Notes under the pieces: model-generated | What the model was told of the DNA's origin: nothing | Databases searched by the model: none | The model's input: only the letters and a program-made list of their open reading frames with translations | Assembly: GCA_963701965.1 (NCBI GenBank) | Contig: OY969695.1 | Location: 2,784,001 to 2,848,000, forward strand | From: an uncultured Gemmatimonadales bacterium | GTDB taxonomy: Bacteria; Gemmatimonadota; Gemmatimonadetes; Gemmatimonadales; Gemmatimonadaceae | Reading direction: 5' to 3' | DNA length: 64,000 bases | Program-made: the position numbers and the translations under genes | Shown here: one piece after another, positions 1 to 64,000 of the stretch | Numbering within the stretch: the first letter of the stretch is position 1 | Layout: every line of letters starts with the position of its first letter

Positions 1-79
1 CCAGGACGCCGAGCGCGACATAGATGAGGGAGAAGACGGCCAAGCAGATCGTTAAATAGGACAAGACGTAGGTCAGCAC
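1..79 (-). CDS. 5' end of a membrane-anchored protein divergent from the hopanoid operon (possibly HpnI-type glycosyltransferase); runs off the window
   Basis: GTG at 79 opens VLTYVLSYLTICLAVFSLIYVALGVL, a hydrophobic helix; GGAG upstream. Identity is guessed from context only. Confidence 0.4.
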   Translation of the reverse strand, partial: MLTYVLSYLTICLAVFSLIYVALGVL

Positions 80-205
80 GTGCGGTCTACTGCACTCCCA
101 TGGTGCGAGATTCCTGGCTAACTTCGCGAATCGACCCGCCACAGCACAATCCAGGGTCGTCCCTCTTCTGTTCCCGACACGTTCTCCCAACTTATTCCAT
201 CCGAC

Positions 206-1222
206 ATGCCCGCACCCCGATCACGCGTTCGCACCGCCCTCTGGTTGGCGGCTGGTGCGGGTCTCGCGGTCGCGGTCGCGCTCGTCGTGCGCGAAGGATT
301 CCACGACATACTCGGGCTGCTGGATGTCGCGGGCTGGCGACTGCTGTGGCTCGTGCCCGCGCACGTCGTGCCACTCGCGTGCTTTGGCGCGGCGTGGCTC
401 GCGTTGCTTGAGGGCAGAGACCCGCCAAGTCTCGCCTACGTCACGTGGGGCGCGATCGTGCGCGAAGCGGTGTCGGGATTGTTGCCGGTCGCCCGCATCG
501 GGGGCGAGGTCGTGGGCGTCCGCCTCCTGTCCCGGCGCGGCATTCCGGCGTCCACAGCCGGGGCCAGTGTGGTCGTCGAGCTGACCCTCACGATGGCCGC
601 GCAGGTGGTATTTGCGGCCATCGGGTTGGTCTTGCTCGCCGGGTATCCGACCGTGGGACCGGCCGTCCGCATCGTCACCGTTGGCCTGCTCGTGGGTATC
701 GCCGCCATCGCGGCCTTCGTGGTCGTCGTGCGCCGGTGGGGGCGAGCGATGTTCGCGCTCATGCAACGGGTGATCGGGGCCCTGACCGGAAGCACCGATC
801 GTCTGGGCGGCGATCCGGCGCGGTTCCATGAGGTGCTGCACGCGATGTTCGCCGATCGCGGCGCGCTCACGGCGTGCGGGGTCTGGCAACTGGTTGGCTT
901 CGTGGCCGGCGCGTTCGAGCTGTGGCTCACGTTGCGCCTCCTCGGCCAGCCGGGTGACGTGCGGATGGCCCTCGTCTTGGAGAGCTCCGCGACGGCCGTC
1001 CAGAGCGCGATGTTCATGGTACCCGGCGGCTTGGGGACACAGGAGGGCGGATTTGTCCTCTTTGGCGCGGCGGTCGGCCTCTCGCCTCAAGTGTCGTTGG
1101 CGCTGTCGTTGGCACGCCGCATGCGGCAAGTCGCGCTTGGGCTCCCTGCCCTCCTGTCGTGGTACTGGACGGAACTCCGTTCCGCCCAGTCGACTTCTGT
1201 TCTCGAGACCGACAGGAGATAA
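206..1222 (+). CDS. HpnL-like / lysylphosphatidylglycerol synthase TM-domain membrane protein
   Basis: Multi-TM protein with LLPVARIGGEV and VPGGLGTQEGGF motifs; first gene of the hopanoid operon. Confidence 0.75.
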   Translation: MPAPRSRVRTALWLAAGAGLAVAVALVVREGFHDILGLLDVAGWRLLWLVPAHVVPLACFGAAWLALLEGRDPPSLAYVTWGAIVREAVSGLLPVARIGGEVVGVRLLSRRGIPASTAGASVVVELTLTMAAQVVFAAIGLVLLAGYPTVGPAVRIVTVGLLVGIAAIAAFVVVVRRWGRAMFALMQRVIGALTGSTDRLGGDPARFHEVLHAMFADRGALTACGVWQLVGFVAGAFELWLTLRLLGQPGDVRMALVLESSATAVQSAMFMVPGGLGTQEGGFVLFGAAVGLSPQVSLALSLARRMRQVALGLPALLSWYWTELRSAQSTSVLETDRR

Positions 1223-2280
1223 TGACTACTCGCGCCGCAGACAGACCACGAGACGCAGCGCCGGGCGCGGCGAACGGCAGGGAGTTGCAGGACCGACTCC
1301 TACCGGGCGTTTCGCGCACGTTTGCGCTGACGATCCCGCAACTTCCGGGCGCGCTCCGCCCGGTCGTGACCAACGCGTACCTGCTCTGCCGGACGGCGGA
1401 CACGATCGAAGACGAAGTGGCGTTGTCCCCCGAACAAAAGCAGGAGTTCTCGGACCGGTTCATCGAGGTCGTGGCCGGGCGCGCGTCGGCGGAGGCGTTC
1501 GCGCGGGATCTCGAGCCGCTGTTGTCGCCGGCGACCCTGGATGCCGAACGGACATTGGTGCGCGAGACCGAGGCGGTCGTGGGTGTCACGGCGGAATTCA
1601 CGCCGCGGCAGCGCGCGGCGCTGGAGCGGTGCGTCCGCATCATGTGCAATGGGATGCCCCGATTTCAGCGCAACGCGGATCTCGGCGGGCTGGCGGACGT
1701 CCGGGAGTTGGACTGTTACTGCTATTACGTTGCCGGGGTGGTCGGCGAGATGTTGACGGAGCTGTTTTGCGCGCATTCACCCGCGATCGAGGCGCGGCGG
1801 GAGCGGTTGGCGCCGTTGGCGACGTCGTTCGGACAAGGGCTGCAGATGACGAACATCATCAAGGACACCTGGGACGACCGGCGGCGGGGCGTGTGTTGGC
1901 TGCCCCGCGATATTTTCGGCCGGCAGGGACTGGAGTTGGAAACGCTCGCTCCGGGCGGCGACACGGGTGCTCTGGCCGCCGCCATGGACGAGATGATCGC
2001 GATCGCGCACGGGCATTTGCGCGACGCGCTTACATATACGTTGACCATTCCCCAACGGGAAACCGGTATCCGGCGTTTTCTGTTGTGGGCCCTCGGGTTG
2101 GCGGTGCTCACGCTTCGGAAAGTCCATCGCAACCCGGCGTTCCTCGCCGGACACAGTGTCAAGGTTTCGCGTCGCACGGTCCGCGGGACGGTCCTCGCGA
2201 CGTCGTTGTGGGTCCGGAATGATTGGGTGCTCACCCGACTGATGCAGCTGGCGACGCACTCACTCCCAAGGCTGTCATGA
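1222..2280 (+). CDS. Squalene/phytoene synthase family, single-enzyme squalene synthase type
   Basis: VSRTFAL, YLLCRTADTIED, YCYYVAGVVG, GLQMTNIIKD motifs; AGGAG RBS; TAATG coupling to upstream gene. Confidence 0.85.
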   Translation: MTTRAADRPRDAAPGAANGRELQDRLLPGVSRTFALTIPQLPGALRPVVTNAYLLCRTADTIEDEVALSPEQKQEFSDRFIEVVAGRASAEAFARDLEPLLSPATLDAERTLVRETEAVVGVTAEFTPRQRAALERCVRIMCNGMPRFQRNADLGGLADVRELDCYCYYVAGVVGEMLTELFCAHSPAIEARRERLAPLATSFGQGLQMTNIIKDTWDDRRRGVCWLPRDIFGRQGLELETLAPGGDTGALAAAMDEMIAIAHGHLRDALTYTLTIPQRETGIRRFLLWALGLAVLTLRKVHRNPAFLAGHSVKVSRRTVRGTVLATSLWVRNDWVLTRLMQLATHSLPRLS

Positions 2281-4235
2281 GCTCAACTCTCGTCAGTGTA
2301 GTCGATGTTCCATTACGGCCCGATCCCGACGCTCTGGAAGCCGCGATCGCCCGGGGGTCCGACGCGCTGAGACAGGCGCAGGCCCGCGACGGGTACTGGC
2401 GGTTCGACCTGGAAGCCGACTGCAGCATCACCGCCGAATACGTCCTCATGATGCACTTCATGGACGAAATCGACGGACCGCTCGAGGGGAAGCTGGCGGC
2501 GCATCTCCGGGCCAAGCAAGAGAAACACGGTGGGTGGGGGCTGTATCCCGGCAGCGACTGCGATCTCAGTTGCTCGGTGAAGGCGTACTATGCGCTCAAG
2601 CTCGCGGGCGACGACGCGAACGCGGAGCACATGGTCCGCGCGCGCAAAGCGATCCTCGCCCGCGGCGGCGCGGCGCGGGCCAATGTGTTCACGCGCATCA
2701 CGCTGGCGCTGTTCGAGCAGATTCCGTGGCGGGGGTGTCCGTTCCTGCCGGTCGAGATCGTGCTCCTGCCGCGCTGGTTCCCGTTCCACCTCACCAAGGT
2801 CTCGTACTGGTCGCGCACCGTGATGGTGCCGCTGGCCATTCTGTGTAGCCTCAAGCGCCGGGCGCGGAATCCGCGGCGCGTGAACGTGCGGGAGCTGTTC
2901 GTCACGTCGCCCGAACTGGAAAAAGAATACTTTCCGGCGCGCTCGACGCTGAGTCGCGCGTTCGCGGCGCTCGATGCGCTGGGGCGGCGGAGCGAACCGC
3001 GCATCCCGGATGCGGCGCGGCGCCGGGCGCTGCTGCGCGCGACCCGTTGGTTCACGGCGCGGCTCAACGGCACGGACGGACTGGGGGGCATCTTCCCCGC
3101 GATGGTCAATGCCTATGAGGCGTTGGCCGCGCTCGGCTACGGCTACGATCACCCGTACCGGGTGCAGGCGCGCGAAGCGCTGCGCAAGCTGCTCGTGGTC
3201 GAGGGCGACAGGGCGTATTGTCAACCGTGCGTGTCGCCCGTGTGGGACACCGCGCTGGCGACGCTCGCGCTCCAGGAGGTCGGCGACCAGGCTTCGACGG
3301 CGTCGGCCGGCCGCGCGCTCGACTGGATGGTCTCCAAGCAGCTCCGCGACGATGAGCCGGGAGATTGGCGGGCGATCCGGCCCGGCGTGCACGGAGGCGG
3401 TTGGGCGTTTCAATTCGCGAATCCGCACTATCCGGATCTCGACGACACCGCCGCGGTCGCGTGGGCGCTTTCGCGCGCCAGTCGGCCGGAACGCTATCGC
3501 CGGTCAATGGCGTCGGCCGTCGAATGGATCGTCGGGATGCAGAGCCGGAATGGCGGCTTCGGCGCGTTCGACGCCGACAACACGGCGCGGTATCTCAATC
3601 AGATCCCGTTCGCCGACCATGGCGCGCTGCTCGATCCGCCGACGAGCAATGTGAGCGCGCGGTGCGCGCTCGCGCTGGCCCGGCACGGACGGCCGGAACA
3701 CCGGTTCGCGTTGACGCGCTGTCTGGCGTTCGTGCGGAGCGAGCAGGAGCCGGCCGGATCCTGGTTCGGACAATGGGGAACGAACTACGTGTATGGCACG
3801 TGGTCGGTGCTCACGGCGCTCGAATTGGCCGGCGGCGCCGCCAATGCGCCGATCATCGCCCGCGCGGCCGCGTGGCTCAAGGCGACGCAGAACCCCGACG
3901 GTGGCTGGGGCGAGGGATGCGCCAGCTACTACGACAATGGCTGCGTCTCCCGTCGCGATCCGAGCACGGCCTGCCAGACGGCATGGGCGGTCCTCGGTCT
4001 GCTGGCGGCCGGGGAGGTCCGGTCGGCCGAAGTGCGCCGCGGCATCGCGTATCTGTTGGCGCGCCAAGACCGGGACGGCGACGGGCTGTGGGATGATCCC
4101 TGGTTCAACGCGCCCGGGTTTCCGCGCGTGTTCTATCTCAAGTATCACGGATACGCGAAGTACTTTCCGCTCTGGGCCCTGGCCCGATATCGCGCGCTGT
4201 CGCCGGGCGCGGTCGAGGAAGGACGTCGGGCGTGA
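2277..4235 (+). CDS. shc: Squalene-hopene cyclase
   Basis: Catalytic DLDDTA, QW-type repeats (QSRNGGFG, QNPDGGWG), C-terminal GFPRVFYLKYHGY; ATGA overlap. Confidence 0.97.
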   Translation: MSSTLVSVVDVPLRPDPDALEAAIARGSDALRQAQARDGYWRFDLEADCSITAEYVLMMHFMDEIDGPLEGKLAAHLRAKQEKHGGWGLYPGSDCDLSCSVKAYYALKLAGDDANAEHMVRARKAILARGGAARANVFTRITLALFEQIPWRGCPFLPVEIVLLPRWFPFHLTKVSYWSRTVMVPLAILCSLKRRARNPRRVNVRELFVTSPELEKEYFPARSTLSRAFAALDALGRRSEPRIPDAARRRALLRATRWFTARLNGTDGLGGIFPAMVNAYEALAALGYGYDHPYRVQAREALRKLLVVEGDRAYCQPCVSPVWDTALATLALQEVGDQASTASAGRALDWMVSKQLRDDEPGDWRAIRPGVHGGGWAFQFANPHYPDLDDTAAVAWALSRASRPERYRRSMASAVEWIVGMQSRNGGFGAFDADNTARYLNQIPFADHGALLDPPTSNVSARCALALARHGRPEHRFALTRCLAFVRSEQEPAGSWFGQWGTNYVYGTWSVLTALELAGGAANAPIIARAAAWLKATQNPDGGWGEGCASYYDNGCVSRRDPSTACQTAWAVLGLLAAGEVRSAEVRRGIAYLLARQDRDGDGLWDDPWFNAPGFPRVFYLKYHGYAKYFPLWALARYRALSPGAVEEGRRA

Positions 4236-4957
4236 CCGCCGCGGAGACGGCGCCGACCGTGGCGACGGTGGGCGTCGTCGCCGCGCTCGCCGCGGAAGCG
4301 CGGTGGCTGGACGGCGTGCGCGGACCGCCGGACTCGCCGCTCCGCGTCCTGGTGAGCGGCGTCGGCGCGCGCGCGGCCCAACGCGCCGCCGAGCGCCTGC
4401 TGGCCGACGGCGCGCGGTCGCTCGTGAGTTGGGGCACCGCCGCTGGACTGCATCCGACGCTCGCCCCGGGCACGTTGCTCATCGCGGACCGCGTGCTGGC
4501 GGACGCCGCCGCGACGACCGCCCTCGAGCCTACCCTGGCGTGGGCCGATCGCTTGGCCACCGCGCTGCAGGGCGTGGTCCCGGTCGCCCGCGGCACGATG
4601 GCGTGCCCGCGCGCCGTGCTGCGGACCGCCGCCGACAAGAGCGCGCTGGCCCGCGCCAGCGGCGCGATCGGCGCCGACATGGAGAGCGCGGCCATCGGAC
4701 GGGTGGCCGAGGCGGCCGGTGTCGCCTGGATCGTCGTGCGCGTCGTGTCCGACGGCTGGGACGCCACGGTGCCCGAGAGCGTCGTCGCCGCGGTCGGCAA
4801 TGACGGCGCGATTCGACTCGGCCGGTTGGCGAGGGCCGTCCTCGCGCGCCCGTCCGACCTGCGGGCGTTTCCCGCGCTCGCCCGCGGTATGCGGGTCGCG
4901 GGACGGACGATGCGCCGGGCGGCGCCAGTGCTCGCCTGCGGCGGGCGGGAAGCGTGA
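4232..4957 (+). CDS. hpnG: Hopanoid-associated nucleoside phosphorylase-like protein
   Basis: [21 protein letters not shown] motifs of the PNP/MTAN fold; directly after shc. Confidence 0.8.
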
Positions 4958-5949
4958 TGAAGGCGCTGGTCACGGGTGCCACCGGGTTCGTTGGCGCGGC
5001 GGTCGCGCGCCGCTTGCGCGAGGCGGGACACGAGGTGCGTGCGCTCGTGCGCCCGCGCGCCGATCGCCACAATGTCGAGGGGCGGGGCATCGAGACGGTC
5101 GAGGGAGACCTGACCGATCGCGCCTCGCTCGCGCGCGCGGTGCGCGGATGTCAGGCGGTCTTTCACGTCGCGGCCGACTATCGGCTCTGGGTTCCGTCGC
5201 CTGCCGCGATGTACGCGGCCAACGTCAAGGGCACACGGTCGGTACTGCAGGCAGCCGGGGAAGCGGGCGTCGAGCGGATCGTCTACACGAGCAGCGTCGC
5301 GACCCTGGGCCTGCGCGCCGACGGCTTACCGGCCGACGAGGAAACCCCGTCGACCCTCGACGACATGATCGGTCACTACAAGCGCTCGAAGTTCCTGGCC
5401 GAGGAAGTCGTGCACACCATGGCCGCCTCCGGTACGCCGGTCGTGATCGTGAATCCCTCGACGCCCATCGGGCCGGGCGATGTGAAACCGACACCGACCG
5501 GCCGCATGATCCGGGATGCCCTGGCGGGCCGCATGCCGGCCTACGTCGATACCGGGCTCAACGTGGTGCACGTCGACGACGTAGCGACAGGGCATCTGCT
5601 CGCGTACGAGCGGGGCCAGATCGGGCGCCGTTACATCTTGGGCGGAACCGATATGACGCTCAAGGAGATTCTGACAGAGTTGGCGCACATTGCCGGCCGC
5701 CGTCCGCCACGGTGGCGGCTGCCGCAGCGGGCCCTGCTCCCCATCGCGTATCTCGCGGAAGGATGGGCGCACGTGAGCGGGCGCGAACCGTTGACCACGG
5801 TGGACGGCGTTCGCTTGTCGGCGAAGCGTATGTACTTTTCGAGTGCGAGGGCGGCACGCGAGCTGGGCTATGGAGGGGCGACGCGCGAACCTCGTCGCGC
5901 GCTCGAGGATGCGGCCGAGTGGTTTCGGGGGGCGAGCGTATGGACCTGA
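4957..5949 (+). CDS. hpnA: Hopanoid-associated NAD-dependent sugar epimerase/dehydratase
   Basis: [30 protein letters not shown] motifs. Confidence 0.88.
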
Positions 5950-6896
5950 TTCTGGCGCAACCCCGTGGCTTCTGTGCGGGCGTCGTTCGCGCGATCGAAA
6001 TCGTCGAGCGCACGTTGGAGCTCCACGGGGCGCCCGTGTATGTCCTGCACGAGATCGTGCACAATCGCCGCGTCGTCGAGGATCTGGAGCAGCGGGGCGC
6101 GATCTTCGTCGAGGAGATGAGTCAGGTGCCAACCGGGGCGATCTTGATCTTCAGTGCCCACGGCGTCGCCCGTAAAGTCGAACACGCCGCCGCGGCCCGT
6201 GGGCTGCGCGTGATCAATGCCACCTGTCCTCTGGTCACCAAAGTCCATCTCCAGGCCCAGCGCTACGCGCGCGAGGGCCGCGAGCTGATCATCGTGGGGC
6301 ACGCTGGCCACATCGAGGTCGCCGGAACTGTCGGCCAGGCGGATGGCCCGGTCCACGTCCTGTGCAGTCCAAGAGAAGTGGATGAGCTCGTCGTGACGGA
6401 TCCGGACCGACTGGCGTACGTGACCCAAACGACCTTGAGCATCGACGACACCCGCGAAGTGGTCGATGCGCTCAAGCGGCGGTTTCCGTCGATCAAGGGC
6501 CCCGGACTCGACGACATCTGCTACGCGACCCAGAACCGGCAAAATGCGGTGCGGGCGCTCGCCGTGCGGGCCCATGTCCTGCTGGTGGTCGGTGCAAGGA
6601 ACAGCTCGAACTCCAACCGGCTTCGTGAAGTCGGGGCGCATCACGGAGTACCTTCCTATCTGATCGAGGAAGCGGGCGATATCGATCCCGCTTGGCTTCC
6701 GACAAACGGCGGGCGGGTGGCGATCACGGCTGGGGCGTCGACGCCGGAGGTGTTGGTGGATCAGGTGATCGAGCGGTTGCGAGGGCTCGGCATCCGATCG
6801 GTGTCGACGATCGATGGGGTGAAGGAAACGACGACTTTTCGGCTGCCGGCGGAGCTCGCGCTCCCGGCGACCGGTGATCTCGAGGAATCGGCCTGA
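5940..6896 (+). CDS. ispH: 4-hydroxy-3-methylbut-2-enyl diphosphate reductase
   Basis: [41 protein letters not shown] motifs. Confidence 0.95.
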
Positions 6897-8032
6897 TGGG
6901 TATTCCGTTTTCGGCGCAGGCGCGCATTGCGCGCTATGTCCTGGGGAAAAAGCTCTCGGGACAGAAGCGCTTCCCGCTCGTGCTCATGCTGGAGCCGCTC
7001 TTCCAGTGCAACCTGGAATGCTCGGGCTGCGGCAAGATCGCGTACTCCAACGACATTCTGCGGCGGCGGCTGACGGTCGACGAGTGTCTGGCCGCGGTCG
7101 ACGAATGCGGCGCACCCGTCGTCGCGATCCCCGGTGGGGAGCCGCTGATCCACAAAGACATGCCGGAGATCGTGGCCAAGATCCTGGCCCGCGGCAAGCT
7201 CGTGTCGCTGTGCACGAACGCGATCCTGCTGGCGAAGCGCCTCGACGAGTTCACGCCGTCCAAGTACCTGATGTTCTCGGTGCATCTGGATGGCATGCAA
7301 GAGCGCCACGACGCGTCGGTGTGTCGGGACGGGGTGTTCGAGAAAGCGGTGACCGCGATCCGGCTGGCGCGGCGGCGCGGGTTCCGCGTCTCGATCAACG
7401 CGACGTTGTTCCAGGGCGAGGATCCCGAGAAGGTCGCGACGTTTCTGGACTTTGTCACGACAGAGTTGGGCGTCGAGGGCATCACGCTGTCGCCAGGGTA
7501 CAGCTACGAGAAGGCGCCGCGCCACGACGTCTTCTTGGGGCGGAACGAGAGCAAGAAGTTGTTCCGCGAGATCTTCAAGCGGGGCAAGGACAAAGGCTGG
7601 CCGTTGACGGACTCGTCGTTGTTCCTCGATTTCCTCGCGGGGAATCAGCCGTACGAATGCACGCCGTGGAGCACGCCGACCCGGAACGTGTTCGGCTGGC
7701 AGAAGCCGTGCTATCTCCTCGTGAACGAGGGGTACGCGCCGTCGTTCCAAGCGCTCATGGACGAGACGGAGTGGGAGCAGTACGGGACCGGCAAGAATCC
7801 CAAGTGCGACAACTGCATGGCGCACTGCGGGTACGAGGGCGCGGCGGTCGATGACGCATTCGCGCATCCGATCAAGGCGATGCTGGTGTCGCTCCGTGGG
7901 CCCAAGACCGAGGGGCCGTTCGCGCCGGATCCCGAGGTGCGCTACGCCCGGCCGGCCGGTCGTCCGCCGTTGACCGTGCTGCCGGCCGAGCCGGGCCAGC
8001 GCGCGGCCCGAGCAAAGGGCAACTCCAACTGA
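6896..8032 (+). CDS. hpnH: Adenosyl-hopene transferase (radical SAM)
   Basis: PLVLMLEPLFQCNLECSGCGK (CxxxCxxC), CTPW, GWQKPCY, CDNCMAHCGYE. Confidence 0.93.
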   Translation: MGIPFSAQARIARYVLGKKLSGQKRFPLVLMLEPLFQCNLECSGCGKIAYSNDILRRRLTVDECLAAVDECGAPVVAIPGGEPLIHKDMPEIVAKILARGKLVSLCTNAILLAKRLDEFTPSKYLMFSVHLDGMQERHDASVCRDGVFEKAVTAIRLARRRGFRVSINATLFQGEDPEKVATFLDFVTTELGVEGITLSPGYSYEKAPRHDVFLGRNESKKLFREIFKRGKDKGWPLTDSSLFLDFLAGNQPYECTPWSTPTRNVFGWQKPCYLLVNEGYAPSFQALMDETEWEQYGTGKNPKCDNCMAHCGYEGAAVDDAFAHPIKAMLVSLRGPKTEGPFAPDPEVRYARPAGRPPLTVLPAEPGQRAARAKGNSN

Positions 8033-9189
8033 CCGCGCCCGGCGCGGCGGCCGCCGCAGCCACGGCGGCCGCGGCGCTGTGGCTCGCGATTCTGCTGGCG
8101 CCGTGGCGGCCGTGGAGCACGGCCGAACGGCTGGATGCCAGCCGCCAACGGAGATCGGGCGGCGACGATCGCCCGGGGGATGATGATCTCTCGCAGGACC
8201 TGGGGGATGTCACGGCGCTGATCCCCGCCCGCGACGAGGGCGCCCTCATCGGGCGCACGGTGTCGGCCCTCGCCGCCCAAGGCATCAGCCGGATCATCGT
8301 GGTCGACGACCAGTCGACGGATGACACCGCCAGCGCGGCCCGTAGTGCCGGTGCCGAGGTTATCCCGGGTGAGCCTCTACCGCCGGACTGGGTCGGTAAA
8401 CTGTGGGCGCTCGAGCAGGGACGTCTGCAGGTGACCACGCCGTTGACACTGCTCGTCGACGCTGATATAGAGCTTCATAAGGGCACTATCAGAGCACTAT
8501 TGCAACAGAAGGCCAGGCGCGGTCGAGTCCAGCTCGTATCGTTGATGGCGGTGCTGGAAATGGACAATGCGTGGGAGAAGCTCCTCATCCCCGCGTTCAT
8601 CTACTTCTTCAAGCTGCTGTATCCGTTCCGCCTGGCCAACGGCAAGACCCGGCTGGTGGCCGCCGCGGCCGGGGGCTGTGTGCTCGTCGAAACGGCGGTG
8701 CTCGCGCGCATTGGCGGGTTTGGCGCGCTCCGCGGCGCCATCATCGACGATTGCACGCTCGCCCGCCGGGTCAAGGATGCTGGAGGCCGCACCTGGATCG
8801 GCCTGACGCACTCGGCGGTGAGCCGGCGCGCGATGCACGGTCTCGCGCCCATCTGGTCGATGGTCGCCCGGTCGGCGTTCGCGCAATTGCGCTATTCGAC
8901 GGCGCTCCTCGTCGCCTGCGTGGCGGTCCTGGCCTTGGCGTTCTGGGTCCCGCCCGCCGGCCTCTTCGTCCCCGCCATGCGCCTGCCTTCGGCGGTCGCG
9001 CTCGTCGCGATGATGACGACGTATCTCCCGGTCCTGCACTTCTACAGGCGTTCCCCCCTCTGGGCGCTGGCCCTGCCGGTCGCCGGAACGTTCTACGTCT
9101 TCATGACCATCACGTCGGCCGTCCGGTACTGGCGCGGCGAGCGGTCCCGGTGGAAAGGACGCGTCTACGCATCTTCCGGGGAGGGATAA
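8029..9189 (+). CDS. Hopene-associated GT2 glycosyltransferase (HpnB-like); probable CTG start
   Basis: Frame reads LWLAILLAPWRPW...ALIPARDEG upstream of the ORF-track start (8260), then VVDDQSTD, WVGKLWAL, DADI, IIDDCTLA, WKGR. Confidence 0.8.
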   Translation: MTAPGAAAAAATAAAALWLAILLAPWRPWSTAERLDASRQRRSGGDDRPGDDDLSQDLGDVTALIPARDEGALIGRTVSALAAQGISRIIVVDDQSTDDTASAARSAGAEVIPGEPLPPDWVGKLWALEQGRLQVTTPLTLLVDADIELHKGTIRALLQQKARRGRVQLVSLMAVLEMDNAWEKLLIPAFIYFFKLLYPFRLANGKTRLVAAAAGGCVLVETAVLARIGGFGALRGAIIDDCTLARRVKDAGGRTWIGLTHSAVSRRAMHGLAPIWSMVARSAFAQLRYSTALLVACVAVLALAFWVPPAGLFVPAMRLPSAVALVAMMTTYLPVLHFYRRSPLWALALPVAGTFYVFMTITSAVRYWRGERSRWKGRVYASSGEG

Positions 9190-9200
9190 AAATACGTATC

Positions 9201-10217
9201 ATGGGGGCCCGTAAGCCGAGGTCGCTCCCCTTGTCCGTGACATTCTCGCCGGCCGATCTCAGTCGGATGGAGATGGCCGCGGAGGCGCTGCTGTCCCCGC
9301 TCGCCCACGAGCGGGTCGATGATTGGCGGCGCACGGTCACGCGCACGATCAAACGCGCGCTCGACGGGGACCGGGCCACGTTCACCCTCGCGCCGCCCAG
9401 TGAGCCGGGCGCCGGGGCGACGTTCAGCGAGGAGGACCCGACGGTCGCGCTGCGCCCCGACGCGCCCGATGAGCCGGTGTTCGGGTCCGGCCCGATGGAC
9501 AACATTTGCCATGCCGCCGGCATGCAGGCGGCGTGTCGGACGACCAATGCGGTCGGGGTCGTCGTGGTCACGCGCGACGGCCAGGGGACGCTCCCATTTG
9601 GCGAAAAGGCGTTCGCCATGCTTCGGTTGCTGCAGCCGGCCCTCGCTGTGGGCATCGAGATGCGGCAGCGGTTCGCGCGGCGCCGCGCCGAGTTTCACCG
9701 GGTGCTGGACGCGATGCGCGAGGGGCTGGTCCTGATCGACGCGTCGGGACGCGTCGTGCACGAGACGCCAATGCTCGGACGGCTCATGGCCGACGAATGG
9801 GAGTGCGATCGCGTGCGCGCCGTCATGCTGGCCTGCGCGCGGAGTGTCAGCGATGCGCTGCGCGGCATCGGGCTCCCGCGCGGCGCGCTCACGGAGCTCT
9901 GCACCGCGCAGCACCGGTATCGCGTCCGCGGGTGCTACGCGGGCGACGAGTTGGCGGGTTCGGCCGCTGTGCTTGTGGCGCTCGAACGGGTGGGCCCGGC
10001 GCCGGCGCCGGACGATGCGACGCTCCGGGCCCGGTTTGGCCTCACGCCGCGCGAAATCCAGGTCACGCGGCTGCTGGCCGCCGGACGGCGAAACGACGAC
10101 GTCGCGGCGTCGCTCCAGATCAGCCCGCACACGGCGCGCCGCCACACCGAGCGGGTGCTCGCCAAACTCGGCGCCACGTCGCGCGCCGCCGTGGGAGCGC
10201 TCCTCCGCGGCACGTAG
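9201..10217 (+). CDS. LuxR-type HTH regulator with PAS-like segment
   Basis: C-terminal GLTPREIQV...ISPHTARRHTERVLAKLG; start uncertain. Confidence 0.8.
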   Translation: MGARKPRSLPLSVTFSPADLSRMEMAAEALLSPLAHERVDDWRRTVTRTIKRALDGDRATFTLAPPSEPGAGATFSEEDPTVALRPDAPDEPVFGSGPMDNICHAAGMQAACRTTNAVGVVVVTRDGQGTLPFGEKAFAMLRLLQPALAVGIEMRQRFARRRAEFHRVLDAMREGLVLIDASGRVVHETPMLGRLMADEWECDRVRAVMLACARSVSDALRGIGLPRGALTELCTAQHRYRVRGCYAGDELAGSAAVLVALERVGPAPAPDDATLRARFGLTPREIQVTRLLAAGRRNDDVAASLQISPHTARRHTERVLAKLGATSRAAVGALLRGT

Positions 10218-10285
10218 GCGCCGGCCGTAAATTTGAGCGCAAGACTTGGCGCGCGTCATCGGCGAGGGCCAAGCATCATTGGAGC

Positions 10286-11326
10286 ATGACTGAGACAATC
10301 GTGAAAGACGAGGAGCGGTGGGCGGCGCTCGACGCCCGGGACCGCCGCTACGATGGCGCGTTCGTCTACGCCGTCCGTACCACGGGGGTGTACTGCCGGC
10401 CGAGCTGTCCCTCGAAGAGGGCGCGGCCGCAGAACGTCGCGTTTTTCGGGACGGCCGCGGAGGCCGAGCAGGCGGGGTTTCGCGCGTGCCGGCGGTGCCG
10501 GCCGCACGCCGCGGATGGGGCGCCGATCGAGCGATCCGTCCGGGCGGCGCAAGCGTATCTCGATGCGCGGGTCGGCGAGCGGGTGCCGCTCCAAAAGCTG
10601 GCGCGCGCCGTGGGCTTGAGCCCGTGGCATGTGCAGCGGGCGTTCACGCGGCTCGTCGGCGTGTCGCCCAAGGCGTATCAGGACGCGCGGCGGCGCGAGG
10701 TGTTCAAGGACCGGTTGCGCGATGGCGCGACGGTGAGCCGCGCGGCTATCGAGGCGGGTCTCGGTCCGTCGGCGCGCGACGGCGCGCCGTTGGGCATGAG
10801 TGCAGGGACGTATCGCCGCGGTGGACGCGGAGAGTCGATCCGCTACACGGTCGTCCCCACATTGCTCGGCGCGTTGCTCGTCGGGACGACGGATCGCGGC
10901 GTGGCGACGGTCTTGCTCGGCAACGGTGAGCTGGAGCTCGAGGCGGCGCTCGGCGCCGAGTTTCCCGCGGCCGACATCGCGCGCGATGACGCGGCCGTCG
11001 GAGCGATCGTGCGCGACGTGGTCGACGCGATCGAGCGCGGCGACAGCGGCGCGACGCTGCCGCTCGACGTCCGCGGTACGGCGTTCCAGATGCGCGTCTG
11101 GCACGCGCTGCGCGAGATCCCGCGCGGAGCGACGCGCACGTACTCGGAGATCGCGGCGGCCATCGGCCAACCGCGCGCGGTGCGCGCCGTCGCCAGCGCC
11201 ATCGCCGCCAATCGACTCGCGGTGCTCGTCCCCTGCCACCGCGCGGTGCGCGCGGATGGCACGCCCGGCGGTTATCGCTGGGGGCCAGAACGGAAGCGCC
11301 GGTTGCTCGAGCGCGAGCGCGCATGA
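10286..11326 (+). CDS. ada: Bifunctional Ada regulator / O6-methylguanine-DNA methyltransferase
   Basis: GVYCRPSC...GFRACRRC Zn site, AraC HTH, active-site PCHR; GGAG RBS. Confidence 0.93.
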   Translation: MTETIVKDEERWAALDARDRRYDGAFVYAVRTTGVYCRPSCPSKRARPQNVAFFGTAAEAEQAGFRACRRCRPHAADGAPIERSVRAAQAYLDARVGERVPLQKLARAVGLSPWHVQRAFTRLVGVSPKAYQDARRREVFKDRLRDGATVSRAAIEAGLGPSARDGAPLGMSAGTYRRGGRGESIRYTVVPTLLGALLVGTTDRGVATVLLGNGELELEAALGAEFPAADIARDDAAVGAIVRDVVDAIERGDSGATLPLDVRGTAFQMRVWHALREIPRGATRTYSEIAAAIGQPRAVRAVASAIAANRLAVLVPCHRAVRADGTPGGYRWGPERKRRLLERERA

Positions 11327-11331
11327 TGCGA

Positions 11332-11363
11332 AAAGTCTCCGAGGAGAAATCCTCGGAGACTTT
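11332..11363. terminator. Perfect 14-bp hairpin, probably a bidirectional terminator for ada and tRNA cassette 1
   Basis: AAAGTCTCCGAGGA-GAAA-TCCTCGGAGACTTT. Confidence 0.8.
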
Positions 11364-11384
11364 CACTACGTGGTGGAAATTAAC

Positions 11385-11402
11385 CACGCCGGCTTGACAA
11401 GT
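11385..11402. repeat. Inverted copy (17/18 nt) of the anticodon-arm region of tRNA cassette 1
   Basis: CACGCCGGCTTGACAAGT versus the tRNA's CACACCGGCTTGACAAGT (reverse complement of 11505-11522). Confidence 0.9.
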
Positions 11403-11461
11403 GCCACGAATGTATGCAATCGCACCGGCGCGGTCAACCGGTAGTTTGGCGCTAACTAGCG

Positions 11462-11545
11462 TGCCCGGAGCGGGACTCGAACCCGCACGACCTCGCGGTC
11501 GCCGACTTGTCAAGCCGGTGTGTCTACCAATTCCACCATCCGGGC
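11462..11545 (-). tRNA. Type II tRNA with tRNA-Leu body but anticodon GAC (Val); CCA not encoded
   Basis: GCCCGGA/TCCGGGC acceptor, A73, D arm GTGGAATTGGTAGACAC, anticodon arm CCGGC-TT GAC AA-GTCGG, long V arm GACC-GCGA-GGTC, T arm GCGGG-TTCGAGT-CCCGC. Confidence 0.9.
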
Positions 11546-11714
11546 ACTCTTCGCGATGGACGGAATTGGATGTTGCGACACGAGCTTCGACTGTCGTTCG
11601 CCACTAGCTAGCGGTGGCGAATCTCGCGCTACGTGAGGCGCGCGTCGTCATCGTTACACTTCGTACATCATCGGGAACGCGGAACTCGACGCCCTGACGC
11701 GGGATAAGAGCCGC

Positions 11715-12557
11715 ATGCCAACACAACTCTTCAGTGGTCTCGTGTTCGGCGAGTCGCCGCGATGGCGTGACGGACGCCTCTGGGTCTCGGACTGGGGCGC
11801 GCGCGAAATCGTGGCGATCAATGGAGCGGGCAAGAGCGAGGTCATCGTTGCCGCGCCGTCCTTTCCGTCGTGCATCGAGTTTCTGCCGGACGGACGGCTC
11901 CTCATGGTGTCCGCGCTCGCCGGGCTGCTGTTGCGCCGCGAACCGAATGGCACGGTGGTGACGCACGCGGATTTGAACGCCGCCAGCAAGCCCGCGTGGA
12001 ACGACATCGTCGTCGATGGGCGCGGCAACATCTTCGTGAACAGCGTCGGCTTCGATCTCTCCAAAGGCGAGCCGTTCGCTCCGGGCTCCGCCGCCGTCGT
12101 CACGCCCGACGGCGCGGCGCGCCGCGTGGCCGCGGGATTCGCGTTCCCCAACGGCATGGCCGTGACGCGCGACAACGCGACGTTGATCGTCGCCGAGTCC
12201 TACGGCAAAAAACTCACGGCGCTAGACATCGCCGCCGATGGCAGCCTGTCGAACCAGCGCGTGTGGGCCGACCTCGGCGACGGCGTCCCGGATGGCATCT
12301 GCATCAATGCCGAGAACGCCGTGTGGTACGCCGACGTCCCCAACAAGCGTTGCGTGCGCGTGCGCGAGGGCGGCGAAGTCCTGGACACGGTCACGCTCGA
12401 CCAGGGGTGCTTTGCCTGCATGCTCGGCGGCTCGGACGGGAAGACGCTATTCATCGTGGCGCGCGAATGGCGGGGCGTCAAGACGATGGCCGACCAGCGC
12501 CGCGTCGGTCAAGTGCTCACAGTGACCGCGCCCGCGGCGCACGCCGGCTGGCCCTAG
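11715..12557 (+). CDS. SMP-30/gluconolactonase/LRE family protein
   Basis: FGESPRW, WNDIVVD, FPNGM, PDGIC motifs. Confidence 0.9.
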   Translation: MPTQLFSGLVFGESPRWRDGRLWVSDWGAREIVAINGAGKSEVIVAAPSFPSCIEFLPDGRLLMVSALAGLLLRREPNGTVVTHADLNAASKPAWNDIVVDGRGNIFVNSVGFDLSKGEPFAPGSAAVVTPDGAARRVAAGFAFPNGMAVTRDNATLIVAESYGKKLTALDIAADGSLSNQRVWADLGDGVPDGICINAENAVWYADVPNKRCVRVREGGEVLDTVTLDQGCFACMLGGSDGKTLFIVAREWRGVKTMADQRRVGQVLTVTAPAAHAGWP

Positions 12558-13483
12558 TGTTCGCCAGGGAGCGGCGTGCCGACGAGGATGGCGGTGGCGA
12601 CGAGGACGAGCGCGCCGATCAGTAGCTCGACGCGGGCGGAGTGGCGGAGGGCGGCTTCGTCACCGGCCACGAGGCGCGGGGTGCCGAGGCGCCAGTTATA
12701 CGCGCCGCAGGCCGCGACGCCGGCGACGAACGCGAGCTTGATCAGGAGCACCGTCCCGTAGCGGGACGAGAACACGGCCCCGATGGAGCCCAGGTGGATC
12801 CAGGCCGCGTAGAGCCCCGTGAGTGACAGCGTCGTCGCCGAGAGGAGCGCGATCGGCGAGAAGGCGCGCACCAGCGCGGCGAGATCGGTGGCGGGCGCCG
12901 CCGAAGCGCGGAGCGGGACGATCGCCGTGAGTGCGAGGACGAAGAGCGTGCCGAGCCACGCCCCGGCGCCGAGGACGTGCAGCATGTCCGCCACAATCGT
13001 GAGCGGCACCGACGGCGAGTCTCCGGTCGCGTGTCCCGAGAGCGCCGGCGTCAGCGCCAGCGCGATCGTCGATGCCGCCGCCACGAGCCAGGCCGGCCGC
13101 GCGCCGAGGCGCGCCCGCGAGAACGCGAAGTAGGCCACGACAATGAGCACGACCGACAGCGTCCACACGCGGCCCCATTGCGTCCGCAGAACCATCGCGC
13201 CGAACAGATCCCGCGCTTCGTCCGCCGACTGGCCGGGATCAGAGAGCGCAGTGTACTGCGCCCAGAGCCGGACTCCCGCGCCGAGCGCCAGCAGCGTCGC
13301 TGCCCAGGCGCCGAGCATGGCCGAGCGCGCCGCGAGCCGCTCGCAATGCGCGATCTCGAGCGCCGGCGCCCGCGCCAAGATGGCGTAGCGGAGCGTGATC
13401 ACTCCGATCGCGATCGTGAGGCCCAAGAACGTGAGCCACCGCCCCCCCGCCGCCGCGAGGGCCGCCGCGCCGAGCGGGTTCAT
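12554..13483 (-). CDS. copD: CopD-family copper resistance membrane protein
   Basis: LSGHA, HVLGAGAWLG, RAFS, YGTVLLIK motifs; downstream of copC. Confidence 0.8.
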   Translation of the reverse strand: MNPLGAAALAAAGGRWLTFLGLTIAIGVITLRYAILARAPALEIAHCERLAARSAMLGAWAATLLALGAGVRLWAQYTALSDPGQSADEARDLFGAMVLRTQWGRVWTLSVVLIVVAYFAFSRARLGARPAWLVAAASTIALALTPALSGHATGDSPSVPLTIVADMLHVLGAGAWLGTLFVLALTAIVPLRASAAPATDLAALVRAFSPIALLSATTLSLTGLYAAWIHLGSIGAVFSSRYGTVLLIKLAFVAGVAACGAYNWRLGTPRLVAGDEAALRHSARVELLIGALVLVATAILVGTPLPGEH

Positions 13484-13504
13484 GTCCAAGCGGCGGCGAC
13501 GCGA

Positions 13505-13900
13505 TCAGTGCGCGGCTGGCGTGACGACGAACGCGAAATGCCCCGACGACGGATGTCCGTCGGTCGCCGTCGTGCGCCAGGCGACATCGTAGGTTCCCGC
13601 CGCGACCTTGCCGCGGACCGAGGCCACGACGGGCGCCGTCTTGCCCGTGTCTGCCGCCAGCGGCGCCAACGCCACGGCCGCGCCCGCGGCCGTCGTGAGC
13701 TTGACGGATGTCACCGCCAGCTCGGGCCGTTCCGAGAACCAGAACTTGAGCGCCGCCGGCGCCGCGGCCACGGTGTCGTTCGCGCTCGGCTCGGAGCGGA
13801 CGAGGTGCAAGTGAGCCGCCGATCGGGCCGCCGGGATCACACCCAGGGCGATGACGGCGCAGGCGGCGGGAATGCGGAAAAGGGAAGCAGTGAGCGTCAT
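13505..13900 (-). CDS. copC: CopC-family periplasmic copper-binding protein
   Basis: Signal peptide, then HLHLVRSEP; WRTTATDGH. Confidence 0.85.
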   Translation of the reverse strand: MTLTASLFRIPAACAVIALGVIPAARSAAHLHLVRSEPSANDTVAAAPAALKFWFSERPELAVTSVKLTTAAGAAVALAPLAADTGKTAPVVASVRGKVAAGTYDVAWRTTATDGHPSSGHFAFVVTPAAH

Positions 13901-13996
13901 ACGTGAAGACTAATAGCCTACGAGCCGGAGCATACCCGCCCGGGCAATGGTGACCCCATCGTCATAGATTGGAAATCTCTTTCACCGGAGCACCCT

Positions 13997-14659
13997 ATGC
14001 AGCGCCTCCTATTCGTTGCCCTGGTGACGGTCGTCCCTGTCGCCCGGGCCCAAGGTACCTTCGAGGGCATCGTGACATACGAAAACACGTCGCCAGCTGG
14101 AGCGAAGTCTTCGTTTGACTATATCGCGAAAGGCAGCAAGGTGCGGATACAAACTCATGATAGCACCAGCGGCATGGGCGGCATGATCATGGACCAAGCC
14201 AACAATACCATGACCGTGATCATCCCCCGGCAGAAGATGTACGCCACGTCGACCATGTCGCAGACGGATCTGTCGCACCACATGGATTCCACGATGCGGA
14301 ACTCCAAGGTCGTGAAAGTCGGGTCGGAAGTCATCGCCGGCATTCCCTGCGATGACTATGCATCGACCAACGCCGCGGGGGAAAAAGAAGGCACCGCCTG
14401 CGTGGCCCACGGCATGGGGAACTGGATGATGTTCGGGATGAACCGGGGCGCGATGGCCCAGATGTCCCAGGCGCCCGGATGGTCGCAGCTCATGTCGGGC
14501 GGATTCTTCCCGCTCAAGTTCGCGGGCAAGGACGGCGAGACAATGGTCGCCACCAAAGTCCAGAAGACCACGGTCGACGCGTCGCTCTTGTCTCCGCCAG
14601 CGGACTACAAGCAGTTCCAGATGCCGGCGGGGATGCCCATGCCCGGGGCGAAGCCCTAG
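13997..14659 (+). CDS. Secreted DUF4412-like protein, Met-rich
   Basis: Signal peptide, FEGIVTY, IAGIPC, PPADYK; GGAG RBS. Confidence 0.6.
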   Translation: MQRLLFVALVTVVPVARAQGTFEGIVTYENTSPAGAKSSFDYIAKGSKVRIQTHDSTSGMGGMIMDQANNTMTVIIPRQKMYATSTMSQTDLSHHMDSTMRNSKVVKVGSEVIAGIPCDDYASTNAAGEKEGTACVAHGMGNWMMFGMNRGAMAQMSQAPGWSQLMSGGFFPLKFAGKDGETMVATKVQKTTVDASLLSPPADYKQFQMPAGMPMPGAKP

Positions 14660-14707
14660 GGGCGGCCCATACGTTGCAATCGTCGTATTGAGCCGGGGGA
14701 TGTCTCA

Positions 14708-15004
14708 ATGCGACGATTGCCTAACGGGTTGATGGTCTTGGGCTTACTCGGGATCACAGCGAGCTCGGCCATTGCACAGCAGGACACCGTCCGGCGCGAC
14801 AGCACCCCGCCCCATCACCGGATAGTGCATCACCAGCCTCCGGTCGCGCACAGCCCGAAGACGCCGGCGGATACCAGCCTCGAACCGCACGCCGCGCCGT
14901 CCCGCCGGGACTCCTCGATCGTCCGCCACGAGATGCGCCACGATACGGCGTCGGTCGGTTCCGATACCGCGGTGCACAAGAAGCCACCGCCGCCTCCGCC
15001 GTAG
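14708..15004 (+). CDS. Small secreted His/Pro-rich hypothetical protein
   Basis: Signal peptide ending AIA-QQ followed by low-complexity sequence. Confidence 0.55.
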   Translation: MRRLPNGLMVLGLLGITASSAIAQQDTVRRDSTPPHHRIVHHQPPVAHSPKTPADTSLEPHAAPSRRDSSIVRHEMRHDTASVGSDTAVHKKPPPPPP

Positions 15005-15053
15005 TTGCCCGTGTGCGACGCCGAGGACAGGTTGTGCATGTGCCGAGTGGCCG

Positions 15054-15974
15054 ATGCTGATCAAGCACCTCGAGTATCTCGTGGCTCTGGCGAGCGAGAA
15101 GCATTTCGCGCGCGCGGCCGCGGTCTGCCACGTCACCCAACCGACGCTTTCAGCGGGCATCAAACAGCTCGAGGACACCCTCGGCGTCCTGGTCGTGGAG
15201 CGCGGCCAACGGTTTCGCGGTCTGACGCCAGAGGGCGAGCGCGTGCTGGCCTGGGCGCAGCGCATCCTCTCCGACGTCGACGGGTTGCGGCAGGATGTCA
15301 GCGAGACCCACGGCGGGTTGATCGGACGGTTGCGCGTCGGCGCCATTCCCGCGGCGCTCCCGATGGTGGCGTTGGTGACCGCCCCATTCGTGGAGCGATA
15401 TCCGGCCGCGACGGCCACGGTGTGGTCGCTCCCATCGATCGGCATCCAGCGCGGCCTCGATGATTTCACGCTCGACGCCGGACTCTCCTATCTCGACAAC
15501 GAGCCGCTGGCGCGCGTGCGCACGGTCCCGCTCTACCGTGAGCGCTACGTGCTGATCACGCCGGAGAGCGGTCCCCTCGGCGGGCGTCCGAGCGCCAGTT
15601 GGCGCGAAGCCGCCGAGCTGCCGCTCTGCTTACTGACGCCGGACATGCAGAACCGGCGCATCGTCGATGGGCACTTCCGGTCGGTCGGCGCCGTCGCGCG
15701 CCCGCGTGTGGAAGCGAACTCGCTCATGGCCTTGGGCTCCCATCTCCGCTTCGGCAGCTATTCCAGCGTGCTGCCGCGAACGGTCCTGGCCGTGATGGGA
15801 CAGCTCCCGGGGATGCGCGCTGTCCCGCTCGTCGAACCCGAGGTCTCGCACGAAGTCGGGCTCATCACCGCCGACCGCGATCCCGCGACGCCGGTGTCCG
15901 CCGCGGTGATGCGAATCGCCGAGTCGCTGCACATTGCAGGCGTCCTCGACCACCTGAGCTGGCCGGGCGCGTGA
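15054..15974 (+). CDS. LysR-family transcriptional regulator
   Basis: HFARAA...VTQPTLSAGIKQLE HTH. Confidence 0.92.
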   Translation: MLIKHLEYLVALASEKHFARAAAVCHVTQPTLSAGIKQLEDTLGVLVVERGQRFRGLTPEGERVLAWAQRILSDVDGLRQDVSETHGGLIGRLRVGAIPAALPMVALVTAPFVERYPAATATVWSLPSIGIQRGLDDFTLDAGLSYLDNEPLARVRTVPLYRERYVLITPESGPLGGRPSASWREAAELPLCLLTPDMQNRRIVDGHFRSVGAVARPRVEANSLMALGSHLRFGSYSSVLPRTVLAVMGQLPGMRAVPLVEPEVSHEVGLITADRDPATPVSAAVMRIAESLHIAGVLDHLSWPGA

Positions 15975-16813
15975 TCGATTCGTCGGACCCGTTGTTCGGC
16001 CTCGGTTACGCGAAACCCTCCCGATCGCGCGAGTTCCTGCGACTCGAGGGCGACGAGGCGCGGGAGGATGCGGCGCAGGTGGCCGAGGAAGTCCCCGTCG
16101 CTATCGCCTACAACAATCGGCCCCACGTCGTGATGATGGCCACGCCGGCCGACTACGACGATTTCGCGTACGGGTTTTCGATCACCGAGGAAATCGTCGC
16201 ATCGGCCGCCGGGATCGAGTCCTGCACGGTCATCCCCTACAGTCAGGGCGTCGAGATCCAGCTCGTCATTCCCCAGGCCGCGGCCGAGGCGCTGGCCGAT
16301 CGCGGGCGACAGCTCGTCGGGCGGACGGGATGTGGATTGTGCGGCGTGCAGACCGTCGACGATGCGCTGCGTCCTCCGCGCGTCGTCGCGCCGCCGCGGA
16401 CGCCGATCCGCCCGGACGCCCTGTGGCGTGCCGAGGCCGCGCTCGCCGCGCGGCAGACGCTCAATCAGGCGACCGCGGCGGTCCACGCCGCGGCGTGGGC
16501 GGAGCCCGACGGCACGCTCGCCGTCCTCCGGGAAGACGTCGGGCGGCACAATGCGCTCGACAAGGTGATCGGCGCGTTGATCCGGACGGGCGTCGATCCC
16601 GCGACCGGGTTCGTGGTGATGACCAGCCGGGCATCATACGAACTGATACAGAAAGTGACCGTGGTCGGCATCCCGTTGCTGGCCGCCGTGTCGCGACCTT
16701 CCGGACTTGCCATCCGGCTCGCCGAGGCTTCGGGCATCGCGCTGGTCGGTCTCCTGCGCGGGCACAGCGCCAACGTCTACTCACACCGGGAGCATCTATC
16801 TCACGCCTCATGA
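15971..16813 (+). CDS. fdhD: Formate dehydrogenase accessory sulfurtransferase
   Basis: VAEEVP, MMATP, CGLCG, REDVGRHNALDK, TSRAS. Confidence 0.92.
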   Translation: MIDSSDPLFGLGYAKPSRSREFLRLEGDEAREDAAQVAEEVPVAIAYNNRPHVVMMATPADYDDFAYGFSITEEIVASAAGIESCTVIPYSQGVEIQLVIPQAAAEALADRGRQLVGRTGCGLCGVQTVDDALRPPRVVAPPRTPIRPDALWRAEAALAARQTLNQATAAVHAAAWAEPDGTLAVLREDVGRHNALDKVIGALIRTGVDPATGFVVMTSRASYELIQKVTVVGIPLLAAVSRPSGLAIRLAEASGIALVGLLRGHSANVYSHREHLSHAS

Positions 16814-17613
16814 TCGTGCCGGCCCTGGCGTTCCTTGCCGCGCCGCTCGCCGCCCAAGACTATGCCGCGCGGATGGCCCATCTGCACGCCGATGACCGGC
16901 CCATCGCCAACGCGTCGGCCATTGCGCCGCGTGCCGACGTGGATACCCAGCAAGTCAGCTACGGCACGGGGATCAATGGGTATCTCGCCAAGCCGAAGAG
17001 CGGCAATCCGAAAGCCGCGGTCATCATGATCCACGAATGGTGGGGGCTCAACGACAACATCCGGATGATGGCGCGTCGGTTGGCCGGCGAGGGCTACACC
17101 GTGCTGGCCGTCGATCTCTACGGGGGTCGCTTCGCGACCACCCCCGACTCGGCGACGGTGCTCACACGGAGCGTCATGCAGAACAAAGATGCCGCGCTGG
17201 CGAATCTCCACGACGCCGTGGCGTATGTGCGCGCGCACGGCGCGCGCAAAGTCGGCGTCATGGGCTGGTGCTTCGGCGGCGGGTGGAGCATACAGACCGC
17301 GCTGGCCGAGGGCGACGCGGTCAATGCCGATATCGCGTACTACGGCTCTCCGGAGCTGGATCGCGCGAAGCTGGCGCAGCTGAAAGCGCCGTTCTTGGGC
17401 CTGTACGGCGGCGCCAATGACGGCATCCCGGTTGCCAAGGTCCACGAGATGGAGACGGCGCTCGATTCGCTGCACAAGACGGTGGCGGTCAAGGTGTACG
17501 ATGGCGCCAAGCACGCGTTCGCGAATCCCTCGGGGACCCACTACGATCAGGCGGCAGCGGACGACGCATGGCAGCGCACGACAACGTTCTTCGCGAAGTA
17601 CCTCAAGGCGTAA
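16810..17613 (+). CDS. Dienelactone hydrolase family protein, secreted
   Basis: HEWWGLN, GWCFGG nucleophile elbow, HAFAN. Confidence 0.9.
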   Translation: MIVPALAFLAAPLAAQDYAARMAHLHADDRPIANASAIAPRADVDTQQVSYGTGINGYLAKPKSGNPKAAVIMIHEWWGLNDNIRMMARRLAGEGYTVLAVDLYGGRFATTPDSATVLTRSVMQNKDAALANLHDAVAYVRAHGARKVGVMGWCFGGGWSIQTALAEGDAVNADIAYYGSPELDRAKLAQLKAPFLGLYGGANDGIPVAKVHEMETALDSLHKTVAVKVYDGAKHAFANPSGTHYDQAAADDAWQRTTTFFAKYLKA

Positions 17614-18215
17614 TGGAGCCACGGTGGCCCGCCACCGTGGCGTTACTGACGATCGGGGCGCTCAATCTCGTGCTGCCCCGATCGTTGACGCTCGGTCCCG
17701 AGTGGCTGCTCCTCGTGATCGTGTGCGTGATGTTGGTGCCGATCATCCTGACGCACCGTCGCGGGCGCTATCAGCTCAACCACGCGTTCGCCATGACGTT
17801 GGCGGTCGCGATCACGATCGAGCTCATGGCGGCGGTCGCCCTGCTGCTGGCGGCGCTGCCGGCGCATACGGAAACTCCCGCCAAACTGCTCCAGTCGGCG
17901 GCGGTGCTGTGGTTCACGAACGTGCTCGTGTTCGCCTATTGGTACTGGCGCCTCGATGCCGGCGGGCCGAACCAGCGGGCCAAGAATGGGCAGAAGAACG
18001 GCTCGTTCTATTTTCCGCAGCTCGTGCGCGGCGATACCGGGTGGCGGCCGGGGTTCATCGACTATCTCTTTCTCGCGTTCACGACCAGCACCGCATTCTC
18101 TCCCACTGACACACCGGTACTCTCTCCATGGGCGAAAGCGCTCACGATGCTCCAGGCCGCCATCGCATTCTCCACGGTGACCGTTCTCCTCGCCCGTGCT
18201 ATCAACTTGCTCTAG
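17613..18215 (+). CDS. DUF1345-like membrane protein
   Basis: FAYWYWRLDAGGP, WRPGFIDYLFLAFTTSTAFSPTD. Confidence 0.75.
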   Translation: MEPRWPATVALLTIGALNLVLPRSLTLGPEWLLLVIVCVMLVPIILTHRRGRYQLNHAFAMTLAVAITIELMAAVALLLAALPAHTETPAKLLQSAAVLWFTNVLVFAYWYWRLDAGGPNQRAKNGQKNGSFYFPQLVRGDTGWRPGFIDYLFLAFTTSTAFSPTDTPVLSPWAKALTMLQAAIAFSTVTVLLARAINLL

Positions 18216-20464
18216 CGCTCGCGGTATTCGGGGCGGTACCGGCGCTGGCCCAGACCGCGGATTCGTCGCGCGTCACGCTCGATCGCCTCTTTGCGTCGGC
18301 TGATTTCGCGACGGACCGGACGGGCGGCCTGGAGTGGCTTCCCAAGTCGCCAGCCTACTCGGCGTTCGAGGCGGGCACGCGGGGCGGCGGTGATCTCGTG
18401 CGCTACGACGCGGCGACGGGCGCCCGGACGGTCCTGGTGCCGGCGGAGAAGCTGGTGCAACCGGGCACGACGCACGAGCTGGCGGTCGAACGCTACGCAT
18501 GGTCGGCCGATGAGAAGAAGCTCCTGCTCTTCACCAACTCGGCGCGGGTGTGGCGGGAGAATACGCGCGGCGACTTCTGGGTCTACGATCTGGCGACCGG
18601 CACGCTCCGGCAACTCGGCGGCGACGCCAAGCCGTCGACGCTCATGTTCGCGACGTTCTCGCCCGATGGCGGCCGCGTGGCCTACGTGCGGGAGCACAAT
18701 CTCTACGTGGAAACGGTCGCCGACGGCCACATCACGCAGCTGACCACGGACGGATCGCCGACGATCATCAATGGAACGTTCGATTGGGTGTATGAGGAAG
18801 AGCTGAACGACCGCAACGGGTTTCGGTGGAGCCCGGATGGGAAGCAGATCGCGTACTGGCAGCTCGACGATGCGGGCGTCAAGGACTACGATCTCATCGA
18901 CGATACGGACTCGCTGTACTCGTTCACGACGCCGGTCCAGTACCCGAAGGCGGGGACGACCAACTCCGGCGCGAGGGTGGGGATCGTCGACGCGGCCGGT
19001 GGCCCGACCCGGTGGCTGGCGCTCACGGGGGACCCCAGGGCGTATCTGATCGCCCGCATGAGCTGGGCCGGCAACTCCGATGCGGTCGTGGTGCAGCGTC
19101 TCGACCGCGAGCAGCATCAGAACGAAGTCGTGTTGGGGGACGCGCACACGGGCGCGGTGCGGCCGGTGCTCACGGAGCGCGATAGCACGTGGGTCGATCC
19201 GGTCGACGACGTGCGGTGGTTCGATCGCGGCGCGCGCTTTCTGTGGGTCAGTGAGCGGGACGGCTGGCGCCGGCTGTACACGGTGGGGCGCGATGGCGGT
19301 GGGGTTCGGCCGCTCACGCCCGCGGCCGTCGACGTCACCACCCCCGGCAGTCCGTTCGGCGAGCCGTTCACCGCCGGCATCGACTCGGCCGCGGGCTGGG
19401 TCTATTACACGGCGTCGCCGACGAACGCCGCGCAGCTGTATCTGTATCGCGCCCGATTGGATGGCAGCGGCCGCGCCGAGCGGGTGACGCCAGCCGCGCA
19501 GGGCGGGGTGCATGAGTACGAGCTGTCGGCGGACGCGAAGTTCGCGATCCATCACTGGTCAGCGTTCGGCACACCGCCCACGGTCGAGATCGTGCGATTG
19601 CCGGACCACCACGTCATACGGCAGGTGACCGACAATGCGCGGCTCGCCCGCACCGTGCGGGCGTTGGCCCGGGGGCCGGTCGAGTTCACCCAGATCGACA
19701 ACGGCGCGGGCGTGCGGCTCGATGCCTGGATCATGAAGCCGCCGGCGTTCGATTCGACGCGTAAATATCCCGTCCTCTTTTTCGTGTACGGCGGGCCGGC
19801 CGAGCAGACCGTCCTCGATCAGTGGGACGGAGACCAGTATCTGTGGCATCTCATGTTGACCCAGATGGGATACATCGTGGCTTCGGTCGACAACCGTGGT
19901 GCGCCATCGCCCCACGGACGCGCGTTCCGGCACGCCATCTACAAGCGCGTCGGCGTCGTCGAGTCCGCCGACCAGACGGCCGCGGCCCGCGCGATCGCCG
20001 CGCGATCGTACGCTGACGCCACGCGCGTCGGAGTCTGGGGATGGAGTAACGGGGGCTCGATGACCCTCAACCTGCTGTTCCGCTCGCCCGACGTCTATCG
20101 CATGGGCATCGCCGTGGCGCCGGTGACCGACGAGCGGTTCTATGACACGATCTATACCGAGCGCTATCTCGGTCTGCCGCAAGACAACGCCGAGGCGTAC
20201 AAGCAGGCCTCGCCGCTCAACTACGTCGATCACCTGCGCGGCGATCTCTTGCTCGTGCATGGTTCGGGCGATGACAACGTGCACTATCAGAACAGCGAGG
20301 CGCTCATCAACGCGCTGGTGGCGGCGGACAAGCCGTTCACGATGATGGCGTATCCCAATCGCACGCACTGCATCTGCGAGGGCGAGAACACGTCGCGCCA
20401 CTTGTACGGCCTCTTGACCCGGTACGTGCGCGATCACCTGCCGGCGGGACCGAGCGTGCAGTAG
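18128..20464 (+). CDS. S9 family dipeptidyl-peptidase IV-like protein
   Basis: DWVYEEE, YPKAG, GWSNGG, DDNVH, YPNRTH; start uncertain (overlaps upstream gene). Confidence 0.92.
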   Translation: MGESAHDAPGRHRILHGDRSPRPCYQLALALAVFGAVPALAQTADSSRVTLDRLFASADFATDRTGGLEWLPKSPAYSAFEAGTRGGGDLVRYDAATGARTVLVPAEKLVQPGTTHELAVERYAWSADEKKLLLFTNSARVWRENTRGDFWVYDLATGTLRQLGGDAKPSTLMFATFSPDGGRVAYVREHNLYVETVADGHITQLTTDGSPTIINGTFDWVYEEELNDRNGFRWSPDGKQIAYWQLDDAGVKDYDLIDDTDSLYSFTTPVQYPKAGTTNSGARVGIVDAAGGPTRWLALTGDPRAYLIARMSWAGNSDAVVVQRLDREQHQNEVVLGDAHTGAVRPVLTERDSTWVDPVDDVRWFDRGARFLWVSERDGWRRLYTVGRDGGGVRPLTPAAVDVTTPGSPFGEPFTAGIDSAAGWVYYTASPTNAAQLYLYRARLDGSGRAERVTPAAQGGVHEYELSADAKFAIHHWSAFGTPPTVEIVRLPDHHVIRQVTDNARLARTVRALARGPVEFTQIDNGAGVRLDAWIMKPPAFDSTRKYPVLFFVYGGPAEQTVLDQWDGDQYLWHLMLTQMGYIVASVDNRGAPSPHGRAFRHAIYKRVGVVESADQTAAARAIAARSYADATRVGVWGWSNGGSMTLNLLFRSPDVYRMGIAVAPVTDERFYDTIYTERYLGLPQDNAEAYKQASPLNYVDHLRGDLLLVHGSGDDNVHYQNSEALINALVAADKPFTMMAYPNRTHCICEGENTSRHLYGLLTRYVRDHLPAGPSVQ

Positions 20465-20491
20465 CGGTGACAACGCGATCGCCACGATGAC

Positions 20492-20530
20492 GGCTAGCGG
20501 CTCGAAGTGGAGATATTCGAGTCGCTAGTT
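20492..20530 (+). other. 15-bp hairpin in the leader of tRNA cassette 2
   Basis: GGCTAGCGGCTCGAA-9 nt-TTCGAGTCGCTAGTT (three G-U pairs), enclosed by CGCCAC/GTGGCG. Confidence 0.6.
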
Positions 20531-20588
20531 AGTGGCGTGCAATGAGTGAGCCCGTGTCGCAGCATCCAGTTTCATCCGCGTGTAGAGT

Positions 20589-20672
20589 GCCCGGATGGTG
20601 GAATTGGTAGACACGGCAAACTCGCAAATTGCCGACCGTAAGGTCGTGCGGGTTCGAATCCCGCTCCGGGCA
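20589..20672 (+). tRNA. Type II tRNA with tRNA-Leu body but anticodon CGC (Ala); A31-A39 mismatch; CCA not encoded
   Basis: Acceptor and D arm identical to 11462-11545; anticodon arm GCAAA-CT CGC AA-ATTGC; V arm GACC-GTAA-GGTC; T arm GCGGG-TTCGAAT-CCCGC; A73. Confidence 0.88.
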
Positions 20673-20726
20673 CGCTAGCTAGCGCCACATTGCGCGTCGC
20701 TTCCTGGTTTCATAGATTCAAGGCAC

Positions 20727-20742
20727 TTGCGAGTTTGCCGTG
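20727..20742. repeat. Perfect 16-nt inverted copy of the anticodon-arm region of tRNA cassette 2
   Basis: TTGCGAGTTTGCCGTG is the reverse complement of CACGGCAAACTCGCAA (20612-20627). Confidence 0.92.
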
Positions 20743-20743
20743 G

Positions 20744-20776
20744 CGAGCCCCGGGGAGAGATCCTCGGGGTTCGTTT
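20744..20776 (+). terminator. 13-bp hairpin with GAGA loop, terminator-like
   Basis: CGAGCCCCGGGGA-GAGA-TCCTCGGGGTTCG then TTT; core resembles the 11332-11363 hairpin. Confidence 0.7.
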
Positions 20777-20795
20777 GCATCGGAGCGTGTGCGGC

Positions 20796-20824
20796 TTGAC
20801 TTTCGGGATATCTTCGGGTAGCGT
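20796..20824 (+). promoter_or_regulatory. sigma70-type promoter giving a probably leaderless mRNA for the radical SAM gene
   Basis: TTGACT-N17-TAGCGT, then 6 nt to GTG at 20831. Confidence 0.6.
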
Positions 20825-20830
20825 TAGAGC

Positions 20831-22096
20831 GTGGAGGACAATCTCTCGCTCGAGCAAAAGCTGGTGCTGCTGACGTCGCTCGCAGCCGATGACCGTGAGG
20901 GTCCACCGCCGCCACGGCTGCGGAACACCAGCACCAAGAAAGTCGGCGCTCTGCGCCCCCTCAACATCCGCACCGTCCGCGTCGGGACATGGACCACGTC
21001 GCTGTTGCGCGTGCTCATGACCAACGCCTGTAGCTACAATTGCCACTACTGTCCGATGCGCCGCGATCGGAACATGCCGCGGACGCTGCTCAAGCCCGAG
21101 GAGTTGGTGAAGATCTTCCTCGCGGCCCACGCGCGCGGATGGTGCCAGGGATTGTTCATCACGACGGGTATTCCGGGCCGGCCGACCAAGATCATCGATG
21201 ACCTGATCCAGGTATTGGAGCTCCTCCGCGGGAAGCACCGGTTTGGCGGCTACATCCACGTCAAAATGCCGCCGGGCGGCGAGCCCGCGCAGATCGAGCG
21301 CTTGACTGCGTTGGCGAGCCGGGTGTCGATCAATCTGGAGACCCCCTGCGGCCAAACGCTCGAGCACATTGCGCCCGAAAAGAACCTCGACCAGACGCTG
21401 GTCAGCCTGGAACGGTCGCGCACGCTCGTCAACCACGCGCGCGAGGCCGAGCGGGACGGGAGGCGCCGGGACCCGCTCTCGCCGGGCGGTGTGGCCGGTA
21501 TGACCATGCAGTTCGTCGTCGGCGCGACCGCCGACAACGACCGGTCGATCATGGGTCGGGTGACGGCCCTCTACGCCGGCGGCGGCATTCATCACGCGCA
21601 CTTCTCGGCGTTCCGCCCGATCCGCGACACGCCGATGGAGTCCCAGCGGGCCACACCGGCGCTGAGGGAGCACCGGCTCTACCAGGTGGACTATCTGCTC
21701 CGGCAATACGGATTTTCGCCGGAGGAGATCGTCTATGGCGCCGGAGACAACATCCCACTGACCAATGATCCCAAGACCACTTGGGCGCTGGCGCACCCGG
21801 AGCGGTTTCCGGTCGAGCTGTCGAACGCGGATCTCGAATCCCTGCTCCGCGTGCCGGGAGTCGGCCCGACCTCGGCGCGGCGCATCGTCGAAGGCCGGCG
21901 CGGCACCACGATCCGGGGGTTGTCCGATCTGCGCCGGCTGGGGGTCGTGACGTCCCGGGCCGCGGGGTTCGTGGCGATTCGCGGCCGGCGGCTGAGCGAC
22001 ACCCGGTGGGCCGAGCAGCTGGGCATTCGGCGGCCCGAGGACGAGATTGGGACAAGGTGGCAGGCTTACGAAGTCAGTCCGGGGACTTTTCGATGA
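20831..22096 (+). CDS. Putative DNA modification/repair radical SAM protein (TIGR03916-like) with HhH motif
   Basis: MTNACSYNCHYC, GYIHVK, REHRLYQ, LLRVPGVG. Confidence 0.85.
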   Translation: MEDNLSLEQKLVLLTSLAADDREGPPPPRLRNTSTKKVGALRPLNIRTVRVGTWTTSLLRVLMTNACSYNCHYCPMRRDRNMPRTLLKPEELVKIFLAAHARGWCQGLFITTGIPGRPTKIIDDLIQVLELLRGKHRFGGYIHVKMPPGGEPAQIERLTALASRVSINLETPCGQTLEHIAPEKNLDQTLVSLERSRTLVNHAREAERDGRRRDPLSPGGVAGMTMQFVVGATADNDRSIMGRVTALYAGGGIHHAHFSAFRPIRDTPMESQRATPALREHRLYQVDYLLRQYGFSPEEIVYGAGDNIPLTNDPKTTWALAHPERFPVELSNADLESLLRVPGVGPTSARRIVEGRRGTTIRGLSDLRRLGVVTSRAAGFVAIRGRRLSDTRWAEQLGIRRPEDEIGTRWQAYEVSPGTFR

Positions 22097-22419
22097 TCGC
22101 ACGGACCTGGCGTGGCTGGACCAGCGCCGCCGACGCCGACGCCTACTTCGCGTATCTCGAGCGCACTGGGTTGCGCGCGTATCGTGAGACCCCGGGGAAC
22201 GCCGGGGTCTATACGTTGCGCCGGATACGCGAAGGCCGCGCCGAGTTTCTCCTGGTGTCCCTCTGGGAGTCCTGGGACGCCATTCGCGCGTTCGCCGGGG
22301 ATACACCAGAACGGGCGGTGTTCTATCCCGAGGACGATCGCTTTCTCGTGGACCGCGAACTCCACGTCGATCACTATGAAGTGGTAGACTTTGGGGGTGG
22401 CGAGCGACAATCTCCGTGA
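22093..22419 (+). CDS. Antibiotic biosynthesis monooxygenase (ABM)-like small protein
   Basis: MIARTWRG...SLWESWDAIRAFAG...VFYPEDDRFL. Confidence 0.75.
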   Translation: MIARTWRGWTSAADADAYFAYLERTGLRAYRETPGNAGVYTLRRIREGRAEFLLVSLWESWDAIRAFAGDTPERAVFYPEDDRFLVDRELHVDHYEVVDFGGGERQSP

Positions 22420-25153
22420 GCGGTTGCAGGCCGGTCTCGGCTCGGCCTATACGATCGAGCGCGAGATCGGGCGCGGCGGCATGGCGACCGTCTTTCTCGC
22501 CCAGGATCGGAAGCACGACCGCCCCGTGGCGGTCAAGGTGCTGCACGCGCATCTCGCGGCATCCCGAGGTCCGGAGCGGTTTCGGCGCGAGATCACGCTC
22601 GCAGCCCGTCTGCAGCATCCCCACATCCTCGCCGTCCACGATTCCGGCGAGAGTCCCGACGGGCTCCTGTGGTTCACCATGCCCTTCGTCGACGGTGAGA
22701 CCCTGCGCGAACGGCTCATGCGGCAGCGGCAGCTGCCGGTCGACGAGGCGTTGCGCATTGCGTCCGACGTGGCCGGCGCGCTGGAGTATGCGCACGCGCG
22801 CGGCATCATCCATCGCGACATCAAGCCCGAGAACATCCTGCTGTCGAGCTCCCATGCTCTGGTGGCCGACTTCGGCATCGCGCGGCCAGTCGCGGAGGAG
22901 GGCGACCCCGCGCTGACCGAGATCGGGCTGGCGGTTGGGACGCCGGCCTACATGAGCCCCGAGCAGGCCCACGGCGAGCGCACGCTCGATGGCCGCACCG
23001 ACATCTACAGCCTCGGCACGGTGCTGTACGAGATGCTGGCCGGCGAGCCGCCGTTCACGGGACCGTCGGCGCGCACGGCGAAGATGCTGAGCGGCAGCGC
23101 GCCCTCCGTGCGGCGCCGGCGGCCAACCGTCAGCGAATCGGTCGATCTCACCCTGCAGAAATCGCTGGCGCCGGTGCCGGCCGACCGGTTCGCGTCGGCC
23201 GGGGAGTTCGCCGAGACACTGGCCGCGGGCGGCAGCGGGCGGCACACGGGGCGATACAGCAGCGGGACCGCCATCGGCGGCCGTCCGCGGATCGGACTGG
23301 CCGCCGCGGCCGCGGCCGCGATCGCGCTGGTCATCGTGTTCGTGGCCGTGGCCGGACGTTGGCGCGGCGCCGCGCACGCCGGATCGATCGGCGTGCTCGC
23401 GGTGCTGCCCTTCGACAACTTCGGCGCGGGCAGCGATGAGTATTTCGCCGAGGGGCTGACCGACGAGCTGCGCGCGAAACTGTCGGCGATCGGCGGGCTT
23501 CGCGTCATCGCGACCGGGAGCTCGGAGCAGTATCGCCACAGCCCGAAATCCCAGACCGAGATCGCCCGCGAGCTCGGCGCGCGGTATTTGCTCGTGGGCA
23601 GCGTGCGGTGGGAGCGACTCGCCGACGGCAAGAGTCGGGTGCGGGTGAGCCCGGAGTTGGTCGATGTGACGTCGCCGGCGCCGACGACGACGTGGAAGCA
23701 GGCGTTCGACGCGGCCGACCTCGAGGATGTGTTCACGGTCCAGGCGAACATCGCGACCAATGTCGCGGCCAAGCTCGGCGTGGCGCTGGGTGGCGCGGTG
23801 CCGAAGGTCATCACCACGCGGCCGACGGAGAACCAGGCGGCGTACAACGCGTATCTCCAGGGGTTGGCGCTGTTGCCGCGGACGATCACGGCGGGCACGA
23901 CGACACCCTCGGCCGGTGTCGCGCGGCAGGCGGCCGCGGCGTTCCGCCAAGCGGTGTCGCTCGATCCGCGGTTCGCGGATGCGTGGGCGCGGCTGTCGTT
24001 GGCCGACTCGCGGCTCTATCTCGCCGAGCCGTCGCCGGCGGTGTTGGCCGAGTGCCAGGCCGCGGCCGAGCGGGCGTTGGCCATCGCGCCCACGCTGGCC
24101 GATGGGCATCAGGCGATGGGCGCGTACTACGCCACGGGGCCGGGCGATTATGCGCGCGCGCTGGCCGAGGATTCCATTGGTCTCGCCGCCGAGCCGGACA
24201 ACGTCGATCTCTTGACGTCGGCGGCGGCCAACGAGATCAACGTCGGACGATTGGATCCCGCGATTGCCCGTCTGCGCCGCGCGTTGGCGCTCGATCCGCG
24301 GTCGGTGTTGACGGCGACGCGGTTGGCGTCGGCGCTGCTCCGCCGGGGCGATTTCGCCGGCGCGCGCGACGCGGCGGATCGGGGGCTGGCGGTCGATCCG
24401 ACGAGTCTGGCGCTGTTGGAAGCCGACGCGACGGCGCGCCGCGCGCAGGGCGATCTCGCCGGGGCGCGCGCCGTGCTCGATCGGGCGCTCGCGGTCGCGC
24501 CGGACAATCTCGAGTTGATCGAGCAGAAGGTCATCACGTATCTCATGGCGGGGGATCTCGCGGGCGCGCGCGGGGTCGTGCGCGCGGCGTCGGCGCTCGT
24601 GGACACGCGGGCGTTGCTGGCGTACATTGGCGGGGTGTACGACCTGTACTGGGTGTTGGACGACGCCGATCAGCGGACGCTGCTCTCGGTGCGGCCGGAA
24701 ACGTTTACGGGGGCTGGTGCTGGGAACCGGCGGGATTGGGCGCTGGCGCTGGCGCACACCGCGTGGTTGCGGGGGGACGCGGCGAAGGCGCGGGCGTATG
24801 CCGATACCGCGCTCATCGCCAGCGGCGCGGACGACGGAAGTCCCAGCGCGCAGGATATGGCGCTGCGAGGTGTCGCGTATGCGTATCTCGGGAAGGCGGC
24901 CGAGGCGAAGGCCGCCGGTCGGCGCGCGACGGCGTTCGATCCCATCGCGACGGATCGGCAGAATGGGCCGTACACGCAACTGTTACTGGCGCGCATCCTC
25001 GTGCTGGCCGGCGAGCCGGATAGCGCGGCCGCGGCGCTGGCGGTCGCGGCAGGGGCGAAAGGCTTCTATCTCACGCCTGCGTGGTTGGCGATCGATCCGA
25101 CCTGGAAGGGCTTGCCGCGAGTGCCCTCGAGTCTGCAGGTTCCGGCCAACTAA
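22397..25153 (+). CDS. Ser/Thr protein kinase with TM helix, TolB-N-like domain and TPR repeats
   Basis: GRGGMATV, HRDIKPEN, DFG, GTPAYMSPEQ, LAVLPF, repeated LALDP helices. Confidence 0.92.
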   Translation: MASDNLRERLQAGLGSAYTIEREIGRGGMATVFLAQDRKHDRPVAVKVLHAHLAASRGPERFRREITLAARLQHPHILAVHDSGESPDGLLWFTMPFVDGETLRERLMRQRQLPVDEALRIASDVAGALEYAHARGIIHRDIKPENILLSSSHALVADFGIARPVAEEGDPALTEIGLAVGTPAYMSPEQAHGERTLDGRTDIYSLGTVLYEMLAGEPPFTGPSARTAKMLSGSAPSVRRRRPTVSESVDLTLQKSLAPVPADRFASAGEFAETLAAGGSGRHTGRYSSGTAIGGRPRIGLAAAAAAAIALVIVFVAVAGRWRGAAHAGSIGVLAVLPFDNFGAGSDEYFAEGLTDELRAKLSAIGGLRVIATGSSEQYRHSPKSQTEIARELGARYLLVGSVRWERLADGKSRVRVSPELVDVTSPAPTTTWKQAFDAADLEDVFTVQANIATNVAAKLGVALGGAVPKVITTRPTENQAAYNAYLQGLALLPRTITAGTTTPSAGVARQAAAAFRQAVSLDPRFADAWARLSLADSRLYLAEPSPAVLAECQAAAERALAIAPTLADGHQAMGAYYATGPGDYARALAEDSIGLAAEPDNVDLLTSAAANEINVGRLDPAIARLRRALALDPRSVLTATRLASALLRRGDFAGARDAADRGLAVDPTSLALLEADATARRAQGDLAGARAVLDRALAVAPDNLELIEQKVITYLMAGDLAGARGVVRAASALVDTRALLAYIGGVYDLYWVLDDADQRTLLSVRPETFTGAGAGNRRDWALALAHTAWLRGDAAKARAYADTALIASGADDGSPSAQDMALRGVAYAYLGKAAEAKAAGRRATAFDPIATDRQNGPYTQLLLARILVLAGEPDSAAAALAVAAGAKGFYLTPAWLAIDPTWKGLPRVPSSLQVPAN

Positions 25154-25164
25154 ACGGAGACGAT

Positions 25165-25605
25165 ATGCTGGCACGTTGGGTGGTGGGATTGGCGGTCGTG
25201 GGGGTGTGCGCGATGGCGCGGCCCGCCACGCTGGCCGCGCAGTCGACGGCGACCGCGCCGCAGGTCACGTGTGCCGATGGCACGACGTCGAAAGCCGGAC
25301 AAGGGGCGTGTTCGCATCATGGCGGCATCAAAACGGCCACGACTGGCGCGGCCGGCGGTATGACGGCCGCGAGTACCCCCGGTGGGGGCAGAGTGCCGAA
25401 CAAGACGACCGTTACGCCGAGCGCGGCTGGTACGCCGACGCCCGCGCCAGCGACGACCGGTACCGCGAAGCCCGGCCCTGCGGATTCCACGGGCGCCATC
25501 GCGCAGTGCACTGACGGCATCTTCTGGCACGGTACCGTGCGGCAAGGCGCGTGTTCGGGGCATAGAGGCGTCAAGCGCTGGTTGGCGGCGGCGCCGGCCA
25601 AGTAA
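25165..25605 (+). CDS. Secreted protein with two Cys/His repeats (DUF3761-like)
   Basis: CADG...QGACSHHGG and CTDG...QGACSGHRG; GGAG RBS. Confidence 0.65.
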   Translation: MLARWVVGLAVVGVCAMARPATLAAQSTATAPQVTCADGTTSKAGQGACSHHGGIKTATTGAAGGMTAASTPGGGRVPNKTTVTPSAAGTPTPAPATTGTAKPGPADSTGAIAQCTDGIFWHGTVRQGACSGHRGVKRWLAAAPAK

Positions 25606-25923
25606 GCATGTGCGGTGCGAACACGCCGCGCTTCGCGCGTGCGTGTTCGCGCCGCGCGCGCCGCGGCTGCGTGATCGCCGGCAGCGCGGCGAGTCGCGCC
25701 TAGGACCGCTGCCCCTTCAGCGCGAGTAGGATGGCTAACGGCTCAGCCGCGGGCGGTGCCTCGCGTACCGTGCGCGTGTGATGCGCGTCACGCGATGTTC
25801 GTGTGACACGACGGGACGAGCGGGAGCGATAGCGCGGGCAGCGCGCATCGCCAAAGTCAGGTGATCGAGGGGCAGTAGTATGTGCGCGCACCTCGATTTC
25901 CTTTCCCGCCCCGGAGCCGTCGT

Positions 25924-26382
25924 ATGCGTCGCGCCCTCGCCGTCCTCTCGTTGGTGACTGCTGTCACATTCCAGAGCGCCGCGGCTCAAACGTCGGCCAA
26001 GCCCTGGATGACGACGTTCATTTACGGTGTCGTGCCGTCCGCCGTGGCCTCGGCCGCCGCCCAGTGCCGCGATGGGCTCGCCACAGTAAGCCGCGGCGAA
26101 ACGCCAGCAAGCGTCCTCGCCAGCATTCTGACGCTCGGCATGTTCTCGCCGATCACGATCGCCGTCACCTGCGCGACCCCGCGCGCCCGCGCGCCGCTGA
26201 CCGGCCCGGTGGCCGTGACGATCGATGGATTGCGCAACGCCCTAGCCAACGCGGCCGACGCGACACTCAAGTCGCACCGTCCCGTGCTCGTGCGCTACAT
26301 TGCCGGCTGGACCGCCGACAACGCATCCGGCGACGCCAACAGCGCGTCCATCGCGTCGATCGTCAACGGCCGCGAGATGTAG
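25924..26382 (+). CDS. Secreted Bor/Iss-like protein
   Basis: FIYGVVP...QC..G......LASILTLGMFSP.....TC pattern; overlaps the 3' end of the convergent EAL gene. Confidence 0.55.
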   Translation: MRRALAVLSLVTAVTFQSAAAQTSAKPWMTTFIYGVVPSAVASAAAQCRDGLATVSRGETPASVLASILTLGMFSPITIAVTCATPRARAPLTGPVAVTIDGLRNALANAADATLKSHRPVLVRYIAGWTADNASGDANSASIASIVNGREM

Positions 26383-29046
26383 TTGCCTTGCCCCAGGTCG
26401 CACCCCAGCGACCGGAGCTCGTGCAACTGCCCGGCCGTCTCCACGCCTTCCGCGACCGTCTGCAAGTTCAACGTCTCGCCGAGCCCGATGATGGCCCGCG
26501 CCAACGCGGTGTCGGTCGTCGCATGCGTCACGACATCGACAAACGGTTTGGCGATCTTGAGCAGGTCGATCGGAAACCGTTTGAGATAGGAGAGCGACGA
26601 CGCCCCCATGCCGAAGTCGTCGAGCGCCAGCCGGATGCGGAGCGACTTGAGCGTGCGCAGCTGCGCCAGCATGACGTCCGTCTGCTGCATGAGCGCACTC
26701 TCCGTGATCTCCAGCACCAGCGATGTCGACGCCAGGGCGCTCTCCGTCAGCGCGAACCGCAGCGACTCGATCAAGCTCGGATGCTGGAGCTGATTCGCCG
26801 AGATGTTCACGGTGAGCAGCAGCGGCACATTGCGCGGATGCGCCAGCTGCCAGCGCTTGACCTGCTGGCACGCCTCCCAGAGCACCCATTGCCCGATGGG
26901 CACGATCAACCCCGTCTCTTCCGCCGCCGGAATGAACTCGCTCGGCGCCAACGTCCCGCGCCGCGGATGCTCCCAGCGGAGCAGCGCCTCCATGCCCGCG
27001 ACACACCCCGAGCGGAGATTGAGGATCGGCTGGTAGCGCAGCGAGAACTCGTCGCGCTCCACGGCAAGCCGCAGCTCCGTCTCGAGCTCCAGCCGTGCCA
27101 GCGTCTCGGCGTGCATGCTGGCCTCGAACAACTCGTGGCGCGCCTTCCCGTGCGCCTTGGCCTGATACATGGCCGTGTCCGCATTGCGCAGCAGATCCGA
27201 CGGGCTCAAGTCCGGCGTCGCCACCGCAATCCCGATGCTCGCCGATGTATGGACTTCTTTCCCTTCGACCAGCAGCGGTTGCCGCAGCGACGCCGTGATC
27301 CGCTCGGCGGCCAGCGCCGGCGCCATGGCCCCTGACGCATTCCTCCAACAAGATCGCGAACTCGTCGCCCCCCAATCGCGCCACCGTGTCGCTGGTGCGC
27401 ACCGCCTCGCACAAGCGCCGCGCCACCGCCGCCAGCAACTGGTCCGCCGGCAAGTGCCCGAGGCTGTCGTTGAACGCCTTGAAGTTGTCGAGATCGAGGA
27501 ACAACACCGCGACCGGATGGCGGCCCGACGCCGCCGGACCACCATATCGTCCCGTGATCGCCAGCGCATGGCTGACGCGATCGAGAAAGAGCGCCCGGTT
27601 GGCGAGGCCCGTCAGCGGATCGTGAAATGCCTGATGGACCAGCTGCGCTTCGAGCGATTTCCGTTCCGTGATGTCGCGCGTGTTGACGACCACCCCGCGG
27701 ACCGTCGGCTCGTGGACCAGATTCGTGCCCACCGCCTCGACGTACATCCACCGCCCGTCCCGGTGCCGAATCCGCCACTCGCTCGGCGTCGTCACGCCCG
27801 CCCGGAGCGCGGCCTCGGCGAACATCGCCTCGCCTCGCGCCACGTCGTCCGGATGGAGCAGCGCGGTGATCGGTTTGCCCTCGATGTCCCCGGTCGGATA
27901 CCCCAGGACGCGCGTCGCCGATGGGCTGCAGTACCGGACGATCCCGCCCGGCTCGACGATGACGATGACGTCCGACGAGTGCTGCACCAGCGAGCGAAAC
28001 CGCGCCTCGCCCTGGCGCGCCGCGCGCTCCGACACCAATCGCGCATTCTCGCGCACCGCGGTGATCTGCCGCATCACGATGAGCACCGCCACCAGAATCT
28101 CGCCCACGGCCAACATTGACCACGGCTGACCCGGCGCCTGGAACGCGTCCCGCAGCAACATTGCCGAACACAGCGTCAGCACCACGTACGGCAGGGGACT
28201 GAACGGCTGGACCTCGGCGTCCGTGACCGACTCCGCGTCGGCGGGCGCACCATTGGGGTCGATCGCCCAGCGATACAGTCCCCAGACCAGCAGCGCGTAC
28301 GCCAGCATGAACGTGAGATCCGTCCAGTTGATGCCGAACGGACCCACGCGTTTGAGCACGAGATCGTTGGCCAGATCGCTCAGCGTGAAGACCGCCACGC
28401 CCGTGAAGAAGAGCGTCCCCGCCAATGATCCGCGCGCCGGCAACCGGCGCAACAGCACGGTGGTGAGGCCCGCCAGCACGAGGATGCTGCCCAACGGGTA
28501 CAGGAACGTGATCACCGTCGCGACGACGCCCAGCTCGCCCTCGATCGCGGTCGGCACGACGACGAGCTGCCAGATGGCGATGCCGCCGCCGATCAAGACC
28601 GTCAGCGTGTCGTAGAAGAACTTCCGGCGCTCGATGCGCCGCCGATCCGCCAACGGCAGCGAGACGAGCCCCGCGACGAACAACGGGTACCAGCAGAGAT
28701 AGGGAAGGTTGACCCACCACGACGCCGTGTAGTCGCCGAGCTGGAAGACGTTGGTGTACAGGGCGGAGCACGCGTTGCCGATGAGCACGCAGACCCACGC
28801 CGTGCCGAACCACCGGGACGCCCGGCGCACCCTCTCGTCGCTGACCCGCGAGGCCGCGAACCACGCCATGAAACACGTGGCGACGTTCATCGGCAGGAAC
28901 GCCACGGCCGTGACGATCAATCGACGCCCGGAAAGGGCGGTCGACGTCGCGAACAGCACCGGATAAAGGACGGCCCAGGCAGTCGCCGCGACGGCCATCG
29001 CGCGGGCAATACCGAGGGACCGCCGGGGGTTGGCGTTCACGGTCAT
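26295..29046 (-). CDS. Membrane sensor-PAS-GGDEF-EAL protein with one +1 frameshift at ~27340
   Basis: HDPLTGLANR and RLGGDEF in one frame; ASIGIA, EALLRW, LDDFG in the next; removing one base at 27340-27341 fuses them. Confidence 0.88.
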
Positions 29047-29178
29047 TACGAGGAAGGACGCGCAGCCCGGGGCGATCGTTTCGGAAGTGTCAAATCGCTG
29101 TTGGCAACGTAAGCCCATGTGAAACAATTATTTGCACTGAAACCAGTGACGAACGGGCCGTCGCTTCGTGTGGAGAGT

Positions 29179-29763
29179 ATGCGTCTCGTCATCGAAGCTC
29201 CCGAACGACTCGCCATCCACGATTCGACTGCCGGTACCCGGGCACTCGGCGCGGCGCTCGTGCTCTGCGGCGCACTCTGTTCCGGCGTGGTCGGCGTGGG
29301 ATGCGCGGTCCTCGGACTGATACTCATAGTGTGCAGTGGCGAGCGCCGCGTGGTCATCGATCGGGCTGCGGGGATGGTCACCATCGACCGGTGGGAGTGG
29401 TCGTCGTGGAGCGGCCGGGCGTATCCCCTCGACGCGATCGCCGACATCATGCTCGAGGAGAGCGACGGCGAGGCGTCGACCGGACGCTTTCGCGTCGCTT
29501 TCGTGATGCAGGATGGCGAACACGTCCCTTGGAACCGCGCCTACTCGCGCGCCGCCGCGGGCGCGCGCCCGGCCGTGGAAGCCGTCCGGCGGTTCCTGGG
29601 TACCGCTACGCTTCCGCCGCCCCCTGCTCGGCGGCGAGCCCCAGACCAACCGCGCCACCAACGACGTCCTGGACGTACAACATTCTTGATCGCGACCAGG
29701 GCCGCGGCGAGTGGCGGCACGGCGATCACCACGTTGGATTCCAGGCCCCGAATGAGCAGGTAG
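29179..29763 (+). CDS. Hypothetical membrane protein
   Basis: GGAG RBS, hydrophobic hairpin followed by a soluble domain. Confidence 0.55.
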   Translation: MRLVIEAPERLAIHDSTAGTRALGAALVLCGALCSGVVGVGCAVLGLILIVCSGERRVVIDRAAGMVTIDRWEWSSWSGRAYPLDAIADIMLEESDGEASTGRFRVAFVMQDGEHVPWNRAYSRAAAGARPAVEAVRRFLGTATLPPPPARRRAPDQPRHQRRPGRTTFLIATRAAASGGTAITTLDSRPRMSR

Positions 29764-29849
29764 ACGGCCAGCACCTCGGCGCCCTTTTGTGGCGAGTCGA
29801 GGATGCCGCGCGCATGCACCAGAATCGTGCCCGCGCGATAAATTCCGGT

Positions 29850-30962
29850 ATGACGACGCTCATTCCGGTCGAGATCGTCGACCCGGTCAACGCCCGCATT
29901 CTCGCTATTTCCGAGGATCGCCTGGCCGGATTTCAACGCGACCCGTTCGGGGCGATCGCCGAGCGCGCGGATGTCGCGTTGCCGATCGTGCTCGACCGGT
30001 TATGCGCGATGCTCGCCGCCGGGACGATCCGGCGGATACGCCAGACGATGATGGCGACCAACCTGGCGCCCGGGGCGCTCGTCGCCTGGAACGTGCCCGC
30101 CGCGCGGTTGGACGCGGCCTTCGACTACATGGTCGCGCAGGATCCCTTTTCTGGCCACGTCGTGATCCGGTCGACGGACGCCGACACGACCGGATCAGCC
30201 TACCGGTTGTGGACGACACTCAAAGTGCCGCAGGGCTACTCCATGGAGAAGCACTGCGCCTATTTGAGCGCGGAGACCGGCGCCGTCTCGTATCGCGTGA
30301 TGCCGGCCAAGCGGCTGTTCGCCTTGGGCGTCGGTCATGTCCGGCGCCGGACGATCGAACCGGGGAGCAAGAGCGACGAGCCCGGCGTGGTGTTGGACAC
30401 GAAGGTTGTCGAATTGTCGCCGCTGGAGTGGCGCGTGCTGGGCCCCCTCAAGCGCGAGTTCGCGGTCGACGAGATTCAGGCCGAGCCCTGGGCGCCGCGC
30501 GCCGCGGAGGCGGGCGTATCCCTCGAGGAGTTTTGTCGCGTCGCGGACCAGCTCAATGCCCGCGGGGTCGTGGGGCGCTTTTCCACTTTCCTTGAGCACG
30601 TCAAGCCGTCGAGCGCGGGCGTGCGCGTCACGCGGTATAACGCGCTCTTCCATTGGAGAGTCCCGCCGGGCCGCGAGATCGAGGCTGGCCAGGAGATCGG
30701 GCGCCATCATATTCTAACGCACGCGTATTGGCGGGAAGGTGGCCCCGAATTCGCCAACGTCAATCTCATGGCCGTGGCGCACGGGACTGACAAGGCGCTG
30801 GTTCTGGAGCACAAACTGGCTATAGACCGACACATGGACGCGGTCGGCATCCCCGTGTCGTACACGAATGTCTTCTGGGGCGGCCGCAGCGAGATCAAGC
30901 CTTCCGAGATTACCCCCGCCGCCTATGCGGCGTGGTGTCAAGAACGCGTCATCGACAGGTAA
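29850..30962 (+). CDS. Lrp/AsnC-fold protein resembling fused siroheme decarboxylase subunits (AhbA/B, NirDL-like)
   Basis: Two wHTH+AsnC modules; GALVAW, THAYWR, NLMAVAHG. Confidence 0.6.
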   Translation: MTTLIPVEIVDPVNARILAISEDRLAGFQRDPFGAIAERADVALPIVLDRLCAMLAAGTIRRIRQTMMATNLAPGALVAWNVPAARLDAAFDYMVAQDPFSGHVVIRSTDADTTGSAYRLWTTLKVPQGYSMEKHCAYLSAETGAVSYRVMPAKRLFALGVGHVRRRTIEPGSKSDEPGVVLDTKVVELSPLEWRVLGPLKREFAVDEIQAEPWAPRAAEAGVSLEEFCRVADQLNARGVVGRFSTFLEHVKPSSAGVRVTRYNALFHWRVPPGREIEAGQEIGRHHILTHAYWREGGPEFANVNLMAVAHGTDKALVLEHKLAIDRHMDAVGIPVSYTNVFWGGRSEIKPSEITPAAYAAWCQERVIDR

Positions 30963-31054
30963 CGCATGGGCTTGTAATCAACGAACTTCGGACGAAAGTT
31001 GTAGTACACAGCGAAGTATTACAATCGTTCACCTCGCCTCCAACCACATCGCCT

Positions 31055-32500
31055 ATGCGCAATCGCGTCTGCGTTCTTGGGTTGCTGATCCTTGCCGCGT
31101 GTTCGGATTCCAGCCCGCGCGTTCTCACCGACGGTGCCCTGACGGTCTCGAACGTCTCGATCTCATCGAATCCATTCAACGTCCTTTCGTTTCGTGTGGC
31201 ATTCGATGCGGTCAACGGAGATTCGGCCCGGGTGCTCTACATGGCGACGACCGACACGACGGGGGCGCTGGTGGATTCCGGTTCGACGCCGTGGCAGCAT
31301 GTGGCGCAGGGACCGAACCGTATCACCCCGCTCGGTCTCCTTCCCCATACCACCTACCATCTGACGTTGCAGGTGACTGGCAAGGGCGGCGCGATGCTCG
31401 AGCCAAAGTACAACGAAGCAACGGACTTTCTCCCGAGTGACCTGCTCACGGCCAAGATCGCGTGGACAGGCACGCCCGGCCCGGGATACACGCTGATCTC
31501 ACCGATCAACGTGGTGATTCCGCGCGCCTACGCGATGGCGTTCGACGGCCAGGGACGGGTGCGGTGGTACCGGCGATTCGACAACGTCTCGTCGCTGGAC
31601 GCGCAGATGCAGCGCAGCGGTCACATTACCGTCGGCCTCTCGCACATCACGCCCGACAGTCTGAACATCGGCCCGTTCGTCGAGATCTTGCCGAGCGGAG
31701 ACAGTCTCGCCACGTACAATGCCCCCGCCGGATATCTCACGGATACCCACGAGATCGTGGTAAGCGGGGATCCCGCCAACCAGATCGTGCAATTCTTCGC
31801 GTTCGACACCCTGCGCAACGTCGATCTGTCCGGGGTCGGCGGAGCCGCCAACGCCCCGATATTCGGCCACTCGCTGTTTCGGCAGACGGCGCAGGGGGCA
31901 CGGCTTTTTGCGTTCGATGCTTGGAATCACTTCGACGTCTCGGACGCGCTGGAGCCCGTCACCGCGGGCAGCGACTTCGACCATCCCAACGCCCTCTCGT
32001 TCGACACGGACAGCAACTATCTCGTGTCGTTCCGCGATTTTGACGCCGTCGACAAGATCGACCGGAACACCGGGAACGTCATCTGGCAGCTCGGGGGCGT
32101 GAAGAGCAGCTTCACGTTCAAGAATGATCCATTCGGCTCATTCAGCGGCCAGCACTTCGCGCGCCGCATCGCGAATGGGCATATCCTGCTCTACGACGAT
32201 GGCACCCGGCATTCGCCGCAAACATCCCGCGCGGTCGAGTATGCGCTGGATACCGTGGCGCACACGGCGACCATGGTCTGGCAATACCTGCCCCAGCCCG
32301 CGGTGTTCACCGCGATCGTCGGGTCCGTGGTCCGGCTGGCGAACGGCAACACCGTCGTGGGGTTTGCGTTCGCCTCGCAGATCGACGAGGTCGGACCGAA
32401 CGGCAATCTCCTGGCACGAGGCAAGTTCTCATTCTCGGGCGCCAAGGAGTTCTATCGGGCCCTTCGCCTGCCGTCCCTCTACCGGTACGAGACGCCCTGA
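31055..32500 (+). CDS. Arylsulfotransferase-family lipoprotein
   Basis: Lipobox [27 protein letters not shown]. Confidence 0.8.
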
Positions 32501-32781
32501 AGCTCGGCGAGGACCGTGCGCAGGTGGCGCGGCCACACGTGGGTCGCGTAGCGAAAGAAGTTGGATCGGGCCTCGGGGTGCGCCGCGAGAAATGCTGACA
32601 AGCGCGCGTGCCCCTTGGCCCGATTGCACGCGCGGCAGGCGGTGACGAGGTTACCACCGCTCCGGTCGCCGCCGCGCACGCGTGGCTGCACGTGGTCCGT
32701 CGTGAGATCCTCTGCCGCGAAGACCACGCCGCAGTACACGCAGCGGTAGGCATCGCGATCGAAGACCTCGTCGCGGGTCAC
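32479..32781 (-). CDS. HNH endonuclease family protein
   Basis: [25 protein letters not shown]. Confidence 0.88.
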
Positions 32782-32791
32782 CGCCGCGCGA

Positions 32792-34225
32792 TCACTGGAC
32801 TGAGCCGGTCGACGCCGTGGCCAGCGCGCGGATCGCGACTTTGGCGCCCGGCGTGAGCCGCGACTGACCGTCGGTGACCACTTTCTCGCCTTCGGCCAGA
32901 CCCTTGCCGATCACGCAGATGTTGTCCGCCTGACGCTGCACGACGACCGGCCGTTGCCGCGCCGTGCCTGCCTGGTCGACGACGAAGACGTAGGTTCCGG
33001 TCTGCCCCGTCATGATCGCTTGTTGCGGGACGACCAACGCATCCTGCTGGATGTAGAGACGCAGCGTCGTCGCCACGTATTCGCCCGGCCACAGCTCGCT
33101 GTGCGGATTGGGGAAGGTGCCCTTGAGCAGCACGGTGCCCGTCACCGTATCGACGGCGTTGTTCACGAACGACAGCGTGCCCGACGTCATCGGCACATTG
33201 ACCGTGACGTTGCTGCCGCCCGGCGAGCCCGCGCCGTAGCCACTGGCGGGCGGACCGCCGGCGGCGGCTCCGCCACCGGATCGGGGGGCGGCGGAGGAGG
33301 ACGCGCTGGCCGTGGCGCCGGCGCTCGTGGCCGCCGGACGGCTCGGCGGACCGTGGGATCGACGCGAGCCGGCGGCCGGCGCCGAGGCGGCATCGCTGCC
33401 CGGGGTGTCGGGAGCGTTGGACAGCGCGGGGTCATTGGATTCGCCGATCGTCGTGCCCGGCGGCGCATCGGTCTGCGGATCTTGCGGGACGTTCGCCGAC
33501 GGCGGGGCCGAACTCGCGGTCGGGGACACGGTGACGGGCAAGGAGCCCGTGGCGCTGTACTTCTGGATATCCGGCAGATTCGTGGCCGGTACCGCGAACT
33601 GCACCAGGATCGGGTGCATCTGATTGATCACGACCAGCGGCGTGCCCGACGCGGCGTGCACGAGATTCCCCGTCCGGACGAGCAGTCCTCCGGTCCGGCC
33701 GCCGATCGGCGCCCGGATCGTCGTGTTGTCGAGATTGAATTTCGCGTTCGCCATGAGCGCCGAGTCGGCGATGACCGTGCCCTGGGCCGATCCCGCGGTG
33801 GCGCGGATCTGATCGACTTGCTCCTGCGTCACGTAATCCTTCTTGACCAACTGCTCGTAGCGCTCCACTTCCTTGACCGCATCGACCAACGTCGCGTGAT
33901 CGCGCGCCAGGTTGGCGACGGCTTGCTGATACGCCGCCCGGTACGGGATGGGATCGATCTGGAACAGCGTCTGTCCCTTCGCGACATCCTGCCCTTCCTG
34001 GAACGCCACGTTCACGATGATCCCATCGACCTGGGTCGCCACCGCCGCCGTTTGCATCGGGTAGACCGTGCCGTTGGCGCTGATGGTGTACGGCACGGCC
34101 GCGCGCTTCACGGTCGTTACCGCGACGGGCACGGCGGCCTGCGGGGGTCGCTGCTTCTTCGGCTTGCAACCGGTGGCGACGACGGCAAATGCCAGAGTCG
34201 CGCCAAGAACGTGCACTTTCATCAT
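32792..34225 (-). CDS. RND efflux periplasmic adaptor (MFP) with long low-complexity insertion
   Basis: Lipobox, [41 protein letters not shown]. Confidence 0.9.
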
Positions 34226-35724
34226 CGGGAAGGGTGGCTCGTCGAGTCCGACGTGAGCTGGAGCGGCATTTCGCCGTGGAGGCCGATCACGCCGGCATCA
34301 TGCGAAAGTTGCGCGAGGTCCGAGTACCACGTCCAGCGCGCTTGGGCTTCTTGTGAACGCGCGGTCGCGAGCGCGGCCTCGGCCGTGAGCAGATCGAGAA
34401 TGGCGCCGACGCCTTGCTTGTACTTGCCCAACGCCACGTCGTAGTTCTGCTGGGCGCTGGCCAAAAGGTCCTGCGAGGATTTCACCTGCGCGGTCGCCGT
34501 GCGCAGGTTGTAGTACGACGTGAAGACCTGATACACCACCTGGTCGCGTTGGAACTCGGCGTTGGCGATCGCTGCCTGAGCCTGCTCTTTGGCTTGCAGA
34601 ATGTCATAGGCATTCGTAAACCCGGAGAAGATCGGGATCGACACGCCGATCTGCGCGGACCAGGTGTTGCCGTCGAGCGATGACTGATCGGCGTACGTGT
34701 GGCTGGCCGTGCCGCCCAGCGTCAGCTGGGGCAGCCAGTTGCCGCGCACGACTTGAATGTTCGCCTGCGCTTCGCGCGCCGACGCGCGGAACGATGCGAG
34801 GTCGGGCCGCCGGCCCACCGCTTGGGCGACCAGCGAATCGACCGTGACCGCGATCGACTGGATCGGCACGTTGGGCGGTTCCGGTGCGATGTCATACGGT
34901 ACGTTGGCGGGGAATCCAATGGCGACGGCCAACCCCCCGCGCGTCGTCTGCACCGCGCCCTCGTCGCCCTCCAACGTGAACACGGCTTGCGAGTACGTCG
35001 TCTGGGCCTGCAAGACGTCGGAGATCGTGGCGACGCCCGCGTCGTGACGCTCCTTCGCCGCCTCCAAGCTCACGCTGTCCTCGCGGACCGTCTCCCGCTG
35101 CCCGTCGCGCACCGCTTTGGCCGCGTTGTAATTGCAGTACGATTGGACGATCGTGAGGACCGTCTGTTGGACCGTCGCGTTGTGCGTGTACGAGGCGGAG
35201 AACGCGGCCTGCCGCGCTGCCTCGATGGAGCCAAACCGCCCGAAGTCGAACAGCAGCCACGACGCCGACACGCTGGGTGTGAAGAACGAACGGGTCCGGC
35301 CGCCACTGACAGCGATCCCGGCGCCGCCGCTCGTCACCGACAATGTGCCGCTCAATGACGATCCGGTGCGTTCGGCCGTGCCGTCGGCCGTGATCTGCGG
35401 GAGATACTTGCCAAAAGCGGCGCCCACCGTCGCGCCCGCCGCGCGCGCCGTCGCGTAGGACGCGCGTGTTTGCGGATTGTTGAGCAAGCCAATGTCCACC
35501 ACGTCCGGGAGCGTCAATCGCTGGACGCGGTCCTGGATGTCCGGCGGCACGACCTGGCGCGGCAGCGTGTCTCGCACAATGGCGCGCGCCGGTGGCGTCC
35601 AAAACTGATTCGGCGCCTGCGGAGCACTGGGCTTTCCGCCGACGTCGGGAGGGTTATGGATACAGGCGGCGGCGCCGCCGATAAGGACCAATACCGCGGC
35701 CCGTGCGGCTCGCGCCGATCTCAT
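34222..35724 (-). CDS. TolC-family outer membrane efflux protein
   Basis: Lipobox AAAC, two OEP repeats (LPQIT, WLLFDFG, LPQLT, IPIFSG, YKQG). Confidence 0.88.
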   Translation of the reverse strand: MRSARAARAAVLVLIGGAAACIHNPPDVGGKPSAPQAPNQFWTPPARAIVRDTLPRQVVPPDIQDRVQRLTLPDVVDIGLLNNPQTRASYATARAAGATVGAAFGKYLPQITADGTAERTGSSLSGTLSVTSGGAGIAVSGGRTRSFFTPSVSASWLLFDFGRFGSIEAARQAAFSASYTHNATVQQTVLTIVQSYCNYNAAKAVRDGQRETVREDSVSLEAAKERHDAGVATISDVLQAQTTYSQAVFTLEGDEGAVQTTRGGLAVAIGFPANVPYDIAPEPPNVPIQSIAVTVDSLVAQAVGRRPDLASFRASAREAQANIQVVRGNWLPQLTLGGTASHTYADQSSLDGNTWSAQIGVSIPIFSGFTNAYDILQAKEQAQAAIANAEFQRDQVVYQVFTSYYNLRTATAQVKSSQDLLASAQQNYDVALGKYKQGVGAILDLLTAEAALATARSQEAQARWTWYSDLAQLSHDAGVIGLHGEMPLQLTSDSTSHPSR

Positions 35725-35760
35725 ATTCGACAATACGGATGAGGTCCCGATTTCGCTGGG

Positions 35761-37461
35761 CTACTTTTGCGCGCGCAGCTCATCAGCCGCGCTCAGAGCG
35801 TAGCCGATTTCCTTGGACAAAGCCTTCGCCTGTTCGGTTGCGCTGGTGACGGTTCCGATGCCGGCATCCACTCCGGCCGACCGCAACCGTAGCAAATCGA
35901 GCGCCAGGTTCTGCAGGGCGAGCGACGCCCGTTCCATCTGGCCCAAAAGTTCCTGACGTGGTACGGCTAGTTGGGATCGTTGTGTTTCAGGCGTCTCGAC
36001 GTCGATCCGGTGCAGCGCGGTGGCCAGGGACGCGATCTGATCCACCAACGCGTCGGCGGTCGGTAGGACGTCGGGGATCGCCCCACCTTTGGGTGTAATG
36101 GTCTTGAGGCGGTCGATATGATCCAGCACCGCCGCATGGTCGCCTGTGGCGCGGCGGACCGCGGGACCGTACGGGCCGGCCAACACCTCCGGCGCGACGA
36201 GCCGTGACGCCACACGTTGGCCCGAAGGCAACTTCCCGCGCAACCCCAGGTGCCCGCCGCGCAGCATGGCGACAGGGTTCACTCCGTCCGCCCACAGCGA
36301 GCCCGCGCTTCGCACCAGGCCGAAACCCCACCAGATCGTCACCCAGGGGAACCGAATGTCGCCCATGTGGTGGATGCCCGCCATGACATTGATGGTTGCC
36401 ATGACGGCGTTGAAGCCCAACCACGATACCGTGGCCCGCCGAAAGCGGTTGACGCGGAGTTCCAGGCCTTCGGGATCGGTCCGGTCCCGAAGGCGGACGG
36501 GCTTCTCGATCGTCGCCGCCAGTTCCCGCAGTCGGGCGGCATTTTGGAGCGTGGCCGCCACGTTGGTCATCGGCGGCGGTGGCGGCGTGGGCGCGGCCGG
36601 CGGCGGGGATCCCGCTGGGGCATCTAGGGCTTGGACGACCGCTTGCGCGTCCTGAAAGCGGTCCCCGGGGTTTTTTTCCAGGAGCCGCATGATGATCGCC
36701 GCGAGGTCCGCGGGCACGTCCCCGCGCACGTCCCGCAACGGGCGCGGCCGCTCGGTCAGGTGCTTCACGAGCAGCGCGGCGGTGTTTGTGCCCGCGAACG
36801 GCGGCGTCCCGGCCAGCGCGTAGTACATCACGACGCCGAGCGAGTACAGGTCGCTGCGGCCGTCGACCGCCCGCTCGCCGGTACACTGCTCGGGTGACAT
36901 GTAGGCCGGGGTGCCGATCGCCACGCCCGTCGCCGTGAGCTTGGTGCCGGTCGTATCGTCCGCCGCGCGCGCGATCCCAAAGTCCGTCACCACGGCGCGC
37001 CCGTCGTCCAATGCGATCAAGATGTTGTCGGGCTTGATGTCCCGATGGATCACTCCCCGCGCATGGGCGTAGGCCAGCGCGTCGGCCACCTGGCGCAAGA
37101 TGGTGCGCGCCTCGGACACCGCGAGCCGGCCGCGCGCGGTGATACGGGCGCCCAGGGTCTCTCCATCGATGAACGCCATGATGAAGTAGACCAGGTTCTC
37201 TTTTTCGTCGACCGTGTAGATGGGGACGATGTTCGGGTGCGAGAGCTGCGCGGCCATCTCGGCTTCGCGCAGAAACCGGGACCGGATCTCGTCGCGATAC
37301 GCCAGTTCCGGGGGCAGGAGCTTGACGGCGACGGTGCGCTTGAGGCGCACGTCCTTGGCGCGATAGACGATCCCCATTCCGCCGCGGCCCACCTCGTCCT
37401 CGAGCACGAAGCCCGGGGCGAGCACGTGCTCCAGACGTTCTTTGAGGGCAGGATCTTTCAT
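35761..37461 (-). CDS. Ser/Thr protein kinase with 2TM and coiled C-terminus
   Basis: GRGGMGIV, HRDIKPDN, DFG, GTPAYMSPEQ. Confidence 0.92.
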   Translation of the reverse strand: MKDPALKERLEHVLAPGFVLEDEVGRGGMGIVYRAKDVRLKRTVAVKLLPPELAYRDEIRSRFLREAEMAAQLSHPNIVPIYTVDEKENLVYFIMAFIDGETLGARITARGRLAVSEARTILRQVADALAYAHARGVIHRDIKPDNILIALDDGRAVVTDFGIARAADDTTGTKLTATGVAIGTPAYMSPEQCTGERAVDGRSDLYSLGVVMYYALAGTPPFAGTNTAALLVKHLTERPRPLRDVRGDVPADLAAIIMRLLEKNPGDRFQDAQAVVQALDAPAGSPPPAAPTPPPPPMTNVAATLQNAARLRELAATIEKPVRLRDRTDPEGLELRVNRFRRATVSWLGFNAVMATINVMAGIHHMGDIRFPWVTIWWGFGLVRSAGSLWADGVNPVAMLRGGHLGLRGKLPSGQRVASRLVAPEVLAGPYGPAVRRATGDHAAVLDHIDRLKTITPKGGAIPDVLPTADALVDQIASLATALHRIDVETPETQRSQLAVPRQELLGQMERASLALQNLALDLLRLRSAGVDAGIGTVTSATEQAKALSKEIGYALSAADELRAQK

Positions 37462-37535
37462 TGCGACCGGGGACGGGGCGTGACGAGCGCCGGCGGGCCA
37501 GCGTCGTATTGCAAAACTAACGGTCGACGGTTCCG

Positions 37536-38624
37536 GTGTCTCCTTCTCGTCAGCACCTCATCGCGGGGCTCGCAGGGTCCACGCTCGTCCTCGGGCTCGC
37601 GGGGTTCGCGGTGTGGCACCGGGCCAACGGCGGCGCCGAGCGACCGTTGAGCGGCATTGTCGGTTCCTTTCGGGACCACGCCGGCACACGGCTGGCCTAT
37701 TATCTGGACGCCGACGCGTTGAGCCAGCAAGTGGCCGACGTCGGTCTCGATTTCCTCATCGCGCAGCACAACCGGTCGGCGCTGGCGGCGGTACTGGGCG
37801 AGGTCCCGTCGGCCGAACGCGAGGGCCCGGACAGCGCCGCCCGCATCCTGGCCCTCAAGTCCGCGATGGCCGAGCGCGGCGCGCGCGGCATTTCGGTGGC
37901 GATGACGTCGGGGACGGCGGATAGCGCCAATGTCCTGGAGCGGGTGACGGCCGCGTTCAGCGCCCTGCCGCCGCTCGACGTCATACTCGCCGGCGATCAT
38001 CTCGATCTGGTCGACGTGGGCGGCGTATCGGGGCAGAAGCAGGATCGCGTGATCGTGCTCGCGTTGCGCGACCGCGAGCTGCATCTCCCGGTCGACATCG
38101 GGGTCGCGATCCACCATGAGGACACGCAATGGCGCGTCGTGGGAGTCGACCGCCTGGATCGGACCCTGGGCGCGATCGACAACGCGCAGCTGGAGCGCTT
38201 GGCCGTCGCCAACCGGCCGATCGAAGAACGGTTGGCCGATGCCCTCGGCGTCGGCGCTCCCCAAGTCACGCGCGTCGCCCACGGCCGGCGGCGCACCGAC
38301 ATGCAACTCGCGGTCCGGCTGGAGAATCGGTCGACGGCGACGATCGACGCCCTCGACCTCGCGCTGTCGACCCGGGCGTCCGATGACGAGCACGCCGAGG
38401 TGTTGCACGTCGATGGGCCGATTCCGCCGGGACGGGCGGTCATGGCCAATTGGCAATTCGACGAGACGCGGCGGCAGACCAGCCACACCGCGGCGCTCCT
38501 GATGCATCCCGATGACCTCACGATGCGCGCCCGCCGGGTCGTGCTCGACTCGGCGGGCGTTGCCGACACGGTGCGCTTGCTCAGATCGTACCGGGATCTG
38601 CGCAAGCGGGGCGCCGAGCCTTAG
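37536..38624 (+). CDS. Hypothetical membrane-anchored protein
   Basis: N-terminal TM helix; fills the gap between neighbouring genes. Confidence 0.6.
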   Translation: MSPSRQHLIAGLAGSTLVLGLAGFAVWHRANGGAERPLSGIVGSFRDHAGTRLAYYLDADALSQQVADVGLDFLIAQHNRSALAAVLGEVPSAEREGPDSAARILALKSAMAERGARGISVAMTSGTADSANVLERVTAAFSALPPLDVILAGDHLDLVDVGGVSGQKQDRVIVLALRDRELHLPVDIGVAIHHEDTQWRVVGVDRLDRTLGAIDNAQLERLAVANRPIEERLADALGVGAPQVTRVAHGRRRTDMQLAVRLENRSTATIDALDLALSTRASDDEHAEVLHVDGPIPPGRAVMANWQFDETRRQTSHTAALLMHPDDLTMRARRVVLDSAGVADTVRLLRSYRDLRKRGAEP

Positions 38625-38634
38625 GCGCCAGGCC

Positions 38635-38988
38635 TTAGCCCGGCGGGATCTGGAGCTCGACGTCGTCTCCGGCCGTCACGCTGATCGACTGGGAGACGGG
38701 CGACCGATTGCCCCCGATCGGGCTGCACAGAAAGCGCAGCGTCGTCGGGATGTTCACCAGAAACGCGGGAATCTTCATCGTCGACGTGCTGTTTCCGGTC
38801 GACGTGCCGAGGCGGATCCGGCTCCCGCCCTGCGGCAGGACGTAGATGTCCATGTCGACAAAGCCCTGATTGGCGACCGTGAGCGTCGTCTCCGGTTGCG
38901 CCTCCTGCGGTTGCATGTCCGGCTCACCGCTCTTGCCGGAGTGACACGCCAGCGCCAACGCGAGGATTGGGACGAATCGAGTGCGCAT
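38635..38988 (-). CDS. Small lipoprotein
   Basis: Lipobox ALAC followed by a beta-rich domain. Confidence 0.7.
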   Translation of the reverse strand: MRTRFVPILALALACHSGKSGEPDMQPQEAQPETTLTVANQGFVDMDIYVLPQGGSRIRLGTSTGNSTSTMKIPAFLVNIPTTLRFLCSPIGGNRSPVSQSISVTAGDDVELQIPPG

Positions 38989-39051
38989 GACGCCTAATAC
39001 TCGCCTGGCCGGGGATCGTGCCGCCTTCGCCCGAGTGGTCGTCTGTATTCA

Positions 39052-41838
39052 ATGGCTCAGGTTGATTGCCCCGACGAACGTTTCGACCGTGTGACCCGGC
39101 TGGCCGCGCGCATCTTGCGGGCGCCAGTCGTGTTGTTTTCGCTCGTCAATGGCGACCGTCAGGTGTGCAAGAGCGCGGTGGGCCTCGCCCCATCGCGCGT
39201 GGCGCGCCAAACGCCGCTGGCCGAGTCCCTGGGCCATCACGTCGTGCAGTGCGGCCACGCGTTGGTCGTGCGCGATGTGCGCCTCCATCCGACCCTGGCC
39301 GACCATCCGGCCATCCGGGACCTGAACGCGGCGGCCATCGCCGGCGTCCCGGTCCGCGCCATGAACGGCGAGTTGCTGGGAACGTTCTGTGTCATCGACA
39401 CGGTGCCCCGGGATTGGACCGCGGACGACGTGGCGGTACTCGAGGACATGAGCGTCAGCGTCGGGACCCAAGTCGAACTGCGGCGGGAGATCGCGGCCCG
39501 GGAACGGGTGGCCCGGGAGCTGGGCGCGGCGCGCGAACAGCTCCAAGACTATTTGGAGAACATTCCGGTGCTCGTGCAGCTGGCGACACCGGATGGCCGG
39601 CTCTTCTTCGTGAACCGCACCTGGCGTCAGACGCTGCGATACGCCGAGTCCGACGTGGCGCGCCTCTGCGCCGGCGACGTCATCTCGCCGGATCATCGAG
39701 CGGCCTATCTCGACGCCGTGCGCCGTGTGCTGGCAGGCGAATCGGTGCCGGCGTTCGACACGGTGTTTCTCGATGCCGGCGGCCAACGGCTCGTAATGCG
39801 CGCCATGGTGAGCGCGCGGTTCGAGGATGGCGAGGCGGTCGCCGTCCGTGGGACGTTCGAGGACGTCACCCTGCAGCGCGGCAACGACGAAGCGCAGGCA
39901 CGGCTGGTGCAAGTGCTCGACGCGACGACCGACTTCGTCGGGATCGCGACCATGGATGGCCGGGCCGTCTACATCAATCGCGCGGGGCGGGCGCTGATCG
40001 GCGTCGGCGAGCACGAGGATGTCTCCGCGCTTCGCATGAGCTCCGTGTACACGCTGGCGGCGCGGCAAAGGGTGCTGTCGAGCGGCGTGCCGGCTGCCCT
40101 GCGCGATGGCACCTGGGAAGGCGAGTCGGCGATCCGGCGCCGCGACGGTCGCGAGATCCCGGTCTCGCAAGTCATCGTCGCTCATGAGTCGGCGCAGAGC
40201 GGCGTGTGGTACTTCTCGACCATCATGCGCGACATCAGTGATCAGAAGCGCACCGAAGATGAATTCCGGTTGTTGCAATCCCTGACGGAAGCCATTGGCG
40301 ACGCGGAAGATCTGCACGTCGCGCTGGTGATCGCGCTCGACCGGTTGTGTCAGGTGACGGGGTGGCCCTACGCCGAGGTGTGGGTGCCGGACGAAAGCGG
40401 GACGGTGCTCACCTTGGGCCCCGTCTGGTGCCAGCCGTCGCCGCCCCTGGTCGCCTATGCGCGCGCCAGTCAGAAGCACGTGTATGCGCGCGGGGTGGGT
40501 CTACCGGGCGGCGTCTGGGCGACGGGACGGCCGTCCTGGGTGCGCGATGTGGGGACGGACGAGAGCTTGCCGCGGGCCCAGATGTCCCTGGCCGCGGGCC
40601 TCAAGGCGACCGTCGGCGTCCCGGTGATGGCCGACGGGGAGTTGGTGGCCGTCTTGGCGTTCGGCATGGCCGAGTTGACCGACGAGCAGGAGTACCAACT
40701 GCGGTTGGTCTCCGTGGTCGCGGCGCAGCTGGGCGGCATGATGCGGCGGAAACAGGCCGAGGATGCGCGCCGCGCCAGTGAGGAGCGCTTCCGGCGGTTG
40801 GCCATGGCGTCCAACGACGGCATCGTCATCTCGCGGAATGGGCGCTTCCTCGAGGTGAACGCCGCGTGGTCGCGCATGAGCGGCTATCCCGAAGGGGAGC
40901 TGCCGGACATCCCGATCGGCGAACACGTGGCCGACGAGGATCGGGCCGAGGTGCTGCATCGGGCGGGGCGCAACGTCGAAGGGACGTACTACGCGACGAT
41001 CAAGCGTCTGGATGGGACGATGTTCGAGGCCGAGATCACGGCCAAGTCCATCATCTATGAGGGCGCGCCGGCGCGCATCGCGGTCATGCGGGACGTCACG
41101 GCGTGGCGGCGGGTGGATCGCATGAAGAGCGAGTTCGTGTCCACGGTGTCGCACGAGCTCCGGACGCCTCTCACGTCGATTCGGGGCGCGATCGGGCTGC
41201 TGGAGGGTGGCATTACCGGCGAGATGGCGCCCAAAGCGCTCGATCTCCTGCGCATGGCCCGCGAGAATACCGACCGGCTGATCCGCCTCATCAACGAGCT
41301 CCTGGATCTCGACAAGATCGAGGCGGGCAAGTTGGAGCTTCGGTGGACCACGCTCATGCCGGCGGACATCGTGCGGACCACACTCAATGGCATCGCGGCC
41401 ATGGCCGACGAGTACAAGGTGCGGTTGGTGGAGCGGGTCGAAGCCCACCGGACGTTCGCGGCGGACCGCGATCGCATCATTCAGGTGCTCACCAACCTCG
41501 TGTCGAACGCGATCAAATTCTCGGACATGGATTCGGCCATCGAGATCGAGGCCACGGCGGCGCCTTCGGTCGTGCGCTTCGCCGTGCACAACGCCGGGGC
41601 GGGCATCTCGGCGGCGGATCGGGCGCGGTTGTTCGCCAAGTTCCAACAGCTCGACGCCGGCGACAACCGGCGTCGGGGCGGCACCGGTCTGGGGCTCGCC
41701 ATCTCCAAGGCGATCGTCGAGCAGCACGGCGGGCGCATCGGCGTCGAATCCGAACTGAACGCCAAGACCACGTTCTGGTTCGAGCTGCCGCTCACGCGCC
41801 CGACGACGGTGTCTCAGGCCATCACCGTCGCGACGTAG
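39052..41838 (+). CDS. Cytoplasmic sensor histidine kinase GAF-PAS-PAS-GAF-PAS-HisKA-HATPase
   Basis: SHELRTPLT, NLVSNAIKF, GGTGLGL. Confidence 0.92.
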   Translation: MAQVDCPDERFDRVTRLAARILRAPVVLFSLVNGDRQVCKSAVGLAPSRVARQTPLAESLGHHVVQCGHALVVRDVRLHPTLADHPAIRDLNAAAIAGVPVRAMNGELLGTFCVIDTVPRDWTADDVAVLEDMSVSVGTQVELRREIAARERVARELGAAREQLQDYLENIPVLVQLATPDGRLFFVNRTWRQTLRYAESDVARLCAGDVISPDHRAAYLDAVRRVLAGESVPAFDTVFLDAGGQRLVMRAMVSARFEDGEAVAVRGTFEDVTLQRGNDEAQARLVQVLDATTDFVGIATMDGRAVYINRAGRALIGVGEHEDVSALRMSSVYTLAARQRVLSSGVPAALRDGTWEGESAIRRRDGREIPVSQVIVAHESAQSGVWYFSTIMRDISDQKRTEDEFRLLQSLTEAIGDAEDLHVALVIALDRLCQVTGWPYAEVWVPDESGTVLTLGPVWCQPSPPLVAYARASQKHVYARGVGLPGGVWATGRPSWVRDVGTDESLPRAQMSLAAGLKATVGVPVMADGELVAVLAFGMAELTDEQEYQLRLVSVVAAQLGGMMRRKQAEDARRASEERFRRLAMASNDGIVISRNGRFLEVNAAWSRMSGYPEGELPDIPIGEHVADEDRAEVLHRAGRNVEGTYYATIKRLDGTMFEAEITAKSIIYEGAPARIAVMRDVTAWRRVDRMKSEFVSTVSHELRTPLTSIRGAIGLLEGGITGEMAPKALDLLRMARENTDRLIRLINELLDLDKIEAGKLELRWTTLMPADIVRTTLNGIAAMADEYKVRLVERVEAHRTFAADRDRIIQVLTNLVSNAIKFSDMDSAIEIEATAAPSVVRFAVHNAGAGISAADRARLFAKFQQLDAGDNRRRGGTGLGLAISKAIVEQHGGRIGVESELNAKTTFWFELPLTRPTTVSQAITVAT

Positions 41839-41839
41839 A

Positions 41840-43873
41840 CTATCGGGTGCTGACGCACCCGTAAGGCACGGCCGTCCCGCCCGCGCGCCAGCGATCGAGC
41901 GCGCCGCCGGATGGCGCCTCGGCGGCGCCGGCATCGAACGCCGCCCGGATGACCGAGTCGCGCGACCGCCGCGCATCGGCGCTCAACGTATCGGGTTCGG
42001 CTTCGCCCGACGCCCGCGCCAGCGCGATGTCGGCCGCGATCTGCGTGGTGTCGTAGTGCGCGAACCGGACGGTATCCTGCCGCCGCAGGTCGGCGAGCAG
42101 CCCCGGGTCGAACAAGGCCTCGACGTGTCGCGCGGCCAGTATCTGCCGCGCCGTCAACCCATACGCGCCCCGGAAGTCGGCCCCATCGAGATCGGCGCCT
42201 ATGAACGTGGCGCGCTGCACCCGCGCCTTCTTGAACGTCGCGCCTTGCAGCATCGCGTCGTCGAACGACGCGCCGCGCACGTCGGCGCCCCACAGCCGGG
42301 CGTCGCGCAGGTTGGCGGCGGCGAACATCGTGCGCTGGCAATACAACGTGTCGGCGTGCTTGACGCCGGCCACCGCGTACGACCGCTCGGCCGTGGGAAT
42401 CGCCTTGGCGCGCGCCTTCCGGAGATCGGTGTTGAACAAGAGCGCGCCGACGAAGCTCGCACCCCCGATGTTCGTGCCGCGGAGATCGGCCGACCAGAGA
42501 TCGGCCCCGAGGAGATCGGTCGTGCGCAGATCGGCCAGCGCGAGGAACGCCCGCTCGGCCGCCGCGAACCGGAGGTTCGTGCCGACCAAACGCGCGCCCG
42601 AGGCCTTGGGGTCGGCGTTCGTCTCGCCCGTATCGGCCGCCGTCGGCCCCGTCGTCAGGCGCGTCGAGATTTCGCTCTCGGCCAACTGCGCCGTGGGATT
42701 CACGCCCGCCCGCGCGAGCAGATCGGGCACCAGCGCGCTGAAGGCCGGCACGTGGGCCAGGCTGATCGTCGCCGGCCGGACATCCGCCACCTGATCGGTG
42801 AGCGTTCCCGTGTCGCGTCCCCGATAGACGCCGTTGATCCCGTAGTACGACGCCACGCCGAAGACCAACGGTACCAGCACGGCGACGACGATGGCCGGGA
42901 TATAGGGACGCAGTGGTTGCGAGGACGGTGGCCGCCACCGCACGGGCAGGGTGAGGCTGGCCAGCGTGAGGAATCCCGCCGCCGCCGCGCACCCCACGCT
43001 GAGGGCCGCCACCTGGAGCACCGTGACCGGCCAATGATGCCGGTGCAGATAGCGCATCCAGAACCATCCCACGGTGACGGGCACGATCCACCACCCGACG
43101 ATCACCCAGAGCCAGGACTGCACGCGGTCGAGCAGGCCAATCTGGCGCTGATCGCCGACGCGCGACGCGGCCCAGGCGCCGAAGATCCACGTGCTGGCCC
43201 GGTCCGCCATCGCCGTCGCGTCCGGCAGTACGGCCGGCGCGGCGGCCACGGACGCCCAGACGCGCTGCGCTTGGAGCATGACCACGAGCGCGATGCCCAC
43301 GAGCGCCACCGGCACGAGGGCGTAAAAGTTCACGATCGGGATGTCCGCGTTCAGGATCGGCAGCTTGGACGTCGATGTGTCCGTGAGCAACTTCGCGTCG
43401 GCCGTCGAATTGATCGTCAACCACGAGAACACGCAGACGAGGAGGAGCGTCAAAAAGATCTTGCCCGTCGTCTGCGCGATCTCGTTGGCCGTGTCGAACG
43501 CGCCAAACCGGACGCTGCCCGGCAACGTCGCGCCGGCGAGATCCGCGCGGGCGAACTGGGTGCCGACGACGCCCGAGGCGCCCGTGAAATCGGCGTGCTG
43601 CAGACGCGCCCAGGCGAAATTGGCGCCCATGAGGTTCGCGTTACGCAGCTTGGCGCCAGTGAGGACGGCGTTCGTGAAATCGACGCCTCGAAGGTCGGCC
43701 CCACTCAAGTCGGCGCCGCTCAGGTCCGCGTCGGGGCCCAGGCTCGTCTTGCGCCAGTCCTTGGTCGTCTTGAGCTCACTGGCGAGAGTACTCGCATCGA
43801 TTTTCGGTGCCGCGTCGGCCAACACCGGCGGCCGGGCTGGCACCGCCCGTTCCGGCGTGATCTCGGTCTCCAT
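41840..43873 (-). CDS. Pentapeptide-repeat membrane protein
   Basis: ADLSG/ADLRG repeats on both sides of a multi-TM block. Confidence 0.85.
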   Translation of the reverse strand: METEITPERAVPARPPVLADAAPKIDASTLASELKTTKDWRKTSLGPDADLSGADLSGADLRGVDFTNAVLTGAKLRNANLMGANFAWARLQHADFTGASGVVGTQFARADLAGATLPGSVRFGAFDTANEIAQTTGKIFLTLLLVCVFSWLTINSTADAKLLTDTSTSKLPILNADIPIVNFYALVPVALVGIALVVMLQAQRVWASVAAAPAVLPDATAMADRASTWIFGAWAASRVGDQRQIGLLDRVQSWLWVIVGWWIVPVTVGWFWMRYLHRHHWPVTVLQVAALSVGCAAAAGFLTLASLTLPVRWRPPSSQPLRPYIPAIVVAVLVPLVFGVASYYGINGVYRGRDTGTLTDQVADVRPATISLAHVPAFSALVPDLLARAGVNPTAQLAESEISTRLTTGPTAADTGETNADPKASGARLVGTNLRFAAAERAFLALADLRTTDLLGADLWSADLRGTNIGGASFVGALLFNTDLRKARAKAIPTAERSYAVAGVKHADTLYCQRTMFAAANLRDARLWGADVRGASFDDAMLQGATFKKARVQRATFIGADLDGADFRGAYGLTARQILAARHVEALFDPGLLADLRRQDTVRFAHYDTTQIAADIALARASGEAEPDTLSADARRSRDSVIRAAFDAGAAEAPSGGALDRWRAGGTAVPYGCVSTR

Positions 43874-43881
43874 GCCCCAAT

Positions 43882-44550
43882 CTATGGCACTGTCTGGATG
43901 ACGTCGTCATACAGCTGGGCGATGCCCGGCCAGACGCGGTCGGCGCCGGCTTGGCGCAGCGCCGACTCCGAATATCCCCCACTTTGGACCGCAAAAGCAG
44001 CAACGCCGGCCCCTTTCGCGGCCAGGATGTCGTAGGGGGTATCCCCCACGTACGCGCAGCACGCGGCGGACGCGTCCAGCAGCCGGACGGCCAGCAGAAT
44101 CGCGTCGGGCGCCGGTTTGCTCACGGGGACCATCTCGGCCGTCACGACCACGTCGGCCACCGCCGCCGCGTCCAGTCCGACCAACGCCAGGACGGCGTCG
44201 AGCGCCCGGCGCGGACTGGACGTGGCCAAAGCGGTGCGGATGCCGCGCGCGCGGAGAGCGGCGAACAGCTCCCGGACCATCGGGAAGAGCGCGATCGGGA
44301 GCGTTGCCAAGCGCTCCAGGTAGATCGACCCGGCCCGGCCCCGGATGGTCGCGCCGTGCTCGGCCGACAGGGCCGGTCCCAGAATCGACGGGACGACGCG
44401 GTCGCCGCCCTGCCCGACCTCCATGGCGATCCGGTATGTCGGGATCGCGAATCCCGAGGCCGCGAACGCCTGGCGCCAGGCCTCGACGTGCGCCGCGTTC
44501 GTGTCGACAAGCGTGCCGTCGACATCGAAGATCAGGGCATCGCGCTGCAT
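43882..44550 (-). CDS. HAD-family hydrolase
   Basis: IFDVDGTLVD, ATS, KPAPD, VGDT..D. Confidence 0.9.
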   Translation of the reverse strand: MQRDALIFDVDGTLVDTNAAHVEAWRQAFAASGFAIPTYRIAMEVGQGGDRVVPSILGPALSAEHGATIRGRAGSIYLERLATLPIALFPMVRELFAALRARGIRTALATSSPRRALDAVLALVGLDAAAVADVVVTAEMVPVSKPAPDAILLAVRLLDASAACCAYVGDTPYDILAAKGAGVAAFAVQSGGYSESALRQAGADRVWPGIAQLYDDVIQTVP

Positions 44551-44560
44551 ATTATCGCCC

Positions 44561-45361
44561 ATGCGCCTCGCCCCCGTGACACCGGGCAGCCGTGTCCGCC
44601 TCCGGTCCTCGGATGCCCGGCCGCCCGCCAACATTCCTCACGATCTCGAGGGAGCGACGAAGCCCATCCTCAAGCGGCTGAACGAGCTGCAGGAGGCCCT
44701 CTACGCCGAGTCGAAACGCGCGTTGTTGATTGTGCTGCAGGGGACGGACGCGTCGGGAAAGGATGGCACGATCCAGCACATCTTCAATGCCTTCAACCCG
44801 CAGGGCGTCCGGATCGCGGACTTCAAGGCGCCGGCCGGCGAGGAGGTGACGCACGATTATCTCTGGCGCGTGCACCGCGCGGTGCCGCCGCGGGGCATGG
44901 TGGGGGTGTTCAACCGGTCGCAGTACGAGGACATCCTGGTGCCGAGGGTCCACCATCTCCTGCCGCGGGTGATCTGGGCCAAACGCTATCACCAAATCAA
45001 CGAATTCGAGCGCATACTCGCGGAGAACGGCGTCACGATCGTGAAGCTGTTCCTCCACATCTCCCGGGCCGAACAGGCCCGCAGGCTCAGAGCTCGGGCG
45101 ACGGACGAAAAGAAGAATTGGAAAATCTCTCCTTCCGATGTGAAGGAGCGTCTCTACTGGCACGAATACACCCGTGCCTACCAGGACGTTCTCTCCAAGT
45201 GCAGCACGCCCTGGGCCCCATGGCACGTCATTCCGGCCGACGATAAAGAGGCCCGAAATTACTTGGTGGCGTGCGTGTTGCTTGCCGTGCTGCAACGCAT
45301 GGGTCCCACCTTCCCTCCGGCGGACCCTAAACTCGTGGCCCGGGTCAAACGGTTGAGGTGA
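44561..45361 (+). CDS. ppk2: Polyphosphate kinase 2 family protein
   Basis: QGTDASGKDG Walker A, HDYLWR, FNRSQYE. Confidence 0.9.
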   Translation: MRLAPVTPGSRVRLRSSDARPPANIPHDLEGATKPILKRLNELQEALYAESKRALLIVLQGTDASGKDGTIQHIFNAFNPQGVRIADFKAPAGEEVTHDYLWRVHRAVPPRGMVGVFNRSQYEDILVPRVHHLLPRVIWAKRYHQINEFERILAENGVTIVKLFLHISRAEQARRLRARATDEKKNWKISPSDVKERLYWHEYTRAYQDVLSKCSTPWAPWHVIPADDKEARNYLVACVLLAVLQRMGPTFPPADPKLVARVKRLR

Positions 45362-45390
45362 CAGATGCGGGTCAGAGCTAGATTTCGCCC

Positions 45391-45874
45391 ATGGACGTGA
45401 CATCACGAGCGATCCCGTTGCTCGCCGGGTGCTTGGCGGCCGGAACGATCGTGCTGGGCCAGGTGCGGCCAATCATCTGGTCGGCGGTGTCGCCGGCCGG
45501 ACGCCTGACGCCCGGCAGTACCGTGTCCATTGCCCTCACGGCGAAAATCGATGACGGATGGCATTCTGTATTCGACGACGCAGCCTCCCGGCGGTCCGGT
45601 GCCGACCCGTATCGTGGTCGTTGCGTCGCCCGTATTCGCGGCCGCCGGCGCGGTCACGTTTCCGAAACCTGCCGTCACCCCGGACCCGAACTTCGGCATC
45701 AACGTCGAGACGTATGACCGGGCGGTCACGTTCACGGTGCCGGTCCGGATCGCGCCCGATGCCAAGCCCGGTGTCGACACCCTGTCGATCCAGGCCAAGT
45801 TCCAAAGCTGCAACGCGACGCTGTGCCTCCCGCCGCGGACGCAGGCGGTCGCCGTGCCGCTGACGATCAAATGA
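45391..45874 (+). CDS. DsbD N-terminal-domain protein with +1 frameshift at ~45565
   Basis: IDDGWH then (+1) LYSTTQP...QSCNATLCLPP. Confidence 0.8.
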
Positions 45875-47139
45875 CGGCGCACTTCGTCTGGCTGGCGATC
45901 ACCGCCGGTGCCGTGTCGTTGCTCACGCCGTGCGTGTTCCCCATGATCCCGCTCACGGTGACCTACTTCGCGAGCCAGGGCACGATGCACCGCCGCGACG
46001 CGGTGGGCTCCGCCCTGCTCTTTGGGCTGGCGATCGTGGCGTCGTTCACCGCCCTCGGTCTCGCGCTCTCGCTGGTCGTCGGAGCCACCGGTGCCGCCCG
46101 GTTCGCGACGAACCCGATCGTGAACCTGGCGCTGGCCGCGCTGTTCGTGGCGTTCGCGCTCAATCTCTTCGGGGTCTTCGAGATCGTCATTCCCGGCCGC
46201 GCGCTGACGGCCCTCGATGCGGCCGCCCGCCAGCGTGAAGCCGCCGGCGCCCGGATCGCGGGCGCCCTGCTCATGGGCGTCACGTTTTCGCTGACGTCGT
46301 TCACGTGCACGGCGCCTTTCATCGGGACGGTGCTGGTGACGGCGGCGACCGGCGCCTGGAAACAGCCGGCGATCGGGATGCTGGCGTATGCGACGGTCTT
46401 CGCGCTGCCGTTCTTCCTGCTGGCGCTCGTGCCGCACTGGGCGCTCCGGCTGCCGCGCGGCGGCAAATGGCTGGTGTCCGTCAAGGTCCTGATGGGCCTC
46501 GTGGAGCTCGCCGCCGCGTTCAAGTTTCTGTCGAACGCGGACTTAGTCTGGCACTGGGGCATCTTCTCGCGGGATGTCGTCCTCGCCTCGTGGATCGTCC
46601 TCGCGGGAAGCGGGGTCGTCTACCTCCTCGCAACCGGCTCAGGCAGCTTTGGCCGGTTAGTCACGACGGCGGTCGCGGGTGGGGTCGGGGTCTGGCTATG
46701 CACGGGACTCGCCGGCCGCCCGCTCGGCGGCCTGGAAGCCTTTCTGCCACCGATGGCCAAGTCCGCCCGGTTTCTCAATTGGCAGATGAATAACTTGCCT
46801 GCAGCGCTGGCGGCTGCGCAGACGTCGTCCAAGCCCGTCTTTATTGATTTTACCGGTTACACCTGCACGAACTGTCGCTGGATGGAGGCGAACATTTTTT
46901 CGCGGCCTGACGTCGAGGCTACCCTCTCGAAGTTCGAGCTGGCGCGGTTGTTCACTGACGGCGACGGACCGATCTACGTGAAGCAGCAGGCGTATCAGGA
47001 ATCGCGGTTCAACACCGTCGCGTTGCCGCTGTATGTCGTCATGTCCTCCGATGGACGCACGCTGGGCACGTACGCGGGTCTGGTCCGCGACCCGGCGGTC
47101 TTCGTTGCGTTCCTGGAGAAGAGCATCCAGGCACAGTAG
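45871..47139 (+). CDS. dsbD: DsbD/CcdA TM domain plus thioredoxin domain
   Basis: LTPCVFPMIP, FTCTAP, DFTGYTCTNC. Confidence 0.88.
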   Translation: MTAHFVWLAITAGAVSLLTPCVFPMIPLTVTYFASQGTMHRRDAVGSALLFGLAIVASFTALGLALSLVVGATGAARFATNPIVNLALAALFVAFALNLFGVFEIVIPGRALTALDAAARQREAAGARIAGALLMGVTFSLTSFTCTAPFIGTVLVTAATGAWKQPAIGMLAYATVFALPFFLLALVPHWALRLPRGGKWLVSVKVLMGLVELAAAFKFLSNADLVWHWGIFSRDVVLASWIVLAGSGVVYLLATGSGSFGRLVTTAVAGGVGVWLCTGLAGRPLGGLEAFLPPMAKSARFLNWQMNNLPAALAAAQTSSKPVFIDFTGYTCTNCRWMEANIFSRPDVEATLSKFELARLFTDGDGPIYVKQQAYQESRFNTVALPLYVVMSSDGRTLGTYAGLVRDPAVFVAFLEKSIQAQ

Positions 47140-47142
47140 GAT

Positions 47143-50100
47143 ATGGCGACGGTCGTGCCTCCGCCCCCGCGTCCCCCCGGTTGGGCGGGCCTCTTCGCGC
47201 GGCTCTCCGCCCGGACCGCCGGAGCGCGCGACGGGGTCGGCCCGGATCGTTTCGCGGGGCCGATCCGCGGCGAGCTGCTGGGCACCGAGGGACTCGCCGA
47301 ACATGCGCGCGCGCTGGCCCGGCAGCAGCGGGTGCTGCCCCAGGTGGGACGGGGCCCCCGCCAGCGCGGTCAGGGCCCGCTCCTCGCGCGTCTCGACGAC
47401 ACCCGGCGATTGCTGGAATCGGCGCGGGCGCAAATCGACGCCGCCGCGGAGCGGGGTGTCGATATCAGTCCCGCCGGCGAATGGCTCCTCGACAACTTCT
47501 ACGTGGTGCAGGAGCACATTCGCGAAGTGCGCGCCAGCATGCCGCGCACCTACTATCGCGAATTGCCGAAGCTGGCCGCCGGGGCCCTCGCGGGATACCC
47601 GCGCATCTACGAAGTCGCGATCGAGCTGATCGCCCATACCGAGGGGTACATCAAGCTCGAGAACATCGAGCTGTACGTGCGCGAGTTCCAGCGCGGCGCC
47701 ACGCTCACCACCGGCGAGCTGTGGGCCATGCCCACGATGCTGCGCTTGGGGCTCATCGAGAACATCCGCCGCATGTCGCTGCGCGTGGTGCAGCGGCTGG
47801 ACGAGTTGGACGCGGCGGACCGGTGGGCCAAGCGCTTGCGCGAGGCCACCGAGGGCGGCGCCCAGAGCCTGTCCGCCGTGATGGCCGCGTTCGTGAACGA
47901 GCATCCGCCGCTCACGCCGTCGTTCGTGTCGCGGTTCCTGCAACAGATCCGGTCCTATCAGTCGAACTTCACGGCGCTCCGCTGGCTGGAGCAATGGATC
48001 GCCGAGGACGGTCTCAACGCCGAAGACGCCGTCTCCCGGTCGAACCAACGGTTGGCGTTGACGCAGGTGGTGATGGCCAACAGCATCACCAGCCTGCGCA
48101 CCATCGCCCGGCTCGACTGGTCGACGTGGGTCGAGTCGATGAACGCCGTCGAGACGTTGCTGCGGCAAGACCCCGCCGGCACGTACCGCGCGATGACGTT
48201 CGAATCGCGCGACCTGTATCGGCACGTCGTCGAAGAGATCGCCAAGCGGACGGGCGCGAGCGAAGTCGACATCGCGGAGCGCGCGCTCGATCTGGCGCGT
48301 CGCGCGGATGACATTCCGGGGGTCGACGTGCGGCTCACCCACGTCGGCTACTATCTGGTCGATGATGGCGTGCGGGAGTTGGAGCGGGTCGTCGCGTACA
48401 CCCCACCGTGGCGCGAGGAGCTGTATCAGTGGATCCTCGCCCATCCCAACCCGGTCTATTTCGGGAGTCTCGGGGTCACGACGGCGCTGTTGCTGGCCGT
48501 CGCCTTCATCGGCATCCGGCAGGTGACCCTCGGCGGCTTTCTCGCCGTCGTGCTCTTGGGGATGATCCCGGCCAGCGAGATCGCGATCAGCATCGTGCAC
48601 CAGCTGGTGACGATGCTGCTCAAGCCGCGGATCATGCCCAAGCTCGACTTCGAGGAGGGCATTCCCGCCGCCTGCCGTACGGCGGTCGTCGTGCCGACGC
48701 TGCTCCCCAACCTGGAAACGGTCAAAGAGGCGCTCGAGCACCTCGAGGTGCAGTTTCTCGCCAATCGCGATCCGTCGCTCCATTTCGCCCTCCTCAGCGA
48801 TTTCACGGACGCGTCGACGGAGACGCGGGCCGGCGACGACGAGATCTTGGCCGCGGCGGTCGCCGGCATCCACGCGCTCAACGAGCGGTACCCCACCGAC
48901 CCCGCCGACGGGCGGGGCGATGCGTTCTATCTTTTTCATCGGTCGCGCCGCTGGAATCCCGCGCAGCGCGTGTGGATGGGGTGGGAGCGCAAGCGGGGCA
49001 AGCTCGCCGAGTTCAATCAATTCCTGCGCGGCGGCGCGTCGAGCGCGTTCACGACTATCATCGGGGACACGGCGCCCCTGGGTGACGTCCGGTACGTCAT
49101 TACCCTCGATTCCGACACCGTGATGCCGCGCGGCGCCGCGGCCCTGCTCGTCGGCGCCATGGCCCACCCCGTGAATCGCGCCGCGTTCGACCCGGCCAGT
49201 GGCCGCGTGGTCCGGGGCTATGGCATCCTGCAGCCGCGCATCGGTATCTCGTTGGAGAGCGCCAACCGCTCGCTGTTCGCCGCCATCGCGTCCGGGCGGC
49301 CCGGCGTCGACCCGTACACCACCGCGGTGTCCGACGTCTATCAGGACCTCTTCGCCGAGGGGAGCTTCACCGGCAAAGGCATCTACGACGTCGATGCCTT
49401 CGAGGAAGCGACCGCCAGCAAGTTCCCCGAGAACGCGCTGTTGTCGCACGACCTCATCGAGGGCACCTACGCGCGGGCGGCGCTCGTTACCGACGTCGAG
49501 CTCTACGACGACTATCCGACGCGGTACCTCACGTACACGCGGCGCAAGCACCGGTGGATCCGCGGCGACTGGCAGTTGCTGCCGTTCATCTGGCGACACA
49601 CCGTGTCGGCGATCTCCCAATGGAAGATCTACGACAACCTGCGCCGCAGCCTGGTCGAGATCGCGCAGCTGCTGTTGCTGGTCGCCGGCTGGACGGTGCT
49701 GCCCGGCGGACCGTTCCTGTGGACCGGTCTGGTGTTGGCGGGGATGTTCACGCCGTACGTCTTCTCGATCGTGCTGGCCCTCGTCACGCCGCCGCGCGAC
49801 CAGTCGTGGCGCGCGTATTACGTGGCGGTATGGCGCGACACGCGCGCCTCCATCGCCCAGTACGTGCTCCAGGTCACGTTCCTCCCCCACCAGGCCGCGG
49901 TCTCCGCCGATGCCATCGGGCGAACGCTGTGGCGGGTGTTCGTGACCCACCGGCGGATGTTGGAGTGGCAGACGGCGAGCCAAGTGGAGCGCGTGATGGC
50001 GGGCGGGTCGCAGCGCGAAGTGTGGCGCCGCATGGCGCCCGCGATCGTGCTGACGCTGACGCTGTTGGGCGTGGTGCTCGCGAACGGCGTCGAGCGGCCG

Positions 50101-53100
50101 CCGCAGGTCCGCTGGTGGTATCTCGCGGTCACGCTCCCCCTCATTGCGCTGTGGGGCGCCAGTCCGAGCATCGCCAATGCGCTGAGCGCGCCCGCGGTCC
50201 GGCGCGAACGGCGGCTGTCGGCGGCCGAGAGCGCCACGGCACTCCGGTACGCGCTCCTGCATTGGCATTTCTTTGATCGCTTCGTCACCGCCGATACGCA
50301 GTGGCTGGCCCCCGACAACTTTCAGGAGGACCCGAGTCCGGTCGTGGCGATGCGCACGTCGCCGACGAACATCGGTCTCCAGCTCTTGGGGCTCGTCTCC
50401 GCGTACGATCTGGGGTTCTTGTCGTCCGGCGCGCTGATCGATCGGCTGGAGTTGGTGTTCCGGACGCTGGAGCGCATGCCGCGCTTTCGCGGCCACTTCT
50501 ATAACTGGTACGATCTCCGCGACCTGCAGATCCTGGAGCCGGCGTACGTCTCCACGGTCGACAGCGGGAACCTGGCGGGCGATCTCCTGGCCTTGAAGCA
50601 AGCGTGCCTGAGCCTCGCCGATGAGCCGGTGGTCGACGCGCGCATCTCGGGATGCCCTGCAGACGGCGCTGGATCTGGCGGTGGGCAGTCTGCGGTCGCT
50701 GGCGTCCTCCGGCGACGTGGCCACCCCGAAGCAATGGCAGGCCGTCGTCGAAGCGGGCGAGCGCGTGCGCGCGGTGCTGCAGTCGCTCCTCCAGGCGCAG
50801 ACCGAGAAGACGGTGCAGAAGACGACGCTGCAAACGCTGGCCGAGCGGCTGCGCACCGCCGAGCGGATTCTCGTGGAGCGCGCTGACGATCTGGCCAACG
50901 GCGACCTCATGCCGGGGCGCGACTGGATCATCTGGAGCCGTCAATTGCTGGAGCGGTGGGCGGCCGACGTGAACGCCGTCGGCGATGGCGCGATGAGCCT
51001 GCGCCAGGCGGCGGCCACGTCGTCGCACGCGGCCGAGCAGGTGAAGCGGCTGGAGGCGCTGGCGGCGCGGGCCCACGAGTATGCGATGGAGATGGATTTC
51101 CGGTTTTTGTACGACGAGCGGCGGAAGCTCTTTTCCATCGGGTATCAAGCGGGCGCCGGCCAGCTCGATGCCTCACTCTACGATCTCCTGGCGTCGGAGG
51201 CGCGACTGGCGAGCTTCATCGCCATCGCCAAGCACGACGTGCAGGTCGAGCATTGGTTCAAGCTCGGGCGCGCCCTCACGATGACCGCCAGCGATACCGC
51301 GCTCATCTCGTGGAGCGGCAGCATGTTCGAGTACCTGATGCCGGCACTCGTGATGGAGTCCTTTCCGTTCACGTTGCTGGACCAGACCTACACCGGCGCC
51401 GTGCGACGGCAGATCGCCTACGGCGGCGAGCGCGGCGTGCCGTGGGGCGTCTCGGAGTCGGCGTACAACGCGCGGGACCGCAACCAGACGTACCAGTATC
51501 GGGCGTTCGGCGTCCCCGATCTGGCGCTCAAGCGGGGCTTGAGCAAGGACCTGGTGATCGCCCCGTACGCGACGATTCTGGCCCTGATGATCGAACCGCA
51601 CCACGCCATGCGCAATCTCGCCGCGCTGGAAAAAGAGGGCGCGCTTGGGCCCTTCGGGTTCCGCGACGCGGTCGACTTCACGCGCCCCGCGGTCGGCTCC
51701 AACCACGCGCTGGTCGGGTGCTACATGGCCCACCACGTCGGCATGAGCCTGGTGGCGCTCAACAACGCGCTGAGTCCCAACCGCTGGCCGCTGCGATTCC
51801 ACTCCGACCCCATAGTCAAGTCGGTGGAGCTGGTGCTCTACGAGCGCATTCCCCGGCGCTTCGTGCTGACCGAGGCGCAGACGGGCGAGGGCGATGAAGT
51901 GCCGCGGCGCCGGGGCTCGGAGAAGCCGGCGGCGCGCGCGCTCGACACGCCGCACACCCCCCAGCCGCGGATTACGCTCCTCGGCCACGCGCCGTACACG
52001 CTCATGGTCTCCAACGCCGGCAGCGGCTACGCGCGATTCGAGAACTATCAGGTCACGCGTTGGCGGAACGATGGGACCGTCGACCGGCACGGCCAGTGGT
52101 GCTACGTCCGCGACGTTGCGACATCCCGGCTGTGGTCGGCGGCGTTCCAGCCCGTGGCCGTGGAAGCCGACTGGTACCGGGCGACGTTCGCATCCGACCG
52201 GGCGACCTTTCAGCGCCGCGACGGCGACGTCGATACCCGTGTCGAGGTGACGGTGGTCCCCGATGATGCGGCCGAGGTGCGCCGCGTGACCGTGACCAAC
52301 AACGGGTCCACCACGCGCGAGATCGAGCTCACGTCCTACGGGGAGATCTCGCTGGCGCCGCCGGACGCCGACCGGTCGCACCCGGCCTTTCAGAACCTGT
52401 TCGTCGAGACGGAGTTCGTGTCGTCGCACGGCGCCATCCTCGCGACCCGGCGGCCGCGGTCGGCCGACGAACGCGTGCTGTGGTGCGTGCACGTGGCGGC
52501 GTCGGGGCCCGAACGCGTCGGCGCCGTGAGCTGCGAGACGGACCGGGCCCGGTTCGTGGGCCGCAACCGCACCACGCAGGACCCGGCGGCGATGGATGCC
52601 GACGGCGCGCTCTCGGGTACGACGGGCGCGGTGCTCGACCCGATCTTCTCGCTCCGGGTGCGGGTGCGGGTCGGCGCCGGCCAATCGGCGCGGGTGGCGT
52701 TCACGACGCTCGTCGCGCCCACGCGCGAGCGCGCGTTGGAGCTGGCCGATCGCTATCAGGATCCGTACAGCGCGCAGCGGGCGCTCGACCTCTCCTGGAT
52801 GCACGCGCAGGTCGAGCTGCGCGAGTTGGCCATCACGCCGGCCAATGCCGCGCTCTATCAAGAGCTCGCCGGCTATCTCCTGTTCTCCGACAAAGTGGTG
52901 CGTCTCCCGGTCGAAGAGCGGGAACCTCTCAAGCGCGGCATCGATGCGCTGTGGGCGCACGGGATCTCCGGCGACTGGCCGATCTTGCTCGCGGCCGTCG
53001 ACGCGGCCGCCGGCGTGGCCACCGTCAAGGAGCTGCTGCAGGCGCACCAATACTGGCGCCTCAAGGGCCTGACGGTGGATCTCGTGATTCTGAACACCAA

Positions 53101-55826
53101 CCCGCCCAGCTACCTGCAGGACCTGCAGGATGAGCTGACCGCGGCGGTGATGGCGTCGACCGAGGGCGGCCTGGTCGACAAACCGGGCGGCGTCATGCTC
53201 CGCCGGCGCGATCTCATTCCGCCCGACGACCTGGCGGTGTTGCGGGCGACGGCGCGCGTGCATGTCGTGTGCGACGGGCTCCGGCTCGCCGAGATGCTGG
53301 AGTTGCCGGAATCGGAGCCGGACTACGGGGCGCCGTTCGAGCCGTCGACGCAGGCGGGCGGCGGCATCGTGAGCGCCGCGCTGCTGGCCGCCGCGGCGGC
53401 GCGGTCCGGTGACGGCGCGCGGGGCGCCGCGCTCATCGATGCCATGCCGCCGCTGGCGTTCGATAACGGCATTGGCGGGTTGACGCCGGACGGCGCCTAC
53501 GAGATCCGCCTCACGACCGGCGTGACCACGCCGGCGCCGTGGACGAACGTGATCGCCAACGAGCGCGGAGGATTTCTCATCTCGGAGAACGGCGGCGGGT
53601 ACGTCTGGGCCGAGAACAGCCTCTTCTTCCGGCTGACGCCGTGGCGGAACGATCCGGTGGGCGATGAGCCGACGGACATCCTCTACGTTCGCGATGACGA
53701 GACCGGCGAAGTCTGGTCGGCGACGCCGGATCCGGTGCGCCACGCCACGCCCTACGTCGTGCGGCACGCGCCCGCCCGCAGCGAGTTCCAGCACAGCCAC
53801 GCCGGGCTGACCACGACGTTGACGCTGGGCATGGCCGGCGACGAGGCAGTCAAGGTCGAGGTGCTGCGGATCACGAACGACACCGGCGGCTCGCGCCGCG
53901 TGACCATCACGCACTATGCCGAGTGGTGCCTCGGCGTCATCCGCGAGCACACGCAGCATCAGGTGCGCACGGCGTTCGACCGCGAGACCGAGGCCCTCCT
54001 CGCGCAGAACGAATACGACGGCGACTTCGCCAGCCGGCGCGCGTTCACCGCCCTCAGCCTGCCCGTGACCAGTTTCACGGCCGACCGGCGGGAATTCCTC
54101 GGCCGCAATGGATCGTTGGCCGCGCCCGCGGCGCTGGAGCGGACCCTCCTGTCCGAGGCCAGCGGGCCGCTGCTCGATCCCTGCGCCGTGCTCCAGACCG
54201 TCGTGACCCTCGCCCCGGGCGAGACGCGCGAGGTCGTCGTGCTCGTGGGCTGCGGCACCAGTGACGACGACTGTCGCCGGCTGGTGCGGGCCTACCGGGA
54301 CCCGCTGGACGCCCGGCGAGCGCTCGACAGGTCGGCGCTGGCCTGGCAGCGGCGGCTCGGCGTCATTCGCGTGCAGACGCCATCGCCCGCGTTCGACGCG
54401 ATGCTCAACAGCTGGGCGTTGTATCAGGCGCTGGCCTGCCGGTTCATGGCCCGGACGGCGTTGTACCAGTCGAGCGGGGCCTATGGATTCCGCGACCAGC
54501 TGCAGGATTCGATGGCGTTCGTGTACGCCGAGCCGGCCCTGGCCCGGGCGCATATCGTGCGCAGCGCGGGGCGGCAGTTCGTGGAAGGCGACGTGCAACA
54601 TTGGTGGCACGCGCACAATGGCCGCGGCGTGCGCACGCGCTTTTCGGACGACCTGGCGTGGCTCCCGTACGTCGTCGATCACTACATCGCGGTGACGGGC
54701 GATGCGACGGTGCTGGACGAAGTCGTGCCGTTCATCACGATGCGCGCGCTGGAGCCCAACGAACAGGAGCTCTACGACCGGCCCGACGTGTCGAGCGAGA
54801 CCGCGACCGTGCGCGAGCACTGTGTGCGCGCGCTCCGGAAAGCGACCACGGTCGGCCAGCATGGCCTGCCGCTCATGGGCATCGGCGATTGGAACGACGG
54901 CATGAATCGCGTCGGCGTCGGCGGAAAAGGCGTCAGCGTGTGGCTGGCGTGGTTTCTCATCGCGACGCTGCGCCGTTTCGCGGCGTACGCCGATGCGGCG
55001 ACGGCCGCCGAGTTCCACGCCAAGGCCACCGCCTACGCCGAGGCCATCGAACGCGAATCGTGGGATGGCCAGTGGTACCGGCGGGCGTACTTCGATGACG
55101 GCACGCCGCTGGGCAGCGCCGAGAACGACGAATGCCGCATCAATGCCATCGCGCAGAGCTGGGCCGTCATCTCCGGCGCGGGCAATCCGGCTCGGGTGCG
55201 CACGGCAGTCGCCTCGGCCTACAACCATTCTCGTTCGCGAAGACGCGCGGCTCATCATGCTGCTGACGCCGGCGTTCGATCGCACGGATCACGATCCCGG
55301 CTACATCAAGGGCTATCTCCCCGGGGTGCGGGAGAACGGCGCGCAGTATACCCACGCGGCGACATGGGCCGTGCTGTCGCGGGCCATGCTGGGCGATGGC
55401 GACGTGGCGTACAAACTCTACGAGATGCTCAACCCCCTGACGCACGCGTCCACGGCCGAGGGCGTCGAGCGGTACAAAGTCGAGCCCTTCGTCGTCGCCG
55501 CCGACGTCTACACGGCCGCAGGCCATCTGGGCCGCGGGGGGTGGACGTGGTATACCGGGTCGGCCGCCTGGGTCTATCGCGTCGGCCTCGAAGGTATTCT
55601 CGGATTTACGCAACGCGGGTCGTCACTCACCATCGCGCCCGTCATACCCGCGGACTGGCCCGGTTTCTCTCTCTCATACCGGTACGGCGGATCGACCTAC
55701 GAGATCACCGTACAGATCGGCGACCACTCAGAGATCACGGTCGACGGCGAAGCCGTCGCCGAGATCAACTTGGTCGATGATGGCGCAACGCATCACGTAC
55801 TGGTGATACGCTCACGGCGGCCCTAG
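47143..55826 (+). CDS. ndvB: Cyclic beta-1,2-glucan synthase/phosphorylase (GT84+GH94), ~2890 aa, with +1 frameshifts at ~50650 and ~55229
   Basis: WLLDNFY, GWERKRGK, SHDLIEG, RWIRGDWQ, SWSGSMFEYLMP, GFRDQLQD, GDWNDG, RENGAQYTH across three consecutive frames. Confidence 0.92.
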
Positions 55827-57323
55827 GTCGCCGGCGGCCGGCCCGTTGATCACTTTGCCATAGGGGTCGAACCGCGATCCGTGGCACGGGCAGTCCCACG
55901 TATGCTCGCCCGAGTTCCATTCGACGATGCAGTAGAGATGCGGACACACGGCCGAGCATTCGTGTGTGACGCCGGCGGAGTCGCGGTAGGCCGCGATCTT
56001 CGTGATGCCGCGCCGGATGACGGCCCCTTCGCCCGGACGGATCAAGTCGACGGTGCGGACTTCGCCGGGCGTCACCCACCGCGCATACTGGCCGGCCACG
56101 TTCAGATTTTCCCGGGCGTAGGCGACGCCCGACCGCATCATGAGCCGCGACGGATCATAGAGCTTGGTCCACGGATTCTCGCGGCCCAGGATGAGATCCG
56201 TGAGCAGCATGCCGGCGATGGTGCCGTACGTCATGCCGTTCCCCGAGTCACCAGTCGTGACGAAGATGTGCGGCACGACGCCGGGATTGGCGCCGATGAA
56301 CGCCAACCCGTCGACCGGCTCCAGGACCTGACCCGACCACCGGCGGATGGGAGCGCCCGCGCGGGGAAACCGCGCCCGGGTCCACGCTTCCAGCGCCGCG
56401 AACCGCGCCTCGGCGTCATCGGCCTGGCCCGTCCGATGATCCTCGCCGCCGACGATCAACATGTCGCCGCGCATGCGCACGTAGTGGTACGGCGTGTCCG
56501 TATCCCAATAGAGCGCCGTCTCGGCCGCGATCCCGGCCGCCGCGCGCGTGTAGGCGATGACGTAGGTCCGATAGGCCGCTTGCTTGGTGTGGAGTGTGAC
56601 CACGTCGTTGACCGGCGCGCCCGTCGCCACGACCACATCGGACGCCGTGATCGTATGCCCGGTGTCGGTCACGACCCGGCCCGGGATGCCTCCCTGCATC
56701 GTCGCGGCGTGGGTGCCGCCGTAAATGCGTCCGCCATCGCGCACGATGGCGCGGGCCAGTCCCTCCAGATACCGCACCGGATCGAACTGGGCTTGCCGCG
56801 GAAACCGGAGGCACGGGCGGTCATTGTACGCCAACGCCGGGAGCGGGGCCTGCGCCAACCGGCGCACGTGGGACAGGCCGGCCCGATCGCAGGCGGCCAG
56901 CTCGCGGTCGAGCAACTCGGGGTCGCCCCCATCGGCGAGGACCAGGTAGCCATCGACCCGCTCGAAGTCGCAGTCCAAGTCTTCGGCGCGGGCGATCGAC
57001 TCGATGCGGTCGATCGCGGCCACGTGGCTCTCGGCGGCGAGCCGCGTCGCGGCCATCCCGTGGCGGCGCTCGAGGGCGAAATACCGGTCATCGAGCACGC
57101 AGGTGATCTGCGCCGTGCTGCGGCCCGTCTCGCCGCCCGCCAGGCCGCCGTCGTCGATCACGATGACGGTCTTCCCTTCGCGGGCCAGGAGATACGCCGT
57201 GGTGATGCCGGCGATGCCGGCGCCGACGACGCAGACGTCGGCGTAGGTGTCTCCGTCGAGCGGGGCGTACCACGGGACCGAGCGCCGGCCGCCGTGCCAC
57301 CAAATCGGAGTGGTCGCGATCAT
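55812..57323 (-). CDS. FAD-dependent oxidoreductase with C-terminal Rieske domain (YhfW-like)
   Basis: VVGAGIAG; CPHL...WDCPCHGSRF. Confidence 0.9.
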   Translation of the reverse strand: MIATTPIWWHGGRRSVPWYAPLDGDTYADVCVVGAGIAGITTAYLLAREGKTVIVIDDGGLAGGETGRSTAQITCVLDDRYFALERRHGMAATRLAAESHVAAIDRIESIARAEDLDCDFERVDGYLVLADGGDPELLDRELAACDRAGLSHVRRLAQAPLPALAYNDRPCLRFPRQAQFDPVRYLEGLARAIVRDGGRIYGGTHAATMQGGIPGRVVTDTGHTITASDVVVATGAPVNDVVTLHTKQAAYRTYVIAYTRAAAGIAAETALYWDTDTPYHYVRMRGDMLIVGGEDHRTGQADDAEARFAALEAWTRARFPRAGAPIRRWSGQVLEPVDGLAFIGANPGVVPHIFVTTGDSGNGMTYGTIAGMLLTDLILGRENPWTKLYDPSRLMMRSGVAYARENLNVAGQYARWVTPGEVRTVDLIRPGEGAVIRRGITKIAAYRDSAGVTHECSAVCPHLYCIVEWNSGEHTWDCPCHGSRFDPYGKVINGPAAGDLGPP

Positions 57324-57351
57324 CGGCGCGCGGGCGCGCCGATCCAGGAGC

Positions 57352-57759
57352 TCAGCCGCAGCCGGGAGCGAGCTCGATCGAGTCCGCCGCGAACGGCGGG
57401 GTGGCCGTACCGCCCCAGATCGCGCACTTGCTGGGTGACGCGCTCGACGGCACGTAGCCGCTGACGACGGTCGCCGTCCAGCCGTTGTTGGTGACGCTGC
57501 TGGCCGAGATCGAATTGGCGGAGGACAGGTGGAACGCGCCGGAGGAGATCAGGCTGGCCGGGTCGGCGTACGTGGCGTTGTCGAAGAAGTACCCCTCCTC
57601 GACTGTCGCCAGGTTGCGCAGGTCGGCCCGCATCGACGTCACGTAGGCTTTCTGTTTCGAGCTGGCGAACTTCGGAATCGCAATCGCGGCAAGGATGCCG
57701 ATGATCACGACGACGATCAGTAGCTCGATCAGGGTAAAGCCGGTACGCCGGGTCGACAC
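57352..57759 (-). CDS. Type IV pilin-like protein
   Basis: GFTLIELLIVVVIIGILAAIAIP prepilin motif; GAGGAG RBS. Confidence 0.9.
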   Translation of the reverse strand: MSTRRTGFTLIELLIVVVIIGILAAIAIPKFASSKQKAYVTSMRADLRNLATVEEGYFFDNATYADPASLISSGAFHLSSANSISASSVTNNGWTATVVSGYVPSSASPSKCAIWGGTATPPFAADSIELAPGCG

Positions 57760-57911
57760 GATGCTCCTCGCGTTTCAGGTCGGGCCCGAGTAAAAGCAAT
57801 GACCGTTCCCACAGCGAGCCGGCTAGTAACATGTTGTGATATCAACACTTGCGGTAATGGGTCGCGGCCCGCAGTCTCCGCGGGCCGCCTCATTCTGCAA
57901 CACTCCCCGCA

Positions 57912-59934
57912 TTATGAAGCGCGTAAGGCGGCCTCTACGACCCGTTCCGGCGTGATTCCCAGCTCTTTGAACAGGATCGGGGCGGGGGCCGAGGCTCCGA
58001 ACCGTTCGAGGCTGACGACGGCGCCGTGATCGCCGACCCATCGGTACCAGGACATCGGATGTCCGGCTTCCACAGCCACGCGCGGGATCCCAGGTGGCAG
58101 TACGCTGTCGCGATAACTGGCGGGTTGTGCGGCAAACAGCTCGTGGCTCGGCATGCTGACGACCCGGGCGCGGACGCCGCGGGCGGCCAGCATCTTCCGC
58201 GCTTCGACCGCGACGGAGACTTCGGAGCCGGACGAGAGGAGCACGACCTGCGGCGCGCCGCCGTCGGCATCGTACAGGACGTAGGCGCCTTTGGCCACGC
58301 CGGCCGCGCTTCCGGCCGTCGACCGGTCGATGAGCGGCAGTTTCTGGCGCGTGAGAACGAGGGAGACGGGTCCGTCCTTGTGGGTGATCGCGACGCGCCA
58401 CGCTTCGGCCGTTTCGTTGGCGTCGGCGGGTCGCACCAGGGTCATGTTGGGAATCGCGCGCATCGTCGACAGCTGCTCGATCGGCTGGTGCGTGGGCCCA
58501 TCCTCGCCCAGTCCGATCGAGTCGTGCGTGAACACGTAGATCACGTGCTGGTGCATCAGCGCCGCCAGCCGGATGGCGGGGCGCATGTAGTCGGAGAAAA
58601 TGAAGAACGTGGAGCCGTAGGGGAGGACGCCGCCGTGCAGCGCCATCCCGTTCAGGATACCACCCATCCCGTGCTCGCGGATGCCGAAGTGGACGTTCGA
58701 TCCGGCGTATTCGCCCGGCGCGAACGCGCCGTCGGCCTTGAGGTAGGTGAGGGTGGATGGATTGAGATCGGCGGCGCCACCGAAGAGTTCCGGTACCTGG
58801 CTCGCGAACGCGTTGAGCACGACCAATGAGGCGGCGCGGCTGGCGACGTTGCCATTCTCCGCCGTGAACACCGGGATGTTCTTGTCCCAATCCGGGCGGA
58901 GTCTCCCGGCGAGCCGCCGGTCGAACTCGGCCGCCTTCTCCGGCTGCGCGGCGGTGTAGGCGGCCCGCGTCTTTTCCCACGCGTCGCGCGCGGCGGCGCT
59001 CTTGCGGCCGGCGGCGCGCCAGTGCTCGAGCGCGGCGTCGGGCACGAAGAAGGGCTCCTGGGATGGCCAGCCGAGGTTCTCCTTGGACAGCTCGACCTCT
59101 TTGACGCCGAGGGCTTCGCCGTGGGCCTTTGCGGTGTCGACCCGGTTCGGGCTGCCGTAGCCAATGTGCGTGCGCGTGACGATGAGCGAAGGGCGGTCCG
59201 TCACCGCTTTGGCGGCCACGATGGCGGCATCGACCGTTGCCAGGTCATTGACGTCCGGCACGTGCTGTACGTGCCAGCCGTACGCCTCGAAGCGCTTCCC
59301 GGCATCATCGCTGTACGTGAGATCGGTGTCCCCGTCGATCGTGATGTGGTTGTCGTCGTAGAAGCCGATCAGCTTGCCCAGCTTGGCGTGTCCAGCGAAC
59401 GATGCGGCCTCGTGCGAGATGCCTTCCATGAGGTCGCCGTCGCCGACGATGAAGTACGTGTGATGATCGACGATCGCCTGACCGGGGCGATTGAACTGCG
59501 CGGCTAGGTGCGCCTCGGCCGCGGCCATGCCGATGGCGTTGGCGATGCCTTGGCCCAGGGGTCCGGTCGTGGTTTCGACGCCGGGCGTCTCGCCATGCTC
59601 GGGATGGCCGGGCGTCTTGCTCCCCCATTGCCGGAACTGCTTGATGTCATCGAGCGTCAGCGCGTAGCCGGTCAGATAGAGCACCGAATACAGCAGCATC
59701 GACGCGTGTCCGTTCGATAGCACGAACCGGTCGCGGTCGGGCCACTCCGGATGGGCCGGGTCGTAGCGCAGGTGGCGGGTCCACAGGAGGTACGCCAGAG
59801 GCGCCAACGCCATGGGCGTTCCGGGGTGTCCACTGTCGGCCTTCTGGACGGCGTCCATGGCCAGAGTGCGGACGGTGTCGATCGCCAGTTGTTCGATCGA
59901 GGATGTCGCCGGGGGGAGGGGCAATAGTCGCCAT
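57912..59934 (-). CDS. tkt: Transketolase (start TTG 59924, or ATG 59934 if the G6 run has one extra base)
   Basis: [39 protein letters not shown]. Confidence 0.95.
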
Positions 59935-59942
59935 GCCCCAAT

Positions 59943-60383
59943 TTATCGCGTGATCGTGAAACTCGCGGTCTCGGCGATCACGGGATTCAGGAGCGTGACA
60001 ACCACGCGGGCGGGACCGGGCGTCGCGCCCAGCGTCACCACGACGAAGGCGGAGCCGGACCCGTCGGTGGAGTCGACGACCGAGCAGGACGGAGCGGTGC
60101 CATCGAGACGGGAGACCAGCGCCGTGCAATTGCCGGCCGCCAGCGGATGGTGCACCAGCGACGTGTCGGCCGTGGGCGCGAACAGGATCCCGCAATGGTC
60201 CGGCTCCCGCGTCCCCTCGAGCAGGATGACGAGCCCCTGGGGCAGCGTCGCGTTCGCGGTATCGCTTTGGAGGTTACCGGACGCGATGATGAGGCGGGAC
60301 CCGCCGGGTTGCGTACTAGTGTTTCCGCAGCCCGCCGCTCCGAACAGGAACCCGATGAGCGATAGTCGCGCCGTGTGCCGCAT
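59943..60383 (-). CDS. Small Ig-like lipoprotein related to the N-terminus of the upstream paralogs
   Basis: Lipobox AAGC, SGNLQSDT, DSTDGSG, LGATPG. Confidence 0.65.
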   Translation of the reverse strand: MRHTARLSLIGFLFGAAGCGNTSTQPGGSRLIIASGNLQSDTANATLPQGLVILLEGTREPDHCGILFAPTADTSLVHHPLAAGNCTALVSRLDGTAPSCSVVDSTDGSGSAFVVVTLGATPGPARVVVTLLNPVIAETASFTITR

Positions 60384-61854
60384 CGCGTCCCAATTTAGCC
60401 GCCGCGGCGCTGGACGTGGGCTGCCAGCTGGGTGACTCGAGATTGCTGGTGTACAGCAGAGGCACCACTTCGCTAGTGGCGACATTGATCAGATCAATGT
60501 GGCCCGTCGACGAGTTGAAGGCGACGAGCCACTGGCCGTCCGGCGACCAGTCGAATCCCGCCAGGTAAAATGAGGCCCCCGCGAGGATCCTGCTGCCCGT
60601 CCCATCGGAGTGCGCGATGCCAATGTTGCCCGCGCAGGCGATTCCGTTGATATAGGCGATCTGATCCCCGGTCGGGGACCACGACGGCGACCACGCCGGA
60701 ATCGAGGTGCTCGTCACCGCTCCGGTGCTCGTCGCGAGGATCCGAAGGACGCGGGAAGAATCGGCGACGTAGGCGACATGCGAGCCGTCGGGTGACGGCG
60801 TCGGATACAGGTCCTCGTCCGGCAGCTGGTTGGGCAAGGAATCATCGTTGCTGCCGTCAGGCGCGACGCGCCAGAGCGACCAGTGTCCCGTGTCTTTCGC
60901 GTAGTAGATCCATGAGCCATCGCGTGAATACTGCGGCCACTGATCGATCGCACCGGGGCTGTTTTCGACCACGTGCGGATGGTTGCTGAGGTCGACCGTG
61001 GTCAACTGCGTGCTGCCCCCGGAACATCCACCCACGGGTTGCGAGAATACCACGCTCGTGCCCGAGGGTGCCCAACGCACGACGCCCACGCCTTGATCCG
61101 GCGTCGCGATCGTCTTCATGCCCGAGCCGTCGAGGTTGAACGTGATGATCCTGGTCAAATCCGTCGCCACGAGCGCGCCGTGTGGGACCGCGGACACATG
61201 GACCGTATCGACCGCTTTGCCCGCGGAGGCGGTAACGGCGATCACGCCGAAGCCCTTGGCGGTCAGCGTCGTTCCCGTGATCGTTCCCGGACCGGATGCG
61301 ATGCCGAACCTCACGACGTCAGTTCTGGCGTTGCCAAACGTGTCGAAGGCCTTGGCTTGCAGGGTGAGGGACGCGTCACCGAAAATCGTGGTGTCTCGGG
61401 GTGACACTCTCACCTGCGCCGCTTTGCCGGGCGTCACCGTGAATGTCGCGGTATCGACGTATCCCAGTTGGGGGACCCGCACCTCGATGCGGGCAACGCC
61501 TGCCGTGGCTCCGAGCACGACCTTGACCGCTGCCTGTCCCAACGAATCGGTGGAGTCGGCAATGAACGGGGCCGGGCCACCAGAGCCAATGGTCTCGACG
61601 TAAGCCTGCTCCCCACCGACGCCGCTGTCGACCGGGAAAGTCACGAATTGCACGACGTCGTGCGCAACCGGTTTGTGCAATGCCGTGATCCGGACCACCA
61701 AGGCCTGGGTGAACGCGCCGCCGACCGTGTCGGATTGTTGGTTGCCCGCGACGAAAACAATGCCCGATCCTGACGACGCGTGAGGCGCCGTGCCCGATCC
61801 ACAGGCCGCCGTGAGGAGGAGGGTCGCCGCGGAGACGGTGCGCTTCAGTGCCAT
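60316..61854 (-). CDS. Lipoprotein with Ig-like domains and PD40/TolB-like propeller
   Basis: Lipobox TAAC, GNQQSDT, PSPDG, WSPTG, WSPDG repeats. Confidence 0.8.
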   Translation of the reverse strand: MALKRTVSAATLLLTAACGSGTAPHASSGSGIVFVAGNQQSDTVGGAFTQALVVRITALHKPVAHDVVQFVTFPVDSGVGGEQAYVETIGSGGPAPFIADSTDSLGQAAVKVVLGATAGVARIEVRVPQLGYVDTATFTVTPGKAAQVRVSPRDTTIFGDASLTLQAKAFDTFGNARTDVVRFGIASGPGTITGTTLTAKGFGVIAVTASAGKAVDTVHVSAVPHGALVATDLTRIITFNLDGSGMKTIATPDQGVGVVRWAPSGTSVVFSQPVGGCSGGSTQLTTVDLSNHPHVVENSPGAIDQWPQYSRDGSWIYYAKDTGHWSLWRVAPDGSNDDSLPNQLPDEDLYPTPSPDGSHVAYVADSSRVLRILATSTGAVTSTSIPAWSPSWSPTGDQIAYINGIACAGNIGIAHSDGTGSRILAGASFYLAGFDWSPDGQWLVAFNSSTGHIDLINVATSEVVPLLYTSNLESPSWQPTSSAAAAKLGRDAAHGATIAHRVPVRSGGLRKH

Positions 61855-63287
61855 GTTGGAGAACCGATTTTGCCCGTGTACGCCAGCGGGAGGATCTCAG
61901 CGGTCGACACGCTGATGAGATCGAGGCGATTCGTTACGGCGTTCCGGGCGATGATGAACTGACCATCCGGCGACCAGTCGAACTGCGCGCCGTAGATGGA
62001 TGTCGGCGTCAGCACCGTCTGGCCGGAGCCGTCCGTATGCACGATACCGATATGGAAGGCGTCGGATGCGTAGGCGATGAGATCGGACTTGGGCGACCAT
62101 TGCGCCGCTTCCGCATTCACGCCGATCTCGAAGTCGGTTTGCGACGCCAGGGTGAGGATATGAATGTGGTTGCCGCCCGCCGCCACGTAGGAGAGCTGCT
62201 GACCGTTCGGCGAGGGACTCGGGAAGGTGAAGCCGTTTGGCAAGGACGGGAACGGCTGCACGGCCGCGTCGCCGGTGCTATTGGGATGCACTTGCCACAG
62301 CGCGTTGCTCTTCCAGTAGTAGATGAGAGAGCCGTCCCGACGATAGGCGGGCCAGGCGTCGATCTGCGACGCGAGGGCCTTGTCCAACACCGACACCGTC
62401 CCATCGAGGGTGGCGCTCGCCAGTTGATTCGAGCCGCCATCCAGTCCGCCCGGTACTTGATCGAATACGACGCTGGTGCCGGACGGCGCCCACTTGACCG
62501 TACCGGCCAATGTTGGCGTGATAATCCGGTACCCGGAACCATCGAGATTGAACATCGCGATGCCGCCGCTGTCGTCGACGGCGCCGGCGATCAAACCCTT
62601 CGGGACTACCGAAACGAATGACGTGTCACGGAACGTCCCACTGGCGCTCGCGATCGAGACACGACCGACACCGGTGGCCGTGACCGTGCTTCCGGAGACG
62701 CTGGCCGGGCCCGATATGATCGAGAAGGTGACCGGATCCGATCGCGCGTTGCCGAATCGATCCGTCGCCGCGGCGTGAAGGATCGCCTGTCCGCCTATGA
62801 AGAGCGCCGTGTCGGCTGGGGTGACGGTGATGGCCGCGGCGTTGCCGGCCTTCACCGTGAAGGTCGCGGTGTCGGCGTAGCCGAACGCGGGTACAGTAAC
62901 CTCGACTCGGGCTCTCCCTGTCCGAAATCCGAGGAAGATCGAGGCGTAGGCCTTCCCCTGGGCGTCCGTGGTGTCGACTAGGACGCTCTCCACCAGTGGC
63001 GACAGGAGCGACCCGACGTATGCCTCGTAGGCCGGGCCAATGACGCCGGGCGGAGCAGTGTCGAGGAGAATGCTGCGGAACTCGACGATTTGACCCGCCG
63101 CCGACTGCCCGTCGTGCGGCGCGATCTGAACGATCAAGGCGCGAGCGAGGTCGGCTTGGACGGTGTCGGTTTGTCTGTTCCCGGCAATGAAGCCTACGCC
63201 GCTCGCGCGGGGAGCAGTACTGCCATCGCCGCCGCACGCGATGCCGCCAAGGGCTAGCGAGAGACCCACAAACGGTGCGAAACGCAA
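61845..63287 (-). CDS. Paralogous lipoprotein with Ig-like domains and PD40 propeller
   Basis: Lipobox GIAC, GNRQTDT, WAPSG, WSPDG; start placed at TTG 63287 after GGAG and downstream of the terminator. Confidence 0.78.
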   Translation of the reverse strand: MRFAPFVGLSLALGGIACGGDGSTAPRASGVGFIAGNRQTDTVQADLARALIVQIAPHDGQSAAGQIVEFRSILLDTAPPGVIGPAYEAYVGSLLSPLVESVLVDTTDAQGKAYASIFLGFRTGRARVEVTVPAFGYADTATFTVKAGNAAAITVTPADTALFIGGQAILHAAATDRFGNARSDPVTFSIISGPASVSGSTVTATGVGRVSIASASGTFRDTSFVSVVPKGLIAGAVDDSGGIAMFNLDGSGYRIITPTLAGTVKWAPSGTSVVFDQVPGGLDGGSNQLASATLDGTVSVLDKALASQIDAWPAYRRDGSLIYYWKSNALWQVHPNSTGDAAVQPFPSLPNGFTFPSPSPNGQQLSYVAAGGNHIHILTLASQTDFEIGVNAEAAQWSPKSDLIAYASDAFHIGIVHTDGSGQTVLTPTSIYGAQFDWSPDGQFIIARNAVTNRLDLISVSTAEILPLAYTGKIGSPTWH

Positions 63288-63302
63288 GCGCGAACGCTCC
63301 AA

Positions 63303-63332
63303 TAAAGAAAAACGGGCCCAACAATGGGCCCG
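63303..63332 (-). terminator. Intrinsic terminator downstream of the blaI-like gene
   Basis: CGGGCCCA-4 nt-TGGGCCCG followed by TTTTTCTTTA on the - strand. Confidence 0.7.
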
Positions 63333-63427
63333 CAAACATACGCTTTACCGGATGCGGGCGCGACCATTCGCGCCCGTGCAATCAGATGTTTGGTCTATTA
63401 TTTACAATTCAGTCGCCCTAGAGACCA

Positions 63428-63814
63428 TTAGGCAACCGGGGCATCCTTGAGCCGTTGGTTCAACACACGGCGCATCCGCTGCAGCGTCTTCGGATCATCG
63501 CGCACGTCCTCGACCACGTGGGCGAGGAACATAGCGCCGGACCCGCGGAACATCTTGTGCTTGAGATACCGAATGCTCGACTGCGCCGCCACCTCGCGGC
63601 TGACGCCGGGATGAAAGCGATGCGCCTTTCCCTCGACCGTGTGGGACAAGTAGCCCTTCGCCTCGAGCACGCGTAGCACGGTCAACACCGTGGTGTACGC
63701 CAGACGGTCGCTCAGCCGCACCTGAACCTCGGCGGCCGTCGACGGTCCGTGCTCCCAGAGCACGTTCATGAGATCCAACTCGCGGTCGGTAAACACTACC
63801 TCAGCCAGCTCCAT
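63428..63814 (-). CDS. BlaI/MecI/CopY family repressor
   Basis: RELDLMNVLW, LAYTTVLTVLRVLEAKG; GAGGTG RBS. Confidence 0.9.
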   Translation of the reverse strand: MELAEVVFTDRELDLMNVLWEHGPSTAAEVQVRLSDRLAYTTVLTVLRVLEAKGYLSHTVEGKAHRFHPGVSREVAAQSSIRYLKHKMFRGSGAMFLAHVVEDVRDDPKTLQRMRRVLNQRLKDAPVA

Positions 63815-64000
63815 ATCACCTCTCGCCGTCCATACGTGCCGGACAGCCGTCAAGTTTCACGTCTTTTTCTTTGACGCCGAACGCCAGCAAATGGTTTGCA
63901 GGCTGCATACCCCCGGACGCACGAAAGGTCCTGACGGCAAAACGTCAGGAAATGATCACCGCATGATCAACGCGAGCTATGCGACGCGGTCGCGGGGGGA

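Follow-up and report, generated by a model that had tools for sequence, protein, structure and literature searches.

Why should a tRNA gene be followed by an antisense copy of its own anticodon arm? The question is raised by two cassettes in the window, that is, the whole stretch of 64,000 nucleotides analysed here. A first-pass annotation of this DNA took the antisense copy for the trailer of a single precursor RNA. From comparison of sequences we propose, with a probability of roughly 0.6, that the cassette would be a two-RNA toxin-antitoxin system, in which a leucine-type miscoding tRNA is accompanied by a separately promoted antisense small RNA.

Organization of the cassettes

ARAGORN and Rfam locate the tRNA of copy 1 at positions 11462-11545 of the minus strand (anticodon GAC, 57.8 bits) and that of copy 2 at 20589-20672 of the plus strand (anticodon CGC, 51.6 bits). 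Copy 1 combines a Val anticodon with a body that is leucine-type by the identity rules given in the available part of PMC9976931; it presents A73, A15:U48, G18G19, A20a, C2:G71 and a variable stem of 4 bp, and its CCA is not encoded. Copy 2 joins the same type of body, without G3:U70, to an Ala anticodon, and its anticodon stem retains 4 of 5 pairs, with A·A at the loop-closing position. At gathering scores, the Rfam search of the window returned RF00005 (tRNA) and matched neither the T-box nor any other Rfam family.

Each tRNA is preceded by a leader that contains an imperfect antisense of the tRNA 5′ half and is weakly specific in a swap test. In copy 1 (leader 11546-11613, minus strand) the MFE fold of leader plus tRNA predicts the 5′ strand of a closing helix at 11613-11599 and the imperfect antisense at about 11596-11552, and in copy 2 (leader 20523-20588, plus strand) the closing-helix strand is predicted at 20523-20537. 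The 5′ end of the leader is the predicted partner of a post-discriminator segment located immediately behind the tRNA, at 11448-11461 (minus) in copy 1 and at 20673-20686 (plus) in copy 2; in the swap test 14/60 cognate pairs of this kind fell in the top 5%.

Downstream lies an internal promoter-like site. That of copy 1 (11409-11437, minus) is a consensus match to a sigma-70-like promoter, with a −35 element TTGACC (11437-11432), a 17-nt spacer and a −10 element TACATT (11414-11409), and the promoter scan gave one match against 0.1 expected. That of copy 2 (20690-20718, plus), with TTGCGC (20690-20695), a 17-nt spacer and TAGATT (20713-20718), is weak taken alone (7/12, shuffle p 0.21) and was missed by the single-locus promoter scan; its position is conserved in the family. 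The small RNA predicted for copy 1 (11331-11402, minus) would start at A11402, 7 nt past the −10 element, and would comprise the anti-anticodon arm (11402-11385), an anti-D segment (11378-11371) and a terminator-like hairpin with its T run (11364-11331). That of copy 2 (20725-20776, plus) would start at A20725 and contain the anti-arm at 20727-20742 and a terminator-like hairpin at 20745-20776.

Cognate pairing and co-variation

The complementarity described in the first-pass annotation was reproduced in full. The copy 1 arm forms 17 of 18 pairs with tRNA positions 24-41, with one A·C mismatch, and its second segment pairs with the 5′ strand of the D arm; the copy 2 arm forms 16 of 16 pairs, and the 17-nt anticodon arms of both copies differ at 10 positions. 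A third cassette in the genome (G000:C1:2559321-2559405) carries yet another arm, to which its trailer is matched. As a chance control, the 160 nt behind each of the genome's 62 ARAGORN calls, which include some false positives, were scanned for exact antisense matches to the anticodon region; the longest measured 14, 14 and 16 nt in the three cassette tRNAs and 4-9 nt in the other 59. Folding of tRNA plus trailer gave z values of −7.4 (copy 1) and −5.2 (copy 2) with 200 shuffles each. The matrix of cognate and non-cognate pairings among the three in-genome cassettes is diagonal, and each small RNA pairs with its own tRNA more strongly, by 9-11 kcal/mol, than with any of the genome's remaining tRNA calls. 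A reversal of roles, with the small RNA acting as a toxin on host tRNAs, was rejected because of this difference.

A search of relatives and metagenomes yielded 61 distinct cassettes, mostly in Gemmatimonadota-titled records and selected for an anti-arm downstream of the tRNA on the same strand, which together carry 14 anticodons, none of them for Leu. As had been anticipated from the two window copies, the trailers follow their anticodon arms: when nearest cassettes were grouped into 23 non-overlapping pairs, 8 of which combine different anticodons, 33 double changes were counted, 7 changes were kept by G·U and 2 were broken. Mean duplex energies are −30.9 kcal/mol for cognate and −13.3 kcal/mol for non-cognate combinations, and the cognate trailer is the best among different-arm trailers in 54/61. 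Non-Watson-Crick combinations are asymmetric, with 30 G·U against 5 A·C over all columns and 22 against 5 in stem columns; we count this excess in favour of selection at the RNA level, and it disfavours templating at the DNA level as the sole cause. In an unselected denominator, the Gemmatimonadota-titled loci, an antisense unit accompanies 28 of the 28 that could be evaluated, directly downstream in 26 and otherwise in L110 and L127; one further locus is cut off. At L177 the tRNA is damaged at its 5′ end and the arm is mismatched.

A leucine-type body with foreign anticodons

A73 and U48 are present in 59/59 full-length cassette tRNAs and G3:U70, the alanine determinant, in none (0/59), with U48 being part of the search pattern for metagenome matches, as the D-loop letters are for all. 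The acceptor stem has 7 pairs in 56/59 and the T stem 5 pairs in 58/59, variable stems of 4-5 pairs are kept across the 14 anticodons, and U33, fixed by the search pattern, is found in 59/59; in 17/59 the anticodon stem falls short of 5 pairs. Some tandem copies (L132, L160) carry C33 or an altered T loop. The cassettes thus hold the bacterial tRNA-Leu identity set of A73, A15:U48, G18G19, A20a and a long variable arm. In E. coli, leucine identity resides in A73, A15-U48, G18G19 and A20a, with no involvement of the anticodon (PMC9976931, in the part available). Hence the cassette tRNA is a predicted leucine acceptor, by identity rules that are those of E. coli applied to a host of the Gemmatimonadota. 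By the same rules, A35, C36 and A73 of copy 1 are valine determinants, so that partial charging with the correct amino acid may occur.

The conflict between a leucine-type body and a non-leucine anticodon, which the first-pass annotation had missed, provides a reason for a lock. Of all codons in the genome's long open reading frames, the targets GCG and GTC hold ranks 1 and 4, and cassette tRNAs mostly match abundant codons. Reassignment of the genetic code was rejected because the genome keeps ordinary tRNA-Val(GAC) and tRNA-Ala(CGC). Of 73 loci of leucine-type tRNAs with foreign anticodons, 40, from other phyla, lack a downstream antisense arm, as do all 22 of those in viral contigs (0/22 with an anti-arm); the solo genes of other phyla indicate that such tRNAs can exist without antisense control. 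Annotation tools call these genes ordinary tRNA-Val, -Ala or -Asp, and they are easily overlooked.

The antisense arm as a probable separate small RNA

The CATASATT motif, already recognized as shared by both window cassettes, is indeed common to them, and we read it as the −10-like box of the internal promoter-like site. In 53/61 cassettes the gap between a sigma-70-like promoter and the anti-loop measures 8-9 nt, while the distance from tRNA to arm varies from 46 to 111 nt. The promoter scores at least 8/12 in 55/61 by consensus match (median shuffle p 0.01), a purine occupies position +7 in 43/58 and a terminator-like end is found in 54/59. The predicted small RNA has a median length of 67 nt, and its anti-loop is about half unpaired (median 0.54).

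Antisense units also occur without an adjacent tRNA (L003, L072, L102, L122, L110), upstream of a tRNA (L003, L072, L102), and beside only a tRNA 3′ half (L080, L090); they also form arrays and can lie on the opposite strand. In L110 the cognate unit is located behind two terminator-like hairpins. Units at L132, L142 and L160 were rejected as orphans, further full cassettes preceding them. Since the position of the arm is fixed to the promoter and not to the tRNA, and since units exist without a tRNA or, as in L110, behind hairpins, the arm is likely a separate small RNA acting in trans, as judged from gene arrangement. At four gammaproteobacterial loci a reverse-strand promoter-like site is aimed into the tRNA; such sites are not general behind solo leucine-type tRNAs (shuffle p ≤0.03 in 8/55 rows).

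The precursor itself is predicted to misfold, as first suggested, the acceptor stem being formed in 0/59 folds with the trailer against 56/59 of the tRNA alone. This contrast is suggestive only, because the control was small and unclean: 4 of 6 ordinary tRNA-Leu genes were evaluated, and in 1 of these 4 the acceptor stem was likewise lost when long flanks were included. In predicted folds of both window copies the leader, too, pairs with the tRNA; it tracks its own arm weakly, with 10/60 in the top 5% of the swap test. The idea that it is a second exact anti-arm, to which good single folds had pointed, was dropped on this result, and we keep the leader only as a putative imperfect and lagging cis lock. 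No upstream promoter of the tRNA was found at a fixed position across cassettes.

A proposed toxin-antitoxin model and its alternatives

In the model that we propose, a weak upstream promoter would give rise to a precursor in which the leader pairs with the tRNA 5′ half and the post-discriminator bases, thereby slowing maturation, and read-through to the terminator would lock the precursor further in cis. The stronger internal promoter would produce an RNA of 45-75 nt whose 5′ end lies 1-2 nt ahead of the anti-loop. This RNA would seed on the 7-nt anticodon loop, unzip the 5′ anticodon strand and the D stem and, being in excess, cause the tRNA to be sequestered or degraded. Should transcription cease through cassette loss, phage take-over or stress, the small RNA would disappear sooner than the tRNA, which, once matured, would insert leucine at abundant codons for Ala, Val, Asp, Gly or Glu and mistranslate the proteome. 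In E. coli, induction of an allo-tRNA that joins Ser identity to a Leu anticodon led to arrest and death of the cells (PMC5389517, in the part available). Coupled changes of arm and anti-arm would create new insulated specificities, and this would explain both the presence of several non-cross-reacting copies per genome and the left-over orphan antidotes.

The same RNAs and the same pairing might instead serve the host, either as a switch by which mistranslation is controlled or as an abortive defence set off by phage, rather than a selfish addiction. Cassettes are located between housekeeping genes and last at orthologous sites: an S10 peptidase lies beside those of L072, L083, L090, L102 and L103, mutS precedes those of L075 and L127, and L101 shares the downstream TonB-like gene of L075. 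Type II toxin-antitoxin or restriction-modification genes are near few of them (L066, L078, L090, L092), and deliberate mistranslation by tRNA-ProX is described for Streptomyces in the available part of PMC11415595. However, the exact cassette pattern is present in only 5/400 other genomes of the phylum, the anticodon is swapped at orthologous S10-peptidase sites (GGC, GGT, AGC) and orphan antidotes accumulate, all of which is more in line with turnover driven by conflict than with a fixed role in physiology, and we consider a host-serving switch unlikely.

The distribution of the cassettes is patchy and empty orthologous sites exist, copy 1 being an insertion relative to kin. Three genomes of the same genus lack, at the orthologous site, both copy 1 and a gene of the SMP-30/gluconolactonase family (11715-12557, plus strand), and this gene is possibly cargo of the insertion. 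No integrase, transposase or recombinase family was found among 69 flanking open reading frames (at most two per side), and no synthetase family among these or the 23 of the window. Examined as tRNA-integrating islands, the loci show no recombinase in the same flanks, and 3′-half remnants are seen at L080 and L090. Plasmid and phage collections gave matches to the tRNA body, about 30% of the query, and no whole cassette.

A second alternative retains the small RNA as a repressor and denies that the tRNA miscodes with leucine: uncharged, or charged according to its anticodon, it would stall ribosomes and elicit a stringent response or act as a decoy for tRNA-cutting toxins. The shortened anticodon stems, the aberrant tandem copies and the valine determinants of Val-anticodon copies are compatible with this, and several allo-tRNAs are inactive in translation (PMC5389517, in the part available). 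Nevertheless, A73, U48, the 7-pair acceptor stem and the T and variable stems are kept over all 14 anticodons, as expected of a LeuRS substrate, and nematode nev-tRNAs of the same build accept no amino acid but leucine and read GGG as Leu in vitro, according to the available part of PMC3333845. We regard a non-miscoding tRNA as quite improbable.

The initial proposal that the anti-arm is purely a cis trailer, holding one precursor inactive until processed, has a poor chance of being the whole explanation. It agrees with a same-strand downstream position in 61/61, which follows from selection, with the lack of a cloverleaf in the predicted precursors (59/59) and with the finding that in both window copies no terminator separates the tRNA from the arm. 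Against it stand the promoter geometry, tied to the arm, the units that lack a tRNA, precede it or lie behind terminators, and the four gammaproteobacterial reverse-strand sites, where cis action is impossible. Finally, a feature of the DNA without RNA function (a segment able to invert, a template from which arms are replaced or one end of a mobile element that has no genes) could account for the insertion relative to kin and for the integration-like remnants of L080 and L090, and template switching at inverted repeats might help joint arm change, but is highly improbable given the strand asymmetry of G·U over A·C in the stems, the conserved promoter and terminator flanking the arm, 0 inverted arrangements in 61, which leaves the earlier suggestion of inversion unsupported, and the 0 recombinase families in the flanks.

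Significance and comparison with known systems

If the toxin-antitoxin reading is true, code-breaking tRNAs in bacteria would be under dedicated antisense control, and both a small RNA directed against a tRNA, as a regulatory mode, and a miscoding tRNA, as a toxin type, would be added to those found described in our literature search. That search, which covered openly accessible full texts, found no antisense RNA against a miscoding tRNA. The reading would give a testable answer to why mismatched tRNAs such as allo-tRNAs and tRNA-ProX persist and how their hosts survive. The module is protein-free, measures about 300 nt and has at least 55 natural arm variants, which makes testing in E. coli easy, and it could provide orthogonal RNA switches of tRNA activity for genetic-code engineering.

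Among miscoding tRNAs, the allo-tRNAs of Mukai et al. share a long variable arm and diverse anticodons at odds with identity; they come from soil metagenomes, near toxin-antitoxin genes, and show missense activity and toxicity in E. coli (PMC5389517, in the part available). According to the same part, they have 8/4 or 9/3 acceptor/T stems, Ser or Ala identity and G73 or U73, whereas cassette tRNAs have 7/5 stems and A73; no antisense partner is described there, and the word antisense is absent from the review PMC7609411. The tRNA-ProX/ProRSx pairs of Streptomyces and Kitasatospora likewise present a natural conflict of body and anticodon and mistranslate in E. coli, but they have a Pro body, three anticodons and a dedicated synthetase, and antisense is not a word of the available part of that review (PMC11415595). 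The cassettes lack their Pro body, A33 and neighbouring ProRS isoform, having a leucine-type body, U33 and no flanking synthetase. Nev-tRNAs are also tRNA-Leu-derived, class II, leucine-charged and endowed with non-Leu anticodons; they are eukaryotic and tend to rare codons, unlike the mostly abundant ones of the cassettes, and no antisense partner is named in the available part of PMC3333845.

Engagement of a tRNA through its anticodon by another RNA is a feature that the cassettes share with CreTA and T-box riboswitches. CreTA is a CRISPR-linked RNA toxin-antitoxin whose CreT sequesters a host tRNA via rare codons, and T-boxes use a 3-nt specifier to sense host tRNA, whereas the small RNA directs 14-28 consecutive pairs against the cassette's own tRNA. 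Hok-sok is characterized by fold-back inhibition and slow 3′ processing, and the seed of Sok is its single-stranded 5′ end. Type I systems (hok-sok, tisB-istR, ldr-rdl; PMC8610362, in the part available) resemble the cassettes in having a short antisense RNA transcribed from a promoter of its own. The likeness extends to a predicted misfolded, slowly activated precursor, to several copies that lie between genes of the chromosome, each with a specificity of its own, and to the lack of a mobility gene. The type I toxin is a small protein; in the cassettes there is no toxin reading frame, among those of at least 80 amino acids that were listed, and the antisense RNA is directed at the anticodon loop and D arm of a tRNA, with a conserved cloverleaf and compensated stems, and not at a translation-initiation region.

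The type VIII pair SdsR-RyeA (PMC8610362, in the part available) also combines an RNA toxin with an RNA antitoxin that masks it by antisense. As in type VIII, both cassette parts are predicted non-coding RNA genes in one locus, no reading frame is required, and the antitoxin is complementary to and specific for its toxin RNA, as indicated by compensatory changes and by the comparison of cognate with swapped duplexes. SdsR is a small RNA regulating mRNAs, and RyeA is encoded opposite to it at the same locus, as described there. In the cassettes, by contrast, a foreign-anticodon tRNA would be the toxin, and the antidote gene lies downstream on the same strand; its complementarity to the tRNA is partial and co-evolves, and at least 14 specificities exist. 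We hold it somewhat probable, only a little less so than the two-RNA reading itself, that the cassettes would represent a new protein-free toxin-antitoxin class, with a code-rewriting tRNA toxin placing leucine at the commonest codons, the first dedicated anti-tRNA small RNA, arms and anti-arms co-diversifying into insulated groups, orphan antidote arrays immunising against incoming cassettes, and other layouts elsewhere, directed at the variable arm in Planctomycetota and at the whole gene in Gammaproteobacteria.

The cassette tRNAs and their antisense partners

Both window tRNAs are called by ARAGORN and Rfam, copy 1 at 11462-11545 on the minus strand (anticodon GAC) and copy 2 at 20589-20672 on the plus strand (anticodon CGC), and a third cassette of the genome, with its tRNA at G000:C1:2559321-2559405, has a third arm and its own matching trailer. 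The first-pass annotation had reported pairing of each trailer with its own anticodon arm (17/18 in copy 1, 16/16 in copy 2), an extra 8-nt match of copy 1 to the 5′ D strand and 10 differences between the two 17-nt anticodon arms; direct reading reproduced all of them exactly. The pairings are far above chance. In the 160 nt that follow each tRNA, exact antisense matches to its anticodon region reach 14-16 nt for the three cassettes, against a maximum of 4-9 nt for the 59 remaining ARAGORN calls of this genome. At the third cassette (CGC anticodon; G000:C1:2559150-2559650, equal to L003:1419-1800, minus strand) a second antisense unit lies upstream, with its own −10, terminator and a 16/18 match to the arm; an 18-nt near-palindrome, a possible operator, is repeated at the promoters of this unit and of the tRNA.

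ARAGORN names the window tRNAs Val and Ala by anticodon, and their body is class II, leucine-type. Besides these the genome has ordinary tRNAs for Val(GAC) and Ala(CGC) and a complete set for Leu; the ordinary tRNA-Val(GAC) gene is also present in a second, degenerate copy (G000:C1:1809504-1809573). In E. coli leucine identity, as outlined in PMC9976931, resides in A73, the A15-U48 pair, G18G19 and A20a, the anticodon taking no part. All 59 full-length tRNAs of the cassettes have A73 and U48, 54 have C2:G71 and none has G3:U70; 56 have a 7-pair acceptor stem and 58 a 5-pair T stem. The D-loop letters were built into the search pattern and hence give no independent evidence of identity. With a leucine-type body and no G3:U70, the main alanine determinant, the Ala-anticodon copy is a predicted substrate of LeuRS, and the Val-anticodon copy, carrying the valine determinants A35, C36 and A73, could have dual identity. 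According to PMC3333845, Leu-derived tRNAs with foreign anticodons in nematodes are leucylated. In the long ORFs of the genome GCG, the codon read by copy 2, is the most frequent and GTC, read by copy 1, the fourth.

Distribution and genomic context

When sequences were scanned for the combination of a Leu-type D arm and a non-Leu anticodon, viral contigs yielded 22 loci, genomes 73 and metagenomes 59; a search of 60 relatives added more, and 155 tRNA-like hits remained after duplicate removal. In 61 of these, the cassettes analysed below, an uninterrupted run of 13 or more pairs is anchored in the loop and lies at most 170 nt downstream; the tandem arrays L063 and L116 were set aside for this count, as were hits whose downstream sequence was shorter than 100 nt. 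Their arms fall into 55 different sequences, and their 14 anticodons are those of Asp, Ala, Gly, Val, Thr, Glu, Pro and Arg, a spectrum biased because each of two patterns excluded some anticodons. As the 61 were selected by pairing, a second denominator was chosen by record title: among the 73 genome loci the antisense unit is present in 28/28 evaluable Gemmatimonadota-titled ones. It is also present in 3/3 Planctomycetota-titled loci, shifted onto the variable arm, and on one short contig titled Propionibacteriaceae; no downstream anti-arm was found at the other 40 of the 73 or at the 22 viral loci. The named records with the closest cassettes are from Gemmatimonadales, to which the window probably also belongs.

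Several variants accompany the family. At seven loci (L066, L089, L123, L137, L180, L184 and L127), three of them Planctomycetota-titled, antisense complementarity begins not at the loop but at the variable arm and the 3′ strand of the anticodon stem. Leu-type tRNAs standing alone, with anticodons for Asp, Glu, Gly or Ala, occur in several phyla (L070, L087, L095, L098, L109, L117, L118, L129 and others; L059, L079, L084 and L112 are Solirubrobacterales-titled), several with U73 or broken acceptor stems and none with an antisense partner within 700-800 nt. On one alphaproteobacterial chromosome (L063:2993-3297 and L116:2993-3710) Leu-type tRNAs with CGC or GCC anticodons stand six in a row, repeating every 206-207 nt, and no antisense unit was found there. 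The Leu-type tRNAs of two near-identical phage loci on viral contigs, L050 and L054, differ solely in the anticodon, AGC vs TCC.

The window neighbours are ordinary (ada/ogt, gluconolactonase, copD/copC, a DPP-IV peptidase and a radical-SAM gene). In the related genomes G001, G003 and G004 ada runs directly into copD, without copy 1 and the gluconolactonase gene; the copy 2 site holds a cassette in these three, none in G002 and another gene in G005. An exact pattern matched in 5/400 other genomes of the phylum, Val anticodons being excluded and tRNA loci often unassembled. The 69 flanking ORFs include three type II toxin-antitoxin genes and one methylase and no integrase or transposase family, and the plasmid and phage collections searched contain no whole cassette. 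Elsewhere in the window, a 168-nt inverted match of 70% (22673-22840 and 37018-37185) probably reflects paralogous kinase domains, as its first arm lies inside a Ser/Thr kinase gene, and squalene-hopene cyclase, epimerase, LytB and radical-SAM genes (2223-8032) form an ordinary hopanoid-type cluster.

Co-variation and precursor folding

Across the 61 cassettes the mean duplex energy is −30.9 kcal/mol for cognate vs −13.3 for non-cognate combinations, and the best trailer is the cognate one in 54; for the three copies of the window genome the pairing matrix is diagonal. Taking 23 nearest-neighbour pairs that do not overlap and were chosen without use of the arm, from lineages not fully independent, the antisense has a matching change for 33 of the arm changes, 7 others are preserved as G·U and 2 break a pair, which upholds the co-variation first proposed from the window copies; the anticodon differs within 8 of the pairs. 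In these same, partly dependent lineages stem columns hold 22 G·U vs 5 A·C, an excess that points to selection for pairing of the RNA from this strand, not for an inverted repeat in the DNA.

The first-pass annotation had viewed the anti-arm as a trailer locking the precursor in cis. As a prediction the misfolding stands: the acceptor stem forms in 56/59 tRNAs folded alone, 14/59 with the leader and 0/59 with the trailer, against a small control, in which evaluation covered 4 of 6 ordinary tRNA-Leu genes and 1 of these 4 also lost the stem. In the copy 1 model the leader pairs with most of the tRNA 5′ half and its 5′ end with bases past the discriminator, the latter helix being the CGCTAG motif noted earlier. 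The leader part of the lock is less certain, as swap tests were weakly specific (10/60 and 14/60 in the top 5%). Upstream of copy 2, a strong hairpin (window 20492-20531), kept in G001, G003 and G004, overlaps the closing-helix strand of the leader as a predicted competitor.

The antisense unit

That the anti-arm is a cis trailer alone is improbable, given the promoter geometry and orphan units. The CATASATT motif, previously left unassigned, reads as a −10-like box. Copy 1 has one promoter-like site, TTGACC-17-TACATT, directly before the anti-arm (promoter scan; 0.1 expected); that of copy 2 is weaker and was uncalled in the scan. The best site scores at least 8/12 in 55/61 cassettes, the −35 being TTGACT in 33/61. 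The −10 ends 8-9 nt before the anti-loop in 53/61, while the distance from tRNA to anti-loop ranges from 46 to 111 nt; a purine follows 7 nt after the −10 in 43/58 and a terminator-like hairpin ends the unit in 54/59. From this geometry the predicted RNA, 45-75 nt long (median 67), would have as its 5′ end the complement of the anticodon loop, a seed arrangement.

A profile of the unit found further copies: at five loci (L003, L072, L102, L122 and L110) units lack an adjoining tRNA, and at L080 and L090 the unit adjoins a tRNA 3′ half only. At L110:1723-2180 (minus strand) one tRNA (GCC) is followed by three promoter-arm-terminator units of differing specificity, the cognate one last, beyond two terminator-like hairpins; the array resembles an immunity array. 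L132, L142 and L160 are tandem whole cassettes with differing anticodons. At four Gammaproteobacteria-titled loci (L062, L085, L097 and L104), with very long variable arms, a promoter-like site on the opposite strand, 71 nt downstream, is aimed into an Ala-anticodon Leu-type tRNA and a hairpin lies just past the tRNA 5′ end, which suggests a whole-gene antisense RNA; L062 and L104 have a truncated 5′-half unit too. Orphan units, the L110 array, tandem cassettes and opposite-strand sites would be intelligible only with an antisense RNA that works in trans.

Proposed function and comparison with known systems

We propose, with a probability of about 0.62, that the cassette is a two-RNA toxin-antitoxin module. 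The toxin would be a miscoding tRNA, slow to mature, and the antitoxin an abundant, probably short-lived antisense RNA seeding on its anticodon loop. Anatomy, co-variation, promoter geometry, orphans and patchiness are observed; transcription, leucylation, toxicity, relative stability and purpose of the RNAs are what we infer. Induction of a related natural miscoder kills E. coli according to PMC5389517. Of the alternatives, a switch serving the host through mistranslation or defence is unlikely, and a tRNA that does not miscode, under the same control, is more doubtful. Locking in cis only, which agrees with the predicted misfolding, is less probable still because tRNA-less units, the L110 array and opposite-strand sites fit trans action only. 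A DNA-level feature is very improbable in view of the G·U excess.

The system is real and conserved, and apparently undescribed: full-text searches of openly accessible papers yielded no description of an antisense RNA against a miscoding tRNA. With their 7/5 build and A73 the tRNAs are not allo-tRNAs, nor do they have the characters of tRNA-ProX. Following the types as set out in PMC8610362, the cassette would work like the RNA-RNA systems of type VIII, with which it is compared and to which it is not assigned, its toxicity and rescue being predictions; its layout is type I-like.

Follow-up and report, generated by a model that had tools for sequence, protein, structure and literature searches.

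The window analysed here, a 64,000-nucleotide stretch of the genome of an uncultured Gemmatimonadales bacterium (G000; 5.1 Mb, 67% GC), carries at 11462..11545 on the minus strand a tRNA gene with a tRNA-Leu-type body and an anticodon that does not belong to leucine. ARAGORN calls it tRNA-Val(gac) at 11461-11545(-), and Rfam matches 11462-11545(-) to RF00005 with 57.8 bits. Folding of the mature RNA (z -3.0) gives a cloverleaf of the 7/5 type that has a long variable arm, and direct reading of the sequence finds A15, G18G19, A20a, U48, A73 and C2-G71 in a molecule that lacks an encoded CCA and whose anticodon is GAC (11511-11509). The nearest ordinary tRNAs in the genome are tRNA-Leu genes, with 72-74% identity by blastn. 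The canonical leucine cloverleaf with a valine anticodon that the first-pass annotation had described is therefore borne out. Seven of ten phage matches to this tRNA are annotated as tRNA-Leu, two are unannotated and one lies under a protein gene; in plasmid and phage collections the matches were to the tRNA body only, and none covered the tRNA together with the predicted small RNA downstream, the unit referred to here as cassette A. G000 has a full set of ordinary tRNAs for Leu (GAG/CAG/TAG/CAA/TAA), Val (GAC/TAC/CAC) and Ala (CGC/GGC/TGC), and tRNA A is therefore an extra gene; the ordinary tRNA-Val(GAC), which the first-pass annotation had advised looking for, is among them. A degenerate copy of that ordinary gene lies at G000:C1:1809504-1809573(-), 25 kb from the intact one.

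Downstream on the same strand, what had been described as a trailer of tRNA A looks like a second, separately promoted small-RNA gene. A sigma70-type promoter, TTGACC-17-TACATT (11409..11437, minus strand), is the sole sigma70-like match in 11250-11760 and lies on the tRNA strand, with 0.0 matches expected in shuffles. Six nucleotides past its end begins the antisense block of predicted small RNA A (11330..11402, minus strand, ~73 nt), the putative antitoxin, which is delimited by promoter, complementarity and hairpin. An 18-nt inverted repeat (17/18) joins the anticodon arm of the tRNA to 11385-11402, where the single-stranded 5′ block of the small RNA (11402-11385, minus strand) carries the codon triplet GTC at 11398-11396; the predicted free 5′ end of 13 nt holds this codon as GUC, and a second block (11383-11370, minus strand) is complementary in sequence to the D arm. 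The RNA would end in a 14-bp hairpin with a short run of U after it (11332..11363, z -6.4), a likely terminator that is probably common to the convergent Ada-like O6-methylguanine methyltransferase gene flanking the cassette on the outside (10307..11326, plus strand); a strict terminator scan did not call this hairpin. In co-folding, small RNA A pairs with its own tRNA at -11.5 kcal/mol and with the ordinary tRNA-Val(GAC) at +1.3. The first-pass annotation had seen that the trailer independently carries GTC, and the segment does stand in register with the anticodon; what it missed is that the segment appears to be a promoted antisense RNA and that the tRNA belongs to a family with 16 anticodons. 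Because the antisense segment carries GTC in register and the same pairing co-varies across the family, an assembly error turning GAG into GAC is ruled out and a sequencing error is very unlikely. A 151-nt contig from a public DNA run is identical to 11539-11689, a span that leaves the anticodon outside. The idea of the antisense segment as a mere cis fold-back trailer was dropped once the promoter was found, and a read-through transcript would still include it.

Both paralogs of this gene in G000 have the layout of cassette A, each with its own antisense sequence. Cassette B (plus strand) comprises a paralogous tRNA-Leu-type body with the Ala anticodon CGC (20589..20672; ARAGORN, Rfam and blastn), a promoter predicted by scan, TTGCGC-17-TAGATT (20690..20718), and predicted small RNA B (20725..20778), in which a 16-nt perfect complement of the anticodon arm of tRNA B is followed by a hairpin at 20745-20772. 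The third Leu-body gene (L166; G000:C1:2559322-2559405, minus strand), also with anticodon CGC, has its own promoter and antisense RNA. For each of the three small RNAs the best binder in co-folding was its own tRNA, among 62 ARAGORN calls. Immediately upstream of L166 stands a second copy of part of its leader and of a terminator-like hairpin.

The sequence ahead of tRNA A may also affect its folding. A 5′ leader predicted from folding and complementarity (11546..11615, minus strand) contains an arm predicted to pair with the trailer (11613-11602) and two stretches complementary to the tRNA, one to the anticodon and the 3′ strand of the D arm (11591-11577), the other to the D arm (11572-11555), all on the minus strand. 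The trailer arm of this leader-trailer helix around the tRNA (11450..11463, minus strand) shows compensatory changes at 3/7 pairs in a 12-sequence subfamily alignment; such changes around the cloverleaf are convincing only in that subfamily, one row of which is partly misregistered. In the predicted precursor of cassette A the cloverleaf is buried, the acceptor-stem probability falling from 0.98 to about 2e-5 and a non-cloverleaf fold being favoured by about 9 kcal/mol; family means fall from 0.89 to 0.27, and those of 20 ordinary Leu tRNAs from 0.95 to 0.50. The own leader was within the best 10% in 23/73, and the counts for the leader-trailer helix (16/92) and for pairing between promoter region and small RNA (10/63) are near chance, so that a family-wide leader latch was set aside and, specificity across the family being weak, leader control as a second layer is tentative. 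A weak promoter for the tRNA precursor is possible at 11620..11651 (minus strand), an uncertain call with a poor consensus match; its -10-like hexamer (11625-11620) is inferior to the -10 boxes of aligned homologs. A conserved tRNA promoter was not borne out: across the family, only a diffuse excess of -10-like hexamers is visible, 60-120 nt upstream. Since its precursor favours a non-cloverleaf fold and its own promoter is poor, the copy in cassette A may seldom mature.

Distribution of the layout and co-variation with the anticodon

Related genes were sought in several scans, in which matching tRNAs received locus labels (L-numbers) and antisense was scored positive at a value of at least 12. 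A pattern of Leu-type D arm, anticodon ending in C or T and T arm, with D-loop letters forced, found 18 genes in 13/401 genomes of the phylum, all with C36. A scan of the order for anticodons whose middle base is not A and whose last base is A or G gave 3/271 genomes, all with GCG and all with antisense and promoter. The scan of species genomes, limited to C36, yielded 117 tRNAs at 116 loci, and 111 remained after six with <130 nt of downstream DNA had been dropped. Antisense reached the threshold in 71/111 of these Leu-body, non-Leu-anticodon tRNAs: 58/61 in Gemmatimonadota, 11/14 in Planctomycetota, 1/5 in Acidobacteriota, 1/6 in Actinomycetota and 0/25 in other groups. The lone Actinomycetota positive (L242) is nearly identical to L239 of Gemmatimonadota and is possibly misbinned; almost all carriers are metagenome-assembled genomes. 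Antisense was found downstream of none of 22 ordinary Leu tRNAs, in 5/109 upstream flanks and in 2% of 873 cross-pairs with another anticodon.

Of the 71 positives, 67 have a promoter ahead of the antisense, mostly by 3-8 nt (2.3 in shuffles, maximum 4; 3/40 among antisense-negative tRNAs), and the exact codon lies opposite the anticodon in 64/67. Terminators follow 63/69 of the small RNAs by a loose rule applied without a control, and the codon triplet is predicted to be mostly unpaired (>0.7) in 45% of 60. Among the matches listed in a metagenome scan for other anticodons, antisense accompanied 17 of 112 distinct tRNAs, with Arg, His, Pro and Ser anticodons. Viral contigs provided two distinct cassettes among eight loci (L152, L154), and 0/16 for the other anticodon class. 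A small toxic peptide was considered and rejected: a loose start/stop scan matched 54/92 cassettes and is uninformative because it had no control, and no conserved frame was evident in alignments.

The acceptor stem, which the search pattern left unconstrained, is full in 65/71 antisense-positive versus 20/40 antisense-negative tRNAs. Because 40/111 of the Leu-body tRNAs with odd anticodons, and most of the viral ones, have no antisense RNA, such tRNAs can persist without one. Several kinds of related tRNA were seen in passing. Leu-body tRNAs with Gly, Ala or Asp anticodons and without antisense (L177, L182, L184, L194, L196, L219, L222, L224, L235, L241 and others) occur in Bacteroidota, Bacillota, Saccharibacteria and Solirubrobacterales; in half of them the 3′ strand of the acceptor stem is disrupted, and they are possibly a separate class. 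Intact Leu bodies with the stop anticodons TTA, TCA and CTA (L300, L305, L307, L319, L321, L322, L334, L338, L417, L413), found in metagenomes and phages without antisense, are candidate natural nonsense suppressors, some TTA calls being frame-shifted ordinary TAA loops. Two Leu-body tRNAs (CGC, CAC) lie 540 bp apart on a Gemmatimonadales contig (L206:2501-3099), with no antisense detected within 130 nt, and five phage tRNAs with the Asn anticodon GTT, a Leu-type D arm and a long variable arm (L032, L044, L082, L105, L428) lie inside tRNA arrays.

To follow co-variation, 92 distinct cassettes with 16 anticodons were compared: three from G000, 70 from the genome scan, 17 from metagenomes and two from viral contigs. 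The rows were chosen with a score slightly favouring G:U. The best pairing register covers the anticodon in 85/92. In these 85, positions 34-36 are Watson-Crick paired in 252/255 cases and complementarity drops on both sides, with 998 Watson-Crick, 44 G:U, 23 A:C and 40 other combinations over positions 27-39; the second block, against the D arm, is present in 48/92 compared with 6/92 in the control. A tree built without the anticodon columns (92 rows, 147 columns, many forks unresolved), in which the G000 cassettes group with Gemmatimonadaceae and Gemmatimonadales records, requires 46 anticodon changes against a minimum of 15, and the nearest neighbour of 63/92 cassettes has a different anticodon. 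Kin in the tree are not independent, but the pairs L257 (CGC)/L404 (CGG), 0.98 alike, and L250 (CGC)/L328 (TGG), 0.94 alike, are separate events, and in both the anticodon and the small RNA changed together. Net predicted binding is -19.6 kcal/mol for own pairs versus -3.9 for cross pairs. At the level of sequence, these comparisons show the promoter-antisense-hairpin layout and its co-evolution with the tRNA, the predicted antisense RNA following the switches of the anticodon. In a mainly Planctomycetota and viral branch (L186, L187, L197, L208, L229, L261, L152, L154, L301, L315) pairing of the small RNA with the anticodon is outweighed by its pairing with the variable arm and with the 3′ side of the anticodon arm.

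Charging and decoding

Leucine identity in E. coli is set by A73, A15-U48, G18G19 and A20a and not by the anticodon (PMC9976931). Within the family, A73 is kept in 70/71 antisense-positive tRNAs and 91/92 cassettes and U48 in 71/73, neither being forced by the search pattern, and A37 is strictly retained. That one body carries 16 anticodons points to the anticodon-blind LeuRS as the charging enzyme. The identity determinants of tRNA-Val are A35, C36, A73, G3-C70, U4-A69 and G20 (PMC9976931). The first-pass annotation had noted that tRNA A contains A35, C36 and A73, and it does, so partial or dual charging by ValRS is possible for this GAC member; in place of the other valine features it has C3-G70, C4-G69, U20 and a long arm, not G3-C70, U4-A69, G20 and a short variable loop. 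Valine charging cannot explain the family, because its Ala-anticodon members lack G3:U70 (0/32) and its Asp-anticodon members have A73 (12/12). If matured and free, tRNA A would most likely insert leucine at GUC/GUU codons.

A benign extra tRNA-Val, or a duplicate in decay with an inverted repeat that template switching at the DNA level keeps matched, would fit the presence of A35, C36 and A73 and the frequency of GUC, and inverted repeats 60-100 bp apart could homogenise. It is nevertheless very unlikely, given that Ala, Asp, Gly, Glu, Pro, Arg and His anticodons sit on the same body without the determinants of their synthetases, that among 19 Val-anticodon members G3-C70 occurs in four and U4-A69 and G20 in none, that a promoter stands precisely at the start of the antisense, and that the repeats are perfect in just 29/85 pairs, with mismatches leaning to G:U.

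The codons that these tRNAs would read are common ones. The six commonest anticodons of the family read codons ranked 1, 4, 9, 2, 10 and 3 in G000, where GUC and GUU, which the first-pass annotation had called very common in the genes of the window, are among the commonest, and the bias towards common codons also appears in the unrestricted scans of the order and phylum. When induced, a missense allo-tRNA stopped the growth of E. coli and killed it (PMC5389517), and a free miscoding tRNA should for that reason be harmful.

A tRNA that does not translate might instead serve as a mimic or decoy, an anticodon-nuclease bait or a sink for LeuRS or EF-Tu, masked or released by the small RNA. The burial of the cloverleaf in the predicted precursor fold agrees with such a role, as does an anticodon stem of only four pairs in 21/71, and some allo-tRNAs are translation-inactive yet toxic (PMC5389517). 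Against it, A73, U48, the acceptor stem and A37 are strictly retained, selection concentrates on the three bases of the anticodon, and the anticodons match the commonest codons; a decoy is accordingly a distinctly improbable account of the family.

Genomic context and candidate function

Beside cassette A, on its tRNA side, lies an SMP-30/gluconolactonase-family gene (11715..12557, plus strand), possible cargo that is absent together with the cassette at the orthologous site of three congeners: G001, G003 and G004 lack the interval of about 11327-12553 and have Ada no more than about 25 bp from copD, and G002 and G005 are uninformative at this site. The cassette has 59% GC, its conserved flanking genes 73-74%. 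G002 and G005 lack cassette B, which G000, G001, G003 and G004 carry. Elsewhere in the window, 4954-9189 holds putative epimerase, IspH-like, radical SAM and glycosyltransferase genes, a cluster that looks related to hopanoids. The 76 nearest ORFs of 42 loci include no conserved protein partner, integrase or cas family, and one ArgRS match is the only synthetase neighbour among them. A link to DNA repair, suggested by Ada, radical SAM and MutS neighbours, proved not to be general across loci. Specific PADLOC matches occur within 2.5 kb of 5-6/45 cassettes versus 0/36 control windows (p 0.03-0.06), an excess that is a hint only, because 78/145 ORFs at cassette loci and 150/165 control ORFs were covered, generic kinase, helicase, AAA and ankyrin matches were set aside by judgement, and the controls come from four genomes. 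Immediately downstream of one phage-borne cassette (GCC; L429:195-1800) come a small ORF of membrane-like character and a ThsB-like TIR gene, and a Fic-like gene is close by.

The C4 antisense RNAs of phages P1 and P7 and the CI RNA of P4 are not tRNAs but cloverleaf-like RNAs, flanked by complementary segments, that control an operon downstream of them. By analogy, the tRNA-shaped RNA could act as a regulator whose target, the complementary segment, belongs to the leader of a gene downstream; complementary segments do lie on both sides of the cloverleaf, followed by a terminator, and C4 RNA is a substrate of RNase P (PMC11143913). We give this reading hardly any credence, since the next ORF runs in the opposite direction in 21/36 loci, and likewise in cassette A, the gene downstream of cassette B keeps its own promoter in congeners that lack the cassette, and Rfam matched nothing but tRNAs in the window.

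The interpretation that we favour, and consider probable on the strength of sequence and predicted structure, is an RNA-only toxin-antitoxin cassette of ~300 nt, in which a candidate miscoding tRNA is silenced by a predicted anti-tRNA small RNA. The tRNA would be transcribed weakly as a precursor whose leader delays folding, and after cleavage by RNase P and addition of CCA it would be charged with leucine by LeuRS. If free, it would misread GUC/GUU, and its paralogs GCG, GCC, GAC, GUG and GGC, all among the commonest host codons, with toxic effect. The strongly promoted small RNA would use its free 5′ end to invade the anticodon loop, unfold the arm and neutralise the tRNA. If the cassette were lost or transcription stopped, the small RNA would decay first and the tRNA would be released, resulting in addiction or abortive infection.

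The same anatomy would be expected of a regulated, beneficial mistranslation, with the small RNA as a dimmer permitting low-level leucine substitution under stress. Retention of cassettes at orthologous sites of several congeners (cassette B in G000, G001, G003 and G004) and the Ada-like repair and radical SAM genes among the flanks of A and B are compatible with this role, and dedicated mistranslation has a precedent in tRNA-ProX (PMC11415595). It seems improbable all the same: no particular substitution is conserved, as the anticodon switches freely even at one locus, the neighbours are heterogeneous, and the presence of the cassettes is patchy (the 13/401 genomes of the phylum). A further-reaching form of the toxin-antitoxin reading is tentative, and we rate it as rather unlikely: the cassettes would be widespread, protein-free abortive-infection modules made of a stable miscoding tRNA and a labile anti-anticodon RNA, in which the shut-off of transcription by a phage lets leucine flood the proteome. 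On this view, anticodon switches compensated in the small RNA would give pairs that do not cross-react, so that one genome can stack several, as with the three in G000.

If the favoured interpretation is correct, the cassettes constitute a toxin-antitoxin system with a tRNA as toxin and a natural antisense RNA against the anticodon as antitoxin, and they offer a natural, reprogrammable on/off switch for codon reassignment. They would also explain how genomes tolerate mismatched, expectedly lethal tRNAs, a question left open by the allo-tRNA work. Even without toxicity, a co-evolving tRNA/anti-tRNA pair is a new regulatory layout, and annotation pipelines mislabel the cassette tRNAs as ordinary tRNA-Val or tRNA-Ala.

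Comparison with known systems

No tRNA/anti-tRNA pair is described in the literature searched, the scope of which excluded subscription journals and bioRxiv supplements. In type I systems the toxin transcript is subject to fold-back control, a logic that the predicted inhibitory precursor fold of the cassette resembles. An antisense RNA neutralises the toxin transcript in these systems (PMC10767807), as is proposed for the cassette, which differs in that it has no evident toxin protein and its antitoxin is not encoded on the opposite strand. A parallel exists with type VIII systems (CreTA, SdsR-RyeA), where toxin and antitoxin are both RNAs and adjacent on the chromosome (PMC10767807), as they would be in the candidate cassette; TADB 3.0 names these two as the only validated type VIII loci. 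CreT sequesters a tRNA and CreA represses transcription via Cascade (PMC10767807), whereas the candidate toxin of the cassette is itself a tRNA. The CreTA antitoxin is derived from a CRISPR repeat and lies beside cas genes; the 76 ORFs nearest to the cassettes include no cas family, and in the window Rfam detected tRNAs only. SdsR and RyeA overlap on opposite strands, whereas the predicted antitoxin of the cassette is a downstream gene on the same strand that would pair with the anticodon arm. In contrast to the C4 and CI RNAs, the cassettes usually have no downstream gene on the same strand and keep the full tRNA-Leu anatomy.

With regard to unusual tRNAs, the tRNA-ProX genes of Streptomyces (ProA/ProN/ProT) likewise place several non-cognate anticodons on one body, and they cause mistranslation (PMC11415595). 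They combine a Pro body with an adjacent, dedicated ProRSx gene (PMC11415595), whereas the cassettes combine a Leu body with an antisense RNA and have no conserved protein neighbour. The allo-tRNAs of Mukai et al. (PMC5389517) share with the cassette tRNAs a class II body, an identity blind to the anticodon and diverse anticodons; they were reported from soil bacteria, cause lethal missense suppression in E. coli and occur near toxin-antitoxin genes, and the main text of that article describes no partner RNA. The two groups differ in build, the allo-tRNAs being 8/4 or 9/3 molecules with G73 or U73 and Ser or Ala identity (PMC5389517) and the cassette tRNAs 7/5 molecules with A73 and Leu features.

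Follow-up and report, generated by a model that had tools for sequence, protein, structure and literature searches.

Two validated kinds of type VIII toxin-antitoxin (TA) system, CreTA and SdsR-RyeA, are described in the available parts of the sources on this type, and in neither of them is a tRNA the toxin (PMC10767807, PMC12737573). In both kinds, the two partners are RNAs encoded next to each other and no protein toxin is involved, a layout that the predicted anatomy of the module reported here fits. CreT moreover works on translation via a tRNA. However, in CreTA the target sequestered by CreT is a rare tRNA of the host, and repression of the CreT promoter by CreA involves Cascade; SdsR and RyeA differ in that they overlap on opposite strands. 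In the module reported here, a tRNA is predicted to be the toxin, and the predicted antidote lies downstream on the same strand without overlap and would pair directly with the anticodon or the variable arm. Rfam recognized two tRNAs only in the window, i.e., the whole stretch of 64,000 nucleotides analyzed (contig OY969695.1 of an uncultured Gemmatimonadales bacterium), and returned no family for the leader or the predicted small RNA of the module; furthermore, no Cas gene was seen among the neighbors of the family loci.

The hok/sok and aapA/isoA systems, as presented in the available text of the source, share with the predicted layout of the module a short antisense RNA with its own promoter, a toxin transcript locked by 5'-3' pairing and paralogs insulated by their sequence; their precursors are locked until they are processed (PMC8167048). 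Unlike these systems, in which the mRNA of a toxic peptide is opposed by an antisense RNA from the opposite strand of the toxin gene, the module contains no toxic peptide or mRNA among the listed ORFs of at least 80 aa. Its antisense sequence is a separate complement on the same strand, and a tRNA arm is the target.

Allo-tRNAs and tRNA-ProX are the closest known systems on the side of the tRNA. According to the text and one supplement of Mukai et al. available to us, allo-tRNAs carry non-cognate anticodons, among which those for GCG and GUC are frequent, cause toxic missense suppression in E. coli, where missense allo-tRNAs comparable to the tRNA described here kill the cell, and were suspected of a tie to TA systems; the supplement also lists a tRNA-Leu-type 'tRNA2' with 7/5 fold and UUA anticodon (PMC5389517). 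They differ in their 8/4 or 9/3 folds, in their Ser/Ala identity (with G73 or U73 for the Ser type), in their occurrence in Acidobacteria, Clostridia and Proteobacteria and in the protein TA genes in their neighborhood. In the same text and supplement the terms 'antisense', 'complementary', 'Gemmatimonad' and 'Planctomyc' occur zero times (PMC5389517). The tRNA-ProX/ProRSx pairs of Streptomyces and Kitasatospora are likewise natural tRNAs with a mismatch of body and anticodon, which mistranslate and are toxic in E. coli, but they have a Pro body, A34 and a dedicated co-encoded synthetase isoform, and no antisense partner is described for them in the available part of the source, a 2024 review of mistranslating tRNAs with zero mentions of 'antisense' or 'toxin' (PMC11415595). 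A tRNA toxin with its own antisense RNA was not found described in the full-text literature searched, to which most subscription journals do not belong, so that absence from print is not proven.

A leucine-type tRNA with an alanine anticodon

ARAGORN and Rfam agree on a class II tRNA with 7/5 fold and anticodon CGC upstream of a radical SAM gene (51.6 bits, E 3.6e-8; Table 1), and lowering the ARAGORN threshold only added noise. The anticodon loop reads CU-CGC-AA, A31 faces A39, the acceptor stem contains C3-G70 and the variable arm is GACC-GUAA-GGUC. The set of bacterial tRNA-Leu identity features, taken from the available part of PMC9976931, is present: the discriminator A73, A15-U48, G18G19, A20a, the long variable arm and intact contacts of D- and T-loop. 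A35, which would make it a Leu isoacceptor, is replaced in the CGC anticodon. CCA is not encoded, as in five of the six other host tRNA-Leu loci shown. Its sequence identity amounts to 83% with the other Leu-body tRNA in the window (anticodon GAC) and to 82% with the third one of the genome (C1:2559322-2559405, anticodon CGC). Given the intact body and the recurrence of this design in many genomes, the tRNA is not a product of chance.

According to the same partly available source, E. coli LeuRS requires A73 and elements of the D- and T-loop and does not require the anticodon, while AlaRS requires G3-U70 (PMC9976931). A sequence-only reading of this locus had described a Leu body with an Ala anticodon, an opened 31-39 pair and C3-G70, and had argued that charging with Ala is not to be expected; both points hold, as the tRNA lacks Ala identity. 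Its separation of the tRNA from allo-tRNAs and from the Pro-type tRNAs of Streptomyces is likewise borne out by the 7/5 fold, A73 and the Leu body. It had furthermore counted GCG among the most frequent codons, and with 64.0 per 1000 GCG is the commonest one in 1704 heuristically chosen long ORFs. Besides this gene, the genome, 5.1 Mb in one contig, has regular genes for tRNA-Ala(CGC) and tRNA-Val(GAC) as well as six for tRNA-Leu. The names of homologs of the adjacent radical SAM protein assign the host to Gemmatimonadota.

Table 1. Features of the odd tRNA module, of the second module and of the flanking genes in the window
Feature	Position	Strand	Basis
DPP IV/S9 peptidase gene, flank, outside the module	18128-20464	+	
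Possible promoter of the tRNA precursor, weak; hexamer 20487-20492 conserved and -35-like, -10 of this copy degenerate	20487-20517	+	position inferred from third module and L030; weak
Conserved 5' leader	20523-20588	+	alignment of modules
Leu-body tRNA gene, predicted toxin; anticodon CGC at 20623-20625	20589-20672	+	ARAGORN, Rfam, sequence
3' arm of closing helix, immediately after A73	20673-20684	+	sequence pairing
Sigma70-like promoter of antisense unit; -35 20690-20695, 17-nt spacer, -10 20713-20718	20690-20718	+	7/12 consensus matches
16-nt exact reverse complement of tRNA nt 24-39 (20612-20627: 5' strand of anticodon stem plus loop); 5' part of predicted antitoxin RNA	20727-20742	+	sequence
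Predicted terminator, a GC-rich hairpin ending in a short U-rich tail	20745-20777	+	sequence
Radical SAM/helix-hairpin-helix protein gene, flank, outside the module; own promoter-like site from 20796	20831-22096	+	
Second module, Leu-body tRNA, Val anticodon GAC	11462-11545	-	ARAGORN, Rfam
Second module, antisense unit; -35 11432-11437, -10 11409-11414, 14-nt exact complement 11389-11402, terminator hairpin 11330-11364	11330-11437	-	
Second module, leader	11546-11613	-	

The antisense unit downstream of the tRNA

The sequence-only reading had also held that a tRNA delivering Leu to GCG must be restrained if active. This is supported, but the probable restraint itself was overlooked: 55 nt after A73 starts a sequence exactly complementary to the anticodon arm of this tRNA, preceded by a promoter-like element and followed by a hairpin, all within a module of about 300 nt. 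Each of the three modules of the genome carries an exact complement of 14-16 nt (14 nt in the third) to its own, different anticodon arm, and at the host tRNA-Leu control loci (six, plus one att-like partial copy) the complement reaches at most 9 nt. The promoter was scored against the sigma70 consensus. A generic scanner found zero signals, the antisense promoter and the terminator of this copy lying below its threshold.

The predicted small RNA spans about 20724-20777, i.e., approximately 55 nt, and its 5' end is mostly unpaired. Cofolding gave about -11 kcal/mol net for the small RNA with its own tRNA and 0.0 with the host tRNA-Ala(CGC); specificity is imperfect in that the RNA of the Val module reaches -10.5 with the host tRNA-Ala(GGC). 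Between tRNA and complement there is no terminator, and therefore a read-through precursor would be locked in cis too; in folds of the read-through transcript the anticodon arm pairs with the trailer (z -5.2 and -7.4). The final hairpin is predicted to terminate both the antisense RNA and any read-through transcript of the tRNA. In the small share of two RNA runs covered, the reads were generic tRNA-Leu pieces only.

A family of Leu-body tRNAs with antisense partners

Genomes of relatives, genome contigs, viral contigs and metagenomes were searched, with identical sequences counted once and only parser-readable sequences considered. The search revealed at least 191 distinct Leu-body tRNAs, namely 24 with Leu anticodons, 71 non-Leu ones with an antisense unit and 96 non-Leu ones without it by the rule used. 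Among the matches listed, the unit accompanies 71 of 167 distinct non-Leu Leu-body tRNAs vs. none of the 24 true Leu tRNAs. It is directed against the anticodon arm in 63 members and against the variable arm in eight; as these eight target the variable arm instead, it would be the blocking that is conserved rather than a sequence. The named carriers among these matches belong to Gemmatimonadota and Planctomycetota, and 14 non-Leu anticodons occur in the antisense-bearing members listed, for Ala, Asp, Arg, Thr, Val, Ser, Glu and Pro.

The antisense sequence is specific for the tRNA beside it. Own pairs reach a mean pairing score of 16.2. Cross pairs average 6.7 where the anticodons differ (1936 pairs) and 7.9 where they agree (416 pairs); a score of 10.5 is reached by 1.2 and 7.5% of them, respectively. 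The own partner scores best in 43 of 49 members. Scores are distributed bimodally, with a maximum of 8.5 in 14 Leu tRNAs. A promoter motif (TTG-N3/16-18/TAnnnT) ends 3-10 nt before the complement in 41/49 members vs. 60 of 12289 background windows, and visual inspection shows TTGAC with a variant -10 in seven of the remaining eight members. None of the 24 Leu tRNAs has the motif within 110 nt, even in its relaxed form. L131, with a score of 10.5 and no promoter, was left out of the family. Metagenomes were searched with a pattern consisting only of the tRNA and the first three trailer bases, and all 17 loci found (16 distinct tRNAs) possess complement and promoter; although newly collected, these loci are akin to the first set and not fully independent of it.

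Moreover, the tRNA bodies are well preserved. Pairs are intact in 491/497 cases in the acceptor stem and in 351/355 in the T-stem, and mismatches affect 24 of 355 pairs of the anticodon stem vs. 10 of 852 in acceptor and T-stems. A15-U48 occurs in 56/56 members, A73 in 49/49 and G3-U70 in 0/49; conservation of the D-loop, U33, purine 37 and the T-loop was built into the search patterns, most searches excluded anticodons with A35, and related members are not independent of each other. Targeted codons have a mean frequency of 28.4 per 1000 compared to 21.1 in a GC-weighted null (p 0.02, frequencies of the window genome), which is suggestive only of anticodons being aimed at frequent codons.

The opened 31-39 pair had been proposed to act through an effectively 9-nt loop that weakens decoding or promotes frameshifting. 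The corresponding pair at orthologs of the same site is U-A, C-G, C-A, C-G and C-G, and it is mismatched in 8 of 71 family members, whereas the four remaining pairs of the stem together show 16 mismatches in 284 cases (Fisher p 0.11). As the A31-A39 mismatch is not conserved, the idea finds no support and was ruled out as the mechanism; the mismatch may have a tuning effect in this copy or facilitate strand invasion.

Since 96 have none by the rule used, non-Leu Leu-body tRNAs can exist without a nearby antisense unit, although in a few of the 96 (L103, L086) it lies upstream or was missed by the rule. L103 carries two Leu-body tRNAs in tandem (CGC, CAC) with the best complement of each upstream, an alternative layout. 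The tRNAs without antisense unit (L054-L172) include Ser, Pro, Gly, Asp and Thr anticodons from other phyla and from archaea, among which normal class II tRNAs or further mistranslators may be found. A further group of Leu-body tRNAs carries stop-codon anticodons, i.e., TTA (L059, L087, L097, L120, L126, L132, L149, L153, L161), TCA (L040, L082, L096, L134) and CTA (L034, L052, L143), and stems from Alphaproteobacteria, Chloroflexia, others and viral contigs; no antisense unit was found beside these ochre, opal and amber types, and they are possibly natural nonsense suppressors. L029 possesses an extra unit about 180-270 nt after the tRNA that is complementary to the conserved D arm, a possible broad-range antitoxin.

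Joint switching and orphan antisense units

At three orthologous sites, whose flanks are 74-94% identical, anticodon and antisense sequence switch together. Upstream of the radical SAM gene, the site of the window (flanks 74-75% identical), CGC occurs in four genomes, each time with another stem, and CGG at two metagenome loci, and every complement tracks its tRNA with single positions imperfect. At the MutS-TonB site the anticodons are CTC, CGC and CAC, and the RNA of one CGC member targets the variable and D arms; the S9-PP2C site holds CGC or TGG.

Furthermore, promoter-antisense-terminator units occur as orphans without an adjacent tRNA, at C1:2559600 upstream of the third module and in L030, L069, L162, L179, L222 and L232. 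L222 (TGG) retains an anti-CGC unit, and L030 and L232 (CGC) carry an anti-AGG unit; an AGG member was not found in genome G003 by pattern search, the check for cognates having covered the window genome and G003. Since these units exist without an adjacent tRNA, they argue for a separate trans-acting RNA. Such orphans have to be transcribed independently and are compatible with antitoxin arrays.

By a strict pattern, which skips A35 anticodons and missed known members, modules are present in at least 14 of 401 genomes of the phylum, the window genome included, and five of six genomes of the genus contain them. In G002 (90% complete) the DPP IV gene is joined directly to the promoter of the radical SAM gene, representing an empty site; the radical SAM gene was not found in three of the five genomes probed for it.

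The leader and the tRNA precursor

Alignment of the two window loci shows that the flanks of the tRNA are shared. The leader can pair at 20523-20534 with the segment following A73, closing a helix around the tRNA; its stretch 20554-20569 is complementary to the D arm, and GU at -2/-1 can pair with A73/C74. Among 13 aligned close members, GTGTC and GACAC pair in 65/65 cells, CCAR and YTGG form eight G-C, four A-U and one G-U pair, and the closing helix shows compensatory changes. As the changes, G-U and compensatory ones included, preserve RNA pairs, the flanking boxes are read as an RNA helix, and their interpretation as palindromic sites for a protein or recombinase was rejected. The leader together with A73/C74 lengthens the acceptor stem by at least two pairs in 39/56 members, compared to 0/24 Leu tRNAs and 33/96 other non-Leu tRNAs.

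In predicted folds, the precursors of the three modules of the genome are 10.7, 9.3 and 0.3 kcal/mol better without the cloverleaf. The acceptor stem is predicted to be open in 31/48 precursors, but also in 8/14 Leu controls, and the specificity of leader for arm is modest (median rank 13 of 48). Folding statistics were therefore discarded as an argument for a leader lock, since the control did not discriminate; a lock of the leader on the tRNA precursor is plausible as a model.

Proposed mechanism and alternative explanations

Judged by its sequence features, the module is a real, conserved, two-part RNA system made up of two adjacent predicted RNA genes without a protein toxin, and the locus probably combines a mistranslating-tRNA toxin with a dedicated antisense RNA as antitoxin. 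The tRNA would be matured, receive CCA and be leucylated by the host LeuRS, and it would then decode GCG and place Leu at Ala codons. The small RNA would be made in excess from its own promoter, and its single-stranded 5' end would invade the anticodon loop, thereby blocking decoding or marking the tRNA for decay. In addition, the same antisense sequence might act in cis and, together with the leader, keep the precursor inactive, similar to what happens in hok/sok or aapA/isoA. Upon module loss or a shut-off of transcription by phage or stress, the supply of small RNA would stop, and the longer-lived tRNA would cause proteome-wide Ala-to-Leu errors and growth arrest. The pair may serve selfish maintenance, defense against phages or dormancy. 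For the family as a whole we lean, with more reserve, towards a widespread protein-free TA family, in which the toxin would be a working tRNA that uses the anticodon blindness of LeuRS and misreads the most frequent codons of its host. A small RNA directed against the anticodon would be the antitoxin, a joint swap of anticodon and antisense sequence would reprogram the specificity, and hosts would accumulate orphan antisense arrays as immunity to other tRNA toxins.

A different role of the antisense sequence would be a switch acting only in cis, where the complement works inside the precursor and keeps the tRNA unfolded until a signal such as processing or stress frees controlled Ala-to-Leu miscoding, with neither a separate small RNA nor addiction. 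The missing separation of tRNA and complement by a terminator, the read-through fold and the conserved leader pairings are consistent with it, but the promoter motif keeps a fixed distance before the complement in both data sets (41/49 and 17/17), and neither the orphan units with promoter and terminator nor the upstream antisense sequences of L103 can act via a downstream trailer, which makes a pure cis-switch unlikely. It is also improbable that the tRNA is a non-decoding decoy, toxic or regulatory, that sequesters LeuRS, EF-Tu or RNA-repair factors and whose 'anticodon' is merely a tag for the antisense RNA. Such a role could explain the greater tolerance of the anticodon stem for mismatches, including A31-A39 in the window copy, and the position of one member between RtcB and Ro60 genes, and it has a parallel in the many allo-tRNA(UAU) that are inactive in translation (Mukai et al., PMC5389517, as far as its available text goes). 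A plain decoy would however not need a non-Leu anticodon, the loops of 7 nt present sense anticodons biased toward frequent codons, and members of the variable-arm type retain non-Leu anticodons though their antisense RNA mostly binds elsewhere.

The roles might also be reversed: the small RNA would act on tRNAs or mRNAs of the host, and the tRNA-like RNA would be its sponge. Orphan antisense units exist, the complement of the 7-nt loop fits the loops of host isoacceptors as well, and some cross-binding to host tRNAs is predicted; nevertheless, the complementarity tracks the module's own variable stem and not conserved host tRNAs, orphans that are harmless without a partner suit an antitoxin, and the window RNA has no net binding with the host tRNA-Ala(CGC), making this reversal very unlikely. 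Neutral decay of a duplicated tRNA-Leu with the remnant of an inverted duplication, or an assembly artifact, is extremely improbable: A31-A39, the weak promoters of this copy and the patchy distribution would suit it, but 71 distinct intact bodies in two phyla among the matches listed, the complement following each change of stem and anticodon at orthologous sites and the result for the fresh metagenome set speak against it. Co-variation refutes decay at the level of the family, and this single copy could be silent. The probability is close to negligible that GCG is reassigned to Leu genome-wide or that the gene is an ordinary tRNA-Ala of unusual shape, as its ARAGORN label tRNA-Ala would have it. 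Among the 17 GCG columns of the neighboring radical SAM protein, 13 are Ala-majority and Leu is at 0.00 (one protein, 119 homologs), refuting a reassignment; GCG is still Ala. Moreover, the old isoacceptor tRNA-Ala(CGC) is kept, and an ordinary tRNA-Ala would be expected to have the G3-U70 that is absent here.

If the preferred reading of a mistranslating-tRNA toxin with an antisense antitoxin is true, a tRNA would serve as a toxin that is silenced by its own antisense RNA, and the very few TA systems made of RNA only would gain a further mechanism. This would provide a testable answer to the question raised for allo-tRNAs and tRNA-ProX, i.e., why bacteria carry intact, apparently lethal missense tRNAs. 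Many mis-annotated 'tRNA-Ala/Val/Asp/Arg' genes would be predicted to be control elements, and the module would represent a natural, programmable on/off switch for tRNA activity. With its function confirmed, it would formally belong to type VIII, a catch-all defined by the type of molecule.

Genomic context and further observations

The scan of neighbors covered 64 of 80 segments, 16 being omitted as already scanned or as orthologous repeats. No synthetase domain was found in the 23 ORFs scanned in the window nor among the 64 neighbors of family loci, which also include no integrase. The neighbors are diverse, with no consistent protein partner. Plasmids gave no match for the module, phage matches were ordinary tRNA-Leu bodies only, and the antisense unit was absent from the parsed viral hits.

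Genes linked to DNA repair (Ada, radical SAM-HhH, ATP-dependent ligase, UvrA, MutS) are found next to several modules, namely at 9506-11326 and 20831-22096 of the window, at L001:5732-7462 and in L006 and L028, while most family neighbors are unrelated. A link to DNA repair was rejected on the grounds of this diversity. In L008:1379-1686, a module with Ser(GGA) anticodon is located between an RtcB gene and a Ro60/TROVE gene, a position in which tRNA-like Y RNAs are usually found.

Elsewhere in the genome, tRNA-Leu(TAA) is followed some 11.6 kb downstream by a repeat of its 3' portion, resembling an attachment site of an integrated element (C1:4797850-4797906 and 4786253-4786336). Near the start of the contig, tRNA-Ser(TGA), Thr(CGT) and Leu(CAA) each have a second copy (C1:49605, 90871, 155452); unlike most tRNAs of the genome, these copies encode CCA, and they possibly mark a foreign or mis-binned segment (contamination 4.2%). 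Within the window, a PAS-GGDEF frame (26245-29127) and a GGDEF-EAL frame (26298-27569), on the minus strand, overlap out of frame, and the GGDEF domain is split between them (profile positions 1-109 and 96-160), so that this is a frameshifted or mis-assembled gene.

Follow-up and report, generated by a model that had tools for sequence, protein, structure and literature searches.

Leucine-type tRNAs with foreign anticodons and co-varying antisense elements in Gemmatimonadota: candidate RNA-only toxin-antitoxin units

The window, that is, the whole 64-kb stretch of Gemmatimonadales DNA analysed here, carries two tRNA genes with bodies of the tRNA-Leu type and with anticodons for valine and alanine. 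Each is followed on the same strand by a segment complementary to its own anticodon arm, and arm and segment change together between relatives. The anatomy of these units, their leucine identity bases, the complementarity and its co-variation can be read directly from the DNA. We consider it probable that the units are RNA-only toxin-antitoxin systems, in which a leucine-charged missense tRNA would act as the toxin and an antisense RNA as the antitoxin.

Two leucine-type tRNA genes with valine and alanine anticodons

ARAGORN and Rfam found two tRNA genes in the window, called Val-GAC and Ala-CGC. A third such gene, with anticodon CGC, lies at C1:2559322-2559405 of the same genome (G000, one contig of 5.12 Mb). 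The parts of the two window units are the following.

20524..20588, + strand: 5' leader of the Ala-CGC unit, conserved between copies and predicted by folding to pair along the D arm, the anticodon arm and with the trailer
20589-20672, + strand: tRNA with tRNA-Leu body and Ala anticodon CGC (ARAGORN and Rfam)
20615..20632, + strand: hypervariable anticodon arm (positions 26-43) of the Ala-CGC tRNA
20673..20687, + strand: 3' trailer of the Ala-CGC unit, predicted to close the helix with the start of the leader
20690..20718, + strand: predicted antisense-RNA promoter of the Ala-CGC unit, from alignment to other copies (-35 at 20690-20695, 17 nt spacer, -10 at 20713-20718; scored too low to pass the consensus scan)
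20725..20742, + strand: antisense segment against the unit's own arm, 16 nt perfect
20746..20776, + strand: GC-rich hairpin and T-rich tail, predicted terminator of an antisense RNA of ~52 nt
11546..11612, - strand: 5' leader of the Val-GAC unit
11462-11545, - strand: tRNA with tRNA-Leu body and Val anticodon GAC (ARAGORN and Rfam)
11447..11461, - strand: 3' trailer of the Val-GAC unit
11409..11437, - strand: predicted antisense-RNA promoter of the Val-GAC unit (9/12 consensus matches, 17 nt spacer)
11389..11402, - strand: antisense segment against the unit's own arm, 14 nt perfect
11370..11378, - strand: second antisense segment, against the 5' strand of the D arm
11327..11363, - strand: hairpin and T run, predicted terminator of an antisense RNA of ~77 nt

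A whole unit spans ~260 nt, in the order tRNA, sigma70-like promoter, arm antisense (14-18 nt) and terminator-like hairpin, all on the same strand. Similarity between the two window copies continues beyond the tRNA for ~65 nt on the 5' side and 15 nt on the 3' side. In strict promoter and terminator scans of the window the Val-GAC antisense promoter was the sole element to pass (1 found vs 0.2 expected in shuffles), the terminators of both units and the Ala-CGC promoter failing, and the consensus scan found no promoter of the tRNA itself for either unit.

The preliminary description had reported that the two tRNAs differ at 14 of 84 nt and that 11 of these differences fall in the 18-nt anticodon arm (20615-20632). 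This was reproduced, with differences at linear positions 27, 28, 30-33, 35, 36, 40, 42 and 44 in the arm and at 51, 52 (variable-arm loop) and 70 (T loop) outside it; under a hypergeometric model, 11 or more of the 14 differences would land in these 18 of the 84 sites with P = 4.7e-7. The stem swaps it named, C27-G43 vs G27-C43 and G29-C41 vs A29-U41, are present in both sequences, and the Ala-CGC arm additionally has an A31/A39 mismatch. In 145 family tRNA pairs whose bodies differ at no more than 5 sites, the arm showed 0.36 differences per site and the body 0.059, compared to 0.078 and 0.058 in 45 such pairs of true tRNA-Leu, the pairs not being independent in either set. The concentration of change in the arm thus goes beyond normal tRNA behaviour.

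The copies are neither confined to these two nor uniformly variable: in a family of at least 83 distinct homologues the arm is where variation is highest, which agrees with the earlier claim of a hypervariable arm under selection and supports the view that these are not decaying pseudogenes. The picture of a frozen scaffold holds between recent copies and fails across the family, where acceptor positions 3, 4, 6 and 7 vary by 1.1-1.6 bits. The idea of the arm as a swappable module is not supported. Its stems are unlike those of host tRNA-Val(GAC) and tRNA-Ala(CGC), so that copying from these host genes is ruled out, and orthologues at one site change by stepwise substitution. A phage source is rejected likewise, as phage matches are restricted to the body; in the best phage matches of the GAC copy the body alone is covered, and 6 of the 8 matches listed carry a tRNA-Leu annotation. 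What the preliminary description missed is the source of the variation as the alignments present it, a downstream antisense element that co-varies with the arm.

Identity elements and host decoding

The body of the Ala-CGC gene has A15-U48, G18G19, A20a, a long variable arm and A73, without G3-U70 and without encoded CCA. Both window tRNAs have the D loop, Levitt pair, discriminator and long variable arm of the tRNA-Leu type and neither has G3-U70, so the earlier notion of a tRNA-Leu-like body is borne out by identity bases and variable arm alike. In the family, A15, G18G19, A20a and U48 occur in 83/83 tRNAs (partly built into the search patterns) and A73 in 80. In the available text of PMC9976931, leucylation in E. 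coli is defined by A73, A15-U48, G18G19 and A20a, and the anticodon arm is dispensable. By analogy with these E. coli rules LeuRS would leucylate the odd tRNAs, which, given their Leu identity bases and a dispensable arm, would be expected to deliver leucine at codons for Ala, Val, Asp and other amino acids.

The GAC and CGC anticodons, neither of them a Leu anticodon, show that these are not ordinary tRNA-Leu genes. They differ from tRNA-Ala in having C3-G70 rather than G3-U70, and from tRNA-Val in length, with 84 nt including a 14 nt variable arm vs 74 nt for the host tRNA-Val genes. The tRNA-Val determinants A35, C36 and A73 are present in the GAC copy, which could therefore be valylated, and GGU copies could be recognised by ThrRS; both points speak against the toxin-antitoxin reading.

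These main ValRS determinants of the GAC copy are what speaks for extra cognate adaptors, each charged with the amino acid of its anticodon. We regard this reading, taken together with codon reassignment (GCG or GUC as leucine), as very improbable. G3-U70 is absent in 83/83 family tRNAs, 40 of which have Ala anticodons (CGC, in 27/83, is the commonest anticodon of the family). The host already has ordinary tRNA-Ala(CGC), tRNA-Val(GAC) and five Leu isoacceptors, so the odd tRNAs are not needed for decoding. Reassignment itself is ruled out by alignments of 9 radical SAM and 4 gluconolactonase-like orthologues (one of the 13 from the unpublished genome G039), in which GCG aligns to Ala in 148/220 cases, with Leu outside the top six, and GTC to Val in 127/181, with Leu in 12/181; moreover, 17 anticodons cannot all be reassigned. 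Insertion of leucine at these codons would be harmful, the host decoding GCG as Ala and GTC as Val and using GCG more often than any other codon (7.8% of the 6658 codons counted in 13 window genes). A degenerate second tRNA-Val(GAC)-like sequence lies at G000:C1:1809504-1809573, 25 kb from the intact gene.

G000 has one LeuRS gene, two RNase E/G genes and a CCA/poly(A) polymerase-family gene. RNase III is the usual partner of antisense antitoxins. An RNase III domain was found in 0/5 Gemmatimonadota carriers (G000, G001, G003, G007, G070) vs 8/14 control genomes, and the lineage may lack the enzyme; for the toxin-antitoxin reading this is a point against.

The antisense element and its co-variation with the anticodon arm

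Each of the three odd tRNAs of G000 has a perfect complement of its own arm ~55-70 nt downstream (16, 14 and 14 nt), cross-pairs reaching 7-9 nt, and in antisense score the three outrank every other one of the 62 ARAGORN genes in the genome. Predicted co-folding gains were -10.7, -11.6 and -19.2 kcal/mol for the cognate pairs, compared to 0 to -7.5 kcal/mol for cross pairs and 0 to -5.9 kcal/mol for four ordinary host tRNAs. In the family, a set chosen by pairing score, positions 34-36 and 38 form Watson-Crick pairs with the small RNA of the same unit in 83/83, the cognate score averages 16.1 vs 7.3, and the own partner is best or tied in 73/83. The loop is perfectly paired, and G-U pairs are tolerated in the stems. 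A promoter-like site stands at the right distance in 78/83 units, with the loose pattern also matching 29/87 Leu flanks somewhere within 100 nt, and a hairpin with T tail follows the antisense in 79/82. Between tRNA and antisense no terminator-like hairpin occurs in 79/83 units, so that read-through would carry the antisense in cis.

Stem positions 29-31 and 39-41 vary by 1.5-1.9 bits in the family vs 0.3-0.7 bits in 87 distinct Leu genes. Among five close copies (those of four congeners at the radical SAM site plus the Val copy), two-sided changes were seen in 8/17 arm:antisense pairs, a value reached in 0/500 shuffles and compared to 0-1 in slid registers; as related sequences can beat shuffles, the slid-register control weighs more. 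Upstream of the radical SAM gene the anticodon CGC is kept in the four congeners, yet there are four different stems, each with a matching antisense. A second syntenic site has CGC, CGC, CTC and CAC in four congeners, and a third has GGA and GGC. A unit tree from which arm and antisense were left out requires 37 or more anticodon changes (minimum 16; the bootstrap is not fully settled).

Some loci hold spare cassettes against other arms: L168, L211, L222, L033, L032 and G000:C1:2559576-2559591, the last directed against a variant CGC arm and located upstream of copy 3. The loci L033 and L211 are 90% identical over 865 nt and have the anticodons CGC and TGG, respectively, each with a second complete cassette, anti-AGG in L033 and anti-CGC in L211. 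In G003 (92% complete) no tRNA of this pattern was found with AGG, the anticodon targeted by its spare cassette. The joint change of arm and antisense at single sites, together with the spare cassettes, argues for selection on the arm as a recognition code rather than just on the codon read, with spare antidotes accumulating. At L069 (GGT), 3 kb from L068 on the same contig, the leader still complements a GAC loop and the antisense matches GGT; this discord is, as the two sequences read, the trace of a recent anticodon switch.

That the units are neutral tRNA-derived repeats or pseudogenes, and the antisense a relic of inverted duplication homogenised by gene conversion, is hardly credible to us. 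The antisense RNA does resemble an inverted tRNA 5' half, an anti-D segment being kept in 13/83 antisense elements, and a conflict of isotype and anticodon often marks decaying repeats (available text of PMC8450103). Against decay, the acceptor stem is predicted to be intact in 83/83 mature tRNAs, promoter and terminator are conserved, and a pairing that is perfect in the loop with G-U tolerated in stems is what is expected of selected RNA pairing.

Distribution of the family and members without antisense

The family was collected by a DNA search of 100 relatives, 20 further regions, a pattern scan of the phylum, 185,579 species genomes, three viral scans and one metagenome scan. Loci were parsed up to L284 with duplicates dropped, and a pairing score of at least 11 was taken as an antisense pass. 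At least 139 Leu-like tRNAs with a non-Leu anticodon and at least 98 with a Leu anticodon were obtained, of which 85/139 and 0/98 pass. Without repeats, the 85 passing loci come to 83 tRNAs, and the 17 anticodons among them belong to Ala, Asp, Val, Arg, Glu, Thr, Gly, Ser and Pro. The fairest comparison comes from the arm-open, anticodon-blind scan of the 185,579 species genomes, which gave 74 matches: all 16 with a non-Leu anticodon have the antisense (score at least 14), compared to 0/58 with a Leu anticodon, and the 16 are all titled Gemmatimonadaceae, Gemmatimonadales or Longimicrobiales. Arm-antisense is present in 39/40 distinct non-Leu loci of Gemmatimonadota genomes, compared to 0/98 true tRNA-Leu. 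The 40th, L034, has a variable-arm antisense that is marginal by score alone, since Leu controls reach 15.5 in the wider antisense search.

Against the toxin-antitoxin reading stand the 54 non-Leu loci that fail. Five of these are truncated; among the 49 with full flanks, 7 have an antisense elsewhere (on the variable-arm side in L034, L156, L187 and L196, on the opposite strand in L198, upstream in L191 and L277) and 42 have none that we found. Odd Leu-like tRNAs can thus exist without such a partner, and many of the 42 look like phage tRNAs or misparsed Leu genes. Leu-type bodies with the stop-reading anticodons CUA, UCA and UUA and without antisense occur in viral (L151, L155, L157, L160, L164) and metagenomic (L197, L202, L254, L274, L281) sequences and are possible natural suppressors. 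A Leu-like long-arm tRNA with the Gln anticodon UUG, also without antisense, is found on six related phage contigs of 94-141 kb (L314, L316-L319, L325). In metagenomic L209, L241, L230, L283 and others a Leu-like body comes with an anticodon for Pro (UGG), Asp or His, and a clear antisense is lacking; L209 and L241 have in common a partly complementary segment downstream and may form another subtype. A34 anticodons are rare in bacteria; AGG, AGC and ACC occur in the members L042, L088, L093, L191 and L221.

Copies in six congeners number 3, 2, 0, 3, 3 and 2, a patchy and multicopy pattern, and the Ala unit occupies the same site in four congeners. Of 401 genomes in the loose phylum scan, 23 matched, with 11/26 matches of family type, and as the scan missed two of the three G000 copies, 23/401 is no prevalence figure. 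For the Val unit no junction of a clean insertion was readable, as four congeners have a different upstream gene. Searches for mobile DNA gave no plasmid match, no full-unit phage match and one viral contig among the 14, 0 and 13 matches of the viral scans; that the units are not enriched on mobile DNA counts against a toxin-antitoxin function. The only viral member, L156 / L327:195-400 (record G453), lies right at the end of a record of 20.5 kb (30% complete) and may be host DNA. The divergent member L165 adjoins groEL, whose named close relatives mostly carry Acidobacteriota labels, and also Verrucomicrobiae and Dormibacteraeota; the design therefore probably extends beyond Gemmatimonadota.

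Leader, precursor folding and the mature tRNA

Leader, tRNA and trailer are predicted to form a rod 9-13 kcal/mol more stable than the cloverleaf form. The Ala-CGC precursor folds at -76.3 kcal/mol (z -4.2; 0/200 shuffles as stable), 12.6 kcal/mol below its cloverleaf-constrained fold, and the Val-GAC precursor at -80.0 kcal/mol (z -4.5), 9.3 kcal/mol below. Leader pairing with z < -2 is seen in 63% of the 83 family units vs 5% of 87 Leu genes. Against leader specificity, the own leader is best for the own arm in 4/83 only, and loss of the acceptor stem in the precursor is predicted for 59/83 family members and also for 40/87 Leu controls, a poor separation. In these comparisons the leader signal is real on average, but little allele-specific, and weaker evidence than the antisense. 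An always-perfect partner of the anticodon loop would look like a blocking antidote, and a self-locked precursor like a stored toxin. As to a peptide toxin, no SD-led ORF of at least 15 codons was found in the three own-genome units, and none at a shared position across the 83.

Some features of the mature tRNA could point away from decoding. C33 replaces U33 in 15/83, a 31-39 mismatch is present in 10/83, CCA is encoded in 2/83, and some allo-tRNAs are charged or toxic without decoding (available text of PMC5389517). They might fit a non-decoding mimic, a decoy or inhibitor of anticodon nucleases, LeuRS or EF-Tu under antisense control, with the loop as a recognition tag. We find this quite improbable, considering that the 7-nt loop and purine 37 are kept (partly built into the patterns), that the triplets are biased to abundant codons, that most host tRNAs likewise lack encoded CCA in a genome with a CCA/poly(A) polymerase-family gene, and that a decoy has no obvious need of an allele-specific antidote. 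Of the three roles offered in the preliminary description, poisoning of translation is retained as the likeliest, and a decoy for anticodon nucleases or a variable display is less favoured.

Genomic neighbourhood

Both window copies adjoin genes of DNA-damage type, the Val unit lying tail-to-tail with an Ada-type methyltransferase gene and the Ala unit near a radical SAM/HhH protein gene. The neighbours differ from locus to locus, and no dedicated synthetase was present among those scanned. A cis-regulator of a neighbouring gene is ruled out by the variation of neighbours and orientation and by the tail-to-tail arrangement of the Val unit; 9 radical SAM orthologues in other genera (one from the unpublished genome G039) lack the unit.

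The chromosomal location, the one site kept in four congeners and the adjoining DNA-damage-type genes would suit a mistranslation that is regulated and beneficial. In that case the charged missense tRNA, braked by its antisense as before, would be released in small amounts under stress, making the proteome more diverse or preparing stress responses, and would be neither lethal nor addictive; in E. coli, carbenicillin resistance rose with the mistranslating tRNAProX (available text of PMC10404621). We hold this to be unlikely. A useful substitution should be conserved, yet one syntenic site has CGC, CTC and CAC in four congeners; stems change even where the anticodon does not, neighbours vary between loci, and spare cassettes against absent arms fit immunity.

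Several further observations concern the surroundings of the units. One unit site is tail-to-tail with a Ro60 (TROVE/vWA) gene in two congeners (L008:51-1382, L043). G000 has at C1 ~2559000-2559170 a short C-terminal Ro60 remnant only, with no TROVE match elsewhere. A Y RNA/Ro60 link was rejected, TROVE being present in 2/10 carriers and not in G000, and no Y RNA match being found in 7 loci (E up to 1). An HD_4-domain gene lies directly upstream of the spare cassette and copy 3 (L328:4647-5333; G000:C1 ~2559646-2560332). In the window, positions 828-9189 hold a hopanoid biosynthesis cluster (squalene-hopene cyclase, LytB/IspH, radical SAM with DUF3463, glycosyltransferase). A 168 nt inverted similarity (70%) between 22673-22840 and 37018-37185, its first arm inside a Ser/Thr kinase-TPR gene, probably reflects paralogous kinase domains.

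Relation to known systems

In the literature searched, which was largely open access, no description of an antisense-controlled missense tRNA was found. The window tRNAs share with allo-tRNAs a long variable arm, an anticodon-blind identity and many anticodons (Mukai et al. 2017, PMC5389517; review PMC7609411; available texts). Allo-tRNAs showed missense activity and lethality in E. coli, and their authors suspected a link to toxin-antitoxin systems (available texts of PMC5389517 and PMC7609411). They have an 8/4 or 9/3 branch and Ser/Ala identity and come from Acidobacteria (same text of PMC5389517), unlike the window tRNAs with their 7/5 cloverleaf and Leu identity; with A73, C2-G71 and no G3-U70 these depart from the Ser/Ala identity of allo-tRNAs. 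Allo-tRNAs lie near protein toxin-antitoxin genes, whereas here an RNA partner is aimed at the tRNA, and the main text of PMC5389517 has no occurrence of 'antisense', 'complementary' or 'Gemmatimonad'.

The tRNAProX family (tRNAProA/ProN/ProT; Schuntermann et al. 2023, PMC10404621, available text) is similar in comprising natural bacterial missense tRNAs of sporadic occurrence, with anticodon switching and misannotation by anticodon, and is toxic in E. coli. Its members have Pro identity (C1:G72), an adjacent ProRSx gene and 3 anticodons and belong to Streptomyces/Kitasatospora, and the available text of PMC10404621 has no occurrence of 'antisense' or 'toxin'. Unlike tRNAProX, the present tRNAs have G1-C72, a Leu body, no synthetase (proSx) nearby, 17 anticodons and a dedicated antisense. 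Judged by sequence, the anatomy is neither that of allo-tRNA nor that of tRNAProX.

Of the type VIII toxin-antitoxin systems, SdsR-RyeA has in SdsR an mRNA-targeting sRNA with an overlapping antisense gene, and in CreTA, CreT sequesters a rare tRNA and is repressed under CRISPR guidance. Here, unlike in either, a tRNA is the putative toxin, and its anticodon loop is the target of an allele-specific, non-overlapping antisense that would serve as antitoxin. Type I toxin-antitoxin systems have a latent primary transcript closed by 5'-3' pairing, a separate short antisense RNA and multicopy, allele-specific chromosomal paralogues. The units resemble them in RNA logic, with a predicted latent transcript, a short antisense RNA and multicopy allele-specific pairs, and differ in that no small protein toxin ORF and no RNase III were found. 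The type I systems hok/Sok, tisB/IstR-1 and aapA/IsoA are named in PMC11951105, in whose available text both partners of type VIII are RNA, the antitoxin being a small RNA transcribed from a separate promoter. An RNA antitoxin complementary to the toxin RNA, with a promoter of its own, is found here at the sequence level, and the toxicity of the RNA is argued by analogy to allo-tRNA and tRNAProX. By the nature of their parts the units, type I-like in RNA logic, would count as type VIII.

Proposed mechanism and meaning

From this arrangement we infer transcription, processing and charging of the tRNA, its toxicity, and a differential stability of the two RNAs. The primary transcript is predicted to be a rod, its leader paired with the D and anticodon arms, which would form a latent store of toxin and would need processing by RNase P or RNase E/G, then CCA addition, before acting. 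LeuRS is predicted to load leucine onto the released tRNA, which would insert it at Ala (GCG) or Val (GUC/GUU) codons. A small antisense RNA, predicted to be made from its own promoter, would pair with the anticodon loop and block decoding, presumably sterically and not by RNase III, which was not found in these genomes. If transcription stopped or the locus were lost, the antisense RNA would disappear before the tRNA, which would then poison translation, with addiction, dormancy or abortive infection as the outcome. The arm would diversify because new arms escape resident antisense RNAs, and spare cassettes would confer immunity to other variants.

Chances seem to us evenly balanced that the units form a new class of protein-free selfish or defence module. 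In such a class the toxin would be the mature missense tRNA and the antitoxin an anticodon-capping antisense RNA, leader-locked precursors would store the toxin, anticodon and antidote would evolve in a joint race, and spare antidotes would serve as immunity memory; its spread would reach past Gemmatimonadota (a likely Acidobacteriota contig, AT-rich contigs and one viral contig). Cells may also rely on the same design to cope with other natural missense tRNAs.

On this model, many genes that now carry the annotation tRNA-Ala, -Val, -Asp, -Glu and others in these genomes would be misannotated. The unit would depend on no host enzymes other than universal ones, and its orthogonal anticodon versions, at least 17 in number, might be used as switchable tools for codon-specific mistranslation. 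The model gives a testable answer to the question, open from the allo-tRNA and tRNAProX papers, of how hosts survive mistranslating tRNAs and why their anticodons vary. If it is true, a tRNA itself can be the toxin of a toxin-antitoxin pair, and bacteria can silence one tRNA species by a dedicated antisense RNA, neither of which we found described in the literature searched.
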